Assembly (NCBI GenBank): GCA_021826505.1
Contig: JAKAZV010000004.1
Coordinates: forward strand, 1 to 62,714
From: Acidobacteriota bacterium
GTDB taxonomy: Bacteria; Acidobacteriota; Terriglobia; Terriglobales; SCQP01
Reading direction: 5' to 3'
DNA length: 62,714 nucleotides
Part shown: piece by piece, positions 1 to 62,714 of the stretch
Numbering within the stretch: the stretch's first letter is position 1
Layout of the letters: each line of letters starts with the position of its first letter
Notes under the pieces: generated by a model
What the model was told of the DNA's origin: nothing
Seen by the model: the letters and a program-made list of their open reading frames with translations, nothing else
Databases searched by the model: none
Position numbers and translations under genes: made by a program

Positions 1-201
1 TCGCTATGCAGCGTTGGAACATACTTTTGACAAAACCTTCGGTTTTGTCAAGGCTCGGCGATCCTCAGGTACATCGGTGTACATTGCGGTCGCCTCGCGG
101 TTTCCGCCTGGCTCTGCTCGCTTCTCTCTGAGCGCTCCGCATCGTTCGTCGGTGGAGGGCCGGGACTTAACAAACAACCCCGGCCTTTCCACTCGATACG
201 G
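1..201 (+). repeat. Palindromic intergenic repeat, copy 1 (left end cut by window edge), with extra internal hairpin and downstream second stem-loop
   Basis: Shares gctcggcgatcctcaggtacatc..gtacattgcggtcgcctcgcggtttccgcctggctctgctcgcttctctctgagcg with copies at 1791 and 8440; contains ttgacaaaacc-ttc-ggttttgtcaa hairpin. Confidence 0.85.
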
Positions 202-249
202 CTTTCAATAATCCTGAGTGGTGGACTCGTGCGCCCCCGCTGGTTGAGG

Positions 250-735
250 TCAATGGCCACGGCGGCGGATTTCGGCCAGCAGCTCGCGCGTGGCATGATG
301 CTTGGGATCGCCGGCAATCGCCCCTTGAATGCCGAGCCGTTCGGCGGCGGCGCGCTCGGGAATGGAGTCCCGCGTGTAATCGGTGCCTTTGGCGTGAATG
401 GCGGGCCGCAGGGCTTCGAGCAGCGGGGTCACGGTGGGAGTGGAAAAAATCACGACCGCATCCACGGCGCGCAGGGCGGCGAGCAGGCGGGCCCGCTCGG
501 CGGCGGACAGAATGGGCCGGCCGGGACCTTTCAGGGCGCGCACCGACTCATCATCGTTGACGGCCACGATGAGGCGGCTGCCCAGAGCGCGGGCGGCCTG
601 CAGATAGCGGAGATGGCCGACATGAAGAATGTCAAAACAGCCATTGGCCAGCACGATGGATTCCCCCAAGCCGCGCCATTCGCCGGACAGATCGCGGGCC
701 TCCGCGAGCGAGAGAATTTTATTTTCCGTGTTCAT
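250..735 (-). CDS. hldC: D-glycero-beta-D-manno-heptose 1-phosphate adenylyltransferase (HldE domain II)
   Basis: NGCFDILHVGH nucleotidyltransferase motif, LKGPGRP, KGTDY; overlaps upstream heptose kinase by 4 bp. Confidence 0.85.
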   Translation of the reverse strand: MNTENKILSLAEARDLSGEWRGLGESIVLANGCFDILHVGHLRYLQAARALGSRLIVAVNDDESVRALKGPGRPILSAAERARLLAALRAVDAVVIFSTPTVTPLLEALRPAIHAKGTDYTRDSIPERAAAERLGIQGAIAGDPKHHATRELLAEIRRRGH

Positions 736-1778
736 GCGGACGGGCTCATTCTTTGGGCCGCAGCCAGCAACTCCGGCATTTGAACGACGGCGGTGCCCGG
801 CTTCATGACGACGATGCCGGCGGCGGCGTTGGCGAGACGGGCGGCCAGCTCCATGCCGGCGCCGGAGGCGAGCGCGGCGGTGAAAACGGCGATGACGGTA
901 TCGCCGGCGCCGGTGACATCCACTGCCTGATCGTTGCCGGAAATGGGAATGTGCAGAGTGCGGCGGCGAGGCTGAAACAGCGCCATGCCGTCGCGGCCGC
1001 GGGTGATGAGCAGGCCCGCGGCGCGCAATTGCCGCAACAGCCGGCGGCCGAAATTTTCCAGCCGGCGGCGGTTATCGCCGATGGGAGCGTGAAAGATTTC
1101 TTCCACCTCTTCCTCGTTGGGCGTGGCGGCGGTGAGTCCGCGATAACCGGCCAGAGTGAAGCGGGCGTCCACGGTGAAGGGCGCGCCGGCGGGCAGCCAG
1201 GCGGGCGCGGGCTGAACCGCAGAGGGAGAAACCGAACCATAGCCATAGTCGCAGACGATCAGGCCATCGGCCGCCCGGCAGGCGCGGGCGGCGCGGGCGC
1301 GCAAGCGCCGGACCATGGCTTCGGGCAGGGCGCGGCCCGGTTCGCGGTCGAGGCGGACGATCTGCTGGCGGGTGGTGTGCGAGTGTCCGGCCAGAATGCG
1401 GGTTTTGCTGGGCGTGGGCCAGCCCGGGACGGTGAGCAGACCGCGGAGATCCATGCCGGCCTGGGAAAAAAAGCGGCGCAGGGCGCGGCCGGCCGCGTCG
1501 TCGCCGATGACACCGATCAGTTTGACTTGCACCCCGAGCGCGGCCAGGTTGGCGGCGGTATTGGCTCCGCCGCCGGGCACCAGGGACTGCTCGCGATGGC
1601 GAAGAATCAACACCGGAGCTTCGCGCGATACCCGGGAGATTTCACCGTAGATGAATTCATCGGCGATGAAATCGCCCCAGACGACCAGGCGCAGGCGGCG
1701 GAAGCGGGCCAGCGCGGCGGCGGGCGTTGTGGACGCGGCCGGCGAGGGCAAGTGCGATGATGGAGGCCGGGAGGGCAT
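732..1778 (-). CDS. hldA: D-glycero-beta-D-manno-heptose-7-phosphate kinase (HldE domain I, PfkB family)
   Basis: RVSREAPV, PGGGAN, TPNEEE and DVTGAGDT PfkB motifs. Confidence 0.85.
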   Translation of the reverse strand: MPSRPPSSHLPSPAASTTPAAALARFRRLRLVVWGDFIADEFIYGEISRVSREAPVLILRHREQSLVPGGGANTAANLAALGVQVKLIGVIGDDAAGRALRRFFSQAGMDLRGLLTVPGWPTPSKTRILAGHSHTTRQQIVRLDREPGRALPEAMVRRLRARAARACRAADGLIVCDYGYGSVSPSAVQPAPAWLPAGAPFTVDARFTLAGYRGLTAATPNEEEVEEIFHAPIGDNRRRLENFGRRLLRQLRAAGLLITRGRDGMALFQPRRRTLHIPISGNDQAVDVTGAGDTVIAVFTAALASGAGMELAARLANAAAGIVVMKPGTAVVQMPELLAAAQRMSPSA

Positions 1779-1790
1779 GGAGAATGAACA

Positions 1791-1982
1791 CGCTCAGGGA
1801 TAAGCATCGCATAGCGGCGTTGGAACCCGCTCGGCAATCCTCATGTACATCTATGTACACTGCGGTTGCCTCGCGGCTTCCGCCTGGCTCTGCTCGCTTC
1901 TCCCTGAGCGCTCAGCATCGTTTCAACGGCGGAGGGCCGAGACCTAAACAAGCAACCCTGGCCTTTTCCCCTCGATGCGGCG
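1791..1982 (+). repeat. Palindromic intergenic repeat, copy 2 (120-bp hairpin 1791-1910 plus second stem-loop)
   Basis: Ends cgctcagggataagc / gcttctccctgagcg are inverted (14/15); centre tgtacat-ct-atgtaca. Confidence 0.9.
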
Positions 1983-2086
1983 TTTATTTACTTTTGGCAG
2001 ACTCACAGGCCGCCGCTAAATGAACTATTGTAGAAGAAGTGAAGAAGCAGGGCCGTGAAAACCTTTTCGTGAGCCACACGAAGCAA

Positions 2087-2116
2087 TTGACAAGCGCGGC
2101 GAACTAATTCTACAGT
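2087..2116 (+). promoter_or_regulatory. Sigma70-type promoter of rplM-rpsI operon
   Basis: TTGACA (2087-2092), 18-bp spacer, TACAGT (2111-2116). Confidence 0.6.
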
Positions 2117-2365
2117 TAATACTTGCCCTGTAGTCTGCCCTTGCAATGGCAAGCCGGAATCCGGGGATATGGACCCGCATAGCGGGAAGCGCTCAGCCCC
2201 CCGGGCGGCTGATCAAATTCGGCAAACGAACCAGGACTGAAACAACACCGTGGCCCGCGGCACGGCGCGAAACGGCGTGCGCGAGCCGCCGGGAGACGCC
2301 GGAAAGCGCGCCCCGGGAGCCGGAGCAGGCGCTCCGGAAAAAATAACCGGACTGAGACAGAGACG

Positions 2366-2812
2366 ATGCGAACCTACATACCCAAAGCCGCCGACCGCGC
2401 CCCGCAGTGGCACCTGGTGGACGCGCGGGATCAAGTGCTGGGACGGCTGGCGAGCCGCGTGGCCCGCATACTGATGGGCAAGGAAAACCCCCGCTATACT
2501 CCCTACCTTTCGACCGGCGAGCACGTCATCATCATCAATGCCGCCAAGCTGAAAATCACGGGACAGAAGGTGGAAGCCAAGCAATATCATCATTTCACCG
2601 GCTACCCCGGCGGATTGAAAACCCGCGCGCTGAAGACGCGGATCCAGGCCAAGCCGGAAGATGTGCTGCGGGACGCGATTCGGGGCATGCTGCCGAAGAG
2701 CCGGCTGGGCAAGGCGCTGGGCAGCAATTTGCGGGTGTATGCCGGCGACAAGCATCCCCATTTTGGGCAGCAGCCGCGGGCACTGAACCCGAACGGCCCG
2801 GGACGGGCGTAA
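2366..2812 (+). CDS. rplM: 50S ribosomal protein L13
   Basis: WHLVDA..VLGRLAS, HFTGYPGGLK, IRGMLPK; followed by rpsI. Confidence 0.98.
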   Translation: MRTYIPKAADRAPQWHLVDARDQVLGRLASRVARILMGKENPRYTPYLSTGEHVIIINAAKLKITGQKVEAKQYHHFTGYPGGLKTRALKTRIQAKPEDVLRDAIRGMLPKSRLGKALGSNLRVYAGDKHPHFGQQPRALNPNGPGRA

Positions 2813-2827
2813 GAACGCGAAAAATTT

Positions 2828-3223
2828 ATGGCACAACCGGTTCAATATCTGGGCACAGGCCGCAGGAAAAGTTCGGTGGCGCGGGTGATTCTGCGCCCCG
2901 GCAGCGGAGCTATCCGCGTGAACGGCCGGGATTTTGAGAAATATTTTCCCACCCCCGCGCTGCGGGTGGTGGCGCGCCAGCCGCTGGATACGCTGGAAGC
3001 CGGCACGCAATTTGACGTGCTGGCCAGCGTGCAGGGCGGCGGCATTGCCGGACAGAGCGGCGCGCTGCGCCTGGGCATTGCGCGGGCATTGCTGGGCTAT
3101 AACGCCGAGCTGCGCGCGCGCCTGCGGGCGGCCGGGCTGCTGACCCGCGATGCCCGCGGCAAGGAACGCAAAAAGTACGGACAAAAGGGAGCGCGCAAAC
3201 GCTTCCAGTTCTCCAAACGGTAA
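2828..3223 (+). CDS. rpsI: 30S ribosomal protein S9
   Basis: [20 protein letters not shown]-terminal RKRFQFSKR. Confidence 0.98.
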
Positions 3224-3382
3224 GGGCGATTTTACGGACGCCGGCGGGACGCGGAGCCCGCTCGCGGACGAGCAGCATGCCGGGTCCGAATTTTTCCGCA
3301 AGGAAAGTAAACCCCGCAAGCCAGGCGGTTCCACGGGAGCCGAGGCCCAAGCGGCGGTTGCCAGCTTTTCGAGGAGGCTTGG

Positions 3383-4309
3383 TTGGCTAGCATTACGATG
3401 AAGGAATTGCTCGAAGCGGGCGTCCACTTCGGGCACCAAACCCGGCGCTGGAACCCGAAGATGAAGCCTTATATCTTCGGCGAGCGCAACGGCATTTACA
3501 TTATTGACCTGCAAAAGACCTTGAAGATGTTCAAGGACGCCGCCAAGTTTGTGCAGGAACAGGCGGCGCAAGGCAAAAGCGTGCTGTTCGTGGGCACCAA
3601 GCGGCAGGCCCAGGAAGCCATCGCCGAGGAAGCCACCCGCTGCCAGATGTATTACATTAATCACCGCTGGCTGGGCGGGCTGCTGACTAACTGGGTGACG
3701 ATTCAGAAGTCCATCAAGCGTTTTGTGGATATCGAGCAGATGTCCACCGACGGGCGCTATGAACTGCTGCCGAAAAAAGAAGTGATCCGGCTGGAGCGCG
3801 AGCGCAAGCATCTGCAGCAGAATCTGGCCGGCATTAAAGAAATGCCGGGATTGCCGGATGTGCTTTTCGTGATTGACTCCAATCACGAGCAGATCGCGGT
3901 GCGGGAAGCCCGCAAGCTGGGCATCCCCGTGGTGGGGGTGGTAGACACCAACTGTGATCCCACCGAAGTGGATTACGTCATTCCCGGCAACGACGACGCG
4001 CTGCGCGCGATCCGGCTGTTCACCACCCGCATCGCCGACGCCTGCCTGGAAGGCAAACAACTGCTGCCGGGCGAAGCCGGCGCGGCCAGCGAAGCCGATG
4101 CGGCGGAAGGCGAGAGCGGGGAGGAAGTGGTGGACCCCGAGTATCTGGCGCGGTACGAAGCTGAACGCCGCTTCGGGGCGCTGACGGAAACGGAAGAGGA
4201 ACCGGGCGCGAGCGAGGAGGCCGAGGTAAAAACGGCCAGCCCCGGCCGCAAAGGACCGGATACCGAGAGTGAAAACCGGGATCGAGCCGATGCCGGCCCG
4301 GCCCTGTAA
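3383..4309 (+). CDS. rpsB: 30S ribosomal protein S2 (TTG start, acidic C-terminal tail)
   Basis: [34 protein letters not shown]; GAGGAGG RBS before TTG. Confidence 0.98.
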
Positions 4310-4363
4310 CCCTCCAGCATGAATTCTTCGCCCCAGGCAGGCGGCGGAGACAGACCCAAGGCT

Positions 4364-4966
4364 ATGGAAATTACCGCGGCAATGGTGAAGCAACTGCGGG
4401 AGCGCACCGGCGCTCCTATGATGAACTGCAAGGCCGCCCTGACCGAGGCCAAAGGCGATATGGCGGCGGCCGAGGTGCTGTTGCGCAAACAGGGCATGGC
4501 CAGCGCGGCCAAAAAGTCCAGCCGGGCCACCAGCGAAGGCTCGGTGGGCGCCTATATCCATGCCGGCGGCAAGCTGGGCGTGCTGGTGGAAGTGGACTGC
4601 GAAAGCGATTTTGTGGCCCGCACCGATGAGTTTCAGGCCATGCTGCACGATCTGGCCATGCACATCGCGGCCGCCGACCCGCGCTATCTGGACCGCGGGC
4701 TGATTCCGGCCGACGTGCTGGAACGGGAAAAAGACATTTACCGGGCACAACTGCCCGCCAACAAACCGGCGGCGGTGCTGGACAAGATCCTGGAAGGCAA
4801 GCTGGAGAAGTTCTACGAGGAAGCCTGCCTGCTCGACCAGCGCTACGTGAAAGACGATAAAATCACGGTGCGCGAGCTGGTCGCCGAAAAAATCAGCAAG
4901 TTCGGCGAAAATATCGCCATCCGGCGTTTTGTCCGCTTCAAGGTGGGCGATGCGCCGGGCGCCTGA
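4364..4966 (+). CDS. tsf: Elongation factor Ts (short ~200-aa type)
   Basis: VKQLRERTGA, EVDCESDFVAR, FGENIAIRRF; start placed at MEITA (ORF open from 4319). Confidence 0.97.
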   Translation: MEITAAMVKQLRERTGAPMMNCKAALTEAKGDMAAAEVLLRKQGMASAAKKSSRATSEGSVGAYIHAGGKLGVLVEVDCESDFVARTDEFQAMLHDLAMHIAAADPRYLDRGLIPADVLEREKDIYRAQLPANKPAAVLDKILEGKLEKFYEEACLLDQRYVKDDKITVRELVAEKISKFGENIAIRRFVRFKVGDAPGA

Positions 4967-4999
4967 TCCCAATTGACTCCGGGCGCCTGAACCGCCCGC

Positions 5000-5770
5000 A
5001 TGGCCATGGCCGAACCTGTATCCGCTTCCGCCCTCCGTCCCCCAGCCACCCCGGCATATCACCGGATTCTTCTGAAATTATCGGGCGAGGCCCTGGCCGG
5101 CGGCCAGAGCCTCGGCATTGATGCCGGCAAGCTGGGCGCCATCGCCGACGAAATTGCCGCCGTACACCAGCTGGGAGTGGAAGTCGCGCTGGTGCTGGGC
5201 GGAGGCAATTTTTTCCGCGGCGTTTCGCAGCAGGCCCGGCACATGGACCGGGTTTCGGCCGATCAGATGGGCATGCTGGCGACGGTGATTAACGGACTGG
5301 CGATGCAGGACGCGCTGGAGACCCGCGGCATTAAAACCCGGGTGATGAGCGCGATCGAGATGCAAAAGGTCTGCGAGCCGTTCATACGCCGCCGGGCCAT
5401 CCGGCATCTGGAAAAAGGCCGGGCGGTGATTTTTGTGGGGGGCACCGGAAACCCGTATTTTTCCACCGACACCGCCGCCGCGCTGCGCGCCATGGAGATC
5501 AAGGCGGATGTGATCCTGAAGGGCACGCAGGTGGATGGCGTCTATGACGCCGACCCGGCCCAGGTCAAAACCGCCAGCCGCTTCGCCCAGCTCGATTATC
5601 AGGAATTTATCAAGCGCAACCTGCGGGTGATGGATATTTCGGCGATCGCGCTCTGCCGCGACAATCAAATGCCGGTGATTGTCTTTAACCTGCATCAGGC
5701 GGGGAATGTGCGCCGGGTGGTGCAGGGCGAGCCGATTGGCTCGCTGATCGGCGCCGTCCCGGAAGCCTGA
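5000..5770 (+). CDS. pyrH: UMP kinase
   Basis: [30 protein letters not shown]. Confidence 0.97.
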
Positions 5771-5791
5771 GGGCGGGGTGGGGAAAAAATC

Positions 5792-6376
5792 ATGAACATA
5801 TCATCTGATGCCGTCGCCGTGCTGCGCGAGCCGCTGCGCCAACTGCGCCAGCGCATGGAAAAAGCCGTGTCCGATTTTCAAACCGCCCTGGCCAGCCTGC
5901 GCACCGGCCGGGCCAGCGTGCATCTGCTGGATGGCGTGCGGGTGGATTACTACGGCACGGAAATGCCGGTGAATCAGGTCGCCACGCTGCACACGCCCGA
6001 TCCACAAATGATCACGGTGCAACCCTACGACGCCTCGCTATTGGGAGCGATCGAGAAGGCCATCCACAGCGCCGATCTGGGATTGAACCCGGCCAGCGAC
6101 GGCAAGCTGCTGCGCATTACCATTCCTCCCCTGACCGAGGAGCGGCGGCGCGATCTGGCCAAGCATATGCATAAAATTCTGGAAGACCACCGCACCGAGC
6201 TGCGCAACATCCGCCGGGACGGCAACGATGCGGCGAAAAAACTGAAAGCCGACAAAAAGCTCAGCGAAGACGAGGAGCGGCGGGCGCACGAAGACATTCA
6301 GAAGCTCACCGACGCGGAAATTAAAAAGCTGGAAGAGCTGGCGGCGGCCAAGGAAAAAGAGCTGATGAAGGTGTAG
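5792..6376 (+). CDS. frr: Ribosome recycling factor
   Basis: LRTGRAS, VDYYG, PPLTEERR; canonical position after pyrH. Confidence 0.97.
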   Translation: MNISSDAVAVLREPLRQLRQRMEKAVSDFQTALASLRTGRASVHLLDGVRVDYYGTEMPVNQVATLHTPDPQMITVQPYDASLLGAIEKAIHSADLGLNPASDGKLLRITIPPLTEERRRDLAKHMHKILEDHRTELRNIRRDGNDAAKKLKADKKLSEDEERRAHEDIQKLTDAEIKKLEELAAAKEKELMKV

Positions 6377-6399
6377 GGAACGACACTTTCAATCAAATT

Positions 6400-8436
<2,037 letters not shown>

Positions 8437-8439
8437 TCA

Positions 8440-8559
8440 CGCTCAGGGATCAGCATCGCAGAGCGGCGTTGGAAACCGCTCGGCGATCCTCAGGTACATC
8501 TGTGTACATTGCGGTCGCCTCGCGGTTTCCGCCTTGCTCTGCTCGCCTCTCCCTGAGCG
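8440..8559 (+). repeat. Palindromic intergenic repeat, copy 3 (complete 120 bp)
   Basis: cgctcaggga...tccctgagcg, same length and near identical to copy 2. Confidence 0.9.
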
Positions 8560-8604
8560 CTCAACATTGTTCAATAGCGGTGTACCGGGATCTGGCAGGC
8601 AACC

Positions 8605-8704
8605 TAAGGATCATGCTCAGGGATAAGCATTGCATAGAGGCGTTGGAATATGCTTTTGACAAAACCTGCGGCTTTGGCAATGGCTCGGCAATCCTCATGT
8701 ACAT
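8605..8704 (+). repeat. Palindromic intergenic repeat, copy 4 (left half only, with degenerate internal hairpin insert)
   Basis: taaggatcatgctcagggataagcattgcatagaggcgttggaa..ttttgacaaaacc..gctcggcaatcctcatgtacat. Confidence 0.85.
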
Positions 8705-8730
8705 TCGAGAATTGAAGAAGAGAAACGCGC

Positions 8731-9774
8731 GTGGATAATCTGACACATTCGCTGGTTGGCATCGCGCTCTCGCGGGCCTTTTTCAAGGACAAGGCGCCGC
8801 TGGCGACGACGATGCTTATCGTGGCCGCGAATGCGCCGGATGTGGATGTGTTGTGGTCAATGCGCGGCATTCGCTATATCGAATATCACCGCGGGTTTAC
8901 GCATTCACTGCTGTTTCTGCCGCTGGGCATGCTGCTGATCTCCTGGCTCTGGCGCGGGCTGGCCGGCCGGCTGCAGCGCCGGAAAGGAAGTTGGGACCCG
9001 GCGAAGGGACGCTGGCGCCCGCGGGGAGAAACTGAGGAAGGCCAGAGGAAAAATCCGGTGAGCTGGCGGCTGGGGCTGGCGGCGGGATTGCTGGGCATTG
9101 GCTCGCATCTGCTGATGGATTGGACCAACAGCTACGGCATACGGTTATTGGATCCGCTCAGCCAGCACTGGTTCGCGCTCGACTGGATGCCGATCGTGGA
9201 CCCGTGGCTATGGCTGATTCTGCTGGCATGCCTGACCTTGCCCATGCTGCTGGCCATGGTGCAGCACGAGCAGGGCGGACCGCGCGGCCATTACCGTAAA
9301 AGCGCGGCGGTGGCGCTGCTGGCGATGGGCGCATGGTGGGGCGTGCGGGCCGCGGCGCATCAGCGGGCTCTCGAAAAGCTGCGGCAGGCGCTGGATGAGC
9401 CGGCGGCGAACCGCGCGCTGGCCGCCTACCCAACGTTTACCTCGCCGCTGACCTGGCGGGGAGTGGCGAGCCTGCCGGACCGCTATCAGATCGGAGATAT
9501 CACCGCAGGAAATGGAAAACCGCCGCGGCTGCATGATCTTTATAAACCCGCCGCGACCCCGGCCATTCTGGCGGCGGAGCACACCCGCGCGGCCCGGATT
9601 TTTTTACAATTTGCCCGCGATCCGTGGGTGGAAACGCGGCCCGGCGCGGGAAATACCACGGTGGTGATGATCAGCGATCTACGTTTTGGCACGCCGAAAA
9701 GTTTTCATGGCATGGGCGTGCGAGTGCGCCTGCAGCATGATCTGCGGCCCATGTCAGAACAATTTCGTTTTTAA
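8731..9774 (+). CDS. Membrane-bound metal-dependent hydrolase (YdjM/YfhP-like)
   Basis: MDNLTH, APDVD, HRGFTHS, SHLLMDW motifs and several TM segments. Confidence 0.8.
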   Translation: MDNLTHSLVGIALSRAFFKDKAPLATTMLIVAANAPDVDVLWSMRGIRYIEYHRGFTHSLLFLPLGMLLISWLWRGLAGRLQRRKGSWDPAKGRWRPRGETEEGQRKNPVSWRLGLAAGLLGIGSHLLMDWTNSYGIRLLDPLSQHWFALDWMPIVDPWLWLILLACLTLPMLLAMVQHEQGGPRGHYRKSAAVALLAMGAWWGVRAAAHQRALEKLRQALDEPAANRALAAYPTFTSPLTWRGVASLPDRYQIGDITAGNGKPPRLHDLYKPAATPAILAAEHTRAARIFLQFARDPWVETRPGAGNTTVVMISDLRFGTPKSFHGMGVRVRLQHDLRPMSEQFRF

Positions 9775-9796
9775 GAGGCGCGAAGCGAGGGCAGAA

Positions 9797-10066
9797 TTAT
9801 TTGGCCGCAAGCTGGTTGAACGCCAGCGTCAGGCGGGATTTATGGCGATCGGCGGCGTTATGATGCAATACGCCCTTCTGGATGCCCTTGTCGATGGCGC
9901 TCAGCGTGTCATTGAGCAGGGCGTGCGCGGCGGCCCGGTCGCCGGAGGCGATGGCCTGTTGCAATTTCTTAACCGAGGTGCGCAGGCGGCTGGCATTCGC
10001 GCGGTTGCGCTCGGTGCGGCGTCCGGTCTGGCGGGCGCGTTTTAAAGCGGAGACGTGGTTGGCCAT
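9797..10066 (-). CDS. rpsT: 30S ribosomal protein S20
   Basis: MANHVSALKRARQ, KGVLHHNAADRHKSRL. Confidence 0.97.
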   Translation of the reverse strand: MANHVSALKRARQTGRRTERNRANASRLRTSVKKLQQAIASGDRAAAHALLNDTLSAIDKGIQKGVLHHNAADRHKSRLTLAFNQLAAK

Positions 10067-10144
10067 AACAAAGAATGAACAGCGCTGAATTGAATTCGCA
10101 AAGGATCACGCCGGCGCGAAAACTCGCAACAGGCGCAAATGCCT

Positions 10145-10174
10145 ATTATAGCGGCAGGCGGCAGAAGCTGTCAA
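10145..10174 (-). promoter_or_regulatory. Consensus sigma70 promoter of rpsT
   Basis: TTGACA (10174-10169), 18-bp spacer, TATAAT (10150-10145); a divergent TATAAT at 10199-10204 may serve phoH. Confidence 0.75.
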
Positions 10175-10309
10175 AAGGCGGGCGGGCAGGGAACGCGGTA
10201 TAATTCCGTAGATGATGCCGCCGGTAACGATGCACATCCCCCGCGAGCGGTTTCCGGTTTCAGCCTGCCGCAGGCATTTCCGCCGGATCATGCCCGACGC
10301 CCTTCCGGA

Positions 10310-11344
10310 ATGAAACGCACCCTCGAATATAGCCGCGATATCGAATCGCTGTTTGGTCCGCTGGACGAAAATTTACGCCTGCTCGAGCGCCAGCTCGAGG
10401 TCAGCGTGCACCTGTTGCCGGATCAGATCGAAATTGAGGGCGAAGCCGCGGGGCTGGACCGCATGGAAGCCATCATCGCCGACTGGCGGCAACTGCGCCA
10501 GGAAGGACAGGCGCCAGAAAACGGCGATTTAAAGGACCTGCTGCGGGTGATTTCGGAAGATCCCGGCGCCAGCCTGCGCGGGCTGGCCCAGAGCGGACGG
10601 CAGCGGAATTTCGGGAAAAAGGCGGTCCAGCCGAAGACCCTGAACCAGCGCCGGTATCTGGAGGCCATATCACGCTCCGACCTGGTGTTCGGAGTGGGGC
10701 CGGCGGGCACGGGGAAAACTTATCTGGCGGTGGCGATGGCGGTATCGGCGCTGCTCAACAAGGAAGTCAACCGCATCGTGCTGGCCCGGCCGGCGGTGGA
10801 AGCCGGCGAACGGCTGGGTTTTTTACCCGGCACGCTGCAGGAGAAAGTGGATCCGTACCTGCGGCCGCTCTATGACGCGTTATATGACCTGCTGGAAGCG
10901 GAAAAAGTAGAGCGCCTGCTGGAGCGCAACACCATCGAGATCGCGCCCATCGCCTTTATGCGCGGCCGCACGCTGAATGAAGCCTTTATTATTCTCGACG
11001 AGGCGCAAAACACGACCCAGGAACAGATGAAGATGTTTCTGACCCGCATGGGCTTCCGCTCGAAGACGGTCGTGACCGGCGACATTACGCAAATTGACCT
11101 GCCGGCGGGCAAAGGCAGCGGACTGCTGCAGGCGCTGAGCATTCTAAGCGCGGTGCCCAGCATTGCCACGGTCTATCTGGACGAACGCGATGTGGTGCGG
11201 CACAGCCTGGTGCAGAAGATCATTCATGCGTATGAGGAACAGTCGAAGCTGAAAACTCCGCGGCAACTGCCGCTGCTGCCGGGCATGCTGGGCGAAGGCG
11301 ATGAAACGGACGTACCAGCCGAAGGCGCCGCGCCCATGGCCTGA
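10310..11344 (+). CDS. phoH: PhoH family ATPase (YbeZ)
   Basis: GPAGTGKT, RPAVEAGERLGFLPG, DEAQN; start placed at MKRTL (ORF open from 10139). Confidence 0.95.
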   Translation: MKRTLEYSRDIESLFGPLDENLRLLERQLEVSVHLLPDQIEIEGEAAGLDRMEAIIADWRQLRQEGQAPENGDLKDLLRVISEDPGASLRGLAQSGRQRNFGKKAVQPKTLNQRRYLEAISRSDLVFGVGPAGTGKTYLAVAMAVSALLNKEVNRIVLARPAVEAGERLGFLPGTLQEKVDPYLRPLYDALYDLLEAEKVERLLERNTIEIAPIAFMRGRTLNEAFIILDEAQNTTQEQMKMFLTRMGFRSKTVVTGDITQIDLPAGKGSGLLQALSILSAVPSIATVYLDERDVVRHSLVQKIIHAYEEQSKLKTPRQLPLLPGMLGEGDETDVPAEGAAPMA

Positions 11345-11358
11345 TCCGCGGAGATGCC

Positions 11359-11907
11359 GTGATGCCGGGAAGAAATCAGGCCAATGCCAGCATTCTGCAA
11401 AGCGAACGGCGCTGGCCCGGGCTGGCCCTCACGCGGCTGGAAAAGTTTTTACAACGCTTGCCTGAAGCCGCCGATCTGCCGGGACGTTTTGCCGTGGCGC
11501 TGGTTTCCGATGCGGAAATCCGGGAGATGAACCGCAGATTCCGGAAGAAGGATCAGGCCACGGACGTGCTCTCATTTCCGGCAGTGGATGGGAGCCCGCC
11601 GCCGCCGGCCCCTGCCGCGCCGCGGCGCGGGGCGGCCAATTTCCGCGGCGATATTGCCATTTCCGTAGAAACCTCGGCGCGCCAGGCGCGCCGGCGGGGA
11701 CATAGCCTAGAGGGGGAAATCCGGCTGCTGGCTTTGCATGGGTATTTGCATTTATGCGGCTATGATCACGAGCGGGATGGCGGCGCCATGCGGCTCATGG
11801 AAAGCCGATTGCGGCGCAAATTGCGCCTGCCCGAGGGGCTGGTGGAACGAACCGGCCGGCGCGGGGCGGAGCCATTACATCGTCGAGCCAGCGGGCGAAA
11901 GAGGTAG
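11359..11907 (+). CDS. ybeY: rRNA maturation endoribonuclease YbeY
   Basis: TDVLSF and HGYLHLCGYDH motif; follows phoH. Confidence 0.95.
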   Translation: MMPGRNQANASILQSERRWPGLALTRLEKFLQRLPEAADLPGRFAVALVSDAEIREMNRRFRKKDQATDVLSFPAVDGSPPPPAPAAPRRGAANFRGDIAISVETSARQARRRGHSLEGEIRLLALHGYLHLCGYDHERDGGAMRLMESRLRRKLRLPEGLVERTGRRGAEPLHRRASGRKR

Positions 11908-11955
11908 TAATGGGGCTCCGGGCAGGATGAACCGCCAAGGTGATAGGCTAGAGCC

Positions 11956-12249
11956 ATGGCGCGCCGGATTACCATTCAATGTCCCGAATGCGGAGCGGCG
12001 ATCGAGGTGGATGTCGAGCAGGGAACGGCTGCTCACGCCGGCCAGCGAGCGGCGGCCAAAGATATTGACCTGAGCCAGGCCAGCGATTGGCTGCGAGGCG
12101 AAGCCAATCGCCGGGACCAGAACTTTGAACGGGCGCGGCAAGCGGAGCGCGACAAGGCCGCCCGGCTGGGCCGAAAGTTTGAGGAGGGCCTGCGCCAGGC
12201 CAAGGAGCAGCCCCCGACGAGGCCGCTGCGCGATCTGGATCTGGATTGA
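11956..12249 (+). CDS. Small hypothetical protein with N-terminal CxxC and helical C-terminus
   Basis: CPEC motif, coding-like composition, co-oriented between ybeY and rho. Confidence 0.65.
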   Translation: MARRITIQCPECGAAIEVDVEQGTAAHAGQRAAAKDIDLSQASDWLRGEANRRDQNFERARQAERDKAARLGRKFEEGLRQAKEQPPTRPLRDLDLD

Positions 12250-12257
12250 GAAGATGT

Positions 12258-12287
12258 TTGACAAATTGCCGCCGTCATTGGTAACCT
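12258..12287 (+). promoter_or_regulatory. Sigma70-type promoter of rho
   Basis: TTGACA (12258-12263), 18-bp spacer, extended -10 TGgTAACCT. Confidence 0.6.
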
Positions 12288-12497
12288 GAAGTTCCCAACG
12301 CAGTCGAGCCGCTGCTATTTCAGGCTTGCCGCAGGCCGCCAGTCGCCGGGAACCATTGCCCAATCCAACCGGTTTTGTAAGTAGAAGATTTTTTTAAGCA
12401 GCATCATGGTACTTGTTTGTCATTTCGCCGCCGGAGGCCGCTCCGGTTCAATTATCATTCCCACCTTCAACCTGAATCTCCCACCCAAACCACTAGA

Positions 12498-13748
12498 ATG
12501 ACCATCGCCGAACTGAAAGAAAAAAACATCACCGAACTCAACCGCATCGCCCGCACGCTGGAGCTGCCCGGGGCCAGCGGCATGCGCAAGCAGGATCTGA
12601 TCTTCAAAATCCTGCAGGCGCAGAGCGAAAAAGAGGGCCATATCTTCGCCGAAGGGGTGCTGGAAATCCTGCCCGACGGCTATGGCTTTCTGCGCTCGCC
12701 CGACTATAACTATCTGCCCGGGCCGGACGACATCTATGTCTCACCCTCGCAGATCCGGCGCTTCGACCTGCGCACCGGGGACACCATTTCGGGCCAGGTG
12801 CGGCCGCCGCACGAGGGGGAAAAGTATTTTGCCCTGGTCAAGATAGAAGCCATCAATTTCGAGGCGCCGGAAGAGGCGCGCAATAAAATCCTGTTTGACA
12901 ACCTGACGCCGCTCTATCCCAGCGAGCGGGTGCGCCTGGAGACCACGCGGGAAAACATCTCCGGACGCATCATGGATCTGCTGACGCCAATCGGCAAGGG
13001 GCAGCGCGGACTGATCGTGGCGCCGCCGCGCACCGGCAAGACCATGCTGCTGCAGTCCATCGCCAATTCGATTACCGCCAACCATCCCGAGGTGGTGCTG
13101 ATCGTGCTGCTGATTGACGAGCGGCCGGAAGAAGTCACCGACATGCAGCGCACGGTGAAGGGCGAGGTCATCAGCTCCACTTTTGACGAACCCGCCACCC
13201 GGCACGTGCAGGTGGCCGAAATGGTGATCGAGAAAGCCAAGCGCCTGGTCGAGCACAAGCGCGACGTGGTGATTCTGTTGGATTCGATCACGCGGCTGGC
13301 GCGGGCCTATAACACCGTGGTGCCACCCTCGGGGAAAATTCTCTCCGGCGGCGTGGATTCCAACGCCCTGCAGCGGCCCAAGCGCTTTTTCGGCGCCGCC
13401 CGCAACATCGAAGAAGGCGGCTCGCTGACCATTATCGCCACCGCGCTGATCGAGACCGGCAGCCGCATGGACGACGTGATCTTTGAAGAGTTCAAAGGCA
13501 CCGGCAACATGGAAATCATTCTCGACCGCAAACTGGTGGACAAGCGCGTGTTTCCGGCGATTGACATTCAGCGCTCGGGCACCCGCAAGGAAGAGCTGCT
13601 GATTCCCAAAGACGATCTCAACCGCATCTGGGTCTTGCGCAAGGTGCTGAACCCGCTCTCGGTGACGGAATCCATGGAGCTGCTGCGGGATAAGCTGCTG
13701 AAGGCCAAGACGAACGGCGATTTTCTGGGTGCGATGAACACGATCTAA
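12498..13748 (+). CDS. rho: Transcription termination factor Rho
   Basis: [46 protein letters not shown]. Confidence 0.98.
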
Positions 13749-13792
13749 GCGGAAGCGCCTGAAACGGCGCAGCGTACAGCCAGCGGAATCCT

Positions 13793-15499
13793 ATGGCCGA
13801 TGCCAGCCCTCCCGGCCCCGCCAAGAACGTCTCCCCTTCCGGAGCGAGACCGCCCGCTTCCGCCACGTCCGGGCGCCTCGACCGCACAGCCCAAAATCTG
13901 GCCAGCAACCAGGCACGCATCGCGCTCTGGCGCGAACGCGAAGCCGAGGCGCGGCTAGGCGGCGGAGCCGCCGCGGTGAAACGCCAGCACGAGCGCGGGC
14001 GGATGACGGCGCGCGAGCGCATTGCCGGGCTGGTGGATCCGGACAGCGAATTTTTCGAGCTGGCCGCGCTGGCGGCCTGGGGCATGTACGCGGAGTGGGG
14101 CGGCGCGCCGGCGGCGGGAGTCATCACCGGACTGGGGCGGGTGAGCGGCCATCTCTGTGTCCTGATTGCCAATGACGCCACAGTCAAGGCGGGCGCGTTT
14201 TTTCCCTCCACCGCGAAAAAAGTCATCCGCGCCCAGACCATTGCGCTCGACAATCATCTGCCGGTGATTTATCTGGTGGATTCAGCCGGCGTCTTTTTAC
14301 CGCTGCAGGAAGACGTATTTCCCGACACCGACGACTTCGGCCGCGTGTTCCGCAATAACGCCGTGCTCTCGGCGCGCGGGATTCCGCAACTGGCTGCCAT
14401 CATGGGCAGTTGCGTGGCGGGCGGGGCGTATCTGCCGGTGATGTGCGACGCGGTGGTGATGAGCGAAGGCAGCGGGCTTTACCTGGCCGGCCCGGCGCTG
14501 GTGCAATCGGCGATTGGGCAGAAAGTTTCGAGCGAAGAGCTGGGCGGCGCCGCCATGCATGCCCAGATCAGCGGCACGGTGGATTTTCGCGAACCCGACG
14601 ACGCCGCCTGCCTGCGCCGGCTGCGCGAGCTGGCCGCAGTCTGGGGCCCGGCGCCGACGGCGCCGTTTGCCCGCGCGGAAATCACCGCGCCGCGGCGGCC
14701 GGCGGAGGATTTGCTGACGATATTTTCCACCGATCCGCGCGCCCAGTATGATGTGCGCGATCTGCTGGCCTGCCTGCTCGACGACGGTCCCTGGGATGAA
14801 TACCGGGCCGAGCATGGCCGCACCCTGGTCTGCGGCTGGGGACGCTGGCAGGGCTGGGCCGTGGGGATTGTGGCCAACCAGCGCCAGGCGGCGCGCCGGC
14901 CCGACGGCAAGCTGGAATTTGGCGGGGTGATCTATCCCGACAGCGCCGATAAGGCGGCACGTTTTATCCTGGCCTGCAATCAGGCGCGCGCGCCGCTGAT
15001 TTTTCTGCATGATGTGAGCGGATTCATGGTGGGGCGCGAGGCGGAATCCGAGGGCATTATCCGCGCCGGCGCCAAGATGGTGAATGCCGTGGCCAACGCC
15101 AGCGTGCCCAAGATCAGCCTGATTCTGGGCGGCAGTTTCGGGGCCGGGCATTATGCCATGTGCGGCCGGGCCTATGATCCGCGTTTTCTGCTGGCCTGGC
15201 CGATGGCGCGATATGCGGTGATGGGCGCCGAACAGGCCGCGCAGACGCTGCTGGAAGTGCGGCTGCGGGTGCTGGAAAAGGAAGGGAAAAAGCCCAATCC
15301 CGAAGAACAGGCCGCGCTGCGGAAGCAAATTCAAGCCAGCTATGAGGAACAGGCGGAGGCCGAATATGGGGCGGCCCGGCTCTGGCTAGACGCCATTATT
15401 GATCCGCTGCAAACCCGGAGCGCGATCGGGCTGGCGCTGGATGCGGCGGCGCACAATCCTGAAATCCCCGCTCTGCGCACGGGAGTATTGCAGACCTAG
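13793..15499 (+). CDS. Acyl-CoA carboxylase carboxyltransferase subunit (3-methylcrotonyl-CoA carboxylase beta-like)
   Basis: ANDATVKAG, YLVDSAG, CVAGGAY, GSFGAGHYAMCG. Confidence 0.88.
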   Translation: MADASPPGPAKNVSPSGARPPASATSGRLDRTAQNLASNQARIALWREREAEARLGGGAAAVKRQHERGRMTARERIAGLVDPDSEFFELAALAAWGMYAEWGGAPAAGVITGLGRVSGHLCVLIANDATVKAGAFFPSTAKKVIRAQTIALDNHLPVIYLVDSAGVFLPLQEDVFPDTDDFGRVFRNNAVLSARGIPQLAAIMGSCVAGGAYLPVMCDAVVMSEGSGLYLAGPALVQSAIGQKVSSEELGGAAMHAQISGTVDFREPDDAACLRRLRELAAVWGPAPTAPFARAEITAPRRPAEDLLTIFSTDPRAQYDVRDLLACLLDDGPWDEYRAEHGRTLVCGWGRWQGWAVGIVANQRQAARRPDGKLEFGGVIYPDSADKAARFILACNQARAPLIFLHDVSGFMVGREAESEGIIRAGAKMVNAVANASVPKISLILGGSFGAGHYAMCGRAYDPRFLLAWPMARYAVMGAEQAAQTLLEVRLRVLEKEGKKPNPEEQAALRKQIQASYEEQAEAEYGAARLWLDAIIDPLQTRSAIGLALDAAAHNPEIPALRTGVLQT

Positions 15500-15544
15500 T
15501 GGCCGCGCGAGTCCGCCCCGCCGCTGTGTTATTTTTAGAATTCC

Positions 15545-16330
15545 ATGTCCCCGACCACCGCAGCTCCGGCGCTGGAGGAAAGCGAAGCCGCGCTCGAAGC
15601 GCGACTGGATCAGGCGCGGCTGCCGCGCCATCTGGCCGTGATCATGGACGGCAACGGGCGCTGGGCGCGCCAGCGCCATTTACCCCGCGTGGCTGGACAC
15701 AAGGCCGGGGTCGCGGCGGTGCGGCGCACGGCGGAAACCTGCGCGCGGCTGGGCATACCGGTGCTGACGCTGTACGCGTTTTCCGTGGAAAACTGGAAGC
15801 GGCCGCGCACCGAAGTGGATTTTTTGATGCGGCTGCTGCGGGAATTTCTCCGCCGCGAACTGCCCACGCTGCGCAAAAACCGCATTCGCCTGGGAGTCAT
15901 CGGCCGGGTGCAGGAACTGCCGGCCAGCGTGCAACGCTCGCTCCATGAGGTGTGCGAGGCCACGGCCGGCTATGACCGCATGCTGCTCAACCTGGCGCTC
16001 AACTACGGCAGCCGCGCCGAGCTGGCCGACGCCATGCAGGCGCTGGCGGAAGAAAACGGGCGTCCAGGGAAGCCGGCGCGCATTACCGAGCAGGACATCG
16101 AGCGGCATCTCTATACCGCCGGGCTGCCGGACCCGGATCTGGTCATCCGCACCAGCGGGGAGATGCGGCTGAGCAACTTTCTGCTCTGGCAGGCGGCCTA
16201 TGCCGAACTGTGGGTGACGCCGGTGCTGTGGCCCGATTTTCAAACGCGCGAACTGCTGCGCGCGCTTTGCGATTACCAAAGCCGGCATCGCCGGTTCGGA
16301 GGACTGGCGGCGCCAGATTCCGCAATATGA
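15545..16330 (+). CDS. uppS: Undecaprenyl diphosphate synthase
   Basis: HLAVIMDGNGRWA, FSVENWKRP, RTSGEMRLSNFLLWQ. Confidence 0.97.
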   Translation: MSPTTAAPALEESEAALEARLDQARLPRHLAVIMDGNGRWARQRHLPRVAGHKAGVAAVRRTAETCARLGIPVLTLYAFSVENWKRPRTEVDFLMRLLREFLRRELPTLRKNRIRLGVIGRVQELPASVQRSLHEVCEATAGYDRMLLNLALNYGSRAELADAMQALAEENGRPGKPARITEQDIERHLYTAGLPDPDLVIRTSGEMRLSNFLLWQAAYAELWVTPVLWPDFQTRELLRALCDYQSRHRRFGGLAAPDSAI

Positions 16331-17214
16331 AACGGATTTTGACGGGAGGCATTTTCGGGATTGTCATGCTGCTGCTGGCGCTGCGCGCGCCGGCGCCGCT
16401 GTTTGCCGCGGCGCTGCTGATTCTGGGCGCGCTGGGGCAGAAGGAATTTTACGATCTTGCCGGGCACAGCGGACAAGCGCAGCCCTGGTGCAGGGTGGGC
16501 CAATTACTCGGGCTGGCGCTGATTATGGTGTTTGCCCTGCCCTGGTCGAATTTCGGCCCACTGGCCAGGATGGGCAATTTAAGCCTATTATTCGATCCAT
16601 TTGTGGTTCTGGTGAGCTGTTTTCTGATTATTCTGCTCACCGGCCTGGGCGCGGGGGAACGGCTGGCGCAATGGCCGCTGGACGCAGGCTGCACGCTGCT
16701 GGGATTGATTTATCCGGCATTATTATTGGCACTTTTAGGCCGGGTGCGGCTGTGGCCGCTGGGCATGTGGTGGGTTTTCTTTTTATTGCTGGTGGTGTGG
16801 GCGGGCGATATCGCGGCCTTCTATGGCGGCCGCCTCTGGGGGCGGCATAAGCTCGCGCCTCGGCTAAGTCCGGGCAAAAGCTGGGAGGGTAGCGCATTCT
16901 CGCTGCTCGCCGCAGCCGTAGTGGGCGCCGCGGTGGCGCATTTTTCGCCCGCGATCACGCAGACGCTGCTGCGGCTGCACCTGATGGTTTTCGCCTTTGT
17001 GACGCCCGAGCCGCTGGGGCCGGCGGTGGGGCTGGCGATCGCCATTAATCTGGCCGCGCAGGCCGGCGATCTGATCGAATCGGCGTTCAAACGGGCGGCG
17101 GGAGTCAAAGATTCGGGCGCGCTGTTGCCCGGCCATGGGGGCATTCTCGACCGGATTGACGCCATGCTCTTTGCCATTCCGGCGTTGTGGTATTTTTTGA
17201 TGCTGCGGATGTAG
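16327..17214 (+). CDS. cdsA: Phosphatidate cytidylyltransferase
   Basis: SPGKSWEG, GDLIESAFKR..KDSG..LPGHGGILDRID; ATGA overlap with uppS. Confidence 0.95.
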   Translation: MKRILTGGIFGIVMLLLALRAPAPLFAAALLILGALGQKEFYDLAGHSGQAQPWCRVGQLLGLALIMVFALPWSNFGPLARMGNLSLLFDPFVVLVSCFLIILLTGLGAGERLAQWPLDAGCTLLGLIYPALLLALLGRVRLWPLGMWWVFFLLLVVWAGDIAAFYGGRLWGRHKLAPRLSPGKSWEGSAFSLLAAAVVGAAVAHFSPAITQTLLRLHLMVFAFVTPEPLGPAVGLAIAINLAAQAGDLIESAFKRAAGVKDSGALLPGHGGILDRIDAMLFAIPALWYFLMLRM

Positions 17215-17227
17215 TCAGGAATCCATC

Positions 17228-18484
17228 TTGCCCAGTACCCATTCTCAATTGCCCGCCGAATTTCCGGTGCAACTCGATTTTCCCCGCCGGATCGCGATTC
17301 TTGGCTCGACCGGCTCGATCGGGCAAAGCACGCTGCGGGTCATCGAGGCGCTGCCCGGCCGGTTTGAAGTGGTGGCGCTGGCGGCGGGGCGCAATCTGGA
17401 TCTGCTGGAGGCGCAGGCGCGCCAGTTTCTTCCCCGGCTGGTCTCCGTGGCCGACGCGGAGCTGGCCACGGAGTTAAAACAGCGCCTGAACAATTTGCCC
17501 CGGCGGCCGGAAGTGCTGCATGGCCCGGGCGGGCTGCGGGCGGCGGCGGCGGAGTCGCCAGCCAACCTGATTGTGGCGGCGGTGGTGGGGGTTGCCTGTC
17601 TCGAAGCGGCGCTGGCCGCGATTCAGGCCGGCAAACTGCTGGCCGTGGCCAATAAAGAGTTGCTGGTCGCGGGCGGGCCGCTGCTGGCGGCGGCGGCAGC
17701 CAAACGAAAGATGCCGCTGCTGCCGATTGACAGCGAACACAGCGCCATTCATCAGTGCCTGCGGGCGGGCCGGCGCAGCGAGATGCGGCGGCTGATTCTG
17801 ACCGCATCCGGCGGACCTTTCCGGGATTGGCCACTGGAAAAGCTGGTGCAGGTCAAGCCCGAACAAGCGCTGCGCCATCCCACCTGGCAAATGGGCCAAC
17901 GCGTGACTCTGGATTCGGCTACGCTAATGAATAAGGGCTTTGAAGTTCTGGAAGCCTGCCATCTGTTCGGTCTGGAAGAGGACCGGGTCGAGGTGCTGAT
18001 CCATCCGCAATCGCTGGCGCATTCGATGGTGGAATTTCACGATGGTTCCGTTCTGGCGCAGCTGAGCCCGGCCGACATGGCCATGCCCATTCAATACGCG
18101 CTTACCTACCCGGAACGGATGCCCCATGCTCCGGCGCAACTGGATCTGGCGGCCCAGGGCAAGCTGGAGTTTTTTGCCGCCGATGAAGGCCGCTATCCCT
18201 GCCTGCGCCTGGCGCGCCAGGCCGGCCGGGCCGGCGGCACGGCCGGCGCCATTCTGAACGCCGCTGATGAGATCGCGGTGGGCGAGTTCATGAAAGGACG
18301 GCTGGGCTTTACCGCGATTGCGGACTGCATTGAGGCCGTGCTGAGCCAGGTTCCGGCCCAGCCGCTGCGGCAGCTCGAAGACGTGCTGGGCGCCGACGCC
18401 GAAGCGAGGCAAGCCGCCCGGGATTGGATCGTTCAGAATAAGGGCAAGGGGAAAAACGCCGCGGAGCGGAAGGAAAATCATTAA
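17228..18484 (+). CDS. dxr: 1-deoxy-D-xylulose-5-phosphate reductoisomerase
   Basis: ILGSTGSIG, ANKE, LPIDSEH, TASGGPF, DSATLMNKG; exact start uncertain. Confidence 0.97.
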   Translation: MPSTHSQLPAEFPVQLDFPRRIAILGSTGSIGQSTLRVIEALPGRFEVVALAAGRNLDLLEAQARQFLPRLVSVADAELATELKQRLNNLPRRPEVLHGPGGLRAAAAESPANLIVAAVVGVACLEAALAAIQAGKLLAVANKELLVAGGPLLAAAAAKRKMPLLPIDSEHSAIHQCLRAGRRSEMRRLILTASGGPFRDWPLEKLVQVKPEQALRHPTWQMGQRVTLDSATLMNKGFEVLEACHLFGLEEDRVEVLIHPQSLAHSMVEFHDGSVLAQLSPADMAMPIQYALTYPERMPHAPAQLDLAAQGKLEFFAADEGRYPCLRLARQAGRAGGTAGAILNAADEIAVGEFMKGRLGFTAIADCIEAVLSQVPAQPLRQLEDVLGADAEARQAARDWIVQNKGKGKNAAERKENH

Positions 18485-18496
18485 GAGAACAGTTGC

Positions 18497-19834
18497 ATGA
18501 TGACAATTCTCACCGATATCGTGGCCGTTGCCCTGGTCCTCGGCGTGATCGTGCTGGTGCACGAGTCCGGGCATTTTTTCGCGGCCAAGCTGTTTGGCGT
18601 GCGGGTGGAAACCTTTTCACTGGGTTTTGGGCGGCGGTTGGCGGGCTGGAAACGGGGCGAGACCGATTACCGCATCAGCCTGCTGCCGCTGGGCGGCTAC
18701 GTCAAGATGTCGGGCGAAAATCCCATGGACGGCCCCACCGGCGATCCGCGCGAGTTCATGTCGAAGCCGCGGTGGCAGCGCTTTATCATCGTATTGGCGG
18801 GGCCGGTCATGAATGGCGTGCTGGCGGTGGGACTGCTGATTCCCATGTACATGCATGCCTTTCCGCGGCATACCTTTCTCGACCACGCGGCGGTTGTGGC
18901 CGCGGTGCGAGCGCATACGCCGGCGGCCCAGGCGGGTCTGGAACCTGGCGATCGCATTCTGGCGGCGGGACGCGAATCAGATCCCACCTGGGACCGGTTT
19001 TTAAATGAGGCCGCCATTTCGGTCAATCGCCCGCTGCCGCTTACGGTTCTGCGACAGGGCAAAATTCTTCATCTGCAGATGATTCCACGCGCGGTGGGAG
19101 CGGCGAATGAACTGCGGCTGGGATTGACGCCGCGGCAGCCCATCCTGATCGCGCAGGTCACGCCGGGATCGCCTGCCGCCGCCGCCGGGCTGCGCCCCGG
19201 CGATTCGATTGTTGCCCTCAATGGCCATAGCCTCTATATGCGCCAGAGCATGATCCAGCAAGTGCAAGGCTCGCACGGGCGTCCGGTGAGCCTGACGATT
19301 GTGCGTGACGGCGCGCGGAAGCAAATGGAGATTACGCCGCGGCGCATGAGCCTGGACGGCCAGCCGCCCCACTGGATGATCGGCGTGGCGCTGAGCGATG
19401 GAGTCACTTTTGAACGCCTGCCATTCCTCCAGGCGCTGAGCGCATCGCTGGCAGACAACCGCCGCAATGCCACGCTGATTCTGGTCTTATTGAAAAAGCT
19501 GGTTTCAGGCCAGGCTTCGCCGACCGTGCTGTCGAGTCCGATCGGCATCGCCGCGGTCGCCGGCCAGGCGGCGCGGCAGCCCACCTGGTATCCCTTACTC
19601 GAGCTGACTGCCATGATCAGCCTCAATCTCGGTTTGCTGAACCTGCTGCCCATTCCGGTGCTGGACGGAGGCCTGATTTTATTTTTAATCATTGAGAGCG
19701 TGATGCGCCATGACCTGAGCCTGAAGCTCAAGGAACGGGTTTATCAGGCCGGCTTCGCGTTTTTAATTTTGCTGATGACCTTCGTGGTCTATAACGATAT
19801 TGCCCGGACCGTAGCCAGTCATCATTTCCATTAG
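18497..19834 (+). CDS. rseP: RIP metalloprotease RseP with two PDZ domains
   Basis: HESGH (HExxH), LPLGGYVKM, NLLPIPVLDGG. Confidence 0.96.
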   Translation: MMTILTDIVAVALVLGVIVLVHESGHFFAAKLFGVRVETFSLGFGRRLAGWKRGETDYRISLLPLGGYVKMSGENPMDGPTGDPREFMSKPRWQRFIIVLAGPVMNGVLAVGLLIPMYMHAFPRHTFLDHAAVVAAVRAHTPAAQAGLEPGDRILAAGRESDPTWDRFLNEAAISVNRPLPLTVLRQGKILHLQMIPRAVGAANELRLGLTPRQPILIAQVTPGSPAAAAGLRPGDSIVALNGHSLYMRQSMIQQVQGSHGRPVSLTIVRDGARKQMEITPRRMSLDGQPPHWMIGVALSDGVTFERLPFLQALSASLADNRRNATLILVLLKKLVSGQASPTVLSSPIGIAAVAGQAARQPTWYPLLELTAMISLNLGLLNLLPIPVLDGGLILFLIIESVMRHDLSLKLKERVYQAGFAFLILLMTFVVYNDIARTVASHHFH

Positions 19835-19930
19835 ACAGGATCACGCCAACAGGCGGCAAAGCCCGCCGGTAAACGATAAACTAAATGAAGCGGCCGGTCC
19901 ATAAAACTCAGGACCGGCGGCCACGGAACC

Positions 19931-21190
19931 ATGCCCATCGAACGCAGAAAATCGGTCAGGGTGCAAATTGGCGCAATAGGGGTGGGCGGAAACGCGCCCA
20001 TTGCCGTGCAGTCCATGACCAATACCGATACCGCCGATGCCCGCGCCACGGCGGCTCAGGTGATTGAGCTGCATCAGGCCGGCTCGGAACTTGTGCGCAT
20101 CACCGTCAATACCGATGCCGCCGCCCGCGCCCTGCCGGAAATCGCGGCAGAACTGGAGCGGCGCAAGGCGCGCGTGCCGCTGATCGGAGATTTTCATTAC
20201 AACGGCCATATTCTGCTCACCCGTTACCGGGAATGCGCGCAGATCCTGGCCAAATACCGCATCAATCCCGGCAATGTGGGCATAGGCAACCAGGATGACG
20301 CCAATTTCCGGGCCATGATCGAAGTGGCCTGCCGGCTGGGCAAGCCGGTGCGCATCGGCGTGAACTGGGGCTCGCTCGATCAGGCGCTGCTGGCGGCGAT
20401 GATGGACGACAACGCACGCCTGCCCGAGCCGCGCCCGGCCGGTGAAGTGCTGCGCGAGGCGCTGGTGCAATCGGCCCTGCGCTCGGCCGCCGCGGCCGAA
20501 CGGTATGGGCTGCCGCATGACCAAATCGTGCTCAGCGCCAAAGTGTCGGGCGTACCCGATTTGCTGACGGTGTACCGGCAACTGGCGGCGGCGTGCGATT
20601 ATCCCCTGCATTTGGGATTGACCGAAGCCGGGCTGGGATTGAAGGGCGTGGCGGCGACGGCGGCGGCGCTCAGCATTTTGCTGGCCGAGGGGATCGGAGA
20701 CACCATCCGCGCATCGCTGACGCCGCGTCCGGGCGGCGATCGCTGCGAAGAAGTGCGGCTCTGCCAGCAGGTACTGCAGTCGCTTGAACTGCGCAGCTTT
20801 GCTCCCCAGGTCACCGCCTGTCCGGGCTGCGGCCGCACCACCAGCACTTTTTTTCAGTCCATGGCCGAGCAGATTCAAACCTATCTGCGCGAGCAGATGC
20901 CGGTGTGGAAAAGCCGGTATGCGGGAGTGGAAAATTTGCGCGTCGCGGTGATGGGCTGCGTCGTCAACGGTCCCGGCGAATCGCGCCATGCCGATATCGG
21001 CATCTCGCTGCCGGGGTCGTTTGAAGAGCCCAAGGCGCCGGTTTATGTGGATGGCAAGCTGCTGCGCACCCTGCGCGGCGAAGGCCTGGTGGATGAGTTC
21101 ATCACCATTCTGGAAGATTACGTGCGCGTGCGTTACGCGCCCCGGGATCAGGCAGCATCCGTCGAGGCGGCCGCGCATGGAATCCACTAA
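19931..21190 (+). CDS. ispG: (E)-4-hydroxy-3-methylbut-2-enyl-diphosphate synthase
   Basis: [38 protein letters not shown]. Confidence 0.97.
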
Positions 21191-22262
21191 ACGCCTGGCG
21201 GCATTGCGCGAACGCATGCGGAGGGAAAAGCTCGGCGCTTTCGCGTCGCTGCATTTGCCCAACCTGCGCTACCTGACCGGCTTTACCGGTTCGGCGGGCC
21301 TGCTGCTGGTGCAGGCGGAAGAAGCCCATTTTTATACCGACGGCCGCTACCGCGAACAGGCACGTCTCGAAGTGCGGGGGGCGCAGGTTCATATTACCGG
21401 CAACGCCGGACTCTATGCCGCAGCGGCGCACCGGCTGGGGCGTGTGCGGCGCATCGGAGTGGAGGCGCCCAACCTGACCCTGGCCGCGGCATCGGCGCTG
21501 GGTGGCAAAGAATGGAAGAACCGGCTATTGCCCACCACGGGCTGGATAGAACAGCAGCGAGCCCGCAAAACTCCGGATGAAATTGCCCGCCTGCGCCGGG
21601 CGGCGCAGCTCGCCTCGGGCATCTGGCCCCGGCTGCTGAAAGAAATCCAGCCGGGCAAGAGCGAACGCGCCGTGGCGGCCCGCATTGAATTTGAGCTGCG
21701 GCGGGCGGGCGGCGACGGCTGTTCGTTTGAACCCATTGTGGCCGCGGGCGCGCGCGGCGCGCTGCCCCACGCCCGCGCTTCCGCACAAGCGCTGCGGCGC
21801 GGCGATCTGGTGGTGCTCGACTACGGGGTCTGGCGCGAAGGCTATGCCAGCGATATGACCCGCACGGTGGCTGTGGGCAGAGCCTCGGCCCGGGCACGCG
21901 AGGTTTACCGCGCGGTGCTGGAGGCGCAACTGGCGGCCATCGCCGCCGTGCGTCCCGGCGTGCCGGCGCCCGCCGTGGACGCGGCGGCGCGGCGGGTCTT
22001 GCGCAAACATAAACTCCTGCGGTATTTTGTTCATTCCACCGGTCATGGAGTGGGACTGGAGATACACGAAAATCCCCGTCTCGGCCAGTGGACGCGCCGG
22101 GATCAGCCACCCCCGGTGCTGGAAACGGGAAATGTGATTACCATAGAGCCTGGCGTTTACCTGCCCGGCTGGGGCGGGGTGCGCATTGAAGACATGGTGC
22201 ATGTGACCGATGGCGGGGCCGAGATTCTGACCCCCACGCCCAAAGAATTGCTGGAGCTTTGA
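21177..22262 (+). CDS. Xaa-Pro aminopeptidase (M24B family)
   Basis: [39 protein letters not shown]. Confidence 0.92.
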
Positions 22263-22756
22263 ACTTGCCCAAAAACGACCCCCAATCTTCCTCCCCGATG
22301 GATTTTGATTCGATCCGCCGGCTCATTGACACCCTGATCGAAAAACAGGTCGAGGAGTTTGAACTGGAACAGGGCGATCTGCGCATACGCATCCGGCGCG
22401 GGGCCGGTCCGGCGATTTATGCGGCGGGGAGCGGGCCAGCCGCTTCCGCACCCACCGCCGCCGCGCCCGCTCCGGCCGCGACAGCGGCTCCCGCCGCGGC
22501 GGCCGCACCGGAAGAAGGCTGGGTCTATGTGCGCTCGCCCATCGTGGGCACCTTTTATGCCGCGCCCGCGCCCGACGCGCCGGAATTTGTGCAGGAGGGC
22601 GACCGGGTGCAGCCCGGCCAGGTGCTGTGCATCGTGGAAGCCATGAAACTGATGAATGAAATCGAAGCAGAGGTCGCGGGCATCATTGTCCGGCGACTGG
22701 TCAAGGCCGGGCAGCCGGTTGAGTATGGGCAGCCATTGTTTGCCATCCGGCCCTGA
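22259..22756 (+). CDS. accB: Biotin carboxyl carrier protein
   Basis: [17 protein letters not shown] biotinylation motif, Ala/Pro linker; start may be ATG 22298. Confidence 0.96.
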
Positions 22757-22776
22757 GCCGGCAACTGATCCGCACG

Positions 22777-24159
22777 ATGTTTAAAAAAATTCTTATTGCC
22801 AACCGCGGCGAAATCGCGCTGCGCGTCATCTGCGCCTGCAAAGAGCTGGGCATCGCCACGGTCGCGGTCTATTCCGAGGCTGACCGCTACAGTCTGCACG
22901 TGCGCTTCGCCGATGAGGCCGTCTGCATCGGGCCGCACCGTTCGGCAGACAGTTACCTGAATATCCCCGCCGTCATCAGCGCCGCGGAAATCACCAACGT
23001 GGACGCCATCCATCCCGGCTACGGCTTTTTATCGGAAAATGCCGGCTTTGCGGAGGTCTGCGAAACCTGCCGGGTGAAGTTCATCGGCCCCCGGCCCGAG
23101 GTGATCCGATTGATGGGCGAGAAGCAGGGGGCGCGGGCGGCGGCCAAGCGGCTGGGACTGCCGATTTTGCCCGGATCGGAGGGCGCGGTTGAGGACGAAA
23201 CCCAGGCCCAGACGGTGGCCGCGGAAATCGGTTATCCGGTGATACTCAAGGCTGCCAACGGCGGAGGCGGACGCGGCATGCGCATCGTCCGCACCGAAAC
23301 GGAACTGGCCGCGGCTTTTGCCGCCGCGCGCACCGAAGCCGCCGCCGCCTTCGGCAACGGCGACCTCTATCTGGAAAAATTTATCGAGCGGCCGCGCCAT
23401 ATTGAATTTCAGGTGCTGGGCGACGAGCATGGCCGGGTCATGCACCTGGGAGAACGAGAATGCACCATTCAGCGCCGGCATCAGAAATTAATCGAAGAAA
23501 CGCCCTCACTCGCCCTCTCCGCCGCGACCCGGAATGAAGTGGGCGCGGCCATTATCCGGGCCTTGCGCGAAGTGGGTTATGCCAATGCCGGCACCATGGA
23601 ATTTCTCATGGACGATGCCGGCCATTTATCGTTCATAGAAATGAACACCCGCCTGCAGGTCGAGCATGGGGTCACGGAATGGGTCAGCGGGGTGGATTTG
23701 GTGAAGGCGCAGATTCGCATCGCGGCGGGCGAAAAGCTGGACGCGGCGATTGGCCCTCTGGCCCAAGTTCGCGACCACGCCACGCTGAATCAAGGCCACG
23801 CCATCGAATGCCGCATCAATGCCGAAAATCCCGACACCTTTGCCCCATCAGCCGGCCGGGTGACGGCTTTTCATCCGCCCGGCGGCATTGGTGTGCGGGT
23901 GGACACGGCCATGTACAGCGAAGCGATGATGCCGCCCTATTACGATTCCCTGACGGCCAAGCTGATGACTTACGGCGTGGACCGCCCCGAGGCCCTGGCG
24001 CGCATGCGGCGCGCGCTGGGCATGTTCGTGGTCACCGGCATTGAAACTTCCATCCCATTGCACCAGCGCATCCTGGCTGATGCAGATTTTCAAGCCGGCC
24101 GCTTCGATACCCGCTTCATGGAGCGCTTTCAGCCCAAGAAGCAGCGACGCGGCGCGTAG
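22777..24159 (+). CDS. accC: Biotin carboxylase
   Basis: [38 protein letters not shown]. Confidence 0.97.
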
Positions 24160-24182
24160 TCATGAATGCATAATGCCCGGCC

Positions 24183-24398
24183 TCAAGCCGCGGGTTTGGC
24201 CTGGTTGATGCCGTAGGCGTAACTGGAGCAACTAATCAGGTAAAACAGAGCGGCAACTTCAAAAAAGTTGCGGGGAAAAAGCCCGGTGGAGGCAGCGATG
24301 TGATCCAGCCGGCCGTTCATGGTCAGCAGCCGGAATATAACGCCCAATACGGCAAAACCCCAGCCCAATTTGTAACTGATGCTGATCAATGTTTTCAT
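24183..24398 (-). CDS. Small two-TM hypothetical membrane protein
   Basis: AAGGGA RBS, two hydrophobic segments, own promoter upstream. Confidence 0.65.
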   Translation of the reverse strand: MKTLISISYKLGWGFAVLGVIFRLLTMNGRLDHIAASTGLFPRNFFEVAALFYLISCSSYAYGINQAKPAA

Positions 24399-24481
24399 CG
24401 TATTTCCCTTTTTGAAGCAGCGAATTCCGGAAGCCAGCGGCTTTTACCCGGATTTACCCAAAGCTATGGGTAAATGGCCTG

Positions 24482-24537
24482 ATTATGCCCGGAATATTCC
24501 AGCATGACAAGCATTAATTTGTGAGTGAGATCACAAA
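24482..24537 (-). promoter_or_regulatory. Promoter (TTGTCA-17-CATAAT) with upstream CRP-like palindrome TTTGTGA-N6-TCACAAA
   Basis: -10 at 24487-24482, -35 at 24510-24505, palindrome at 24518-24537. Confidence 0.6.
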
Positions 24538-24601
24538 AAGGCTGGCAGGGATGGGGACATCGGCGAGACGGTATAGAGATCAATCAACAGGAAGGATTTT
24601 A

Positions 24602-24678
<77 letters not shown>

Positions 24679-24746
24679 GCAACCTTAATATTTTAACAGA
24701 TTCATCCCCGGCTGCGGCCTGTGCTTGACTTGAATGCCGCAGTCTC

Positions 24747-26906
24747 TTAGCGCCGCTTCCAGTTTAAACGATAAATTTCATTCAGCCCCCGCGCGCGGGT
24801 GACCAGGGGGCGATTATGCCAGTCCAATCCGCTCCAGCCATCCACCAGCCAGCCATAACGATTCAAGCTGACGATTTCATGTAGTTTTCCCGTCGCCGGG
24901 CTATAGCGAAAAAAGCCCAGATTATTGCCGCGGGTGTCGAAATAAAGTTCATTCCCCCGACGCGACCAGACGGGGTTGTCCACCTGCCGGATCGGCGTCA
25001 TCCGCCAGCGCCGTCGGCGGATTGAATAGATGACCAGCCGCTGCGAACGCTGGCGCAGGGCGGCAATCCAGCGCCCATTGGGCGACCAGCGCGCCGTCCA
25101 TAATCCCTGAGAACCGGGCAGTGTCGTATGCGTGCGCTGCGCGAGAGTGTAAATATGGATGCCGCTGGGACGGGGGAAATCTCCATTGGGGTTGGGCAGA
25201 TCCCCATAAACCAAGCGTTTTCCATGCGGCGACCAACTGGCAATTCCCACATTGATGCCGGTTCGCGGCAATTCCCGTAAATTGCGATCGGCCAGGGTGT
25301 AAATAAATAAATGCCAGGGTTGCGTTGCACCCATGCGCCCGCGAATGACCAGGCGATCACCCCGCGGCGACCAAGCTAATCCTTCGCTGTCAAAGGGAGT
25401 AAAGGTGATTTCCCGGGCTCCGGTATTGCCGTGCCGGGCAATCCATACACTCCGTCCCTCCTGGCCCGTCAAGGCGTAGGCAATCCTTTGATCGTGGGGA
25501 GAAGATGCCACCCAGAGTGCGCGCATGCCCCCCAGATAAGGCTCAAATTTCCCCAGCCTAGCCCGGTAACGCATCAACTGCGGCATGGTGGACTTGCCTA
25601 TAACCAATAATTTAGATTTTCCCGGCACCGGAGTGGGCGATTGAAACCCGATTGGACCGGAGGCAAAGTCACGCCACTGATGGGCGCCCCGCGGCATGAC
25701 CGCGATTCTGTAGGGAAATGACTGCATTTTGTCATAGTATTGAAAAAAATAATCGCTTCCGTGGCCGGTCCAGCTGCCACAACAGGCATTGATACTGCGG
25801 GGCGTCAGCGGCCGCGGGGCAGCATTTTTGAGCCGCAGGGAAAGTTCCCATATACGGCTATTTCCCGCGGACATATTCCCCGTGGTATAGCGCAATTGCC
25901 GCCCATCCGGACGCCAGCGTATCCACCAGGGAGTTTGCCCTGCCTGACACAGCAAGCGAGAGGATAAACCCCGAACGCTGGTCATGCGCAGCTGATGCCG
26001 CCAGCTATAGACAATGCGTTTGCCACCGGGCGACCAGGCCGCCGCACGTGCGTATATTCCGGGAATAATGTGGGGATCATCGCTGGGCAGATTGAGCATC
26101 CATAATTGCCCATGCGAGCCGCGATCCGTGGCCAGAATATGCAAGCCGTCGCGGGAGATATCCTGAAAATACAAGTCCGGCAGCAACGCCACCATGGGTT
26201 CCGGCGTGCCACCTTCGATGCCGGTAAACATCAAGGTGTGACCGGCCCGCCGCTGCTCGGAAAAATAGATCCGGGTGCCATCGGTGAGCAGGGGAACGGA
26301 GCGTATATTTCTGGTTTTGACCCGACCATCCGCGGTGATTTGATCGTAATTTTCCAATTGCGGCCAGTGCGGGCGATGGCTGTAATGCCACAGTGCGGCT
26401 CCGCCCAAGAGCAGCAATAAAATCGCCGCTCCGGCCCATAATGCCCACCACCCTCTTCTTTTTTGCTGCCCGGTCCGCTCAGGGGCCATCCACGCCGGTG
26501 TTTCCTCCTGGCGGGAGGCCGTGGGCCGGGGAAGGTTCGTATCGGCAAGGGGATAGAGGGTTTCAACCGGAGCGATAAACCGGTATCCCAGGCGCGGCAG
26601 GGTTTCTATATACCGCGGGTTTTCCGCCGAGTCGCGCAAGACTTGCCGGATGCGGTTCACCGCCGAATTTACGCTGTTATCAAAATCGACAAACGTATCC
26701 GGCGGCCATAACCGCGTGCGGATTTCCTCACGCGTGACCAAATTGCCCGCTTGCCCCAAAAGCAGAGCAAGTAATTGGCCCGGCTGCTGCGCCAGCCGCA
26801 CCCGGACTCCATTGCGACGCAATTCCTTCGTTTCCAAACTCAGTTCAAAAACGCCAAAGCGGTATCCAATCTGATCTTTATCTGGCGTCGTGGACGCTTC
26901 TGGCAT
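24747..26906 (-). CDS. CadC/ToxR-type transmembrane transcriptional regulator (winged helix + TM + PD40/TolB-like beta-propeller)
   Basis: YRFGVFEL..VTREEIR..LW..FVDFDNS..YIETLPRLGYRFIAPV, one TM helix, repeated WSP.G blades; ORF open to 26969. Confidence 0.88.
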   Translation of the reverse strand: MPEASTTPDKDQIGYRFGVFELSLETKELRRNGVRVRLAQQPGQLLALLLGQAGNLVTREEIRTRLWPPDTFVDFDNSVNSAVNRIRQVLRDSAENPRYIETLPRLGYRFIAPVETLYPLADTNLPRPTASRQEETPAWMAPERTGQQKRRGWWALWAGAAILLLLLGGAALWHYSHRPHWPQLENYDQITADGRVKTRNIRSVPLLTDGTRIYFSEQRRAGHTLMFTGIEGGTPEPMVALLPDLYFQDISRDGLHILATDRGSHGQLWMLNLPSDDPHIIPGIYARAAAWSPGGKRIVYSWRHQLRMTSVRGLSSRLLCQAGQTPWWIRWRPDGRQLRYTTGNMSAGNSRIWELSLRLKNAAPRPLTPRSINACCGSWTGHGSDYFFQYYDKMQSFPYRIAVMPRGAHQWRDFASGPIGFQSPTPVPGKSKLLVIGKSTMPQLMRYRARLGKFEPYLGGMRALWVASSPHDQRIAYALTGQEGRSVWIARHGNTGAREITFTPFDSEGLAWSPRGDRLVIRGRMGATQPWHLFIYTLADRNLRELPRTGINVGIASWSPHGKRLVYGDLPNPNGDFPRPSGIHIYTLAQRTHTTLPGSQGLWTARWSPNGRWIAALRQRSQRLVIYSIRRRRWRMTPIRQVDNPVWSRRGNELYFDTRGNNLGFFRYSPATGKLHEIVSLNRYGWLVDGWSGLDWHNRPLVTRARGLNEIYRLNWKRR

Positions 26907-27113
26907 AGCAATACCGTTCTTTATGCTGGATTGATTTGACAGTATAGGGCAAGGCTCCGAGTTAAGCAAATCATGTAAATAAATGAAAAATAAGCACTTG
27001 TCAGGTGAGATGTTTTAAATCATGCATTATTGTCAAAATAATCCTCTGCCCATTGCATGTTCCCTGTCCGGCTTGCATGCTCATCTCCGTCGGGAGTATC
27101 GGGAGGGATTTTC

Positions 27114-30011
27114 ATGCATCTTCGTCTCAAGTCCAAAGCCTGGTTTGGATCGGTAGAGCCTGAGTATGGAAGGAGCATTGCGAAACCGGTTAGGGCAAAA
27201 ATACAAATGGCAGTCCCGCTATTGTTTGCCTGTCTTGCAGGGGTGAGCATACTTGCAATGGCCGGTTGTGGGGGCGTCGGCACCAATTCGACCCCCAATC
27301 CTCCAGCCGACAACCCAGTTCCCAGCATCAGTTCGCTCTCTCCGGCTTCTGTCACGATGGGCGCGGCGGCACAAACCCTTACCATAAATGGCACAGGATT
27401 CATCCCCACATCGAGCATAACTTTTAACGGCAATGCATATACCGTCAGTTATGTGAGCGCCACTCAATTGACCATTCCATTAGGGGCCAGCGATCAGGCA
27501 ACCGCAGGGACGTATGCCGTCGTGGTCAGCAATCCCTCCCCAGGGGGCGGAGTCTCCAATAGTGTCAATTTCATCGTCAACAACCCGGTTCCGGCCATTA
27601 CCGCCATCAGCCCTAATGCCACTTTTCCCTGTAATCCACTGGCCCTGGTCACCATTACCGGTACGCAATTCATGCCCGGCGCCAGCGTGACTTTTAATGG
27701 CAGCCCCATTGCTGCGACCGTAGTGAATGCAACCACGATCACCCTGGCCCTGGACAGCTCCCTGATTGCCACACCCGGCACCCCAGCCATCGTGGTCACC
27801 AATCCATCCCCTGGCGGCGGGCCTTCCAACCCGGCTGTGTTTACCATCAGCACGCCCAGTGGCCCCGGTTTAAGCGGGAAAACCGAACTCACCGCCAATA
27901 TTTATGTTTATGCCCTCAATGCGGATGGCAGCAATGGCCAACTCCTTTGCACCGGGGCCAGTGACGGCAATGGCAATTTCAATATGACGCTCGATGCCCC
28001 CATTAACGGCGGGATTCGCCTCGATTCGAGCGGCGGACAAGTCGTTTACCAGAATAATCCGCCGCTTAATTATCCGCAAACCAGTGATGATACAGCCATT
28101 TTCGATACTGTCTCCAGCAGTATCAGCAGCATTGATCTCGACCCCATCAGCACCCTGGCAGATGCCATGACAGTGGGGGAAATGCAGATGCATCAGACCA
28201 GCGAGACGGGAACACATTCAATGGTGAATGCCCAACTCAGCTATTTTTTTCTATTCCATCCCGGCAATAGCGGCTATCCTCCGCTGGAACTGCAACCTGC
28301 CGATCCCAGCAATCAGAACCAGCGTATCGCCGCGGTGCAAGGCTGGCTGACGGAAGGTTTGTCGCTCAACCCAAATTCACCGGATGATATTTATTCCGCA
28401 CTGGATCAGGACATTCGCGATGGAATATTTGACGGTTGGGACGGCGCCAGCAGAATCAGTCTGGACAGCGGCAATGAGCCGGTCACGGCCGGAACCACGG
28501 ACTATCTGAGCGGAGCAGCGCAGTGGGTGCAAGGCCCAGGCGCTCAAGTGCTGCCTTCCGGCACAGGCTCCGCTACCCTGGCCGCGTTAACCAAAGGAGT
28601 GACGGCTAACGTTACCTTATTCACTCCTTTTGCCGATGGATTAGTTCCCAGCAGCACCGGAGCCATGACCACACTGGCACTCCAGGGTCATCAGTATCTG
28701 CTCATCAACGATCTCAATAATCAGAACGCAACTCCAAATACCGACAGTATTATCGTCATTGATGTTACCGATCCCACACATCCGGGCATACCCATTGAAT
28801 GGCAAACGCCAGAATTAAATAATTGGACAGTCGCCGGCGCAATCAGCGGCGGTATTGCCGTTCTGGCGGGAAATAGCGGCCATCCGCAAGTATTTGTTTA
28901 TGACGAAAGCGGGCGCGCCGCCTTGCTCAATGCTTCAATTCTCGTCAATGGCGTTCCAGGAACGGATCAGCCGGTTGACTATTCCGGCGCCCTGGCCATC
29001 TCCGGCTCAATTCCAGTTTTCAGCGATGCCAGAGTACTTTCAGGTGCCGCCTGGGACGGCTGCTGGCTGGGCTGCCAGATCGAGCTGGCCAGCGCCGATG
29101 GCTATGTAGATTTCACCCTTGCCAGCAATTCTCTCGATGAGACGCATGCCTTCCCGGTGCTGGATCCAACCGAAACCGCAGCCGAAAGCATGGGACCCGA
29201 TATCGCCCATTACAGCGGCTACCCTTTATTGCTGGCCGGCAATGCAGGCGGCATGCAACTGGTGGACTTTACGAATCATTCTTCTTTTTTTCTCAATGAC
29301 AGTCAGTTCCATACTTATTTTCCTCATTTTCCTTATGCCGGCTTCCAAGGAAATGATGATGTAGATGCCAATACCGCCGACCTGAGCTATGAAATCGGCG
29401 TGCTTACGCCCGAACAGGGGCAGGGTACGACCAATCCCTATATTGGACTCTATGATATAGGCAATATTAGCGAAACACCCGCATCCGGCGGCAATCTTCC
29501 GACCTTCAGTTTTTCACCAGGAAACACTCTGGAAATACCTATTTCCAGCAATAATAATCTGGATTTTACCGGTGCCGCTGTGGATTCCGACTCGCATACG
29601 CTTGCATTGAGCGGCTCGTTTTCCCATAGCGATATCGCCCTGGGGCAAATCCAGAACCTGAATAATTTAGCAAATGGCCAAAACTGGATCGGGCTCACCG
29701 ATTGGGTTTTTCTCAATGCCGCCGCATCCAGCGGTTTAAGCCAATTCATGAACCAGGGCGATCCGCCAGGGGTGATTGCCTTCACCAGCCTGGGCGCGAT
29801 AAACGCTAAAACCAAAGGCATCAGTTATGGATACATGCTGGATGCCTCCGGCCGCGGCGTGCTGCAGGTAGATATCAACGGACTGCTGGCCATGCCGCGT
29901 CAAGGCGCGGCCGGTTCGGGCGATCCCGCTCACCAGGTTACAGGCGATCCGGCCACCACCAACGACGCACTAACCGGCGCGCCCATTTTGACTGAAATCA
30001 CCTGGCCCTGA
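27114..30011 (+). CDS. Large lipoprotein with two IPT/TIG domains and uncharacterised C-terminal region
   Basis: GGAGG RBS, lipobox MAGC (Cys codon 27267), tandem NPVP.I..LSP..TI.GT.F..V.NPSPGGG.SN repeats; alternative start 27207. Confidence 0.75.
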   Translation: MHLRLKSKAWFGSVEPEYGRSIAKPVRAKIQMAVPLLFACLAGVSILAMAGCGGVGTNSTPNPPADNPVPSISSLSPASVTMGAAAQTLTINGTGFIPTSSITFNGNAYTVSYVSATQLTIPLGASDQATAGTYAVVVSNPSPGGGVSNSVNFIVNNPVPAITAISPNATFPCNPLALVTITGTQFMPGASVTFNGSPIAATVVNATTITLALDSSLIATPGTPAIVVTNPSPGGGPSNPAVFTISTPSGPGLSGKTELTANIYVYALNADGSNGQLLCTGASDGNGNFNMTLDAPINGGIRLDSSGGQVVYQNNPPLNYPQTSDDTAIFDTVSSSISSIDLDPISTLADAMTVGEMQMHQTSETGTHSMVNAQLSYFFLFHPGNSGYPPLELQPADPSNQNQRIAAVQGWLTEGLSLNPNSPDDIYSALDQDIRDGIFDGWDGASRISLDSGNEPVTAGTTDYLSGAAQWVQGPGAQVLPSGTGSATLAALTKGVTANVTLFTPFADGLVPSSTGAMTTLALQGHQYLLINDLNNQNATPNTDSIIVIDVTDPTHPGIPIEWQTPELNNWTVAGAISGGIAVLAGNSGHPQVFVYDESGRAALLNASILVNGVPGTDQPVDYSGALAISGSIPVFSDARVLSGAAWDGCWLGCQIELASADGYVDFTLASNSLDETHAFPVLDPTETAAESMGPDIAHYSGYPLLLAGNAGGMQLVDFTNHSSFFLNDSQFHTYFPHFPYAGFQGNDDVDANTADLSYEIGVLTPEQGQGTTNPYIGLYDIGNISETPASGGNLPTFSFSPGNTLEIPISSNNNLDFTGAAVDSDSHTLALSGSFSHSDIALGQIQNLNNLANGQNWIGLTDWVFLNAAASSGLSQFMNQGDPPGVIAFTSLGAINAKTKGISYGYMLDASGRGVLQVDINGLLAMPRQGAAGSGDPAHQVTGDPATTNDALTGAPILTEITWP

Positions 30012-30054
30012 ACATCCTTTTTTGAGTCATACGAGCCATCGCAAGGAAAAAACG

Positions 30055-33000
30055 ATGAAAAAGCAAACCCTCGTTACCGTATATGCCATGATCTGCTGGT
30101 TGGGAATTACCGGACTGGGGCAGAAAAGCGCCCCACACCGGCTGAACCCGCATGTGATGCCCAAAGTCGAGCGACTGCGCCAGCAAGCCGCCCTATGGAG
30201 CATTCATGAACGCACGATCGATCACATGCCACCAGCCTGGCACCGTTTGCGGGCGGTGCGGGAAGCCCGGCATTTGCCCTACGTGATTCGCCCCGCGCAG
30301 CGAAGGCTGTACAGTTCCGGACCGGCGGAGGCCACGGCCTGGACTTTTCAGGGCCCCCAGCCGATCAGCACATTTCAAGCCGGCGAATCGTTTGGCGATG
30401 ACGGCAATGTCTCCGGCATTGTTTCCGCCATCGCCGTGGATCTTACGAACGACCCAACCGGCAACACCGTCTATGTCGGGACAACGTATGGCGGTGTCTG
30501 GAAAACGATTAATGCGCTGAGTGCCAACCCCAGTTTCACGCCGATCAGCGACGCCACACAAACGCTGGATGTGGGCGCCATCGCCCTGGGCCCGGATAAC
30601 GCCCAGGGCCAGCCCATGCTTTATGTGGGCACCGGCAAATGGATCCAGGATACCTATCAGGGCATGGGAGTACTGGAATCCAGCGACGGCGGGTCCACCT
30701 GGACCCTTATTTCTTCGGCTGATAACGGGGCGGAGCAGTTCGCGGGTCTTTCCGTCACCCGTATTCTGGTGGATCCCAGCAACACGCAGATCGTCCTCAT
30801 GGCCACGGCGTATTCAATCGACTCGCTGCCGGGGCAAGCGCAAGGGCCAAATGCCGGATTGAATAATATTGCCGGCGTCTATCGCTCCACCGATGGCGGC
30901 AAAACCTGGAGCAAGGTTTTATATAACCCCGACTGCACCGATATGGCTTATGACGCCAGCACGCATACATATTATGCAGCCCTGACCGGAAACGGCATCT
31001 ACGCCTCCGCCGACCAGGGGCAAACCTGGACGCTGCTGGCTGATCCGCTTGCAAACGGGACGACAATTTCAAACAGCAATTTTTTTGCCGTCTCCCTGGC
31101 GGCACAGAACGGCAAAATCTACGCTCTCATCGCCAACCCTCAGGATTCGATTGGAAATTTGTCCGCACCCACCCCCTGTTCCAATCCCGGGGCGGCCAAT
31201 TTAAGCGGCTGCGATACCGGTCTGGTGGTATCCGCAAATGGCGGACAAAGCTGGACGCCGCTTCCGGTCCCCACACAGGACAGCGACGGCTATACCGATG
31301 CCAACGCACTTTTCTGCGAGCCCGGCACGAATGGCGCCGATTGCCAGGGCGATTATGACCAGGCAATCGCGTTGACTCCCGATGGCAATACCCTGTTGAT
31401 TGCCGGCATAGACGACTGGGCGCTCAACCTCGGCACACAAACTTATTCGCAAATCACCAATGGCTATGCAAAGTTAAGCGGCGAGGTCCACACCGATCAG
31501 CACGCTATCGCAGTCGTGAGCAACTCCACCTGGTATGTGGGCAATGATGGCGGCGTATGGGTCACCAGCGACGCCGGCGGCGTCAGTAACAGCACTCCCG
31601 GCCAGAGCAGCGACTGGGCCGATCTGAACGCCACCCTGGGCGTGACCACGTTTTACAGCGTGGCCCAAGTGGAGAATATCGCGAATAATCCCATCCCAGC
31701 GGGCGGCGCACAAGACAACGGCACGGATTACGCCGGGGCAAATACCAGCTGGCAGCAGGAAGAAGGCGGCGACGGGGGCTTTACCGTATCCGATCCGAAT
31801 AACCGGCAGGAATTTCTGTTTGAAGAAGATGGCGGCGGAGCCGTCGGCCTCAATGCGACTGCTACCTCGACCCAAATGGATTACTATTCGCCCATCGTAG
31901 ATAAAAAAACGATCACCGACTGGGCGACTGCATCCGGTGCGGGATCGCTGGTTTTTCCATATCAATTTGTGCCCAGCAACAGCACGCAACTGGTGCTGGC
32001 GAGCGGCTGCCGGGTCTGGACCGGGCCGGATGCGCAAAATCCGACGCAGACGCCCGCCCCCGGCTGGATGGTGATCAGCAATGATCTGACCACCAGCAAT
32101 ACGGAAGCCGACTGCAACAATTCCCAAGGCATTCTGCTGGCCCTGGCCGTGGCGCCTTCTTCGCCGGCTACCATCTATGCCGGCGCATTGAACGGAAAAT
32201 TATGGGTCACTTCCAATGCTACCTGTGTCAGCGCCTCACCCGCCTGTTCGCTGCCCACCTGGACAGAAATTAATGCCGGGCTGCCCGCCGGAACGCCCAT
32301 CAGTACCATCGCCGTCAACCCCACGCAGCCGCAAACCGTGCTGGTGAGTTTATGGGGCTATGGCACCGGCCATGTATTTCTTTCCACTAATGGCGGCACT
32401 TCCTGGACCGATATCAGCGGGAGCGTGGGCAATGGAGGTTTGCCCGATGCGCCGGTTAACGGTGTTGTACTCGACCCCAACAATTCCAATGTGATCTACG
32501 CCACCACGGATGTGGGCGTATTTGTCGCCACCGATGGCGGGGCCGGCGGCGCCGGGGAGCAATGGCAGCAACTCGGCCCGAAACTGCCCGATTGTCCCGT
32601 CATGCAGCTGCAATTTTCTCTGGATGGCAAAACCCTGATCGCCGCCAGCTTCGGCCGCGGCGCCTGGACGATCCCCGCGCTCGGCGCCAGCAGCAGCGGT
32701 TCGAACACGCCGGATTTCAGCCTCAGCTTGTCTTTGGCGACGCAGACCATCCCCGCAGGGACTGGAGCCAGCCTGACGGTTACCACCAGCGCAATCAACG
32801 GCGACACCCATAACATCACGCTCAGTTGCACTGCCCCGGCATCAGGATGCACATTCAATCCCGCCAGCGTGGCGCCCGGCGCCTCGAGCACATTAACGAT
32901 CAGCTCCGGATCTCTGATCGCCGGCAGCAACACGGTCAGTGTCAGCGGCACCGACGGCACCAACACGCATAGCGCGAGTGCAACCGTCACCGTCAGCGCC

Positions 33001-34659
33001 GCGGCCGTAAACGATGGCTTTACCGGCAATCTGGTGGCTGTAGCCGGAGGCGGCGTGACCCAGCCCTCGACCGGCCCTGTTGCCGCCAACCAGATCAAAT
33101 TGACCATCCCGACCCAAATTGCAACTGATAGTTCCGGTAACGTTTATATGCTCGACAATAACGGGACCTTGGTTGAAGAATACAACGTCTCAAACGGGAC
33201 CATCAGCGTCATTGCCGGCTGCGGCCAGAGCTGCAGCGGCTCGCCCACGGCCAGCCCTCAACCGGCCACTTCCATCAGCCTATGGAATTCAGTCAGCGGC
33301 AACGGGGCGACAGGCATCCTGGTGGACAGCGCTGACGGCCTTCTCGCCATTGCCGATAATGCCCACAATACCGTGGATGTAGTTGCATTGAGCAACGATC
33401 AAATGGTTGCCTATGCCGGCTGCATCGTAAATACCACCAACTGCAACAATCCCGGCGCCACACCAGCTCCGGCGGATAACGTCAGTTTTCAATCGGTGAA
33501 TGGAATCGCCCTGGATGGCAACGGCAACCTCTATATAGCCGACGCCATTGGCAACGTGGTGGATGTGGTCAATACCAGCCTTACTACCCCGACGATCCAA
33601 ATTGCGGTTGGCGGGGGTCAGGCGTCGCTGAGCAACAGTCCGCAACCGGCCACTTCAGTCGCCCTGGGCAATCCCAGCGACATCACGGTGGACGGCGCGG
33701 GTAATCTGTACATCGCCACCAGTCTGGTGAATAACGTGGAGGTCAGCAAATACAACCCCACCAACCAGCAAGTCCAAATCTGGGCCGGGGATGGCTCTGT
33801 GGTCGGCAATCCTGCTTCCGCCACCCCCCAGCCAGCCACGGCGGTCGGGATGAATCCCGCGGGCCTGGCCACTGACACGCAGGGTGATCTGTACATTTCC
33901 AGCACTAACGATGTGACGCCGACCGCCAACCAGGTTTTCCGCGTGGATTCCAGCGATCAATTAACGCTCCTGGCCGGCGGCGGCCCATCGCCCACGAGTT
34001 ATACCCCGCAGCCGGCGACCAACACGGATATCAAAGCCGTCGGCCTGGCGGAGGATGCCAACGGCAATCTCTATCTCGCCGATATCGCCAACCAGATGCT
34101 GGCGGAGATGCCGAGCTCGAACCCGCCACCGGCCAAGCCCGATTTCAGCCTGACGGCCACCACGAGTTCGGCCAGTATCAATGCCGGCACTACGGCCACT
34201 TACAGCCTGACGGTATCGCCGGTCAATGGGTTCAGCGGCAGCGTGAATTTAGCCTGCAGCGGCGCACCCAGCCTGGCCACGTGCAGCATTTCTCCCGCCA
34301 CCGCGACGCTCAGCGGCAGCAATGTCACAGCCACCGTGAGCGTCGCCACCACAGCCGCTTCATTTACGCCGTTGTGGACTCCGCCGTCCACGGGCCAGCC
34401 GTTCCTGCCGCTGATTTACTACGGTTTTTCGCTTGCGGCAAGCCTGGCATTATTCCTGTTCAGGAGAAAATGGGCTCGCCTGGCGGGAATCGGAGTCTTA
34501 CTCGCCGCCAGCATCGCCTGCGGCGGCGGCTCCAGTCCCGCGCCCAGTCCTTCTCCGTCCAGCAATCCGGGCACACCGGCGGGCACGTATACCCTGACGG
34601 TCACCGGAACTTCGGGGAGCCTGAGTCACTCCACCAGCCTGACGTTAACCGTGAACTGA
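30055..34659 (+). CDS. Large exported protein: BNR/VPS10-like propellers, Ig-like domain, NHL-like repeats, C-terminal TM-split Ig-like domain
   Basis: Signal peptide; Asp-box repeats S.DGG.TW; HTDQHA..GNDGG, GGAQDNG; DGNGNLYIAD repeats; C-terminal hydrophobic hairpin. Confidence 0.8.
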   Translation: MKKQTLVTVYAMICWLGITGLGQKSAPHRLNPHVMPKVERLRQQAALWSIHERTIDHMPPAWHRLRAVREARHLPYVIRPAQRRLYSSGPAEATAWTFQGPQPISTFQAGESFGDDGNVSGIVSAIAVDLTNDPTGNTVYVGTTYGGVWKTINALSANPSFTPISDATQTLDVGAIALGPDNAQGQPMLYVGTGKWIQDTYQGMGVLESSDGGSTWTLISSADNGAEQFAGLSVTRILVDPSNTQIVLMATAYSIDSLPGQAQGPNAGLNNIAGVYRSTDGGKTWSKVLYNPDCTDMAYDASTHTYYAALTGNGIYASADQGQTWTLLADPLANGTTISNSNFFAVSLAAQNGKIYALIANPQDSIGNLSAPTPCSNPGAANLSGCDTGLVVSANGGQSWTPLPVPTQDSDGYTDANALFCEPGTNGADCQGDYDQAIALTPDGNTLLIAGIDDWALNLGTQTYSQITNGYAKLSGEVHTDQHAIAVVSNSTWYVGNDGGVWVTSDAGGVSNSTPGQSSDWADLNATLGVTTFYSVAQVENIANNPIPAGGAQDNGTDYAGANTSWQQEEGGDGGFTVSDPNNRQEFLFEEDGGGAVGLNATATSTQMDYYSPIVDKKTITDWATASGAGSLVFPYQFVPSNSTQLVLASGCRVWTGPDAQNPTQTPAPGWMVISNDLTTSNTEADCNNSQGILLALAVAPSSPATIYAGALNGKLWVTSNATCVSASPACSLPTWTEINAGLPAGTPISTIAVNPTQPQTVLVSLWGYGTGHVFLSTNGGTSWTDISGSVGNGGLPDAPVNGVVLDPNNSNVIYATTDVGVFVATDGGAGGAGEQWQQLGPKLPDCPVMQLQFSLDGKTLIAASFGRGAWTIPALGASSSGSNTPDFSLSLSLATQTIPAGTGASLTVTTSAINGDTHNITLSCTAPASGCTFNPASVAPGASSTLTISSGSLIAGSNTVSVSGTDGTNTHSASATVTVSAAAVNDGFTGNLVAVAGGGVTQPSTGPVAANQIKLTIPTQIATDSSGNVYMLDNNGTLVEEYNVSNGTISVIAGCGQSCSGSPTASPQPATSISLWNSVSGNGATGILVDSADGLLAIADNAHNTVDVVALSNDQMVAYAGCIVNTTNCNNPGATPAPADNVSFQSVNGIALDGNGNLYIADAIGNVVDVVNTSLTTPTIQIAVGGGQASLSNSPQPATSVALGNPSDITVDGAGNLYIATSLVNNVEVSKYNPTNQQVQIWAGDGSVVGNPASATPQPATAVGMNPAGLATDTQGDLYISSTNDVTPTANQVFRVDSSDQLTLLAGGGPSPTSYTPQPATNTDIKAVGLAEDANGNLYLADIANQMLAEMPSSNPPPAKPDFSLTATTSSASINAGTTATYSLTVSPVNGFSGSVNLACSGAPSLATCSISPATATLSGSNVTATVSVATTAASFTPLWTPPSTGQPFLPLIYYGFSLAASLALFLFRRKWARLAGIGVLLAASIACGGGSSPAPSPSPSSNPGTPAGTYTLTVTGTSGSLSHSTSLTLTVN

Positions 34660-34668
34660 GGCGGAAAC

Positions 34669-36219
34669 ATGTTTTGGAGTGCGACAAGCCACGCAATCAC
34701 GCGGAGATGGGCGGTGATAGCCGCTCCATTCATATGGATGGGCGCGGCGTGGGCGCAAAGCTATCTGGGAGTGCGGGTGCGCCCCTTGCCGGTCAATCCA
34801 AATCGCCCCTCCCGCCTGCTTGTCTTACAGATTGAACCGGGCTCACCGGCAGCGCGAGCAGGGCTGCATGCAGACGATGTCATCGTGAGAATCGCCGGGG
34901 GGCCGGCCCGCCTGCGAAGGCTCCAGGCACAGGAGAAAGCCCCGGCCCATATGCTGCTTCTGCAGCTGACTCATGGCCGCGCGATTCAGGCGCAAACGAT
35001 CGCCCTTGCTGACTGGTGGCGCACTTTAAAAAAAAGGGCGGCGCACGGCCAGGCAGCAGCCATGGGTGAATTGGGAATCGAGATGGTGGCCCATCACCAG
35101 AACCGGGCCGGACTGACCTGGCTGCGCCTGGCCGCCCAGCGGCACGATGCCCCGGCGGAAACCTTGCTCAGCCTCTATAAAATGCGCTTCGCGCATCCCC
35201 CGCAAATCGCAGCCGGACTGCGTCTGGCCCGTCAGGCGGCGGCACAAAAGTACGCACCGGGAGAGTTCTGGCTGGGGCTTTTACGACAAACCACGGTGGC
35301 CGGCCCCATCAACTATATCCGGGCTCATGAATGGTTTCTGCGCGCAGCGGCGCACAACAGCGCCGGCGCGAACTACCAATTAGGAGAGCTGAATTACTAC
35401 GGACGCGGCCAGCCGCGAAATTATAAATCAGCCGCCTCCTGGTACCGCAAAGCCGCCGTCCGCGGCTGGCCAGCCGCGGAATACCGCCTGGGGTATATGC
35501 GCTGGCATGGCCTGGGCATGCGGCAAAATTTCACCCGCGCGCTCTATTGGCTCAACAATGCGGCGCAGCAGGGACACGCGCCCGCCGCTTTTTTATTGGG
35601 CCTGCTTTACAGCACCGGGCATGGGACGCGAAAAAATCCCGCCCTGGCGGCACGCTGGTTTCGCCTGGCCGCGCACCATGGCCTCGCGCCCGCCCAATAT
35701 CTGCTCGGCATGGATTATGAAACCGGCTGGGGCATCACGCAAAATCCCGCGCGCGCGGCTTATTGGGATGCCAAAGCCGCGGCCCAGGGCTACGCTCCGG
35801 CGCGAAAGGCTCTGACGCGCGTGCAGGCCTATTTACGGGCAGCTCGCTCGCAAGCTTCTTCCCGGGGGAATACCCAGCCGGCGCACACCGGCGGCATTCT
35901 GCGGGGCAAATATTTTCACATGCTCGGCCCTACTACCACCGAGATTTTCCATTTCCATGCCGATGGCACCTATTCCCGCCTGCGCATCATCGTGAACGCC
36001 GGTTTTAGCTCGCGCCAGCGCATTCTGGGAATTTACCGCATCCAGGGCAACCAGATCACTTTACATTTTCAACAGGCTCAAACCGCTACCCTGACCGGCC
36101 GCAGCGCCACGGCGGGCCAAAATGCCTACGCGGGCCAGCAAACATGTAAATTCAAACTTTTACCCCCCGGCCGAGGGCTGAATATTTGCGGTGTCCACCT
36201 AGATGTCTATCATTTTTAA
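34669..36219 (+). CDS. Exported PDZ + Sel1-like repeat protein
   Basis: Signal peptide AWA-Q, YLGV..PGSPAARAGL..DVIV PDZ, repeated W..AA..G...A...LG Sel1 units. Confidence 0.8.
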   Translation: MFWSATSHAITRRWAVIAAPFIWMGAAWAQSYLGVRVRPLPVNPNRPSRLLVLQIEPGSPAARAGLHADDVIVRIAGGPARLRRLQAQEKAPAHMLLLQLTHGRAIQAQTIALADWWRTLKKRAAHGQAAAMGELGIEMVAHHQNRAGLTWLRLAAQRHDAPAETLLSLYKMRFAHPPQIAAGLRLARQAAAQKYAPGEFWLGLLRQTTVAGPINYIRAHEWFLRAAAHNSAGANYQLGELNYYGRGQPRNYKSAASWYRKAAVRGWPAAEYRLGYMRWHGLGMRQNFTRALYWLNNAAQQGHAPAAFLLGLLYSTGHGTRKNPALAARWFRLAAHHGLAPAQYLLGMDYETGWGITQNPARAAYWDAKAAAQGYAPARKALTRVQAYLRAARSQASSRGNTQPAHTGGILRGKYFHMLGPTTTEIFHFHADGTYSRLRIIVNAGFSSRQRILGIYRIQGNQITLHFQQAQTATLTGRSATAGQNAYAGQQTCKFKLLPPGRGLNICGVHLDVYHF

Positions 36220-36250
36220 TGCCGGCATGCAGCTTCAGCCAGAATGCACA

Positions 36251-36327
36251 TGGTGGGCGATATCCGGCTCGAACGGATGACCTTCTGCTTGTAAGGCAGA
36301 CGCTCTAACCAACTGAGCTAATCGCCC
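36251..36327 (-). tRNA. tRNA-Val(UAC)
   Basis: Reverse complement GGGCGAU..UCUGC-CUUACAA-GCAGA..GUUCGAGC..AUCGCCC-ACCA; 77 nt. Confidence 0.97.
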
Positions 36328-36421
36328 GGAGATTCTCATATTGTAACGAAAGGCGAAAAGATGCAAGCCAACATTGGAGCGGAGGCAATCTAGCGTGAAT
36401 TGAGGCGCATACTGAACATAT

Positions 36422-37324
36422 ATGAACGCTGCGGCTGGATTGTGGCGCATGCGCAAAAAATGGCGGCTGGGCTGGATCGGATTGCTGGCGATGTGCCTGT
36501 CGCCGGCATGGGGGCAAAATACGGCGGGCAGCGCCCGCGCCTCCGGGCAAGCGGCGGCAAAGGCTAAAAATTCCAAAGGCAAAAAACACCGGCAGAAGCC
36601 GCGGCGCGCCGACACGCTGGATTTTTGGCAAGGCTGGAAGGGTCTGGGCAGCCTTGGTTATAACCTCAGCACCGGCGATACCCAATCGCTCAACTTAACC
36701 GCCAACCTGGATGCCGAACGCCGCAGCGGACCGCCAAAGCATCCGGACTGGACGACTCATGCGGATGTCATTGCCCTATGGGCGCATTCCTCTAACGCAT
36801 CCGGCGCCGTTATCCGTTCCGACACTTTCACGGGCAGCCTGCGCCAGGACTACCATCTCAACACGCGGCAATTTGTCTATGCCATGGCGCAACTGGAGCA
36901 TATTCAGCCGGAGAGTATCGCGCTGCGCCAGTCCTATGGAGGTGGGGTGGGACAACGTCTGCTCTTTACCCCCCGCGCGCAGTGGAATGCCTTGCTGGGA
37001 GTGGACTGGACCCGCACCCGTTTTACCCCAACGGTGGGACTGCCGGCCGGAACGGCCCTCTTGCGCAACGCGGCGGAAGCTCAGGTGGGAGAAACGCTGA
37101 AAATCAAACTGGCGAATCATCTGCGGCTGGCGCATGAGTTCAGTTATTTCAAAAGCCTGAACCAGGCGGGCGCCCGTTTTGAGACATCCTCGATTCTGGC
37201 GGTTCCGATCAGCCGGCATTTCAATATCAGCTTCAACTTCGATGATTATTATCTAACGCAGCCGTTGCCCGGCCATCATGCCAATAACGCCACATTGTCG
37301 GCCGGCCTGGGCGTTAAATTCTAA
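36422..37324 (+). CDS. DUF481-like outer-membrane beta-barrel protein
   Basis: Signal peptide, W.G...LGY..STGDT, amphipathic strands, C-terminal GLGVKF. Confidence 0.7.
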   Translation: MNAAAGLWRMRKKWRLGWIGLLAMCLSPAWGQNTAGSARASGQAAAKAKNSKGKKHRQKPRRADTLDFWQGWKGLGSLGYNLSTGDTQSLNLTANLDAERRSGPPKHPDWTTHADVIALWAHSSNASGAVIRSDTFTGSLRQDYHLNTRQFVYAMAQLEHIQPESIALRQSYGGGVGQRLLFTPRAQWNALLGVDWTRTRFTPTVGLPAGTALLRNAAEAQVGETLKIKLANHLRLAHEFSYFKSLNQAGARFETSSILAVPISRHFNISFNFDDYYLTQPLPGHHANNATLSAGLGVKF

Positions 37325-37341
37325 TGCCCGCGCGACGGGAA

Positions 37342-38142
37342 TCAAGGATGGCGCGGCGCGAACAAGGCATTAAAATTCTCCGCCAACTGATCGCCCAGCG
37401 CGGGCAGCGCGGCACCGCGCAATTCCGCCAGCTTCGCCCCGGTGAGCGCCACCCAGGCCGGCTCGTTGCGCTTGCCGCGATGCGGAACCGGCGCCAGAAA
37501 TGGGGCGTCGGTTTCGATCAGAATCCGCTCGGCTGGCGCCAGGCGGGCGGCGGCGCGGATATTTTCGGCTTTGGCAAACGTCAGCATGCCGCTGAACGAT
37601 AAATATAAGCCCAGGTCCAAAGCTTCGCGCGCCTCGGTTTCGCTGCCGGCAAAACAATGCATGACGCCCGCGGCCGGCCTCCCGGCGCGCGCGCGCGGCT
37701 CCAGAACCTGGCGCACCTCCGGCCACGCCGCGCGGCAATGAATCGAGACCGGCAGCCCCAGCTCGTCGGCCAAGTCGAGCTGTTGCTCAAAGATCTCGCG
37801 CTGGCAATCGCGGGGGGAAAGATCATAGTGAAAATCGAGTCCGATCTCACCGATGGCCACAACCTCATCCGCCCGCGCCAGTTGGCGCAGTTCGGTCAAG
37901 CTGGCGGCTTCGGCCCGGGCGGCTTCATGGGGGTGAATTCCGACCGCCGCGCACAGGCGGGGCAGGGAACCAGCCGGCTGCCGCCGCGCCAGCCGACAGC
38001 TTCCGTCCAAGGTGCCCGGTGCGGCACCGCCGCCCATGGCGAGAATCGCGTCCACCCCGGCGGCGGCGGCGCGGAGCAGCACGGCCTCAAGATCGTCATG
38101 AAATTCGGCCGCATCCAGGTGGCAGTGAGAGTCTATCCACAT
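37342..38142 (-). CDS. tatD: TatD family nuclease
   Basis: IDSHCHL, GIHPH, IGEIGLD, ETDAPFLAP..RGKRNEP. Confidence 0.95.
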   Translation of the reverse strand: MWIDSHCHLDAAEFHDDLEAVLLRAAAAGVDAILAMGGGAAPGTLDGSCRLARRQPAGSLPRLCAAVGIHPHEAARAEAASLTELRQLARADEVVAIGEIGLDFHYDLSPRDCQREIFEQQLDLADELGLPVSIHCRAAWPEVRQVLEPRARAGRPAAGVMHCFAGSETEAREALDLGLYLSFSGMLTFAKAENIRAAARLAPAERILIETDAPFLAPVPHRGKRNEPAWVALTGAKLAELRGAALPALGDQLAENFNALFAPRHP

Positions 38143-38151
38143 ATAAGAGCA

Positions 38152-38514
38152 CGCTCAGGGATAAGCATCGCATAGCGGCGTTCTCAGAACCTGTCTGATA
38201 AAGCCAGGAGCGGCCTGCCCCGCGGGGATTTGCGGCTTTTCTTTCGCTCGGACCCATTTGCCGGCATAGCCGGCAAATGGGCGCCCCTCCGCAAACTACG
38301 CGGAATTGTTTCGCTGGAAAAGCCGCATCATAGCCCCACCAAGCCACATCGCACCATTTATCAGACAGGTTCTAGTCGCTCAGACATCCTCATGTACACA
38401 AAAACCGGCGCTGTTGAATTTTGAAGAAAATAAGCAAGGGCAGTTCCTATCCACCCCATCCTGCTTCGCAGGACGGGGGCTCCGGGCCTAGCTCTGCTCG
38501 CTTCTCCCTGAGCG
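38152..38514 (+). repeat. Palindromic intergenic repeat, copy 5, interrupted by two insertions
   Basis: Left arm cgctcagggataagcatcgcatagcggcgtt, centre atcctcatgtaca, right arm gctctgctcgcttctccctgagcg. Confidence 0.8.
38186..38373. mobile_element. 188-bp MITE-like element with 17-bp perfect terminal inverted repeats
   Basis: agaacctgtctgataaa (38186-38202) / tttatcagacaggttct (38357-38373); internal 13-bp hairpin 38253-38281; no clean target duplication. Confidence 0.75.
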
Positions 38515-38654
38515 CTCAGCAGCGTTCAACGGCTATCAGGTCCCGGTCCACTGGCTCATGGGCCGCCACTTCGTGAGATTCCGGATGCGGCAGTGCCCCA
38601 TCCCGGGCTTCGTCCATTACAATAAGGTTTACCACCGAGAGGCAAGGTGCGTTC

Positions 38655-39158
38655 ATGGCCCAGGAAAATTCCTTCGATATTGTCAGCGAGGTCAACCTGC
38701 AGGAAGTGCTCAACGCCGTGCAGCAGGCCCAGAAAGAAATCCACACCCGCTATGACCTGAAAGACTCGCACAGCTCGATCGAGCTGCAGGAAAAAGACCG
38801 CAAGCTGGCGTTGGCCAGCGCCGATGAATACAAGCTCAAGGCAATCACGGAAGTCCTGCAGCAGAAGCTGGTCAAGCGCGGAGTGCCGCTCAAATCGCTG
38901 AGCTACGGCAAGATCGAGCCAGCCGCCAACGCCACGGTGCGCCAGGAAATCAGCATTCAGCAGGGCATTCCATCGGAAAAGGCCAAGGAAATCGTGCGCG
39001 TAATCAAAGACTCGAAGAAAAAAGTGCAAGCCGCCATTCAGGGCGAAATGGTGCGGGTGAGCGGGCGGGACCGCGACGCGCTGCAGGAAGTGATCGCGCT
39101 GCTGCGCCCGCGCGACTTCGGCATTGACGTGCAGTTCACCAACTACCGTTCGCATTGA
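38655..39158 (+). CDS. yajQ: YajQ family nucleotide/c-di-GMP-binding protein
   Basis: SFDIVSEV, RYDLK, KVQAAIQG..VRVSG..RD.LQ, FTNYR. Confidence 0.93.
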   Translation: MAQENSFDIVSEVNLQEVLNAVQQAQKEIHTRYDLKDSHSSIELQEKDRKLALASADEYKLKAITEVLQQKLVKRGVPLKSLSYGKIEPAANATVRQEISIQQGIPSEKAKEIVRVIKDSKKKVQAAIQGEMVRVSGRDRDALQEVIALLRPRDFGIDVQFTNYRSH

Positions 39159-39182
39159 TTTCCCCTTTCGCCCAAACACTCC

Positions 39183-40187
39183 ATGACGCAGCCTCAGCTA
39201 GCCGAACCCGCCGCGCCGCCCGCCAGCGGCTGGGAATTGGTGCGTCCGGGCCTGGGCGCGGTGGAGCGGCAACTGGAGCGGGAAGGCATGGGCCATGCCG
39301 AGGCGTTGGCCGCCATCGCCAACGAATTGCGCCAGGCGGGCGGCAAGCGCCTGCGGCCGGCGCTGCTGCTATTGGCCGCCGGCGCCTGCGGCGCGCCGGA
39401 CAGCGAACAGGCGGTGCGGCTGGGCGCCATCATCGAGATGCTGCATGCCGCCACGCTGGTGCATGACGATATTCTCGATGGCGCCGGCCTGCGCCGCGGC
39501 CAGCCGTCAGCGCCGGCACGCTGGGGCGCGCAAAACGCGGTGCTGGCGGGTGACTGGCTGTACATGCGCGCCTTCGAGCGCGCGCTGGCCGAGCGCGACC
39601 TGGAAATTCTGGAGCTGCTGATTTCGCTGACCCGCGGCATGGTGGAGGGCGAACTGCTGCAGTTGGAACTGGTGGGGCGCCTGGTCGCGCCCGAGCAGCA
39701 TCGCGAGCTGATCGAGCGCAAAACCGCGCGCCTGTTCGCAGTCGCGGCGCAATTAGGCGCCATGGCCGCGCGCGCATCCATCGCCTGGCAACTGGCATTG
39801 GCCAGCTTTGGCCATCATCTCGGCATGGCCTTTCAGATGGTGGACGATCTGCTCGACTTTACCGCGCGTCCGGAAGTGCTGGGCAAGCCCGCGGGGCTCG
39901 ATATCTTCAGCGGAAAAATGACGCTGGCCGCGATCTATGCCCATGCCGAGAGCAATGAAGCCGAGCGTGGATATTGGCGGGACCTGCTGCGCCCGGCATC
40001 GGAAAAGCCGCACAATCTGACGGAGGTGCGCGCCTTGCTAGAGCGCCGGCAAGGGCTGGCGCGAGCCCGCGCGGAAGCCGCGGCGGAAGCGGAAAAAGCC
40101 GCAGAGCAACTGCGACTGCTGCCGGATTCAGCGTATCGCCGGGCGCTTGAGCGGTTACCCGCCTGGGTACTGGCCCGACAAGCTTAA
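39183..40187 (+). CDS. Trans-polyprenyl diphosphate synthase (IspB/HepT-like)
   Basis: GGKRLRP, HDDILD (FARM), FQMVDDLLD (SARM). Confidence 0.9.
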   Translation: MTQPQLAEPAAPPASGWELVRPGLGAVERQLEREGMGHAEALAAIANELRQAGGKRLRPALLLLAAGACGAPDSEQAVRLGAIIEMLHAATLVHDDILDGAGLRRGQPSAPARWGAQNAVLAGDWLYMRAFERALAERDLEILELLISLTRGMVEGELLQLELVGRLVAPEQHRELIERKTARLFAVAAQLGAMAARASIAWQLALASFGHHLGMAFQMVDDLLDFTARPEVLGKPAGLDIFSGKMTLAAIYAHAESNEAERGYWRDLLRPASEKPHNLTEVRALLERRQGLARARAEAAAEAEKAAEQLRLLPDSAYRRALERLPAWVLARQA

Positions 40188-40196
40188 AAAAGATTA

Positions 40197-40226
40197 CGCT
40201 CAGGGATAAGCGTCGCAGAGCGGCGT
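40197..40226 (+). repeat. Palindromic intergenic repeat, copy 6 (left 30-bp remnant)
   Basis: cgctcagggataagcgtcgcagagcggcgt matches the left arm of the other copies. Confidence 0.75.
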
Positions 40227-40261
40227 GCCACCGCTAAACGACCCTTTACGTCCGCCTTCCC

Positions 40262-40798
40262 ATGCCGCGCAGCCATCTGGAAAACGAAATCAAGCTGGCC
40301 ATTTTGCAACCTGCCCGGCTGCGGCAGCGGCTGCGCGCGCTGGGTTATGAAATCAAATCGCCGCGACGACGGGAGTTGAACTGGATCTATGATGATGCGG
40401 CGGGACATTGGAGCCGCCAGGGCCGCTTGCTGCGTCTGCGCCATTATGGCGGCCGCTGGCTGCTGACCGCTAAAGGCCCGCTTCTGCCCGGGGCGCATAA
40501 AACCCGGCGCGAAGCGCAGATGGAATTGCCGGAGGGCCGGTCATTTCGGGCATTGGCCGAAACCCTCGGTTTAAAGGCGGTGATCCGCTATGAAAAATAC
40601 CGCGCCCTCTGGCGCCATCCCCGGATCGCGGGTGAAATCGCCTGGGACGAGACCGCGGCCGGAGATTTTCTGGAATTAGAGGGCACGCCGTCATGGGTCA
40701 ACCGAACTGCCCGCGCCCTCGGCTATACGCCGGGCGATTACATTGGAAAAAGTTACCTTGAATTGCTGCATGCCACGGTTAAGACATCGCCAGAATGA
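40262..40798 (+). CDS. CYTH-domain protein (class IV adenylate cyclase/triphosphatase family)
   Basis: ENEIK (ExExK), LRLR, LTAKGP, YEKYR, FLELEG, SYLEL. Confidence 0.88.
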   Translation: MPRSHLENEIKLAILQPARLRQRLRALGYEIKSPRRRELNWIYDDAAGHWSRQGRLLRLRHYGGRWLLTAKGPLLPGAHKTRREAQMELPEGRSFRALAETLGLKAVIRYEKYRALWRHPRIAGEIAWDETAAGDFLELEGTPSWVNRTARALGYTPGDYIGKSYLELLHATVKTSPE

Positions 40799-40840
40799 AA
40801 GCGCTTCAGGCATAATTGCGGCAGACATGGTGTCCCTATC

Positions 40841-41428
40841 ATGAGTTCGATCAACCGAGCCGCGGGCGAGATTCATTGCAAGCTGGTTTATTACGGTCCC
40901 GGTCTGGGCGGGAAGACCAGCAACCTGCAGTATCTCTACAGCCAACTGCCGCCGGAACGGCGCAGCCAGATGATTTCCCTGGCCACGGAGGGCGATCGCA
41001 CCCTGTTTTTCGATTTTCTGCCCCTGGAACTGGGCCAGGTGCGCGGCTTTCGCACCCGCCTGCATTTGTACACCGTGCCCGGCCAGGTGTTTTATAAATC
41101 CAGCCGGCTGATGATCCTGCGCAATACCGACGGCATCTGCTTTGTCGCCGACAGCCAGCCCGAGCGCCAGGAGGCCAATCTGGAGGCGCTGGCCGATCTC
41201 GAATCCAACCTGAGCGAATTGGGGCAAAAGCTGGCCGATCTGCCCTACGTGCTGCAGTTGAATAAACGCGATCTACCCACGGCCTTGCCTGTGGAAGAGC
41301 TGACGGCGAATTTGCGCCGCGGCCAGGAACCGGTGATCTCCGCCTGCGCCGCTAACGGCGAAGGGGTGGCGGAGACGCTGCAGGAGTTGGCCCGGAGGGT
41401 GCTGGCGCGGCTGGCCGCAACAGGGTAA
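40841..41428 (+). CDS. mglA: MglA-family small GTPase
   Basis: KLVYYGPGLGGKTSNL, DRTLFFD, TVPGQVFY, NKRD. Confidence 0.92.
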   Translation: MSSINRAAGEIHCKLVYYGPGLGGKTSNLQYLYSQLPPERRSQMISLATEGDRTLFFDFLPLELGQVRGFRTRLHLYTVPGQVFYKSSRLMILRNTDGICFVADSQPERQEANLEALADLESNLSELGQKLADLPYVLQLNKRDLPTALPVEELTANLRRGQEPVISACAANGEGVAETLQELARRVLARLAATG

Positions 41429-41499
41429 TTACTGACAGGGCCTGTCACTCAGCCAGTGCGTCATCCTGAGCATTCTCATACTCGAACCTTCTCGCGATT

Positions 41500-42867
41500 A
41501 TGTTTGAGCAATTTCCGACCCTGATTGAAAACCTGCTGCTGGGCCGCAGCATCGAGCGCCGGCTGCGCTTTGCGCGCCGGGTGCCGCGCTGGCTGATCGA
41601 AAAAATCCAAATTGCCGAGTTCCAGGAAACGCTGGCCCGGGTGAATCGCCATTCCAGCTTTTACCGCGAGCGCTTTCAGGCGGCGGGCCTGAACCCGGCG
41701 CGGCTGCAGAAACCTGCCGACTTAGGCGATTTTTACACCACCGCCGACGACCTGCGCGCCCAGCCGACGGAGGCCTTTGTCTGCGCACCGCCCCAGATGG
41801 GATTTGAAACCACCGGCACCACGGCCCGCAACAAGCGCCTGTATTTTTCCAATGAAGAGGTGCATGACATTGGCTTTGAGGGGGCCACGGGGCTGTGGAA
41901 CCTGGGCCTGAGACCGGACGACCGCGTGGTGGACGCTTTCGATTACGCCTTCTGGAACGCCGGGGTTACGCTGCTGCATTCGCTCAACGCCATCGGCTGT
42001 TTTCACGTTATCGCCAGCAAGCTGCCGCCGGAAGATTTTTACGAACGCATCCGCGATTACCAATTCAACGTGCTCATCGTGGATACCGCCTGGCTGGTGG
42101 CCTTTACCGAAGTGGCCGAACGGCGCGGAGTCTGGCCGGTGAAGTTCATCCTTTCCGGCAGCGAAAATCTCAGCCCGGCGACTCGCGCCTGGGCGCAGCG
42201 CGTCTGGAACGCGCCCGTCTATCAGGCCTACGGGCAGACCGAATCGCTCGGCGCCACCGGCATCGAATGCCCGGCGCAAAAAGGCTACCACCTGAACGAA
42301 TTCAACTTTATTTTCGAGCTGCGCGACCCCAATCCGGAAGGCTACGGCGAGCTGGTTTATACCACGCTGGTGCGCAAGGTGATGCCGCTGGTGCGCTACC
42401 GCAGCAACGACATTACCCGATTTGTGGATGAGCCCTGCGGCTGCCCGCTCTCGTGCATGCGCCGCATCGACAAGATCGCCGGCCGCGCCGATGAGATCGT
42501 CTCGTGCGGCATGGGCATGATCAGCCCCTGGATTTTCGAAACCTGGCTGGGCGAGGTGGCCGGCCTGGCCGATGACTGGCAAATCGCGGTCACCAGCCAG
42601 GGGCCGCGCGACCGCATCGAGCTGCGGCTGGAACTCAGCGAAAATACGCCACGGCCGCCCCGCGAGATTGAAGCCGCATTGACGGAAAAGCTGGAGCGGC
42701 ACTTTCCTTATTACTTTAAAAATTGGAAGATGGGCATGTACGAGATCGGTTTCCGCTTTTTGCCGCGCGGCGAATTGCGGCCCGGAGGGCCCCGGCGCAA
42801 ACTACGCCGCGTGACGGACGAGCGCGTGCCGGAAGCGGCACGTTCGGCTGTGGCCGGCAGGCCGTAA
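41500..42867 (+). CDS. Phenylacetate-CoA ligase (PaaK)-like adenylate-forming enzyme, paralog 1
   Basis: ETTGTT..NK, YGQTE, GELVYTTL..MPLVRYRSND, GRADE. Confidence 0.82.
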   Translation: MFEQFPTLIENLLLGRSIERRLRFARRVPRWLIEKIQIAEFQETLARVNRHSSFYRERFQAAGLNPARLQKPADLGDFYTTADDLRAQPTEAFVCAPPQMGFETTGTTARNKRLYFSNEEVHDIGFEGATGLWNLGLRPDDRVVDAFDYAFWNAGVTLLHSLNAIGCFHVIASKLPPEDFYERIRDYQFNVLIVDTAWLVAFTEVAERRGVWPVKFILSGSENLSPATRAWAQRVWNAPVYQAYGQTESLGATGIECPAQKGYHLNEFNFIFELRDPNPEGYGELVYTTLVRKVMPLVRYRSNDITRFVDEPCGCPLSCMRRIDKIAGRADEIVSCGMGMISPWIFETWLGEVAGLADDWQIAVTSQGPRDRIELRLELSENTPRPPREIEAALTEKLERHFPYYFKNWKMGMYEIGFRFLPRGELRPGGPRRKLRRVTDERVPEAARSAVAGRP

Positions 42868-43052
42868 TCCGGCGAGGGGGCTCGCAATATACCGCAAAAG
42901 CCGCGATTTTACCTGCGCCGCGCAAGCATTACCCAGGGATGGAACCGATTTGAGCGCTTGCACTTCCGCTTGCTTCATGAGAACTCTCTAATGGTCTTCT
43001 AACCGGCAGTTAATGCCATTTCAGCAATAATTTTATTTTCAGGAGAGGATCC

Positions 43053-44342
43053 ATGCCAACCACGCAGTCTGCACGGACCGATACGCCCGGGAAACTGGGC
43101 ATTTTAATGGCCGGAATGGGCGCCATTGCCTCCACCCTGGTGGCGGGCGTGGAAGCCGTGCGCATGGGCACCGGGCGGCCGCTGGGCTCGCTGACCCAAC
43201 TGGCCCTGGCGCCGGGCGCCACGACGCGCAATCCGCAAAAGCTCTATGAATATCTGAACCTGAACCGCATTCAGGATCTGGTCTTTGGCGGCTGGGACAT
43301 TACTCCCGGCACCGTGTTTGACTCCGCCACCCGGGCTGAAGTGCTGGATCCGGCGCTGCTGGAGCGCTTGCGCCCCGGCCTGGAAGCGGTCGAGCCGATG
43401 CCCGGCATTCACGATCCCCGCTATCTGCGCCGCGCCGAAGGCAAGCGGCTCAAGCCCGAGAGCAATAAATACGCCCAGGCCGAGGCGCTGCGCGCCGACA
43501 TTCGCGCCTTTAAAAAACAGCACCGGCTGGAGCAAGTGGTGGTGATGTGGTGCGGCTCGACGGAAGTTTTTCTCACTCCCGGCCCCGCCCATCAGGGAAT
43601 CGGCATTTTCGAGACCGCGATGAAGGAAAACGAGGCCAGCATCGCGCCCAGCATGATTTATGCCTATGCGGCGCTGCGGGAAAACTGCGGCTTCGTCAAC
43701 GCCACGCCCACGCTCAGCGTGGATCTGCCGGTGATGCTGGAGCTGGCGGCCGAGCATCATGCCCCGGTGAGCGGCAAAGATCTGAAAACCGGGCAGACCT
43801 GGCTAAAGACGGTGCTGGCGCCGGGCATCAAGCAGCGGATGCTGGGTTTGAACGGCTGGTTTTCGATGAACATTCTGGGCAATCAGGATGGCGCGGTGCT
43901 AGACGATCCGGCCGCGTTCCGCAGCAAGGAAGAATCCAAGCTTTCGGCCCTGAACCATATTCTGCAGCCGGAGCTCTATCCCGAGCTTTACGGCCAGATG
44001 TCGCATCAGGTCAAGATCAATTACTATCCTCCCCGCGGCGACAACAAGGAAAGCTGGGACACCATAGACATACTGGGCTGGCTCGGATATCCGATGCAGA
44101 TCAAATTGAATTTCCTCTGCCGCGACAGCATTCTGGCCGCGCCGCTGCTGCTGGATCTGGCGCTGCTGACCGCCGCGGCGCAACGCGCCGGCTGGTCGGG
44201 CGTGCAGGAATGGCTGGCCTTTTTCTTCAAGAGCCCGCAAGTGCGGCAAGGGCAGCCCGAGCATGATCTTTCCGCGCAATATCAAAAGCTGACAGCGGCC
44301 TGGCGCGCGCTGGCTGAAGCGGCGGTGCCGGTGAGCCGATAA
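43053..44342 (+). CDS. ino1: myo-inositol-1-phosphate synthase
   Basis: FGGWDI, STE, GKDLKTGQT, NILGNQDG, FRSKEESK, CRDSILAAP, FFKSP. Confidence 0.93.
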   Translation: MPTTQSARTDTPGKLGILMAGMGAIASTLVAGVEAVRMGTGRPLGSLTQLALAPGATTRNPQKLYEYLNLNRIQDLVFGGWDITPGTVFDSATRAEVLDPALLERLRPGLEAVEPMPGIHDPRYLRRAEGKRLKPESNKYAQAEALRADIRAFKKQHRLEQVVVMWCGSTEVFLTPGPAHQGIGIFETAMKENEASIAPSMIYAYAALRENCGFVNATPTLSVDLPVMLELAAEHHAPVSGKDLKTGQTWLKTVLAPGIKQRMLGLNGWFSMNILGNQDGAVLDDPAAFRSKEESKLSALNHILQPELYPELYGQMSHQVKINYYPPRGDNKESWDTIDILGWLGYPMQIKLNFLCRDSILAAPLLLDLALLTAAAQRAGWSGVQEWLAFFFKSPQVRQGQPEHDLSAQYQKLTAAWRALAEAAVPVSR

Positions 44343-44412
44343 TATTCCCGGCCAATCCTAACCGGCCCTGAGGCGCCTGGCGCCGCGGGCAAACCTTGCC
44401 TGGACTGAAAAC

Positions 44413-45183
44413 ATGAATACTCCCCCCTTGCAGGACCGCATTGCCATCATTACCGGCGCGGCCCGCGGCATTGGCCGCGGCATCGCGCTGGAACTGGCCC
44501 GGCAAGGCGCCATTCCGGTCATTAATTACGTCACCAGCGGCGAGGCCGCGCGCGAGCTGGCGGCCGAGATTGCCGCCGCCGGCGGCCGGGCCGAACTCTG
44601 CGCCGCCGACGCGGCCGCGCCGGAGGGCATTCAGACGCTGATGAGCTTCGTCAAGGAAAAGTTTGGCGGGCTCGATATATTCATCGCCAACGCGATTGAC
44701 GTCGCCTCCTCGGGACCGGTGCTGCGCGCCCGCGGCGACGCCTGGGAAGCCACGGTGAATAAAAATGTCACCGCCCTGCTGCTGGCGGCGCAAAAAGCCG
44801 CGCCCCTGATGCAGGGCCGGCCGGGCAAAATTCTGGCCATTTCCAGCCTGGGTTCCTCACTCACCATCCCCAATTACGGCGCGGTGGGCGTGACCAAGGC
44901 GGCAACCGAAGCGCTGGTGCGCTATCTGGCGGTGGAGTTAGGGCCCAAGGGCATCAACGTCAACGCGCTATCGGCCGGACCCATTGATACCGACGCGCTC
45001 AAGCTCTATCCCAATTACACCCAGATGAAACAATCGGCGGAAACCACCACCCCGGCGCGGCGCCTGGGCGTACCCGCCGATCTGGCGCCCGTGGCGGCGT
45101 TTCTCTGTTCCGATGCCGCGCAATGGATCCACGGGCAAACCCTGGTTGCCGATGGCGGCCTGTCTTTGTTAACCGTGCGCTGA
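44413..45183 (+). CDS. SDR oxidoreductase, FabL-like enoyl-ACP reductase
   Basis: TGAARGIG, ISSLGS, Y-x6-K (YGAVGVTK), GPIDTDAL, characteristic of FabL-type ER. Confidence 0.75.
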   Translation: MNTPPLQDRIAIITGAARGIGRGIALELARQGAIPVINYVTSGEAARELAAEIAAAGGRAELCAADAAAPEGIQTLMSFVKEKFGGLDIFIANAIDVASSGPVLRARGDAWEATVNKNVTALLLAAQKAAPLMQGRPGKILAISSLGSSLTIPNYGAVGVTKAATEALVRYLAVELGPKGINVNALSAGPIDTDALKLYPNYTQMKQSAETTTPARRLGVPADLAPVAAFLCSDAAQWIHGQTLVADGGLSLLTVR

Positions 45184-45247
45184 AGCAAGCCGGCCCTTCA
45201 CCCGGGCGGCCGGAAGCGGATCAATTTTATTTTTGAGGAGACCGTTC

Positions 45248-45730
45248 ATGAGTCAAGCCAACTCGAATATCGAAGAAGTTTCGCATATACGCCAGATCGC
45301 CGATTTGGTGCTGGCGACCCGGCACGATGAAGTGCTGCTGAAGGTGCGTGAGGCCATCGCTGAAGTGCTCGGCTGCGATCTGGACAAGGTCGGGCCCAAT
45401 GCGAGCCTGATGAAAGACCTCAACGCCGAGTCGCTGGATTTTCTGGATCTGCTCTTTCGCCTGGAAGCCGCTTTTGGCGTGAAGATCCCGCGCGGCGGCA
45501 TTCAGCGCGCCACCCAGGGCTCGCTCACCGAGGCCGAGTTCCAGCAGAACGGCATCCTCACCGAAGCCGCGCTGGAGCGGCTGCGCATTCTGATGCCGGA
45601 AGTGGATCCGGCGCGCCTTCAGCCCGGCCTGCCGGCGCGGGAAATACCCGCTCTGTTCACCACCGAAACCTTTGTCCGCCTGGTGGCCTGGCGGCTGGGG
45701 GAAACCGCGGCCGAAGCCGCCAAAAGCTGA
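45248..45730 (+). CDS. Acyl carrier protein with large insertion
   Basis: DLNAESLDFLDLLFRLE phosphopantetheine Ser motif; ~55-aa insert before final helix; GAGGAG RBS. Confidence 0.85.
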   Translation: MSQANSNIEEVSHIRQIADLVLATRHDEVLLKVREAIAEVLGCDLDKVGPNASLMKDLNAESLDFLDLLFRLEAAFGVKIPRGGIQRATQGSLTEAEFQQNGILTEAALERLRILMPEVDPARLQPGLPAREIPALFTTETFVRLVAWRLGETAAEAAKS

Positions 45731-45775
45731 GCCGCAAACCGCGTAACCGCACATCCACAGGGCAGCCTGATCCTT

Positions 45776-46303
45776 ATGCGTTATCTGATGCTCGACCGCA
45801 TCCTGGAGATCGAAGCCGGCCGCTTCGCCGTGGGCCTCAAGTCGCCGGCACTGAGCGAAGACTACTTCGCCGATCACTTTCCCGGCTTTCCCGTGGTGCC
45901 GGGGGTATTGCTGGTCGAGGCCATGGCGCAACTTTCCGGCCGGCTGATCTCCTACACGCTGTGGGTGGAGTCGCGGCGGCAGGCACTGCCAGTGCTGCTG
46001 ACGGTGCAAAATGCGCGGTTCAAGCATTTTGTGCGCCCGGGCGATCGCATTGAGCTGCGCAGCGAATTGCTCGGAATCTCGGATGGCGCCGCCCGCTGCA
46101 AGGCCAGCGCCCGGGTGGGCGAGCGGGTCGCGGCCACGGCCGAAATGATGCTCGGCTTTGACAGCGAAGGCGACAGCAACGTGATTCCCGCCGCCGCGCG
46201 CGCCACGCTCGACCGCTGGGCAGCGGAGGTGAACCGCATTCTGCTCACCGATGCCAAACTTACGCCGGCGCCGCCGCCGGGCGAAACCTATCCCGCCCTA
46301 TGA
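45776..46303 (+). CDS. 3-hydroxyacyl-ACP dehydratase (FabZ-like)
   Basis: DHFPGFPVVPGVLLVEAMAQ, F...VRPGD. Confidence 0.88.
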   Translation: MRYLMLDRILEIEAGRFAVGLKSPALSEDYFADHFPGFPVVPGVLLVEAMAQLSGRLISYTLWVESRRQALPVLLTVQNARFKHFVRPGDRIELRSELLGISDGAARCKASARVGERVAATAEMMLGFDSEGDSNVIPAAARATLDRWAAEVNRILLTDAKLTPAPPPGETYPAL

Positions 46304-47607
46304 ACGCCAATGGATATCACGGCCGCCGGGTAGTGGTGACGGGCATGGGCGCCGTCACGCCGATTGGCCACAGCGTGGCCGAGACGTGGCAGGGGCTGCG
46401 CGCCGGCGTGTGCGGTGTTGGCCCCATCACCGTTTTTGACGCACGCAGCTTTGAAACCCGCATTGCCGCCGAAGTCAAGAATTTCGATTTTGCCCGGTTG
46501 CGCGCCAGCCGCGAAATTGCCGAAACCCTGGACCGCAAAAACAGTTTCGGCTATGCCGCCGCGCTCGAAGCCATGCGGGACGCCGGCCTGCTCAAGCCCG
46601 ATGACGAGCCCGCGCTGGAGCCGAGCGAAGCCGGCCGGCTGGGGATATCGCTGGGCACCGAAGGCCGCCGCGACAGCCTGCTGCCGGAATTGGCGCACCG
46701 CAAACTGCTGCCCGCGGACCCGGCCGCACGGCAAGCCGTGCTGGCCCAGGTGCCGCGTTCGGAATATCTGCGCTATTCGCCTTACGGGCTGGAGTTTGCC
46801 CTGGCGCATACCTTCGATGCGCGCGGCCCCATCACGACCATTTCCACCGCCTGCACCTCCAGTTCGCAGGCGCTGGGGTATGCGCTGGAAAAAATCCGCA
46901 CCGGCGAAGCCGATCTCATGCTGGCCGGCGGCGCGGAAAGCCTGATGGAACCCACGCAGGTGGCGGGCTTCATTTTGCTGGGCGCGCTGTCGAAGCGCAA
47001 TGACGATCCCCAGCACGCCTGCCGGCCCTTTGATGCCGAGCGCGACGGCTTCATTCTCGCCGAAGGCGCCGCCATGCTGGTGCTGGAAGACGCCTGGCAT
47101 GCCTATCGCCGGGGCGCCCGGGTTTATGCCGAAATTGCCGGCTTCGGCACCTCGATCAATGCCTACCGCATCACCGATTCGCCGCCCGATGGCCAGGGAC
47201 CGCTGCTGGCCATGCAGGCGGCGCTGGCCGACGCGCGGCTGCGGCCCGAACAGGTTGACTACATCAATGCCCATGGCACGTCCACCATGCAGAATGACGC
47301 CAGCGAGACGCGCGCCATTCAGCGCTGTTTTGGCGAACGCTGGCGCTCGATTCCGGTCAGCTCAACCAAGTCCATGACCGGACACATGGTGAATGCCGCC
47401 GGCGCGATCGAGGCCATTATTTCGGTGCAGGCGATTCGCGAAGGCTATATTCCCCCCACTCTGAATTACGAGCATCCCGACCCGGCCTGCGATCTCGATT
47501 GCGTGCCGAATCAGGGCCGCGAGGCGCGGGTGCGCACGGTGCTTTCCAATTCATTTGGCTTCGGCGGCTCCAATGGAAGCGTGGTGATTCGTGAATATGT
47601 CGCCTGA
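46300..47607 (+). CDS. Beta-ketoacyl-ACP synthase (FabF-like), catalytic triad intact
   Basis: STAC, NAHGTST, KSMTGH, NSFGFGG. Confidence 0.92.
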   Translation: MNANGYHGRRVVVTGMGAVTPIGHSVAETWQGLRAGVCGVGPITVFDARSFETRIAAEVKNFDFARLRASREIAETLDRKNSFGYAAALEAMRDAGLLKPDDEPALEPSEAGRLGISLGTEGRRDSLLPELAHRKLLPADPAARQAVLAQVPRSEYLRYSPYGLEFALAHTFDARGPITTISTACTSSSQALGYALEKIRTGEADLMLAGGAESLMEPTQVAGFILLGALSKRNDDPQHACRPFDAERDGFILAEGAAMLVLEDAWHAYRRGARVYAEIAGFGTSINAYRITDSPPDGQGPLLAMQAALADARLRPEQVDYINAHGTSTMQNDASETRAIQRCFGERWRSIPVSSTKSMTGHMVNAAGAIEAIISVQAIREGYIPPTLNYEHPDPACDLDCVPNQGREARVRTVLSNSFGFGGSNGSVVIREYVA

Positions 47608-48904
47608 CGGACAACGCCGGGTGGTGATCACCGGCATGGGCGTGCTTTCACCCCTGGGCCACGACCCGCGGGCGCTCTGGCAATCGCTCGCCGCCGGCCA
47701 GAGCGGCATCGGGCCGGTTGAACATCTGAGTCTGGCGCCCTTTCGCAGCCGGGTGGGCGGCGCGGTGCGTAATTTCAACCCGCGCCAGTTCATCGCCGAC
47801 CCCAAGAGCTTCAAGCTCATGACCCGCTCGGTGCGCCTGGGCGTGGCCGCGGCGGAATCGGCGATCGCGGCGAGCGGCTGGAAAGCCGGCGCGGATGACA
47901 ATTTTCGTCTCGCCAGCCTGGTCGGCTCGCCCGGCCATGCCGGCGAACGCGACGAACTGCTGCCCGGGCTGGAGCAAGCCTGGCGCGAGGGCGAACTCAA
48001 TCTGGAGGCCTTTGGAGAGCGGGGCATCTCGGTCACCAATCCACTCTGGTTATTGAAGAGCCTGGCCAATATCGTGCTCTATTTCGTCAGCCTCAAGCTG
48101 GGCGCCCAAGGGTACAACGCCAACTATTGCATGTCGGGCGCCGGCGGCATCATGGCGATCGGCGAAGGCGCGCGCGCGATTGCTTCCAACCGCGCCGATC
48201 TGGCGGTCGCCGGCGGCTATGAGTCGCTGCTGGATGAGGAACGGCTGGAAAGCTTCGAGCGCTCCGGCCTGCTGGTGCTGGAAAGCGGCGAGGATGCCAC
48301 CGCCAGCCGGCCTTTTGACCGCGACCGGCGCGGCTTCGTGCCCGGCGAGGGAGGCGCGTTTGTGGTGCTGGAGGAACTGGGGCATGCCCGGCAGCGCGGC
48401 GCCCATATCTGGGCCGAAGTTCTGGGGTTTGGACTGGCCAATCCGGGGCGCGCCCAGGCGCCATTCGCCGGCCATGAATCCACCGCCGCTTTCTCTTCCG
48501 CCATGCAATCGGCACTGGGCGAAGCCCGGCTGGATGCCTGGGAATTGAATGCCATCTTTGCCCACGGTCTGGGCACGCCGCACGCCGACCGCTGCGAAGC
48601 CGAGGCGATCAAGCAATGCCTGACCGCGCGCGCCGCCTACGTGCCGGTGACCGCGGTGAAATCGCTGAGCGGCAACCTGGCGGCGGGTTCCGGGCCGCTG
48701 GAAGTGATCGCCGCAGTGGGCAGCCTGCAAGCCGACGGTCCGGGCGTGCCCGCGATCGCCAATTGCCGGCATCCCGACCCTGATCTGGGCCTGGATCTGG
48801 TGCGCGGCCGAGCCCGTGCCGGCCAGTGCCAGAAAGTTTTGATTAACTCCGCCAGCCTGTCGGGCGCCACCGCCAGCCTGGTTCTGGGAGGGATAGAAGC
48901 ATGA
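47591..48904 (+). CDS. Degenerate ketosynthase (chain-length-factor-like)
   Basis: KS fold motifs, but Cys position reads CMSGAGG (Gly) and second His reads SGNL; start may be 47597. Confidence 0.8.
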   Translation: MNMSPDGQRRVVITGMGVLSPLGHDPRALWQSLAAGQSGIGPVEHLSLAPFRSRVGGAVRNFNPRQFIADPKSFKLMTRSVRLGVAAAESAIAASGWKAGADDNFRLASLVGSPGHAGERDELLPGLEQAWREGELNLEAFGERGISVTNPLWLLKSLANIVLYFVSLKLGAQGYNANYCMSGAGGIMAIGEGARAIASNRADLAVAGGYESLLDEERLESFERSGLLVLESGEDATASRPFDRDRRGFVPGEGGAFVVLEELGHARQRGAHIWAEVLGFGLANPGRAQAPFAGHESTAAFSSAMQSALGEARLDAWELNAIFAHGLGTPHADRCEAEAIKQCLTARAAYVPVTAVKSLSGNLAAGSGPLEVIAAVGSLQADGPGVPAIANCRHPDPDLGLDLVRGRARAGQCQKVLINSASLSGATASLVLGGIEA

Positions 48905-49659
48905 CCCCGGCTCCTTCTGCGCAATTGCACGACCGTGCGGCTCTGGTAACCGGCGCCGGCCGCGGGATTGGCCGCGCTATTGCTCTGCGCCTGGCCGCCG
49001 CGGGCGCCCGGGTGGCAATCAACTACCGGGCCAGCCGACAGGAAGCAGAAGCTTTAGCCGGCGAAATCACCGCCGCCGGCGGCCGGGCCGAAATTTTTCC
49101 CGCCGATGTCAGCCAGCCCGCCGAGGCCCAGGCGCTGATCGAAGCGGTCCACAAAACCATGGGCCGGCTCGACATTCTGGTCAATAACGCCGGCGTCATC
49201 CGCGACGGCCTGCTCATCAGCCTTGAGGATGAAGACTGGCGCACGGTGATCGCCACCAATCTCGACAGCGTTTTTTACTGCTGCCGCGCCGCGGCGCGGA
49301 TCATGATCCGGCAGCGTTTCGGCCGCATTATCAACATGTCGTCGGTGGCCGGCACCCGTCCCAACCGCGGACAGGTGAACTACGCCGCATCCAAAGGGGG
49401 CATCAACGCCCTGACTCGCGCATTGGCGGCCGAACTGGCCAGCCGCAATATCACGGTGAATGCCGTGGCGCCGGGCGTGATCGAAACCGAAATGACCCAG
49501 GCGATCCGAGATGCGGCCCACGATCAGATTCTCGCCAGCATCGGGCTCAAGCGGCTGGGCCGGGTTGAGGATATTGCCGGCGTAGTAGCCTTTTTAGCTT
49601 CCGACGACGCGGCTTATATCACCGGCGAAATATTGCACGTGGATGGCGGCCTGCGCTGA
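48901..49659 (+). CDS. 3-oxoacyl-ACP reductase (FabG-like)
   Basis: TGAGRGIG, NNAG, GQVNYAASK, VAPG. Confidence 0.9.
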   Translation: MTPAPSAQLHDRAALVTGAGRGIGRAIALRLAAAGARVAINYRASRQEAEALAGEITAAGGRAEIFPADVSQPAEAQALIEAVHKTMGRLDILVNNAGVIRDGLLISLEDEDWRTVIATNLDSVFYCCRAAARIMIRQRFGRIINMSSVAGTRPNRGQVNYAASKGGINALTRALAAELASRNITVNAVAPGVIETEMTQAIRDAAHDQILASIGLKRLGRVEDIAGVVAFLASDDAAYITGEILHVDGGLR

Positions 49660-49722
49660 CCTTATTCCACCGGGGCGGCCGGAGAGCCGCGCCGCGGCGC
49701 TGATCTCTTCGCCTTAATCGTC

Positions 49723-50634
49723 ATGAAAACTTTCCGCCCAGTTGTCATTACCGGCCAGGGCTGGCTATTGCCGCCCGGGGTGGAACTGCGCCAGTTTCAC
49801 CCGCAGGCAACGGCCCCGGCGGCGGAATTTGCGCCGGCCCGTTTGCGGGACTTTGCCGCCGGTGATTATGTGCGCGACCCGAAAGTGCTGCGCGCGATGA
49901 ATCGCCTGTTTCAGGTCGCGGCCGCGGCCGCCGTGCTGGCCATGCGCGATGCCGGCTTTCAGCTTGCCCGCGATCTGACCGGTGCGGGGCATGATCCCGC
50001 CCGCTGCGGAACCGCCGTGGCCATGAGCGAAATTTCTCCGCTCACCCAGAATCTGCTGGACGCGGTCATCGCATGCAGCCCCGGCGGACGGTTTGACCTG
50101 GCGGCCTTTGGCGAAATTGCCCGGCATCAGCTTCACCCTTTTCGCCGTCTGACGATGCTGCCCAATATGGCGGCTGCGCACATTTCTCTGTTATTCGGCT
50201 TGCAAGGCCCCAGCTATACCCTCGATTCCGGCATCACGGCCGGCATGCAGGCGATCCGCGAAGCCTATTGGGCGATTGCCGGCGACAAAGCGGATCTGAT
50301 GGTTTGTGAAGCCGCCGACAGTCCTGAAAACGCCTTGCGCCGCGCCGCAACCCAGGAAGCGGCCGGGGCGCTGGTGCTGGAGGCGGAAGCGTCCGCCCAG
50401 GCGCGGCAGGCCCGCATTCTGGCGCGGGTGCGGGCGCAGCCGGAATACCCCTGTACGGCTCCGGTTTCGGGTTCCTGCGCGGCGCCGGCCGCGGGCAGCT
50501 TGCTTGCAGTGCTGGCCAGCCTGTGCGAGATCGGTCTGGATCCACCGCAATCGCTGCCCGGCCTGGAATTATTTCCCCCCGCATCAACAGCCGAGACCGT
50601 ATCCAGCCTGACTCCGCGGGAGGGCAGAGCATGA
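49723..50634 (+). CDS. Truncated ketosynthase N-terminal-domain protein (CLF-like)
   Basis: VVITG, LPNMAAAHIS..LQGP, EAAGALVLE; no catalytic Cys or His-bearing C-terminal domain. Confidence 0.72.
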   Translation: MKTFRPVVITGQGWLLPPGVELRQFHPQATAPAAEFAPARLRDFAAGDYVRDPKVLRAMNRLFQVAAAAAVLAMRDAGFQLARDLTGAGHDPARCGTAVAMSEISPLTQNLLDAVIACSPGGRFDLAAFGEIARHQLHPFRRLTMLPNMAAAHISLLFGLQGPSYTLDSGITAGMQAIREAYWAIAGDKADLMVCEAADSPENALRRAATQEAAGALVLEAEASAQARQARILARVRAQPEYPCTAPVSGSCAAPAAGSLLAVLASLCEIGLDPPQSLPGLELFPPASTAETVSSLTPREGRA

Positions 50635-51893
50635 ATCGGGTCGTCATTACCGGCATGGGCGTGATCTCGCCCCTGGGTCTCGATCTCGAAACCACCCGCA
50701 CCGCGCTGTTTGCCGGCGCCAGCGGCATTCGCCATATCCGCCAGTTTGACGCGCGGCAATTTCCCGTGCGCATTGCGGGAGAAGTCAATGACCCCACGCT
50801 TCCCGACGCCTCGGCGCCTGGCCTGCCCCGCATGCGGGCGCTGGCGCAGCGCGCGGTGCAAAGCGCGCTGGCCGATGCCGGACTGCCCGCAGCCGCGTGG
50901 GACGCGGCCGACGGCGTGCGGCCGGACAGGCATCCGCGCCATGCGCTGGCGTGGTCGCTGGGTAAACAGTCGCTCAATGTCGCGCAACTGGCAGACGCCA
51001 TTTCCGGGCTTTCCCACCCTCCCCAGATCCAGGCCGCGGGCTGGCCGGCTGAATTCATTCAGGAATGGGAAGATCGCGAGCCCGCTGCCTGGCTGCGCGA
51101 ACTGGGCCAGGCCACCGGCGCCGCCGGCCCGGCCTATTGCTGTTATACCGCCTGCGCCTCCGGCAACGATGCTTTGGGCATCGGCAAGCGGCTGATCGAG
51201 CGCGGCGAAGCCGATCTGGTTTTAGCCGGCGCCGCCGACAGCCAGGTGCAACCGCTCAGCCTGCTGGAATATGACCTGCTCGACGCGCTGGCGCAGGGCG
51301 AGCCGGAGCAGGCCTGCCGGCCGTTTGACCGCTGGCGCAGCGGCTTTGTGGTGGGGGAAGGCGCGGCGGTTCTGGTTCTGGAGTCGGAAGAGCATGCCCG
51401 CCGCCGCGGCGCGCGTCTGCGCGGCCGCCTCACCGGATACGGCAGCGCGCTTGATTGTTACGGCTTGACCAAATGCCATCCCGAGGGGCGCGGCGCCGCA
51501 CAGGCGATTGAGGCAGCGCTGGCCGACGCCGGCCGCTCTCCGGCGGAGATCGGCTATATCAATGCCCACGGCACCGGCACGGTGCTCAACGACCGGGCTG
51601 AATCCGCCGCCATTCACCGCGTCTGGGGCGCCCGCGCGACCCGCATTCCGGTGAGCTCGACCAAGGCCATGACCGGCCATCTGATCGCCGCCGCCTCGGC
51701 CGTGGAAGCGGTGCTGACGCTGCTGGCGCTACAGGAAAAAGTGCTGCCCCCGACCCTGAACTATTCCGTTCCCGATCCTGAATGCGAACTAGCCATCGTG
51801 CGCACCGTACAGCCGCTGGAATTTCATATCGCCATGTCCAATGGCTTCGGTTTTGGCGGCCAGAATTCCGCTCTGATCCTGGAGGCTGCGTAA
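50631..51893 (+). CDS. Second intact beta-ketoacyl-ACP synthase (FabF-like)
   Basis: YTAC, NAHGTGT, KAMTGH, NGFGFGGQN; ATGA overlap with upstream gene. Confidence 0.9.
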   Translation: MNRVVITGMGVISPLGLDLETTRTALFAGASGIRHIRQFDARQFPVRIAGEVNDPTLPDASAPGLPRMRALAQRAVQSALADAGLPAAAWDAADGVRPDRHPRHALAWSLGKQSLNVAQLADAISGLSHPPQIQAAGWPAEFIQEWEDREPAAWLRELGQATGAAGPAYCCYTACASGNDALGIGKRLIERGEADLVLAGAADSQVQPLSLLEYDLLDALAQGEPEQACRPFDRWRSGFVVGEGAAVLVLESEEHARRRGARLRGRLTGYGSALDCYGLTKCHPEGRGAAQAIEAALADAGRSPAEIGYINAHGTGTVLNDRAESAAIHRVWGARATRIPVSSTKAMTGHLIAAASAVEAVLTLLALQEKVLPPTLNYSVPDPECELAIVRTVQPLEFHIAMSNGFGFGGQNSALILEAA

Positions 51894-51899
51894 TTTCTC

Positions 51900-53249
51900 A
51901 TGGTCCTGTCTCTGGTTGAACCCGCATTTGACTTGCTCGACCGCAGTCTGCTGGGCTCGCCCCGGCGCCGGCTGCGGGTGGCCGGCATGCTGCCGACCAC
52001 CCTGGTGGACCGTTTGCAGCGCGCCAAGCTCCATCGCCTGGTGCGCTATGCCGGCAAACATTCGCCCTTTTATCGCGAGAAGTTCCGCGAGTACGGCATC
52101 AATCCCCGCCACGTATACACGCACGCGGATCTGGGCGATTTTTTTACCACGCCCGAAGATTTGAAATCGCGTCCGGTCGAGGACTTTCTCTGCGCCCGCC
52201 CCGAGGCCGGCTTTGAAACCACCGGCACCAGCCTGGGCGTGAATAAGCGAGTGTATTTTTCCAATCAGGAAATGCTCGACTACGGCCGGGACGGCGCGGC
52301 CGGACTCTACAACCTGGGATTGCGGCGCGAAGACATCGTTCTCGACGGCTTTGATTATTCCTTCTGGAACGCCCCCTTTACCGCCTATTTTTCCCTGCAG
52401 TACATGCGCTGTTTCCACGTCATCGGGGCCTTCATCGAACCCCAGGAGCTTTATGACCGGATGAAGGTGTACCGCCCCAACGTCATTCTCGGCGTGCCCA
52501 CCCATATGGTCCGGGTGACGGAAGTGGCCGAGCGGGAAGGCGTCTGGCCGGTTAAATTTCTTTTGCTGGGCGGAGAAAACCTGAGCGAACGCACGCGCGC
52601 CTACATCGAATCGGTCTGGCGCGGGGCGCGGGTGTTTCTTACCTATGGCCAAACGGAAAATTTTGGCATGACCGGAGTCGAGTGCCCGCAAAAAGGCGGC
52701 TATCATGTCAGCGGCCTGGGCCTGGTTTCGGAAATCATACAACCCGACGAGCAGGGGTACGGCGAATACGTGTACAGCACCCTCGACCGCACGGTCATGC
52801 CCTTCATCCGGTATCGGTCGGCCGACATTACCCGCTGGACCCGCAACGGCGGCTGCACGTGCGGCCTGCGGGTGATGCCGCGGCTCGACAAGATCATCGG
52901 CCGCTGTGATGAGCTGATCAACTGCTCCATGGGCAATATCAGCCCCTACTGGTTTGAGGAAATCCTGCGCGATATTCCCGCCGTGGGCAATGAATGGCAG
53001 GTCAAGGTGCGCCGCGGCGACCGCGACGACATCATTGAATTCCATCTTGAGCTCAATGAATCCGGGGCGGAAGGCGCCGTGCGCGAACAGATCTTCCGCA
53101 ACATCGAAACCCGCTTTCCCGACTGCTGGCGCTATTACACCAAGGGATTTTTCGAGTTTGATTTCCACTTTCATGCCCGGCATACGCTGAGCAATGGCCG
53201 TAAACTGCGGCGGCTGATTGACGCGCGCAAGGACGCCTGGAGCCAATAA
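51900..53249 (+). CDS. PaaK-like adenylate-forming enzyme, paralog 2
   Basis: ETTGTS..NK, YGQTE, MPFIRYRSAD, GRCDE; colinear with paralog 1. Confidence 0.82.
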   Translation: MVLSLVEPAFDLLDRSLLGSPRRRLRVAGMLPTTLVDRLQRAKLHRLVRYAGKHSPFYREKFREYGINPRHVYTHADLGDFFTTPEDLKSRPVEDFLCARPEAGFETTGTSLGVNKRVYFSNQEMLDYGRDGAAGLYNLGLRREDIVLDGFDYSFWNAPFTAYFSLQYMRCFHVIGAFIEPQELYDRMKVYRPNVILGVPTHMVRVTEVAEREGVWPVKFLLLGGENLSERTRAYIESVWRGARVFLTYGQTENFGMTGVECPQKGGYHVSGLGLVSEIIQPDEQGYGEYVYSTLDRTVMPFIRYRSADITRWTRNGGCTCGLRVMPRLDKIIGRCDELINCSMGNISPYWFEEILRDIPAVGNEWQVKVRRGDRDDIIEFHLELNESGAEGAVREQIFRNIETRFPDCWRYYTKGFFEFDFHFHARHTLSNGRKLRRLIDARKDAWSQ

Positions 53250-53315
53250 AGCGCAAGCACCCGCGGAGTGCGCGCGGCCGTTCCGCCTGCATTGAAGACA
53301 CGAGGAGATTTCGGT

Positions 53316-54617
53316 ATGGCATCAAAACTGGCGCTGCTCGGCGGCCCGCGGGAAGTTCCGCAGGCCGCGGAAAAAACTCATTGGCCGGTCATTACCGCGG
53401 AAGACAAAGCGGCGGTGCAAGCCGCACTCGACCGCGGCGTGCTGTGGGCCATGACCACCCCCAGCGGCCTGCATTGTCCCGAGCAGGACGCGCTCGAGCG
53501 CGAATTCGCGGAATTTCTCGGCGTACGCCATGTACTGGCCGTCAATGCCGGCACCGCCGCGCTGCATATGGCGCTGGCGGCGGCCGGAGTTGAGGCCGGC
53601 GATGAGGTCATCACCTCGGCTTTTTCCTTTCTGGCCACGCCCGCGGCCATCCTGCACGCCGGCGCCATCCCGGTATTTGCCGATATCGATCCCCGCACCT
53701 TTAATCTCACTCCCGACGCCATCGCGGAAAAAATCACGCCCCGCACCCGGGCCATTCTCGCCGTGGATATCCATGGCCTGTGCGCAGACTGGAACCCCAT
53801 ACTGGCCCTGGCCCGCAAGCACCATTTAATCGTGCTGGAAGATGCCTGCCAGGCTCCCGGCGCCAGCTACCATGGCCGCCCCGCCGGCAGCTTCGGGCTG
53901 GCCTCCGGCTTCAGCGTCAACGGCACCAAGAATTTTGCCGTAGGCGAGGGCGGTTTTCTGGCCACCAACGATGATGGGATTTACGCCCGCGCCGGATGGA
54001 TCAAGCAGGTTGGGGAAAATTTCCCTTCCGGCCATCCCATCATGAGCCAGCAGAAATACCTGGCCTGGAATTACCGCGTGCAGGAAATGCCCTGCGCTTT
54101 TGCGCGTTCGCAGCTGCGCCGCCTGGCGGGCTATAACGCCACGGCCCGCCGCAACGCCGCCATTCTTGAGACCTATCTGCGGGAGATTCCCGGCCTGCGC
54201 GCGCCCTACGTGCCCGAAGGCTTTGTCTCGGTTTATCACAAATACCGCATCACGCTGGCGCCGGAAGAACTGGAGACCCGCCTGCGCGGCAGCGCGCTGC
54301 GCGACGCCTTCATGGCCGCGCTGGCGGCCGAGGGCGTGGATGTGGATCTGTGGGGCACGGCGCCGCTGGCCGCGCATCCGATGATCGCCGGCCATCACGG
54401 CTTCGGCCACGGTTTTCCCTGGTCACTGCACGGCGCGCCGGAGGCTTACGCCTATCGCGCCGAAGATTATCCGGTCACGCTCGCAATGTTTGCCAATAGT
54501 TTTTGCCTGACCAACGACGAATTTCCCATCTATGCCCAGCCCGAAGCGCTGATGCATGCCTATGGCCGCGCCCTGGCCAAAGTTGCGGCTCATGCCGCGG
54601 AATTGAAAGCCCGCTGA
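53316..54617 (+). CDS. DegT/DnrJ/EryC1/StrS family PLP aminotransferase
   Basis: GTAALH, EDACQA, FSVNGTKN..GEGG (PLP Lys), WNYR; GAGGAG RBS. Confidence 0.9.
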   Translation: MASKLALLGGPREVPQAAEKTHWPVITAEDKAAVQAALDRGVLWAMTTPSGLHCPEQDALEREFAEFLGVRHVLAVNAGTAALHMALAAAGVEAGDEVITSAFSFLATPAAILHAGAIPVFADIDPRTFNLTPDAIAEKITPRTRAILAVDIHGLCADWNPILALARKHHLIVLEDACQAPGASYHGRPAGSFGLASGFSVNGTKNFAVGEGGFLATNDDGIYARAGWIKQVGENFPSGHPIMSQQKYLAWNYRVQEMPCAFARSQLRRLAGYNATARRNAAILETYLREIPGLRAPYVPEGFVSVYHKYRITLAPEELETRLRGSALRDAFMAALAAEGVDVDLWGTAPLAAHPMIAGHHGFGHGFPWSLHGAPEAYAYRAEDYPVTLAMFANSFCLTNDEFPIYAQPEALMHAYGRALAKVAAHAAELKAR

Positions 54618-54922
54618 AGCGTCCCAACCGGTTACGGTCGGTTCCGCCGGCTATTCCGCGGGAATCCACACCTGGCTTGCGGGAATTTCATCCGGCAATA
54701 ACAACGCCACATGCCGATTGCGCCATCCAGGACGCGCGGGGACGGCGTGATCCTAATTTACATACAATAGGCCGCACTGCTCCCTTCCCATTAAAGCCGA
54801 GTTAATGCCGGCATATTATCCCGAATGATGCCGCGCGGGATGGCGCGTTTTTCGGCTGCCGGGCGAGTTTTTACTCTTTATACTACGCCTCGTATTGATG
54901 GCCGTCACATGCGAGGAAACTC

Positions 54923-56866
54923 ATGAGTTCAACTCCCCCTGGAGTGCGGTATTTACGCTGGAGTTCGGCCCTGTTCGCGGTTCTGCTGCTGACCGGGCTG
55001 CTGCCGCTCCTGTTTCCCTATGGCACACAGGCGCAATGGATTCTATTGGTGCACATCGTTATCGGGCTGGCGGTGTTGCTGCCGGTGACGAAGTATTTGT
55101 GGCGGCACCTGCAAGCCGCAAAACAGCATGGGGCGACCCGCTGGTGGGCGCCCGGCTATTGGGGATGGTGGGGCTGGCTGGGCGCGAGCGTGACGGGCGT
55201 GGTGCTGACGGCCTGGGGCTTGTGGGGATCGTTCACTCCCTACACGCTGCACTGGGTGCATATCGGGTTTGGCCTGGGACTGGGATTGCTGGGGCTGTGG
55301 CATGTCATTTACCGGTTAGGCCAAAGCCGTTTTGCCGAGGCGAAATACCGGGCGCTGGCGCAGGCGGGAGTGCTGGTCTGCGTGGTGGTGCTGGGTGGCA
55401 TCGCGGGCATTTGGCTGGCCCGCAGAGGCCACAAACCCGCCAAGACCAGTTTTGAGCCTTCCAACGCGCAAACGGTTACCGGGCGCGCGATTCCGGTGGC
55501 TTTATTGAAGAGCGCGCGCTCCTGCGGACAATGCCACCAGCAGATTTACCGGGAATGGCTGCCCAGCGCGCACCATTATTCCGCCACGGATCCGTTTTAT
55601 GAGGTGGTCAAAGCGAATTTCCTGCGCGCGCGCGGGCCGTCCGCGGCGCAATATTGCGCCGGATGCCATGAGCCAGTGACACTGCTCTCTGGCGAACGCC
55701 TGCACGCGAAAACCACCGGACGGGACGGCGCCGTGGGCAGCAGTTGCGCGTTTTGCCATCTCATTCGCGACATGAAGACGCGCGGCAACGCCAATTACTT
55801 CGTCCATGTGCCGGATCCATACCTATTCGAGTTCTCCCGCAATCCATTCCTGCTGCGGGTTTCGGACCTGCTCATACGGCTGCATCCCCAGCAGCACAAC
55901 TATGACTACAACGTGAAGCCGTCGGAAAGCGCACTGTTTTGCGGGACCTGCCATAAGCAGTACATCAGCAAACGGGTGAATGGCTGGGGGTTCGTGCAGC
56001 TGCAGGACCAGTACGACGACTGGAAAAACGGGCCCTGGCCGTCGCGCGGCCTGAAATGCGAGAGCTGCCATATGCATCGCGTGGCCTCGAATGATCCCGC
56101 CCGCAGCCCGCATGGCTTCATTCGCGACCATCGGATCCTGGCCGCCAACAATTACGCTCCCCTGATGCTGCATCTTCCCGGCGCGCGGCGGCAGGTCCAT
56201 CTGGTGGATCAATGGATGCGGGGCCAGACGGTGATTCCAGCGCTGGCCGGCCGCTGGCCGCGGGGACCGCTGGTGCCTTTGATTCTGCGCGCTGAGGGCA
56301 ACTGGAAACCCGGCGGCATGGCGGCGCTGCGCACCTTGCTGATTAACGCCAAAGTCGGCCATACCTTCCCGGCCGGACCGCTGGATGTGATTGAAGCCTG
56401 GCTGCAAGTATCCGTAACCGACGGGCGTGGACACCAGGTGTTTTCGGTTGGAACCCTGGGGCCGGAAAAGCAAATTGAGGGCAAAACCGTCGAATACCGG
56501 GCGCATCTTCTCGACCGCCATGGCCATTCGGTCTATACGCACAGCCTGTGGAATGTGGTCGGAGCACGGGGCAAGCGGGTGATCATGCCCGGAGGCAGTG
56601 ATACCCACGTGTTCCGGTTTCCCATCCCCGCGCAAAGCCGCGGGCCGCTGGTCTGCCGAGTGCGCTTTCTCTACCGGAAGTTTAATTCGATGACTCAGCG
56701 CCTGCTATTTCCGCCCAATTTTCATCCGCCCATACCGGTGCTGACCATTTCTTCGGCCCGGCTCGTGGTGCCGCTCCAAACGCACGCCATGGCACGGGTT
56801 TTTTCCCCTTCCCATGCCCAGGCCAGCGCCTCGGCCGGTCGCCGGGCCGTAAGCGAGCGGCGATGA
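54923..56866 (+). CDS. Membrane-anchored pentaheme cytochrome c (c554-like) with N-terminal multi-TM domain
   Basis: Five CxxCH motifs (CGQCH, CAGCH, CAFCH, CGTCH, CESCH); about five TM helices with His; GHTFP.G motif. Confidence 0.85.
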   Translation: MSSTPPGVRYLRWSSALFAVLLLTGLLPLLFPYGTQAQWILLVHIVIGLAVLLPVTKYLWRHLQAAKQHGATRWWAPGYWGWWGWLGASVTGVVLTAWGLWGSFTPYTLHWVHIGFGLGLGLLGLWHVIYRLGQSRFAEAKYRALAQAGVLVCVVVLGGIAGIWLARRGHKPAKTSFEPSNAQTVTGRAIPVALLKSARSCGQCHQQIYREWLPSAHHYSATDPFYEVVKANFLRARGPSAAQYCAGCHEPVTLLSGERLHAKTTGRDGAVGSSCAFCHLIRDMKTRGNANYFVHVPDPYLFEFSRNPFLLRVSDLLIRLHPQQHNYDYNVKPSESALFCGTCHKQYISKRVNGWGFVQLQDQYDDWKNGPWPSRGLKCESCHMHRVASNDPARSPHGFIRDHRILAANNYAPLMLHLPGARRQVHLVDQWMRGQTVIPALAGRWPRGPLVPLILRAEGNWKPGGMAALRTLLINAKVGHTFPAGPLDVIEAWLQVSVTDGRGHQVFSVGTLGPEKQIEGKTVEYRAHLLDRHGHSVYTHSLWNVVGARGKRVIMPGGSDTHVFRFPIPAQSRGPLVCRVRFLYRKFNSMTQRLLFPPNFHPPIPVLTISSARLVVPLQTHAMARVFSPSHAQASASAGRRAVSERR

Positions 56867-58599
56867 CCCGGCGGGATTGGCTCTGGCGCGCGACCCTGGC
56901 CGCCGCGGCCGTGGGCGCGGGTTGCCACCGTGCGTCATCCGGACCGGGCGCGGCGGGTTCGCCGCGCCCGGGCACGTCCACGAGCGGGCACACGCTTCAG
57001 CCCGCCGGAGGCGGCGCCTTCCAGTTTGTGGATGCGACGCAGGCCGCGGGATTGCATTTCACGCACTCAGCCGGCGAGCGCACCGGCGTACTGCCGGAAG
57101 ATATGGGATCGGGTCTGGCCTGGGGCGATTATGATAACGACGGCTATCCCGATCTTTATGTGGTGAACCAGACCGGCGCTTATGGCTCTTCCCACATTCA
57201 AGGACCGGGGAACCGTTTGTTTCGCAATCAGCGTGACGGAACTTTCCGGGACGTGACGGACGAGGCCGGGCTGACATTGCATCATTTCGGCATGGGCGCG
57301 TTTTGGGCCGATTATGACAACGATGGCTATCTGGATCTGCTGGTCACCGGCGTGGGCGGCTGCTATTTATATCACAATGAAGGCAACGGCCGGTTCCGCG
57401 ATGTGTCGGCCAGCAGCGGCGTTTTTACCCCCGGCTGGACGAGCGGCGCGGTCTGGTTCGATTTTGACCGGGATGGCTGGCTGGATCTCTATCTGCTGCG
57501 CTATGTGGATTACCCCGCCGATCCGGCTTCGCTCAAATTTCTGCAAGCCAGCCAGCAATATGGATTGACGGTGCCGCCGGCGCTCAACCCGCAATCATTC
57601 ACCGCCCAGCCCAACCGTCTGCTGCGCAATAACCGTGACGGCACTTTCAGTGACGTGACCGCATGGACGGGCATGGCCGACCGCCGGGGACGCAGTTTAA
57701 CCGCCACGGTGTGTGATTTTAATGCCGATGGCTGGCCGGACATTTACGTCGGCAATGACTTGAGCGAAAACCGATTTTATCTCAACCGGCGCGGGCGCTT
57801 TATTGACCGCAGCGCGCAAACCTGGACGGCGGAAAACAAAGGCAGCATGGGTCTCGCGGTGGGCGATTATAACGGCGATGGGGCGCTGGATTTTTTTGTC
57901 GCTCACTGGCTATCGCTGGGCGATTCCCTCTATGAGAACCTGTGGCTGCAGACCGGCGCCAAAGAATTGGCCTTCACCGATGCGGCCGCCGACGTGGGAT
58001 TGGCCTATATTTCCCTGCCCATGGTGGGCTGGGGCTGTTCATTTCTCGATTTTGATAACGATGGCATGCTGGACCTTTTCGTGGTCAATGGCAGCACGCT
58101 GGAAAACCCCCGCCAGCCGGAATTGCTGGCGCCGCAAAAGCCGTTTCTCTTCCGCTTCGATGGGCAAGAGTATCACGATGTCACTGCCACAGCGGCACCG
58201 TCGATCGCCCGGCCATTGAACGCGCGCGGGCTGGCGCTGGCCGATTACGATCGCGATGGCGATCTGGATGCGGCAATATCCAGCAATCGCGGACCTTTAA
58301 TTTTGCTGCGGGCCGAGGGGGCGGAAAAGCGAAACTGGCTGCAGATCGAACTCGAGGGCCGCAAAAGCAACCGCCAGGGCATCGGCGCCCTGGTGCGGGT
58401 TGCAGCGGAAAACCGGAAATGGGTGCAGGCGGTGGGATCCCAAGGCTCGTATCTATCGCAGCATGCCACCGCGCTGCATTTCGGCCTGGGCGAGGCGGCC
58501 AAAGCCGAACGCGTGGAGATTTTATGGCCCAGCGGGCGGCGCCAGATACTCACCGGCGTGGCCGCGCGCCAGCGCCTGAAGATCACGGAAGAAGCCTAG
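56863..58599 (+). CDS. CRTAC1-family FG-GAP/VCBS repeat + ASPIC/UnbV protein, probable Tat lipoprotein
   Basis: TRRDWL twin-arginine and AGC lipobox; repeated D(Y/F)DNDG.DL; SNRQGIGA.V, SYLSQ..LHFGLG, WPSG. Confidence 0.88.
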   Translation: MTRRDWLWRATLAAAAVGAGCHRASSGPGAAGSPRPGTSTSGHTLQPAGGGAFQFVDATQAAGLHFTHSAGERTGVLPEDMGSGLAWGDYDNDGYPDLYVVNQTGAYGSSHIQGPGNRLFRNQRDGTFRDVTDEAGLTLHHFGMGAFWADYDNDGYLDLLVTGVGGCYLYHNEGNGRFRDVSASSGVFTPGWTSGAVWFDFDRDGWLDLYLLRYVDYPADPASLKFLQASQQYGLTVPPALNPQSFTAQPNRLLRNNRDGTFSDVTAWTGMADRRGRSLTATVCDFNADGWPDIYVGNDLSENRFYLNRRGRFIDRSAQTWTAENKGSMGLAVGDYNGDGALDFFVAHWLSLGDSLYENLWLQTGAKELAFTDAAADVGLAYISLPMVGWGCSFLDFDNDGMLDLFVVNGSTLENPRQPELLAPQKPFLFRFDGQEYHDVTATAAPSIARPLNARGLALADYDRDGDLDAAISSNRGPLILLRAEGAEKRNWLQIELEGRKSNRQGIGALVRVAAENRKWVQAVGSQGSYLSQHATALHFGLGEAAKAERVEILWPSGRRQILTGVAARQRLKITEEA

Positions 58600-58699
58600 A
58601 AGCCGAGACAGGAATCGCCCAGGACCCTGGCAGACAGACGATTCAGACTTTCAGCGGGCATTTCTTGCACGCGTTTCAACAGGAATGAAACAATAAAGC

Positions 58700-59410
58700 A
58701 TGCCCGCTCCGCGGCTTGATTGCGCGCCTTTGCTTTCCGGCTGGCCGCCCTTTGCCCAGCTGCCGCCGGCGGAACAGCTTGAGTTGCGCCGCACGGCCCA
58801 CGCTCGCCTTCTGCGCCGTGGCCAGTTCCTCTGGCAACCGGGCGACCGGGCCGGGCATTTTACGCTTATCCACCATGGCTTGATCAAGATCGTGCGGGCG
58901 CGGGCCGATGGGCAGGACGCGATTGTGGGAATTTTTGGCCCGGGGGAAAGCATTGGCGACAGCGCGGTGGTGCAGCAAGCCCCTTATCCCGCGGCGGCGG
59001 TGGTCAGCAGCCGCGGCGCCGCGGTGCTGCAGATTCCCGCCCCCGCGCTGCTGCGCGCCATGCGGCAATCTCCGCCAGTCTCGCTTGCCGTGCAGCAAGT
59101 GCTGCTGGCCCATACCCGGGCCCTGCGGGAAAAAATTGAGATTTTATCCGCCGGCAGCGTGGCCCAGCGCCTGGCCCGGCTGCTGCTGTATTTAGCCGAG
59201 CGCTTCGGCGAGGCGCCGGCCGCGGCGGCATGGCGCATGCCCCTGGCCATTTCGCGCGCCGAGATGGCGGCGCTGGCCGGCACCACGGTGGAAACCACGA
59301 TCCGCATGCTCAGCCGCTGGCGGCGCCAGGGACTGATTGCCCGCGCCCCGGCCGGCGGCATTCTGTTGCCGCGGCCGGAAAGGCTGCGCCAGATGCAGCC
59401 GGAAAGCTGA
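58700..59410 (+). CDS. Crp/Fnr family transcriptional regulator (no FNR cysteine cluster; DNR-like)
   Basis: cNMP-binding fold (G.IKI..GPGESIG), HTH GTTVETTIRMLS. Confidence 0.88.
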   Translation: MPAPRLDCAPLLSGWPPFAQLPPAEQLELRRTAHARLLRRGQFLWQPGDRAGHFTLIHHGLIKIVRARADGQDAIVGIFGPGESIGDSAVVQQAPYPAAAVVSSRGAAVLQIPAPALLRAMRQSPPVSLAVQQVLLAHTRALREKIEILSAGSVAQRLARLLLYLAERFGEAPAAAAWRMPLAISRAEMAALAGTTVETTIRMLSRWRRQGLIARAPAGGILLPRPERLRQMQPES

Positions 59411-59419
59411 TGGAGAGGC

Positions 59420-60547
59420 TCAGGCCGGGCGCTTTTTCGGCTGGCCGATCCAGGCCGATGCCGCCGCGTAGAGAATGAAGCTCAGCAGGGCGGCCGCATT
59501 GAGCAGTCCCGCCCATTTCCAGGCGAATGCGTTGGGATGCCGCGCGAGATCAATCCCAATGCGGCAGATCAGCGTAATCTGCAGCAGCCCGATGGGCAGA
59601 TAAAAACCGCGCCTCCAGGGCAGAACCCGGCCGCTGATGGCGGGAAAAATAATCGGCGCATGGGCAAAAACCATGCTGATGACAAAGCCCAGAAACAGGC
59701 TGTGCAGCATGGCATCATAGCCAAAAATCAGCGAGCCCGCGCGGGTCAGCCATAAATAGCCGCTGACCGCCAGCCAGACATAGCCAATGATCAGGTTCAG
59801 GCCGATATAGCGGGTCAGGCCGGGCCGGCGGAGTAAATGCCAGGCATTATCGAAGAGCAGCAGCCAGAGCGCCATGCCCACCATGCCGATGCCGGCCAGT
59901 TGCATGCCCTGACGGGGAGATTGCGTGGCCAGCCCGAGGGCAATCACGTAAATACCCAGCACCAGATAGGCGCCGGCGCGCCGGCCGCCCGTGCGCGGCC
60001 GCATCCGGCTCAACTCCAGGCGTTCGCCAAAGATGGTCAGGATCAAAAAGCCCGCCCACCAATAAACCATAATCGGGATCATCACCCCATAGGCCCAGAA
60101 GAGGTTGCCAAACAGCAGCGCCAGCGCGCCCAGCGTCATGACCAGGGTGAAATCGGTGAAGCTTCGCGCCAGGATTACGCCATAAATGGCAATGAAACCC
60201 AGGCTGCCCGCCAGCAGCATCACGGCCGCCAGCCGGTCAGCGCCCAATCCCAGCACGATCGCCCCGCCGCCCAGCAGCAGGGGCGCCGCAAAGGCCCAGC
60301 GTTGGCGCACGGCCACCGCGCGTTCCAGTGCAATCAGCGTGCCCAGGAATCCGCAGACCATCAGCGGCCCATGTGCCAGCAGCAAATCCGGCTGCAGCGC
60401 GGGCACCTGCCAGCCCAGGCGTTCGAGCGCGGCCCAGATCCCGAGCAGCAGGGCCGCCAGCCCCAGCCCTCCGCCGATGAAAATCACACGCGGCACCGGG
60501 CGCGGCGTGCTGGTGCGGACGGAGGGTTGGGACTTAGTTTCCGGCAT
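59420..60547 (-). CDS. Multi-pass membrane protein (NnrS/heme-copper-associated-like, function unknown)
   Basis: About 12 TM helices; HGPLMVCGFLGTLIALERAVA, LTIFGERLEL, LHSLFLGFV..HAP. Confidence 0.65.
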   Translation of the reverse strand: MPETKSQPSVRTSTPRPVPRVIFIGGGLGLAALLLGIWAALERLGWQVPALQPDLLLAHGPLMVCGFLGTLIALERAVAVRQRWAFAAPLLLGGGAIVLGLGADRLAAVMLLAGSLGFIAIYGVILARSFTDFTLVMTLGALALLFGNLFWAYGVMIPIMVYWWAGFLILTIFGERLELSRMRPRTGGRRAGAYLVLGIYVIALGLATQSPRQGMQLAGIGMVGMALWLLLFDNAWHLLRRPGLTRYIGLNLIIGYVWLAVSGYLWLTRAGSLIFGYDAMLHSLFLGFVISMVFAHAPIIFPAISGRVLPWRRGFYLPIGLLQITLICRIGIDLARHPNAFAWKWAGLLNAAALLSFILYAAASAWIGQPKKRPA

Positions 60548-60793
60548 TTATTTCTTACCTATTTTGACTCGCCAGACCTCCGGCCCCTGCTCGAGATACT
60601 CCCAGGTAAAGCTTGCCGCGTGTTCAGCCTGAAACTGATAGTGCAACGGCTTGGGGTCGTGATCGTTGACCAGAATAAACGCGCCTCCCGGCGTCAGGGA
60701 AAGAAAACTTTGAAAAATCAGCGGATGCCGCTCGCGCGGCGCCAGATTACGGACATCCAATGTGCTTTGTGAATTCCTGCCGGCTTCTTCCAT
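60548..60793 (-). CDS. DUF2249 domain protein
   Basis: LDVR..P.ERHP.IF, LVNDHDPKPL, W.YLEQGP.VWRV.I. Confidence 0.85.
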   Translation of the reverse strand: MEEAGRNSQSTLDVRNLAPRERHPLIFQSFLSLTPGGAFILVNDHDPKPLHYQFQAEHAASFTWEYLEQGPEVWRVKIGKK

Positions 60794-60842
60794 TTCGGGT
60801 TCATCCTTTCGGGATTAATCATTCAATACCGGCCAAGGCCGG

Positions 60843-61205
60843 TTACGCTTTCCAACCCAGACTTCTGCGCGCCGCCGGCGACATCATCTCCGGCGTCCAG
60901 CGCGGATTCCAGACCAGCTCAATGCGGATCTCGCCGGCTTGCGGCCAGCGCCGCCAGAGCAATTCCTCCGCTTCCCGGGTCATTTCGGCATGCAGCGGAC
61001 AGGCGGCGCTGGTCATGGTCATATGAATGGTGATTTCATTGCCCACCGTCCAGACCTCATAGACCAGCCCAAGGTCCACGATGTTGATACCCAGTTCCGG
61101 ATCTTCCACCTGCAGCAGACATTCCCGCACCTGATCGGGAGTTATCGCGGCCAATGGCGAATGAGCGGAAAGATCGGCTGCAAGCTTGCCGTTTGCCTCA
61201 GTCAT
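60843..61205 (-). CDS. DUF59/SufT-like metal-sulfur cluster assembly factor
   Basis: VEDPELGINIVDLGLVY, MTSAACP, WNPRWTPEMMS. Confidence 0.9.
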   Translation of the reverse strand: MTEANGKLAADLSAHSPLAAITPDQVRECLLQVEDPELGINIVDLGLVYEVWTVGNEITIHMTMTSAACPLHAEMTREAEELLWRRWPQAGEIRIELVWNPRWTPEMMSPAARRSLGWKA

Positions 61206-61480
61206 TTGGGTTTGCTGGTGAGCACCTCATAGTGGGCGGCGTTGATTCCGGCATAATGCGCCCATTTGCCGGGCAGATCGTCGAGGGCAAAAATGGCCGC
61301 CACCGGACAGACCGGAACACAGGCGGCGCAGTCAATGCATTCCTGCGGGTTGATATAGAGCTGGGTTGCGCCCGCGAAATCACTTTCTTTTTTCCCCGGA
61401 TGAATGCAGTCCACCGGGCAGGCATCCACACAGGCCGTATCCTTGACACCAATACAAGGTTCAGCGATCACGTAGGCCAT
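61202..61480 (-). CDS. Dicluster ferredoxin (FdxA-like 7Fe type)
   Basis: C-x7-C-x3-CPVDC and CIDCAAC...CP motifs. Confidence 0.9.
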   Translation of the reverse strand: MAYVIAEPCIGVKDTACVDACPVDCIHPGKKESDFAGATQLYINPQECIDCAACVPVCPVAAIFALDDLPGKWAHYAGINAAHYEVLTSKPK

Positions 61481-61522
61481 GGGTTTCTCCTGTTTCAGCT
61501 TGCGGCTTAGGCGCCGCGATGC

Positions 61523-61540
61523 TTATGACCAGGATCATAA
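61523..61540. promoter_or_regulatory. Crp/Fnr-type palindromic site 1 (ferredoxin-side promoter)
   Basis: TTATGA-ccagga-TCATAA. Confidence 0.7.
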
Positions 61541-61559
61541 ACGCCGGACATTTTTTGAA

Positions 61560-61577
61560 CTATGACGGAGATCATAG
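61560..61577. promoter_or_regulatory. Crp/Fnr-type palindromic site 2 (ric-side promoter)
   Basis: CTATGA-cggaga-TCATAG, centred at -41.5 relative to the start implied by -10 TATGCT (61598-61603). Confidence 0.72.
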
Positions 61578-61639
61578 GTTCGAGCCGCAAAGCTTTTTAT
61601 GCTGGAGCCGGGGCAGTTCAACAAAACGGAGGATTGGCA

Positions 61640-62362
61640 ATGCAAGAGGAATTTGATGGCAAGCAAAGCGTTGGCGAATTCGCGGCCCACCGGCCGGGCG
61701 CGGTGGCCGTTCTACGGGACGTCGGCATTGATGCCTGCTGCGGCGGCTCGGAGCAACTGGAACAGGCGTGCCGGCACGCTGGCATCAGCCTGGAAGAACT
61801 GGCCCAGCGGCTGGCTGTGCAACCGGCTCAGCCCGCGGCGCGTGACTGGACTCATGCTTCGGCCGGCGAGCTAATTACCCATATCGTGGGGGCGCATCAC
61901 GCCTATGTGCGCACCCACGCTCCCGGCCTCGTCCGTCTGGCCGCGGCGGTGCGCTGGGCGCATGTGGACCGACATCCGGAACTGGTGGAGATGGAACAAA
62001 GCGTGATTCGCTTGCATGATGAGCTCATGGCGCACATGAACAAGGAAGAAAACGTGCTCTTTCCCTATATTGAACAGCTCGAACCGGCGGCAGCCGGACG
62101 AGGTTACTGGCAGCCGCCGCCGTTTGGCAGCGTGCGCCATCCCATCGCAATGATGCTGCGCGAACATGCCGCGGCCGGAGATGAATTGACGGAACTGCGC
62201 CGGCTCAGCACGGACTATCGCCTGCCCGAGGACGCCTGCGCTTCTTATCGCGGCTTATTCCAGGATCTGGTGGCGTTTGAGCGCGATCTGACCGAACACA
62301 TCCATCTGGAAAATAATATTTTGTTTCCCCGGGCGGAACGGCTCGAAGCCCAATTGAACTGA
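61640..62362 (+). CDS. ric: Iron-sulfur cluster repair di-iron protein (Ric/YtfE/ScdA)
   Basis: GIDACCGG, HHAY, HMNKEE..LFP, HIHLENNILFP; GGAGG RBS. Confidence 0.93.
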   Translation: MQEEFDGKQSVGEFAAHRPGAVAVLRDVGIDACCGGSEQLEQACRHAGISLEELAQRLAVQPAQPAARDWTHASAGELITHIVGAHHAYVRTHAPGLVRLAAAVRWAHVDRHPELVEMEQSVIRLHDELMAHMNKEENVLFPYIEQLEPAAAGRGYWQPPPFGSVRHPIAMMLREHAAAGDELTELRRLSTDYRLPEDACASYRGLFQDLVAFERDLTEHIHLENNILFPRAERLEAQLN

Positions 62363-62403
62363 ACGGATTTCAGCTTACACATTTCCTAGTCCCGGCGATC
62401 ACC

Positions 62404-62714
62404 ATGCCTGTCACCATCCCCAGCATGTCCCCAGAAATTTCGGCCGCTCCCGGGTTGAGCCAGGCTTCCCGGCCGCGCTGGCAAATCTGGCAACTTCCGC
62501 GCGAACATGGCGCTTACGGCCAGCTCGGATTCCCGTTGCTCTCGGCCTGGCTGGCGGGACATGCCGATGGAAAGGCGGCGGCACTGACGATCATTTTTCT
62601 CGCGGGTTTCTGGCTGCATGAGCCATGGCTGCTCTGGCTGGGCAGGCGCGGTTCCCGGGCCCGGCAGCAGGCCGGCGCCCGGACGGGCTGGCTGATCGGA
62701 GCATTGTCGGCGGT
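62404..62714 (+). CDS. YwiC-like membrane protein, 5' part (runs off window; absent from ORF track)
   Basis: Open frame from ATG 62404 translates to ...LPREHGAYGQLGFPLL... followed by TM segments; exact start uncertain. Confidence 0.7.
   Translation, partial: MPVTIPSMSPEISAAPGLSQASRPRWQIWQLPREHGAYGQLGFPLLSAWLAGHADGKAAALTIIFLAGFWLHEPWLLWLGRRGSRARQQAGARTGWLIGALSA

What the first reader, a model, noticed from the sequence alone, without database searches (positions are those of the whole stretch)
34138..34659. Ig-like domain split by a TM hairpin with an internal lipobox: candidate new anchoring signal
Seen: the protein has two copies of one Ig-like unit. The first (32710-32997: PDFSL..TLSC..CTFNP..STLTISSGSL-IAGSNTVSVSGTDGTNTHSASATVTV) is continuous. 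The second (PDFSL..NLAC..CSISP..TATVSVATTAAS) is interrupted before its last two strands (PAGTYTLTVTGTSGSLSHSTSLTLTV). The interruption is a TM helix, RRKWAR, a second hydrophobic helix ending ASIA-C-GGGSS (Cys codon 34519), then a Pro/Ser linker. The basic-hydrophobic-lipobox order is a complete type II signal peptide, like the N-terminal MAGCGG of the neighbouring lipoprotein. Inference: Lgt/LspA lipidate and cut internally, yielding a ~46-aa lipopeptide that holds the 1500-aa passenger by beta-strand complementation, possibly allowing outer-membrane transfer after the first helix is cleaved. I recall similar tails in acidobacterial proteins but know of no described mechanism.
Basis: partly seen in the sequence, partly recalled or inferred. 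Interest (0 to 1): 0.8.

Follow-up and report, generated by a model that had tools for sequence, protein, structure and literature searches.

The report
Catalogued "lipo-invert" tail splitting an Ig domain
The end of this large exported soil-bacterium protein is a membrane hairpin carrying a lipoprotein-type cysteine signal, inserted into a loop of its last Ig-like domain; NCBI curators already list this tail type as a putative anchor, but nobody has tested it.

Summary
The 1545-aa ORF (window 30022-34659, +) ends in an Ig-like domain whose last two strands are separated from the rest by a linker, a TM helix, RRKWAR, a second helix, Cys1500-GGGSS and a Pro/Ser linker.

The tail is not new. It matches NCBIfam NF058595 'invert_tail' (lipo-invert putative C-terminal anchoring domain) over the full model, 89.1 bits against a cut-off of 37. 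This scan has already reached the same family on at least eight other genomes. I found no paper on it.

- The Cys is present in 218 of 218 distinct homologous tails.
- Position -1 is A/G/S in 205 of 218.
- AlphaFold2 places the last two strands in the sandwich at pLDDT about 98. The trimmed model superposes on contiguous Ig-like domains at Z 13.
- Lgt, LspA, Lnt and LolA each have one match over the cut-off in the genome.

Points against: only 66 of 218 tails fit the strict lipobox, and the window's S-I-A-C does not. No dedicated peptidase or conserved neighbour was found. Processing itself is untested.

Best reading (about 0.55): internal Lgt/LspA processing leaves a 46-aa lipopeptide that holds the passenger by completing the Ig fold.

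The parts
30055..30123 (+). Probable N-terminal Sec signal peptide of the passenger (MKKQTLVTVYAMICWLGITGLGQ), starting at Met12 of the ORF
   Evidence: Read from the translation and judged by eye; no signal-peptide predictor was available. The 3 other full-length tail-bearing ORFs of the own genome also begin with a basic-then-hydrophobic segment.
30124..32709 (+). Passenger part 1: BNR/Sortilin-Vps10-type beta-propeller region
   Evidence: Pfam PF15902 (38 bits, cut-off 33) and PF02012 BNR (32.1 bits, cut-off 27). NCBIfam F510_1955 glycosylhydrolase is partial and below its cut-off, 77 against 175.
32710..32994 (+). Ig-like copy 1, continuous
   Evidence: BLASTP against both halves of copy 2: E 2e-8 and 8e-6.
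32995..34137 (+). Passenger part 2: NHL/SBBP-type beta-propeller repeats
   Evidence: Pfam PF06739 SBBP (36 bits, cut-off 20.5), PF01436 NHL (25.9 bits, cut-off 20), and PF25021 TEN_NHL just below its cut-off.
34138..34362 (+). Ig-like copy 2, N-terminal strands up to the conserved T-T-A
   Evidence: AF2 pLDDT 97-98, strands E14-83 in model numbering. T-T-A is conserved at 96/82/77% in 218 tails.
34363..34398 (+). Pro/Thr-rich linker 1
   Evidence: Read from the sequence. These are variable columns in the family alignment.
34399..34461 (+). Helix 1, putative stop-transfer TM helix (N-out, C-in)
   Evidence: 21 uncharged residues, mean Kyte-Doolittle 1.72. AF2 helix 104-119 of the model at low pLDDT.
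34462..34479 (+). Basic loop RRKWAR, inferred to be cytoplasmic
   Evidence: Across 217 tails the loop carries most often 4 K+R, and no D/E in 186 of 217.
34480..34518 (+). Helix 2, h-region of the internal type-II-signal-like segment, ending S-I-A
   Evidence: 13 uncharged residues, mean Kyte-Doolittle 2.32. AF2 helix 125-138.
34519..34521 (+). Cys1500, the lipobox-type cysteine
   Evidence: A Cys at this place in 218 of 218 distinct tails; 99% in the hmmalign column.
34522..34575 (+). G-G-G-S-S plus Pro/Ser tether
   Evidence: G at +2/+3/+4 in 185/182/152 of 218 tails. The same C-G-G-[GS] tether is common in candidate N-terminal lipoproteins of this genome.
34576..34656 (+). Last two beta-strands (F-G hairpin) of Ig-like copy 2
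   Evidence: AF2 strands 161-171 and 174-184 at pLDDT about 98. The model range 13..185 superposes on contiguous Ig-like domains at Z 12.8-13.0, rmsd 1.9, 97-101 residues aligned. G-T-P-A-G-x-Y is conserved at 78-99%.

Best explanation
The tail is a member of the catalogued lipo-invert family. It is a cassette of about 70 residues inserted into the short loop that joins the T-T-A strand to the P-A-G-x-Y strand of the protein's last Ig-like domain. The cassette is, in order: linker, TM helix, Arg/Lys loop, signal-peptide-like helix, Cys, Gly/Ser/Pro tether.

Shown here:
- The architecture, and its position at the extreme C-terminus.
- Invariance of the Cys and the small residue before it.
- Predicted completion of a single Ig sandwich by the last two strands.
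- One match over the cut-off each for lgt, lspA, lnt and lolA in the genome.

Inferred mechanism:
1. The N-terminal Sec signal exports the 1450-aa passenger.
2. Helix 1 stops transfer and turns the chain back into the cytoplasm (the 'invert' step).
3. The basic loop stays inside.
4. Helix 2 re-inserts N-in/C-out, exactly like a lipoprotein signal peptide.
5. Lgt adds diacylglycerol to Cys1500, LspA cuts before it, and Lnt acylates the new N-terminus.
6. The resulting 46-aa lipopeptide supplies the two missing strands of the Ig domain, and so holds the passenger non-covalently by a lipid near its C-terminal end.

Whether the spent hairpin is then clipped off, and whether the complex stays in the inner membrane or moves outward, is open.
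For: - Family membership: NF058595 hit over model positions 2-113 of 113, 89.1 bits against a cut-off of 37.
- Position: 219 of 222 full-profile tails end within 5 aa of the C-terminus.
- Cysteine and box: Cys in 218/218 distinct tails; -1 is A/G/S in 205/218; +2 to +4 are mostly G.
- Loop: most often 4 K+R, and no acidic residue in 186/217.
- Tether: the C-G-G-G/S tether equals that of N-terminal lipoproteins in the same genome, including the upstream gene.
- Cis fold: AF2 gives pLDDT about 98 for both Ig halves and 53-67 for the hairpin. The trimmed model aligns 97-101 residues to contiguous Ig-like domains at Z 12.8-13.0, rmsd 1.9. That is more than the 73 residues of the N-part alone could give.
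- Insertion point: continuous repeats of the same domain join T-T-T to P-A-G-x-Y by 3-5 residues.
- Trans fold of the Ig N-part with the 46-aa piece: weak support. Score 0.60 against a best control of 0.00. The mark was reached by 58 of 80 solved complexes and 2 of 110 mismatched pairs, but scores of 0.60 or under came from only 7 of those 80 and from both mismatches that passed. The runs agree in at least 93% of contacts and the partner's pLDDT is at least 70. My own alignment was used, and since these are halves of one domain the pass may reflect likeness to solved Ig folds.
- Pathway enzymes in the own genome: Lgt 1, LspA 1, one Lnt match over the cut-off, one LolA match over the cut-off.
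Against: - No experiment exists. Searches for 'lipo-invert', 'internal lipobox' and 'NF058595' each found 0 papers.
- Only 66 of 218 tails fit the strict lipobox [LVI][ASTVI][GAS]C, and 147 of 218 fit a relaxed pattern that I wrote from recall. Q, M or W at -3 is common. Q was not seen at -3 in 48 candidate N-terminal lipoproteins of this genome.
- The window's own box, S-I-A-C, fails the strict pattern.
- The distance from the last basic residue to the Cys is most often 19, a full TM span. In the genome's candidate N-terminal set it is 10-19.
- After LspA cleavage the passenger would still carry both helices, so cleavage alone explains no relocation.
- There is no extra LspA copy in tail-bearing genomes: 1 in the own genome and 1 in each of the 15 genomes of the sister family.
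- No conserved neighbouring gene was found.
- AF2 docking in one chain does not show that the two pieces stay together once cut.
Confidence: 0.55

Rival explanations
1. The tail is a plain two-helix inner-membrane anchor. The hairpin tethers the passenger to the periplasmic face of the inner membrane and is never cut. The Cys is either unmodified, or diacylated by Lgt without LspA cleavage, which would add a covalent lipid to a single chain.
For: - Helix 2 is most often 19 uncharged residues, a full TM span.
- The strict lipobox is met in only 66/218 tails.
- There is no dedicated peptidase paralogue.
- The Ig domain folds in cis in the AF2 model, so no cleavage is needed for it.
Against: - One TM helix would be enough for anchoring.
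- An invariant Cys (218/218), a small -1 residue (205/218) and a Gly-rich +2 to +4 that matches this genome's lipoprotein tethers are not expected of a passive helix end.
Confidence: 0.3
2. Helix 1 plus the basic cluster is a sortase-type C-terminal sorting signal, like PEP-CTERM or GlyGly-CTERM. A dedicated sorting enzyme cuts it, and the lipobox part is secondary.
For: - Motif, TM helix and Arg cluster form the tripartite layout of such signals. The layout of MYXO-CTERM is given in the abstract of PMC11980579.
- A moderately conserved Y-A-x-W-L-P-x-x-G (42-71%) sits at the outer end of helix 1.
- The own genome has one exosortase-family gene and two rhomboids.
Against: - No PEP-CTERM or other CTERM model hit the protein at E up to 0.1.
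- Exosortase was not found in 4 of the 15 genomes of the sister family (G032, G048, G062, G075). These are essentially complete (100% by the rounded figure) and carry 3-16 tail matches each.
- No rhombosortase is over its cut-off in the own genome.
- The signal is not at the C-terminus: about 65 more residues follow it.
Confidence: 0.1
3. The arrangement is an artefact: a frameshift or assembly error fused a TM-anchored protein to a small downstream lipoprotein gene.
For: None, beyond the fact that the RRK-to-end part looks like the start of a lipoprotein gene.
Against: - The same in-frame arrangement occurs in 126 of the 150 best cluster representatives and in 73 of 80 loci from named genomes.
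- It occurs in 5 genes of the own genome.
- No stand-alone gene starting at the basic loop was seen among the short representatives.
Confidence: 0.01

Closest known systems
NCBIfam NF058595.1 'invert_tail', lipo-invert putative C-terminal anchoring domain
   Same: Full-length match over model positions 2-113 of 113, 89.1 bits against a cut-off of 37. It lies at the extreme C-terminus and has the same order of TM helix, basic cluster, second helix, Cys and short beta tail.
   Different: Nothing distinguishes this copy from the family. I could not read the curators' text, so I cannot say whether they describe the tail as an insertion inside an Ig-like domain. The family's function is marked 'putative', and I found no paper on it.
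Classical N-terminal bacterial lipoprotein signal (Lgt, LspA, Lnt; type II signal peptide)
   Same: A basic n-region, a hydrophobic h-region, a small residue at -1, an invariant Cys and a Gly/Ser/Pro tether like that of this genome's own lipoproteins. The enzymes are present.
   Different: The signal is internal, about 1480 residues from the N-terminus, and is preceded by a stop-transfer helix. The -3 position is looser: strict pattern in 66/218 tails, and the window has S. The h-region is mostly longer, most often 19 residues.
MYXO-CTERM / myxosortase (MrtX)
   Same: A C-terminal sorting tag with an invariant Cys, a TM helix and a cytoplasmic Arg-rich end. It is predicted to be lipidated and cleaved for surface display (abstract of PMC11980579).
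   Different: There the Cys lies before a single TM helix, and a CPBP protease removes the helix, leaving a covalent anchor. Here the Cys follows a second helix in lipoprotein orientation, and the anchor would be held non-covalently. Haft's preprint on Cys-bearing sorting signals holds none of the words Lgt, invert, Acidobacteri, lipobox or hairpin.
Donor-strand complementation of chaperone-usher pilus subunits
   Same: An Ig-like fold that lacks C-terminal strand(s) is completed by a strand from another polypeptide. Chaperone/pilin entries such as Caf1M:Caf1 were among the structural matches at Z about 10.
   Different: In pili one strand comes from another subunit or from the chaperone. Here two strands would come from a fragment of the same precursor, and that fragment would carry a lipid. 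The comparison is by analogy and from general knowledge; it is not homology.

Membership tests
NCBIfam NF058595 invert_tail | HMM score above the curated cut-off over the whole model | tested here: met
   89.1 bits against 37, model positions 2-113 of 113, protein residues 1436-1545. 96 bits in the six-frame genome search.
NCBIfam NF058595 invert_tail | Located at the extreme C-terminus of a large exported protein | tested here: met
   The match ends at the last residue. An N-terminal signal-like segment was read by eye.
NCBIfam NF058595 invert_tail | Acts as a membrane or lipid anchor | not testable with these tools
   The family name itself says 'putative', and no paper was found.
Type II (lipoprotein) signal peptide | Basic n-region followed by an uncharged h-region | tested here: met
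   RRKWAR followed by 13 uncharged residues with mean Kyte-Doolittle 2.32.
Type II (lipoprotein) signal peptide | Strict lipobox [LVI][ASTVI][GAS]C (pattern written from recall) | tested here: not met
   The window has S-I-A-C, with S at -3. 66 of 218 family tails meet the pattern.
Type II (lipoprotein) signal peptide | Relaxed lipobox (PROSITE-like pattern, recalled): small -1 residue, uncharged -2 to -4, and Cys | tested here: met
   A-S-I-A-C fits. 147 of 218 tails fit, and -1 is A/G/S in 205 of 218.
Type II (lipoprotein) signal peptide | Located at the N-terminus of the precursor | tested here: not met
   The Cys is residue 1500 of 1545.
Type II (lipoprotein) signal peptide | Lgt, LspA and Lnt are encoded in the genome | tested here: met
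   One match over the cut-off for each in the own genome.
Type II (lipoprotein) signal peptide | Cys is diacylglyceryl-modified and the peptide is cut by LspA | not testable with these tools
   Needs lipid labelling, globomycin treatment or mass spectrometry.
PEP-CTERM / exosortase sorting signal | A PEP-type motif model hit, and co-occurrence with exosortase | tested here: not met
   No CTERM model was hit at E up to 0.1. Exosortase was not found in 4 of 15 tail-bearing genomes of the sister family.
MYXO-CTERM | Invariant Cys in a short motif immediately before a single C-terminal TM helix | tested here: not met
   There is no Cys before helix 1; the invariant Cys follows helix 2. The definition is taken from the abstract of PMC11980579.
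Ig-like beta-sandwich fold | A single sandwich formed by the strands before and after the hairpin | tested here: met
   AF2 pLDDT about 98 on both parts. VIA-align Z 13.0 (8jmw_A, 101 aligned) and Z 12.8 (2ber, 97 aligned), rmsd 1.9 for both, over model range 13..185. This is a prediction, not a solved structure.

The most novel reading that the evidence does not exclude
Internal LspA cleavage creates a triacylated 46-aa lipopeptide that stays locked into the passenger's last Ig domain as its two central-to-edge strands. A so far unidentified protease then sheds the spent two-helix module. The 1450-aa passenger travels on its non-covalently bound lipid handle, by Lol or a secretion system, to the outer membrane or cell surface. 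This would be a C-terminal lipid anchor made by strand complementation rather than by a covalent bond. It would be used by an estimated several thousand proteins of soil Terriglobia: one search gives 6553 representatives at E up to 1e-10, an upper bound that also counts continuous Ig repeats.
Probability: 0.25. Interest if true: 0.8.

Novelty: new member of a known kind. Interest (0 to 1): 0.42.

Why it matters
If the inferred processing is real, bacteria can use the ordinary lipoprotein machinery on an internal signal. That would attach a lipid near the C-terminal end of very large exported proteins through a split protein fold.

This would be a route distinct from the sortase, exosortase, rhombosortase, myxosortase and T9SS systems. 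It would be abundant in soil Acidobacteriota: the tail is present in all 31 sampled genomes of the window's order, at 1-21 matches per genome, some of them sub-threshold or partial.

It is directly testable, because cultured carriers exist. The Silvibacterium bohemicum S15 genome has 12 tails.

For this particular window the finding adds one more ordinary member to a family that curators, and earlier passes of this scan, had already recognised.

Tried and rejected
- **Dedicated LspA paralogue.** Rejected. There is one PF01252 match in the own genome and one in each of the 15 genomes of the sister family.
- **Exosortase as the partner for helix 1.** Rejected as a general partner. It is missing in 4 of 15 tail-bearing genomes of the sister family at E up to 1e-5.
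- **Rhombosortase.** Only two generic rhomboids were found, and nothing is over the TIGR03902 cut-off. This is uninformative.
- **Conserved neighbour.**
  - phmmer with the window's DUF481, PDZ-Sel1 and upstream 984-aa proteins against all ORFs of 117 loci found no DUF481 relative.
  - The PDZ-Sel1 protein was found only in the closest relative, L038.
  - Of 95 loci with a tail, 86 have a same-strand downstream ORF within 400 nt. Their largest similarity clusters have 3 members, and one of those clusters is itself tandem tail proteins.
  - Flanks were only 1.5-3 kb and phmmer at 1e-5 misses distant barrels, so this is a weak negative.
- **Natural split genes** (a stand-alone small lipoprotein carrying the two strands). 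None was seen among the 26 representatives of 170 aa or less. Those that start with Met start inside or before helix 1 and look like truncated gene calls. The search was biased towards full tails.
- **Anchored motif search before helix 1.** It gave no sharp motif. Only the profile alignment showed the moderate Y-A-x-W-L-P-x-x-G.
- **First attempt at search for related loci.** The 20-row alignment failed for lack of a conserved stretch. A 5-row alignment worked.
- **Literature.** 'lipo-invert', 'internal lipobox' and 'NF058595' each gave 0 papers. The four-term search 'lipobox' + 'Acidobacteria' + 'C-terminal' + 'transmembrane' found 7 papers, 6 listed, none on this by title or abstract start. 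'internal lipoprotein signal' had 0 occurrences in the 8 papers listed. Subscription journals and supplements were not searched.
- **Genome-wide profiling for a partner protease.** An unbiased phylogenetic profile could not be run with these tools.
Full report
**1. Observation**

The ORF at window 30022-34659 (+) is open for 1545 codons. Met12 (30055) followed by KKQTLVTVYAMICWLGITGLG reads as a Sec signal, judged by eye; no predictor was available.

- Ig copy 1: 32710-32994.
- N-part of Ig copy 2: 34138-34362.
- Linker: 34363-34398.
- Hydrophobic helix 1 (21 aa): 34399-34461.
- RRKWAR: 34462-34479.
- Helix 2 (13 aa): 34480-34518.
- Cys1500 (TGC): 34519-34521.
- GGGSS plus Pro/Ser linker: 34522-34575.
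- Final 27 aa, PAGTYTLTVTGTSGSLSHSTSLTLTVN: 34576-34656.

The two halves of copy 2 align separately to the continuous copy 1. The N-part gives E 2e-8. The last 31 aa give E 8e-6 and align to copy-1 residues 76-100, which are its last strands.

**2. What it is**

Pfam has no model for the tail. NCBIfam does: NF058595.1 'invert_tail', described as 'lipo-invert putative C-terminal anchoring domain-containing protein'. It matches residues 1436-1545 over model positions 2-113 of 113 at 89.1 bits, against a cut-off of 37.

So the object and the general idea (a lipoprotein-type signal placed at the C-terminus behind a helix that inverts the chain) are already curated. I found no publication. 'lipo-invert', 'internal lipobox' and 'NF058595' each occur in 0 papers of the library.

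The scan's own records show at least eight earlier follow-ups on other genomes that reached the same family. I had reached it independently.

**3. Family and distribution**

- The own genome is a 2.75-Mb assembly in 183 contigs, 89.6% complete. It has five genes with the tail over the cut-off.
- In a sample of 201 genomes of the phylum, 18 have a match over the cut-off:
  - the own genome;
  - all 15 of a sister family in the same order (3-21 matches each);
  - one genome of the same class;
  - one partial hit to the last strands only (G045).
- In the remaining genomes of that sample, 72 show only sub-threshold matches, mostly to the last strands, and 111 show none. The unpublished genomes G152 and G024 are among the sub-threshold ones.
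- In the own family, 16 of 16 genomes have the tail at E up to 1e-9. Four of these (G210, G205, G214, G211) are unpublished; without them the count is 12 of 12.
- A pattern scan of named genomes gave 161 relatives, of which 80 were kept. By title, 79 of the 80 are Acidobacteriota/Terriglobia, including the cultured Silvibacterium bohemicum S15. The exception is one record titled Candidatus Aquilonibacter.
- A profile of the last 115 aa found 18526 cluster representatives at E up to 0.001 and 6553 at up to 1e-10 among 1.84 billion. Many of these are continuous Ig repeats that match only the last strands.
- Of the best 150 representatives, 126 carry the whole tail at their C-terminus. So do 73 of the 80 named loci.

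**4.

*Cys invariance.* In 218 distinct full tails, drawn from 221 sequences, 218 have a Cys at the end of the second hydrophobic run. It is 99% in the profile column.

*Residues around the Cys.* Position -1 is A, G or S in 205 of 218. Positions +2/+3/+4 are G in 185/182/152.

*The loop.* It carries most often 4 K+R and has no D/E in 186 of 217 tails. The mature piece has a median length of 44 aa, range 35-77.

*Points against.*
- The strict lipobox is met by only 66 of 218 tails, and a relaxed pattern by 147; both patterns were written from recall.
- Q, M and W are frequent at -3. The window's own box is S-I-A-C.
- The distance from the last basic residue to the Cys is most often 19, a full span. 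The window's is 13.

*Internal standard.* 48 heuristically chosen N-terminal lipoprotein candidates of the own genome show L/A/G/V/T/M/I at -3 and no Q, h-regions of 10-19 residues, and frequent C-G-G-[GS] tethers. This set is noisy.

**5. Fold**

AlphaFold2 on a 20-row alignment of tails gave mean pLDDT 83.4. Blocks of about 97-98 cover residues 11-80 and 161-185 of the 185-aa model. The two helices score 53-67.

With the low-confidence stretch trimmed, the model range 13..185 superposes on contiguous Ig-like domains of about 100 residues:
- Vpr 594-700: Z 13.0, rmsd 1.9, 101 aligned.
- Micromonospora sialidase 404-502: Z 12.8, rmsd 1.9, 97 aligned.

The N-part alone offers 73 residues, so the last two strands must be part of the superposed sandwich.

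Continuous copies of the same repeat in other proteins join T-T-T to P-A-G-x-Y by 3-5 residues. The roughly 70-residue cassette therefore sits in that loop.

A two-chain prediction of the Ig N-part (82 aa) with the Cys-to-end piece (46 aa) gave weak support:
- Score 0.60 against a best control of 0.00.
- The mark was reached by 58 of 80 solved complexes and 2 of 110 mismatches.
- Scores of 0.60 or under came from only 7 of those 80 and from both mismatches that passed.
- The runs agree in at least 93% of contacts and the partner's pLDDT is at least 70.
- My own alignment was used, and halves of one domain may pass by likeness to solved folds.

**6. Machinery and partners**

The own genome has one match over the cut-off each for Lgt, LspA, Lnt and LolA. 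It also has one exosortase-family gene and two generic rhomboids, with no rhombosortase over its cut-off.

LspA is single-copy in all 15 genomes of the sister family, so there is no dedicated paralogue.

Exosortase was not found in 4 of those 15, so helix 1 is not generally an exosortase signal.

No conserved neighbour emerged from 95 tail loci. Here the gene lies between an N-terminal lipoprotein (984 aa) and a PDZ-Sel1 protein, with 10- and 9-nt spacers, and a DUF481 gene follows. Only the closest relative shares the PDZ-Sel1 gene.

**7. Mechanism**

*Shown:* the architecture, its conservation, the predicted single fold and the presence of the enzymes.

*Inferred:* Sec export of the passenger; stop-transfer at helix 1; a cytoplasmic basic loop; re-insertion of helix 2 as a type II signal; Lgt/LspA/Lnt processing at Cys1500; and retention of the passenger by the 46-aa lipopeptide, which completes the Ig domain.

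I put about 0.55 on this, about 0.3 on an uncut or merely lipidated hairpin anchor, and about 0.1 on a sortase-type role for helix 1.

After LspA cleavage the passenger would still carry both helices. Any move to the outer membrane therefore needs a further, unidentified cut, and I give that reading 0.25.

**8. Comparison**

It is a member of NF058595. It works like a lipoprotein signal but fails two defining features of the classical one: N-terminal position and, in this copy, the strict box.

MYXO-CTERM/myxosortase is the nearest published C-terminal system with an invariant Cys and predicted lipidation (abstract of PMC11980579). There the Cys precedes a single helix and the anchor is covalent.

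Of Haft's preprint on Cys-bearing sorting signals I saw only the search listing and a term search, which found none of Lgt, invert, Acidobacteri, lipobox or hairpin.

**9. Verdict**

The novelty claim is not upheld, because the family is curated and was found repeatedly by this scan. This window adds an ordinary member. The open biology, which is directly testable, lies in the family rather than in this copy.

Noticed in passing
window 27057-37324 (+): Operon-like run of four same-strand genes. They are: a 984-aa N-terminal lipoprotein with no Pfam hit (signal ...ILAMAG-C-GG near 27189-27270); the tail protein; a 516-aa PDZ plus Sel1-repeat protein with its own signal-like start; and a DUF481 protein. 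The first two gaps are 10 and 9 nt. A Trans_reg_C plus PD40 regulator lies upstream on the minus strand (24747-26969).
   Followed up: partly
own genome, contig C114:740-1165 (-), loci L003/L008: This tail has a 34-aa basic loop between the two helices, where the family's usual loop is about 6 aa. The NF058595 match is therefore split in two. The loop length is evidently free, as expected of a cytoplasmic loop.
   Followed up: partly
L012, L062, L066 (downstream ORFs of about 370-390 aa): The gene directly after a tail protein is itself a smaller protein with two Ig-like repeats and a complete tail, so tail genes can lie in tandem.
   Followed up: no
L052 / genome handle G219: A 5.5-Mb assembly whose record title says Candidatus Aquilonibacter has 10 tails over the cut-off on 8 contigs. 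NCBI taxonomy places that genus in Vulcanimicrobiota, not Acidobacteriota. Either the label is wrong or the family reaches beyond the phylum.
   Followed up: partly
own genome, contig C98:21980-22285 (+), locus L005: This tail runs about 9 residues past the usual end and repeats the closing V-T-L-T-V motif, as if the last strand were duplicated.
   Followed up: no
family alignment, profile columns 31-39; window 34399-34430: A moderately conserved Y-A-x-W-L-P-x-x-G (42-71%) sits at the outer end of helix 1, and the Gly is near-invariant in the 20-row alignment. Pro and Gly in the outer half of a TM helix could mark a site for intramembrane cleavage or for helix packing. It is unexplained.
   Followed up: no

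Follow-up and report, generated by a model that had tools for sequence, protein, structure and literature searches.

A twelve-gene cluster at positions 41500–54617 of the 62,714-nt stretch of DNA analysed here (the window) appears to join a private fatty-acid factory to enzymes leading from glucose to an amino-inositol, in one strictly conserved operon. Our main reading, to which we assign a probability of about 0.5, is that the twelve genes form a single biosynthetic operon of three blocks which, served by a locus on contig C156 of the same genome, makes an N-acyl aminocyclitol; the product would most likely be an undescribed amide-linked lipid. The host genome is a metagenome-assembled genome (89.6 % complete), and the clade that carries the operon is an uncultured family of Acidobacteria from soil and mine drainage.

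Organization of the Operon

Examination of the open reading frames, profile matches and coordinates of the window confirmed the twelve co-oriented genes of the initial annotation, all on the + strand, together with their families and overlapping codons. Start and stop codons overlap by 4 bases in FabZ/KS1, KS2/FabG and KS3t/KS4, and by 17 bases in KS1/KS2. A hairpin resembling a terminator, with a T run after it, is situated on the + strand at 54832..54847, 215 bases 3′ of the aminotransferase gene, and carries little weight, because it comes from a consensus scan whose yield in the region was 24 sites versus 15.0 ± 4.5 in shuffled sequences. As already noticed at first for the cluster itself, the families of FabD, PPTase, thioesterase, radical SAM, cyclase and transporter proteins gave 0 matches among the twelve products and the scanned flanking products; likewise, no transporter or flippase is linked to the cluster.

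Enzymes for an Acyl Chain

The FabL-like enoyl-ACP reductase (44413..45183, 256 aa) is an SDR protein with the Y-x6-K spacing, its top NCBIfam model being FabL (259 bits, below the cut-off of 328), and its gene adjoins that of MIPS both in the window (variant 1) and in variant 2, described below. The ACP (45233..45730) is enlarged, counting 165 aa if translation starts at a TTG codon and 160 aa if it starts at the ATG of 45248; its PP-binding match is confined to residues 37–86, and all 19 sequences compared retain the Ser of the ESLD motif. The AlphaFold model of this protein (pLDDT 92.3) superposes on ordinary ACPs over only ca. 53 residues, and its longest Foldseek alignment, 132 columns with a TM of 0.42, was with the specialised ACP RPA2022 (3lmo). 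The FabZ-like 3-hydroxyacyl-ACP dehydratase (45776..46303, 175 aa, PF07977) scored below the cut-off of two FabZ models (108 vs. 155 and 104 vs. 113), and the 3-oxoacyl-ACP reductase FabG (48901..49659, 252 aa) above that of TIGR01830 (313.5 bits, cut-off 297.75).

Ketosynthase KS1 (46300..47607) is FabF-like, with 454 bits for the fabF model (cut-off 493.75) and 447.5 for NF005589 (cut-off 387); KS4 (50631..51893), probably initiated at the ATG of 50631, stayed below the cut-offs of the fabF model (365 bits) and of AmcF. Aligned with the housekeeping FabF of the genome, both retain the Cys-His-His residues. In KS2 (47591..48904) the same alignment shows the Cys replaced by Gly and the second His by Asn, and in KS3t (49723..50634, 303 aa) the Cys replaced by Ile; the latter consists of the N-terminal ketoacyl-synt domain only, its C-terminal half being absent. 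We thus read the four genes as two probable pairs of a ketosynthase with an inactive, KS-beta-type partner, KS1–KS2 and KS4–KS3t. Because an enoyl reductase is present, the chain factory is FAS-like and not of the polyene type. Orthologs of KS2 with 55–69 % identity are confined to Terriglobales, with the next matches falling to ca. 41 %, and neither MIPS nor ligase nor DegT genes occur beside the distant KS cores of Myxococcota/Bradymonadia (35–41 % identity).

Candidate Head-Group Enzymes and Ligases

The operon MIPS (43053..44342, 429 aa; PF07994 with 262 bits, and PF01658) is a dedicated paralogous copy, distinct from the housekeeping MIPS located on contig C98, to which it is 56 % identical. 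In a phylogenetic tree, 27 cluster-linked copies split from 31 housekeeping copies with an SH-aLRT of 100. Two MIPS matches were found in 23 of the 27 genomes from the family of the window's genome, and one in 60 of 63 genomes from the sister family. The last gene of the operon codes for an aminotransferase of the DegT/DnrJ/EryC1/StrS family (53268..54617, 449 aa; PF01041, 272 bits), with an NGTKN motif whose Lys is shared by all 18 sequences aligned.

Two PaaK-like adenylate-forming ligases, ANL1 (41500..42867, 455 aa; AMP-binding domain PF00501) and ANL2 (51900..53249, 449 aa, identified by profile matches), are 46 % identical to each other, a third copy being absent from the genome. Their adenylation motifs are invariant, with the TTGT and GRKLRR motifs of ANL2 conserved in 20 sequences. 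The NCBIfam models matched by ANL1, with the DVU_1553 family and PaaK as the best and FlxY after them, all remained below their cut-offs, and PaaK (4r1l, E 7e-31) is its nearest relative of solved structure, so that the closest characterised relatives are CoA ligases. We infer an amide-forming role for these enzymes from their genomic context.

Conservation and Variant Arrangements

The initial annotation made its proposal depend on the co-occurrence of the MIPS (ino1) and aminotransferase genes with homologous KS cores, which was what we found: among 26 Terriglobales loci, all with the same gene order, MIPS was present in all 21 that extend to its position and DegT in all 20 that extend to its own. 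The flanks of these loci vary, and the operon sits in housekeeping neighbourhoods with GlmU and SerS. Since the arrangement is conserved in these 26 genome loci and in 12 metagenome loci, it is more than a chance association. Orthologs of the ligase ANL1 occur in 27/27 genomes of the family, with weak PaaK-like matches (25–30 % identity) in 9/273 genomes of the sister family; the respective figures are 25/27 and 1/273 for an IolM-type dehydrogenase and 26/27 and 0/273 for a metallo-beta-lactamase-fold (MBL) hydrolase, although these counts are not independent, because the family profiles may reflect a single ancestral gain. Of the 25 genomes having both, 18 encode the dehydrogenase and the hydrolase no more than ca. 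4 kb apart.

The co-occurrence was repeated in a second lineage with a different architecture. In variant 2 (metagenome loci L053–L068, L076, L077, and L083), whose proteins are ca. 50 % identical to those of the window, the same gene families are distributed in two divergent operons, one with the order FabG-KS2-KS1-FabZ-(MBL, on the other strand)-ACP-FabL-MIPS and another with the order ANL-DegT-dehydrogenase; its single ligase is 50 % identical to ANL2. An IolM-type cyclitol dehydrogenase gene lies directly 3′ of DegT in 16 of these loci, and genes for an inositol monophosphatase (IMPase) and for an MBL protein are each present in four. This dehydrogenase exceeded the cut-off (481 vs. 450 bits) of NF041097, the NCBIfam equivalog for the scyllo-inosose 3-dehydrogenase IolM, as did its counterpart in the window's genome (483 bits). 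The latter is encoded on contig C156, in a three-gene, family-specific locus that also contains the MBL hydrolase gene; in this genome the dehydrogenase, the phosphatase and the hydrolase are all encoded outside the operon. It should be considered that IolM takes its name from the oxidation of an inosose in inositol catabolism, and not from the initial oxidation step on inositol. Between the two lineages, the MBL proteins are reciprocal best hits, but only 32 % identical.

A third variant, from a genome of another Acidobacteriota family (G573), has MIPS divergent from DegT, a Gfo/Idh/MocA dehydrogenase gene directly 3′ of the latter, and an adjoining ligase gene broken into two ORFs; no FAS genes were found within the 15.6 kb contig. 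An RND efflux system adjoins this module. The Gfo/Idh/MocA query gave only matches of 27–29 % identity in the window's genome. Altogether, the dehydrogenases next to DegT in variants 2 and 3 and the clustered IMPase independently support the inosamine version of the idea, advanced in the initial annotation, of an acyl chain attached to an inositol or inosamine head group.

A Putative Pathway to an N-acyl Aminocyclitol

For the head group, the dedicated MIPS would cyclise glucose-6-phosphate to inositol phosphate, from which a phosphatase would free inositol (the single IMPase of the genome in this case, and the clustered IMPase in some variant-2 loci); the IolM-type zinc dehydrogenase encoded on C156 would then oxidise inositol to inosose, and the DegT aminotransferase would convert this into inosamine. 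The tail would be built on the enlarged private ACP by the KS1–KS2 and KS4–KS3t pairs, with FabG, FabZ and the FabL-like reductase finishing each cycle, so that the acyl chain would be largely saturated and fixed in length, whereas malonyl transfer and phosphopantetheinylation would depend on the single housekeeping FabD and AcpS. At the junction, the thioesterase missing from the operon may be the MBL hydrolase from C156, which would possibly release the chain, and the PaaK-like ligases would adenylate it and pass it to the amine, yielding the N-acyl aminocyclitol. The substrates proposed for all these enzymes are putative.

The same conjugate could be formed through a different junction, if the ligases loaded a preformed or unusual acid as a starter on the private ACP and another enzyme, such as an inactive KS partner or the MBL-fold protein, transferred the chain from the ACP to the aminocyclitol. 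Such a scheme, which we regard as unlikely, agrees with the lack in the operon of both a thioesterase and a KS III or FabH-type starter enzyme, with the thioester-forming nature of the nearest named ligase families, PaaK and the flexirubin FlxY, and with the absence of a Gln-type chain-length factor; because KS2 and KS3t carry Gly and Ile instead of Gln at the Cys position, decarboxylative priming is unlikely. Nevertheless, the ligase of variant 2 is co-transcribed with DegT and the dehydrogenase, apart from the operon with the ACP, and that of variant 3 stands beside MIPS, DegT and a dehydrogenase in a contig without ACP or KS; the pairing of this ligase with aminocyclitol genes in the absence of FAS therefore ties it to the aminocyclitol block.

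A second alternative, somewhat less probable, concerns the aminotransferase, which might act on a carrier-bound keto-acyl chain to give an amino fatty acid, with inositol or inositol phosphate being esterified by a PaaK-like ligase in the role of an ester synthetase. Weak NCBIfam and PDB matches lead to BagE/FevW and to the PaaK-like ligase 6siw, relatives that we take to be ester-forming. The best solved relative of DegT is by far Fic25 (8gyh, E 9e-82, over the full length), compared to E 1e-50 or weaker for aminotransferases acting on sugars and inososes; among these, the glutamine:scyllo-inositol transaminase 7b0d (E 4e-48) forms with 5w70 and 2c7t a set of aminoglycoside-pathway relatives ranging from E 4e-48 to 1e-33. 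According to the excerpted text of PMC11726168, Fic25 aminates a keto acid tethered to a carrier protein and not a free inosose. Amination of the chain would, however, leave aside the cyclitol dehydrogenase gene found directly 3′ of DegT in the 16 variant-2 loci, as well as the Gfo/Idh/MocA dehydrogenase gene in the same position in variant 3, whose contig lacks an ACP; moreover, a dehydrogenase and DegT beside MIPS and IMPase constitute the classical inosamine route.

As for the nature of the N-acyl aminocyclitol, the presence of the genes throughout one bacterial family leads us to prefer a lipid of the cell envelope to a sporadic antibiotic. It is improbable that the product is instead a diffusible compound of specialised metabolism (antibiotic or signal) like hygromycin A: the operon contains no regulator, resistance gene or exporter, its genes occur in the 27/27 family genomes and in housekeeping neighbourhoods (GlmU, SerS), and a full reduction cycle with an enoyl reductase, together with the enlarged ACP, suggests a long saturated chain. 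This should be balanced with the typical occurrence of KS/KS-beta pairs in type II polyketide systems, with the efflux system adjoining the variant 3 module and with the fact that hygromycin A, the sole characterised pathway of the same logic, yields an antibiotic, as described in the excerpt of PMC10949010. Finally, it is very improbable that the operon merely places side by side the provision of inositol for phospholipids and an independent, special fatty-acid synthase, because, even if the chemical link between both blocks rests on no computed result and inositol is made anyway (a housekeeping MIPS was found in 91/91 Terriglobales genomes searched), that MIPS is already encoded elsewhere in the genome, the blocks are interleaved, with MIPS-FabL-ACP towards the start and KS4-ANL2-DegT towards the end of an operon whose genes overlap in their codons, and the linkage survives rearrangement in the second lineage.

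Comparison with Known Systems

The closest solved MIPS, 7nwr (E 3e-133), belongs to the inositol-lipid pathway of Bacteroides, which follows a phosphatidylinositol-phosphate synthase route; unlike it, the operon contains no CDP-alcohol transferase. The clusters of the rhizobial AcpXL type comprise ACP, FabZ and FabF genes for very long lipid A acyl chains. By that general description they share with the operon a private ACP, with a dedicated FabZ and ketosynthase pair after it, for one special chain, but they lack aminocyclitol genes and an acyltransferase transfers the chain to lipid A. The DegT-linked dehydrogenase and its ortholog in the window's genome match the IolM equivalog. IolM of the inositol pathway of Thermotoga maritima is catabolic and works downstream of the IolG step; here, in contrast, the companions of the enzyme are a MIPS of biosynthetic function, a ligase and an aminotransferase.

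Highly reducing type II PKS and PKS-like systems, such as those for aryl polyenes/flexirubin and the cispentacin AmcF-AmcG system, also combine a KS and an inactive KS-like partner with discrete ACP, ketoreductase and dehydratase proteins and an adenylating enzyme, although none of them is coupled to inositol and the operon differs in its enoyl reductase; their specific NCBIfam models were all below cut-off (FlxY, 87–99 vs. 520; FlxB, 255 vs. 340; AmcF, 248.5 vs. 325; AmcE, 37.6 vs. 140). The aminocyclitol branches of aminoglycoside pathways share a DegT-family aminotransferase and a cyclitol dehydrogenase, with a possible zinc-dehydrogenase parallel in the 2-deoxy-scyllo-inosamine dehydrogenase, but these pathways attach sugars instead of acyl chains and have neither ACP nor ketosynthase.

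The nearest known logic is that of hygromycin A, from Streptomyces hygroscopicus, a likeness based on the described functions and not on the Hyg sequences. Its aminocyclitol is said (by Palaniappan et al. in 2006 and 2009) to be amide-linked to an acid derived from a CoA-ligase-activated starter and reportedly assembled by discrete KS, ACP, ketoreductase and dehydratase proteins. The aminocyclitol half, as given in the excerpt of PMC10949010, involves the MIPS Hyg18, the phosphatase Hyg25, the inositol dehydrogenase Hyg17 and the aminotransferase Hyg8. The initial statement that no characterised cluster has this combination thus overlooked hygromycin A. Compared to it, the cluster described here possesses an enoyl reductase, two KS/inactive-partner pairs, an enlarged ACP and PaaK-type ligases, lacks methyltransferase, methylenedioxy-forming and sugar genes, and relies on a zinc dehydrogenase of the IolM type and not, except in variant 3, of the Gfo/Idh/MocA type; and, in contrast to a strain-level antibiotic cluster, it occurs throughout a family of Acidobacteria.

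The operon and its fatty-acid machinery

We read the operon (window 41500-54617, forward strand) as directing the synthesis of an N-acyl aminocyclitol, most plausibly a structural lipid, and give this reading, from gene content and homology, a probability of roughly 0.5. The initial annotation had described twelve co-oriented ORFs there, and every item that could be checked by Pfam, NCBIfam, coordinates and ketosynthase alignment was correct. Pfam and NCBIfam identify the products as two PaaK-like ligases (ANL1 and ANL2), the Ino1 protein MIPS, a FabL-like SDR, an ACP, FabZ, four ketosynthase-like proteins, FabG and the aminotransferase DegT; their genes overlap by 4-17 bases at four junctions.

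When the four ketosynthases were aligned with the housekeeping FabF of the same genome, KS1 and KS4 were found to keep the Cys-His-His triad. In KS2 the Cys is replaced by Gly and the second His by Asn; KS3t, which is missing its C-terminal half, carries Ile in place of the Cys. These kept triads and active-site losses indicate that the operon encodes two ketosynthase/inactive-partner pairs, KS1-KS2 and KS4-KS3t. In type II polyketide synthases, decarboxylative priming is marked by a Gln where the chain-length-factor partner has lost the Cys; in the alignment neither KS2 nor KS3t has Gln there. FabG scored above its NCBIfam equivalog cut-off (313.5 vs 297.75), with FabZ (108 vs 155) and the FabL-like protein (259 vs 328) below theirs; the translation of the latter shows the Y-x6-K spacing typical of enoyl reductases. 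Together, the FabL-like reductase, FabG and FabZ would make up a full reduction cycle. Neither a malonyl-CoA:ACP transacylase nor a phosphopantetheinyl transferase lies within the operon, and both functions are assumed to be supplied in trans: outside it, the genome contains single copies of genes for FabD (contig C75), an ACPS-type transferase (C41) and an inositol monophosphatase, IMPase (C143).

The ACP (window 45233-45730) is 160-165 aa long, around twice the usual size. Its PP-binding domain scored 38 bits (cut-off, 20.8) and the phosphopantetheine Ser is invariant in 19 sequences. In the confidently predicted model (pLDDT 92.3), the N-terminal helix is long and ca. 40 residues are inserted after helix II and before the final helix, an insertion conserved across both cluster lineages; just ca. 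53 residues of the model superpose on ordinary ACPs. A Foldseek search with it returned nothing at E ≤ 0.001, and among solved structures only the ordinary ACP core was matched.

Inositol supply

The operon MIPS clearly exceeds the gathering scores of PF07994 (262.4 bits vs 25) and PF01658 (110.7 vs 27). Residue alignments with the solved structures 7nwr and 9m53 show that it keeps the catalytic stretches SGKD..KTGQT, NILGNxDG, SKEESK and CRDSILAAP. It would turn glucose-6-phosphate into inositol phosphate. The genome contains a second MIPS gene in housekeeping surroundings on contig C98, to which the operon copy is 56 % identical. This housekeeping gene (C98:22385-23647, locus L050) adjoins genes for a metallophosphoesterase, a 6-phosphogluconolactonase and a DUF374 protein.

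MIPS was found in all 91 Terriglobales genomes searched, which suggests that the whole order makes inositol. At least two MIPS matches occurred in 23 of 27 genomes of f1, the family of the window's genome, and a single one in 60 of 63 genomes of its sister family f2, in a tally that includes the genomes G009, G019, G021, G023, G027, G029, G035 and G087, flagged as unpublished; the other four f1 genomes, with one match each, are 54-93 % complete. In an unrooted tree of 58 sequences, a branch with SH-aLRT support of 100 separates 27 cluster-linked copies (19 of variant 1, the window layout; seven of variant 2, from the second lineage; and one, on a long branch, of variant 3) from 31 housekeeping copies. 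A catabolic inositol operon was also considered, and rejected in view of the biosynthetic MIPS paralog.

Ligases and aminotransferase

The two ligases scored 107.6 and 100.3 against the PaaK equivalog TIGR02155 (cut-off, 646.3). ANL1, ANL2 and PaaK share a branch of the superfamily and nothing closer. PaaK is also their nearest solved structure (E 7e-31), with the adenylation motifs kept, and the protein atlas names ANL1 only in general terms, as 'coenzyme F390 synthetase / PaaK family'. Both ligases (window 51900-53249 and 41500-42867) have invariant Cys residues at C319, C321 and C342, plus C98 and C262 (ANL2 numbering), in a pattern that looks like a metal site. In an alternative reading the ligases load the ACP, rather than forming the amide; we consider this unlikely, a ligase being found beside MIPS and DegT on the variant-3 contig, which carries no fatty-acid synthase (FAS) genes.

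In the DegT family, a PLP-binding Lys marks aminotransferases and a His the dehydratase branch; the operon's DegT keeps this Lys, which is invariant in 18 sequences. Among solved relatives of DegT, 8gyh ranks first (E 9e-82), ahead of sugar and inosose aminotransferases (E 1e-50 and weaker). The 8gyh entry set belongs to Fic25, which aminates a carrier-protein-bound amino-dihydroxy-oxoheptanoate (PMC11726168). This relationship is what one would expect if DegT aminated an ACP-bound keto-acyl chain, with the inositol being esterified. That alternative, which we hold to be improbable, gives DegT a role other than inosose amination, and DegT activity on inosose is itself a prediction; the cyclitol dehydrogenase gene found directly after DegT in variant 2 would fit the latter.

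Conservation and distribution of the operon

Orthologs of KS2 at 55-69 % identity were found only in metagenome-assembled genomes of Terriglobales, the next relatives being ca. 41 % identical. A scan with one genome per species yielded 47 loci, onto which the twelve products were mapped by tblastn. The gene order was the same throughout in the 26 Terriglobales loci, and the co-occurrence of ino1 and the aminotransferase gene with homologous ketosynthase cores, whose failure the initial annotation had named as refuting its inference, held for every Terriglobales locus reaching the respective positions (MIPS, 21/21; DegT, 20/20). ANL1 was present in 14 of the 16 Terriglobales loci with sufficient upstream DNA, once inverted. 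The operon is flanked in the window by genes for a polyprenyl synthase, a CYTH protein, an Arf-like GTPase and a multihaem cytochrome, and in several other Terriglobales loci by those for GlmU and SerS; this variation of the flanks indicates that the conserved unit is the twelve genes. In the 20 loci of Myxococcota/Bradymonadia, in bins named only 'bacterium' or 'proteobacterium', and in one Vicinamibacterales locus, tblastn found no MIPS, ligase or DegT, and just the KS-FabZ-FabG core is shared with the operon. Within loci L027-L047, from MAGs labeled Myxococcota/Bradymonadia and unclassified bins, this related core consists of FabZ, two ketosynthase/partner pairs and FabG; in L043 (3033-12000), it lies between a family 2 glycosyltransferase gene, upstream, and flagellar export genes, downstream.

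The window's genome (2.75 Mb, 89.6 % complete) was left out of the counts in a sample of 300 further genomes of the order, in which f1 comprises seven genera. The PaaK-like ligase occurred in 27/27 f1 genomes, the IolM-type dehydrogenase in 25/27 and the MBL-fold hydrolase in 26/27, with f2 yielding 25-30 % identical PaaK-like matches only, in 9/273 genomes, the dehydrogenase in 1/273 and the hydrolase in 0/273; these tallies include the unpublished-flagged genomes G009, G019, G021, G023, G027, G029 and G035, and come from related genomes that are not independent of one another; they may reflect a single ancestral event. The sequencing runs holding this DNA are mostly from mine drainage, with some from soil and sediment, and no RNA run is among those listed. 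The family-wide presence and the housekeeping neighborhoods favor a structural lipid, so that a diffusible metabolite, to which antibiotic-type aminocyclitol chemistry might point, appears quite improbable.

Several features of the window lie outside the conserved unit. A gene for a small Arf/Ras-like GTPase (40841-41428) is situated directly upstream of ANL1; a 71 % identical GTPase gene adjoins ANL1 in loci L001, L016 and L041, and is absent from that position in other loci. Directly downstream of the operon (54923-58599) are genes for two large proteins, a multihaem c-type cytochrome (647 aa; MtrC/MtrF-like domain) and an FG-GAP/ASPIC protein (578 aa; Tat-like signal). These two genes were not found beside the operon in other loci, except in one near-identical metagenome fragment (L126, 91 % over its start). 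The GC content is 0.54-0.58 in 24000-32000, vs 0.61-0.67 elsewhere, and very large ORFs arise from this low-GC stretch (27057-30011, 984 aa; 30022-34659, 1545 aa), the larger having no sequence match among solved structures.

Alternative gene layouts

Metagenomes are rich in DegT homologs at 51-58 % identity. We took 80 loci with such homologs and mapped the cluster proteins on each, which revealed twelve further loci of the variant-1 type and 19 of variant 2 (L053-L068, L076, L077 and L083). Variant 2 consists of two divergent operons. The first, readable only as far as FabG (L059, L067 and L068 end just past it), contains FabG-KS2-KS1-FabZ and then ACP-FabL-MIPS; in L059, L063, L067 and L068, FabZ and ACP are separated by an MBL-fold gene of opposite orientation. 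The second contains ANL-DegT followed by a zinc alcohol dehydrogenase gene, which lies directly after DegT in 16 loci and is followed by an inositol monophosphatase gene in L063, L065, L067 and L076. This dehydrogenase passes the NCBIfam equivalog for scyllo-inosose 3-dehydrogenase IolM (481 bits vs 450). MIPS, phosphatase, cyclitol dehydrogenase and DegT are together in cis in L063, L065 and L067. In the related loci L063 (9816-13462) and L067 (12222-15817), the IMPase gene is followed by genes for an S9 prolyl-oligopeptidase-family protein and a MobA-like nucleotidyltransferase. The source label of one variant-2 member protein, P0187, is a Betaproteobacteria MAG.

Of this aminocyclitol set, the window operon clusters MIPS and DegT alone, with the IMPase on C143 and the dehydrogenase on another contig, C156. 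The best match in the genome to the variant-2 dehydrogenase is this C156 protein, 48 % identical and likewise above the IolM cut-off (483 bits vs 450). The gene order on C156 is OPT transporter, dehydrogenase, class I/II aminotransferase, MBL-fold hydrolase and two-component system. The MBL protein of C156 and that of variant 2 are each other's best match, at only 32 % identity. The class I/II aminotransferases of variant 2 and C156 do not pick each other out in this way (28 % identity, better matches on contigs C133 and C81), and we do not call them orthologs; a C156-type enzyme (44 % identical) is encoded directly upstream of DegT in locus L123. The dehydrogenase and MBL hydrolase genes are at most ca. 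4 kb apart in 18 of 25 genomes holding both, a count that includes the unpublished-flagged G009, G023, G027 and G035. In G023 and G009, both flagged as unpublished, the dehydrogenase gene lies on the operon's contig, 12-27 kb away.

Variant 3 comes from genome G573, of another family of Acidobacteriota. Here MIPS is divergent from DegT and a Gfo/Idh/MocA oxidoreductase gene, with a ligase gene adjoining and a patatin-like lipase gene and an RND efflux system flanking the module. The 15.6 kb contig (C91 of G573) lacks FAS genes, and the ligase is broken into two ORFs (L141, 11475-12661), so that it has suffered a frameshift, is a pseudogene or was misassembled. On these comparisons, MIPS, cyclitol dehydrogenase, DegT and ligase form one putative module, which comes with its own FAS in variants 1 and 2. 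That the two gene blocks are unrelated neighbors is very improbable beside their linkage in two layouts.

Proposed pathway and implications

The substrates and product proposed here for every step are inferred from gene content and context. The head group of the N-acyl aminocyclitol would be made from glucose-6-phosphate through inositol phosphate, inositol and inosose to inosamine, and the acyl chain would be built on the private ACP. Thioesterases with the MBL fold are known, and the chain might be released by the MBL-fold hydrolase; the ligases would then adenylate the freed acid and pass the acyl group to the amine. A cyclitol-derived starter for omega-cyclic fatty acids was rejected, since there is no carboxylating step and the variant-3 contig has no FAS genes.

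A bolder proposal, which we regard as a long shot, is that the product is a glycerol-free two-tailed membrane lipid on a diaminocyclitol backbone. The IolM-type enzyme, named as a 3-dehydrogenase of an already oxidized cyclitol, would here act on the first inosamine, oxidizing another of its positions. A further transamination, for which either DegT or the C156 class I/II aminotransferase could serve, would give a streptamine-like 1,3-diamine. Each of the diverged ligases would attach one acyl chain, and the two ketosynthase pairs would provide chains of two lengths. If true, a phosphorus-free, amide-linked bilayer lipid would define a whole family of acid-tolerant Acidobacteria.

If the N-acyl aminocyclitol reading is true, an undescribed lipid class, in which an amide bond joins a fatty acyl chain and an amino-inositol, would occur in an uncultured and widespread Terriglobales family found in soil, sediment and mine-drainage metagenomes. 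This lipid would add one more phosphorus-free amino lipid to the bacterial repertoire, with antibiotic-type aminocyclitol chemistry serving a probable structural molecule, and would offer geochemists a taxon-specific biomarker, with a recognizable head-group mass, for soil and mine-drainage lipidomes. Even without the product, the comparison defines a portable module of MIPS, DegT, cyclitol dehydrogenase and PaaK-like ligase, occurring with and without a private FAS.

Comparison with known systems

Scores against the aryl polyene/flexirubin models (FlxY, 87 and 98.6 vs 520; FlxB, 255 vs 340) and the cispentacin/coronafacic-type models (AmcF, at most 248.5 vs 325; AmcE, 37.6 vs 140) were all below the cut-offs. 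As in type II polyketide synthases, with their KS-alpha/chain-length factor pairs, the partner subunits of the operon lack the active-site Cys.

In hygromycin A, an amide bond joins an aminocyclitol to an acid that discrete KS, ACP, KR and DH proteins build, the same acyl-aminocyclitol logic as would apply to this operon. Its gene set also comprises a methyltransferase, a methylenedioxy-bridge enzyme and fucofuranose genes, families that Pfam and NCBIfam did not detect among the twelve products or in the scanned flanks. The hygromycin A aminocyclitol is proposed to come from Hyg18, Hyg25, Hyg17 and Hyg8, and the tailoring set includes Hyg6 and Hyg7 (PMC10949010). Unlike that cluster, the operon has an enoyl reductase and KS-beta partners, and the associated dehydrogenase is of another family; these differences, with the absence of the tailoring genes, indicate that it is not of the hygromycin A cluster type. 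We found no description of this gene combination among the open-access full-text papers searched, and we rate the operon as what would be acyl-aminocyclitol chemistry rebuilt around FAS-like production of the tail and now a fixed trait of an entire bacterial family.
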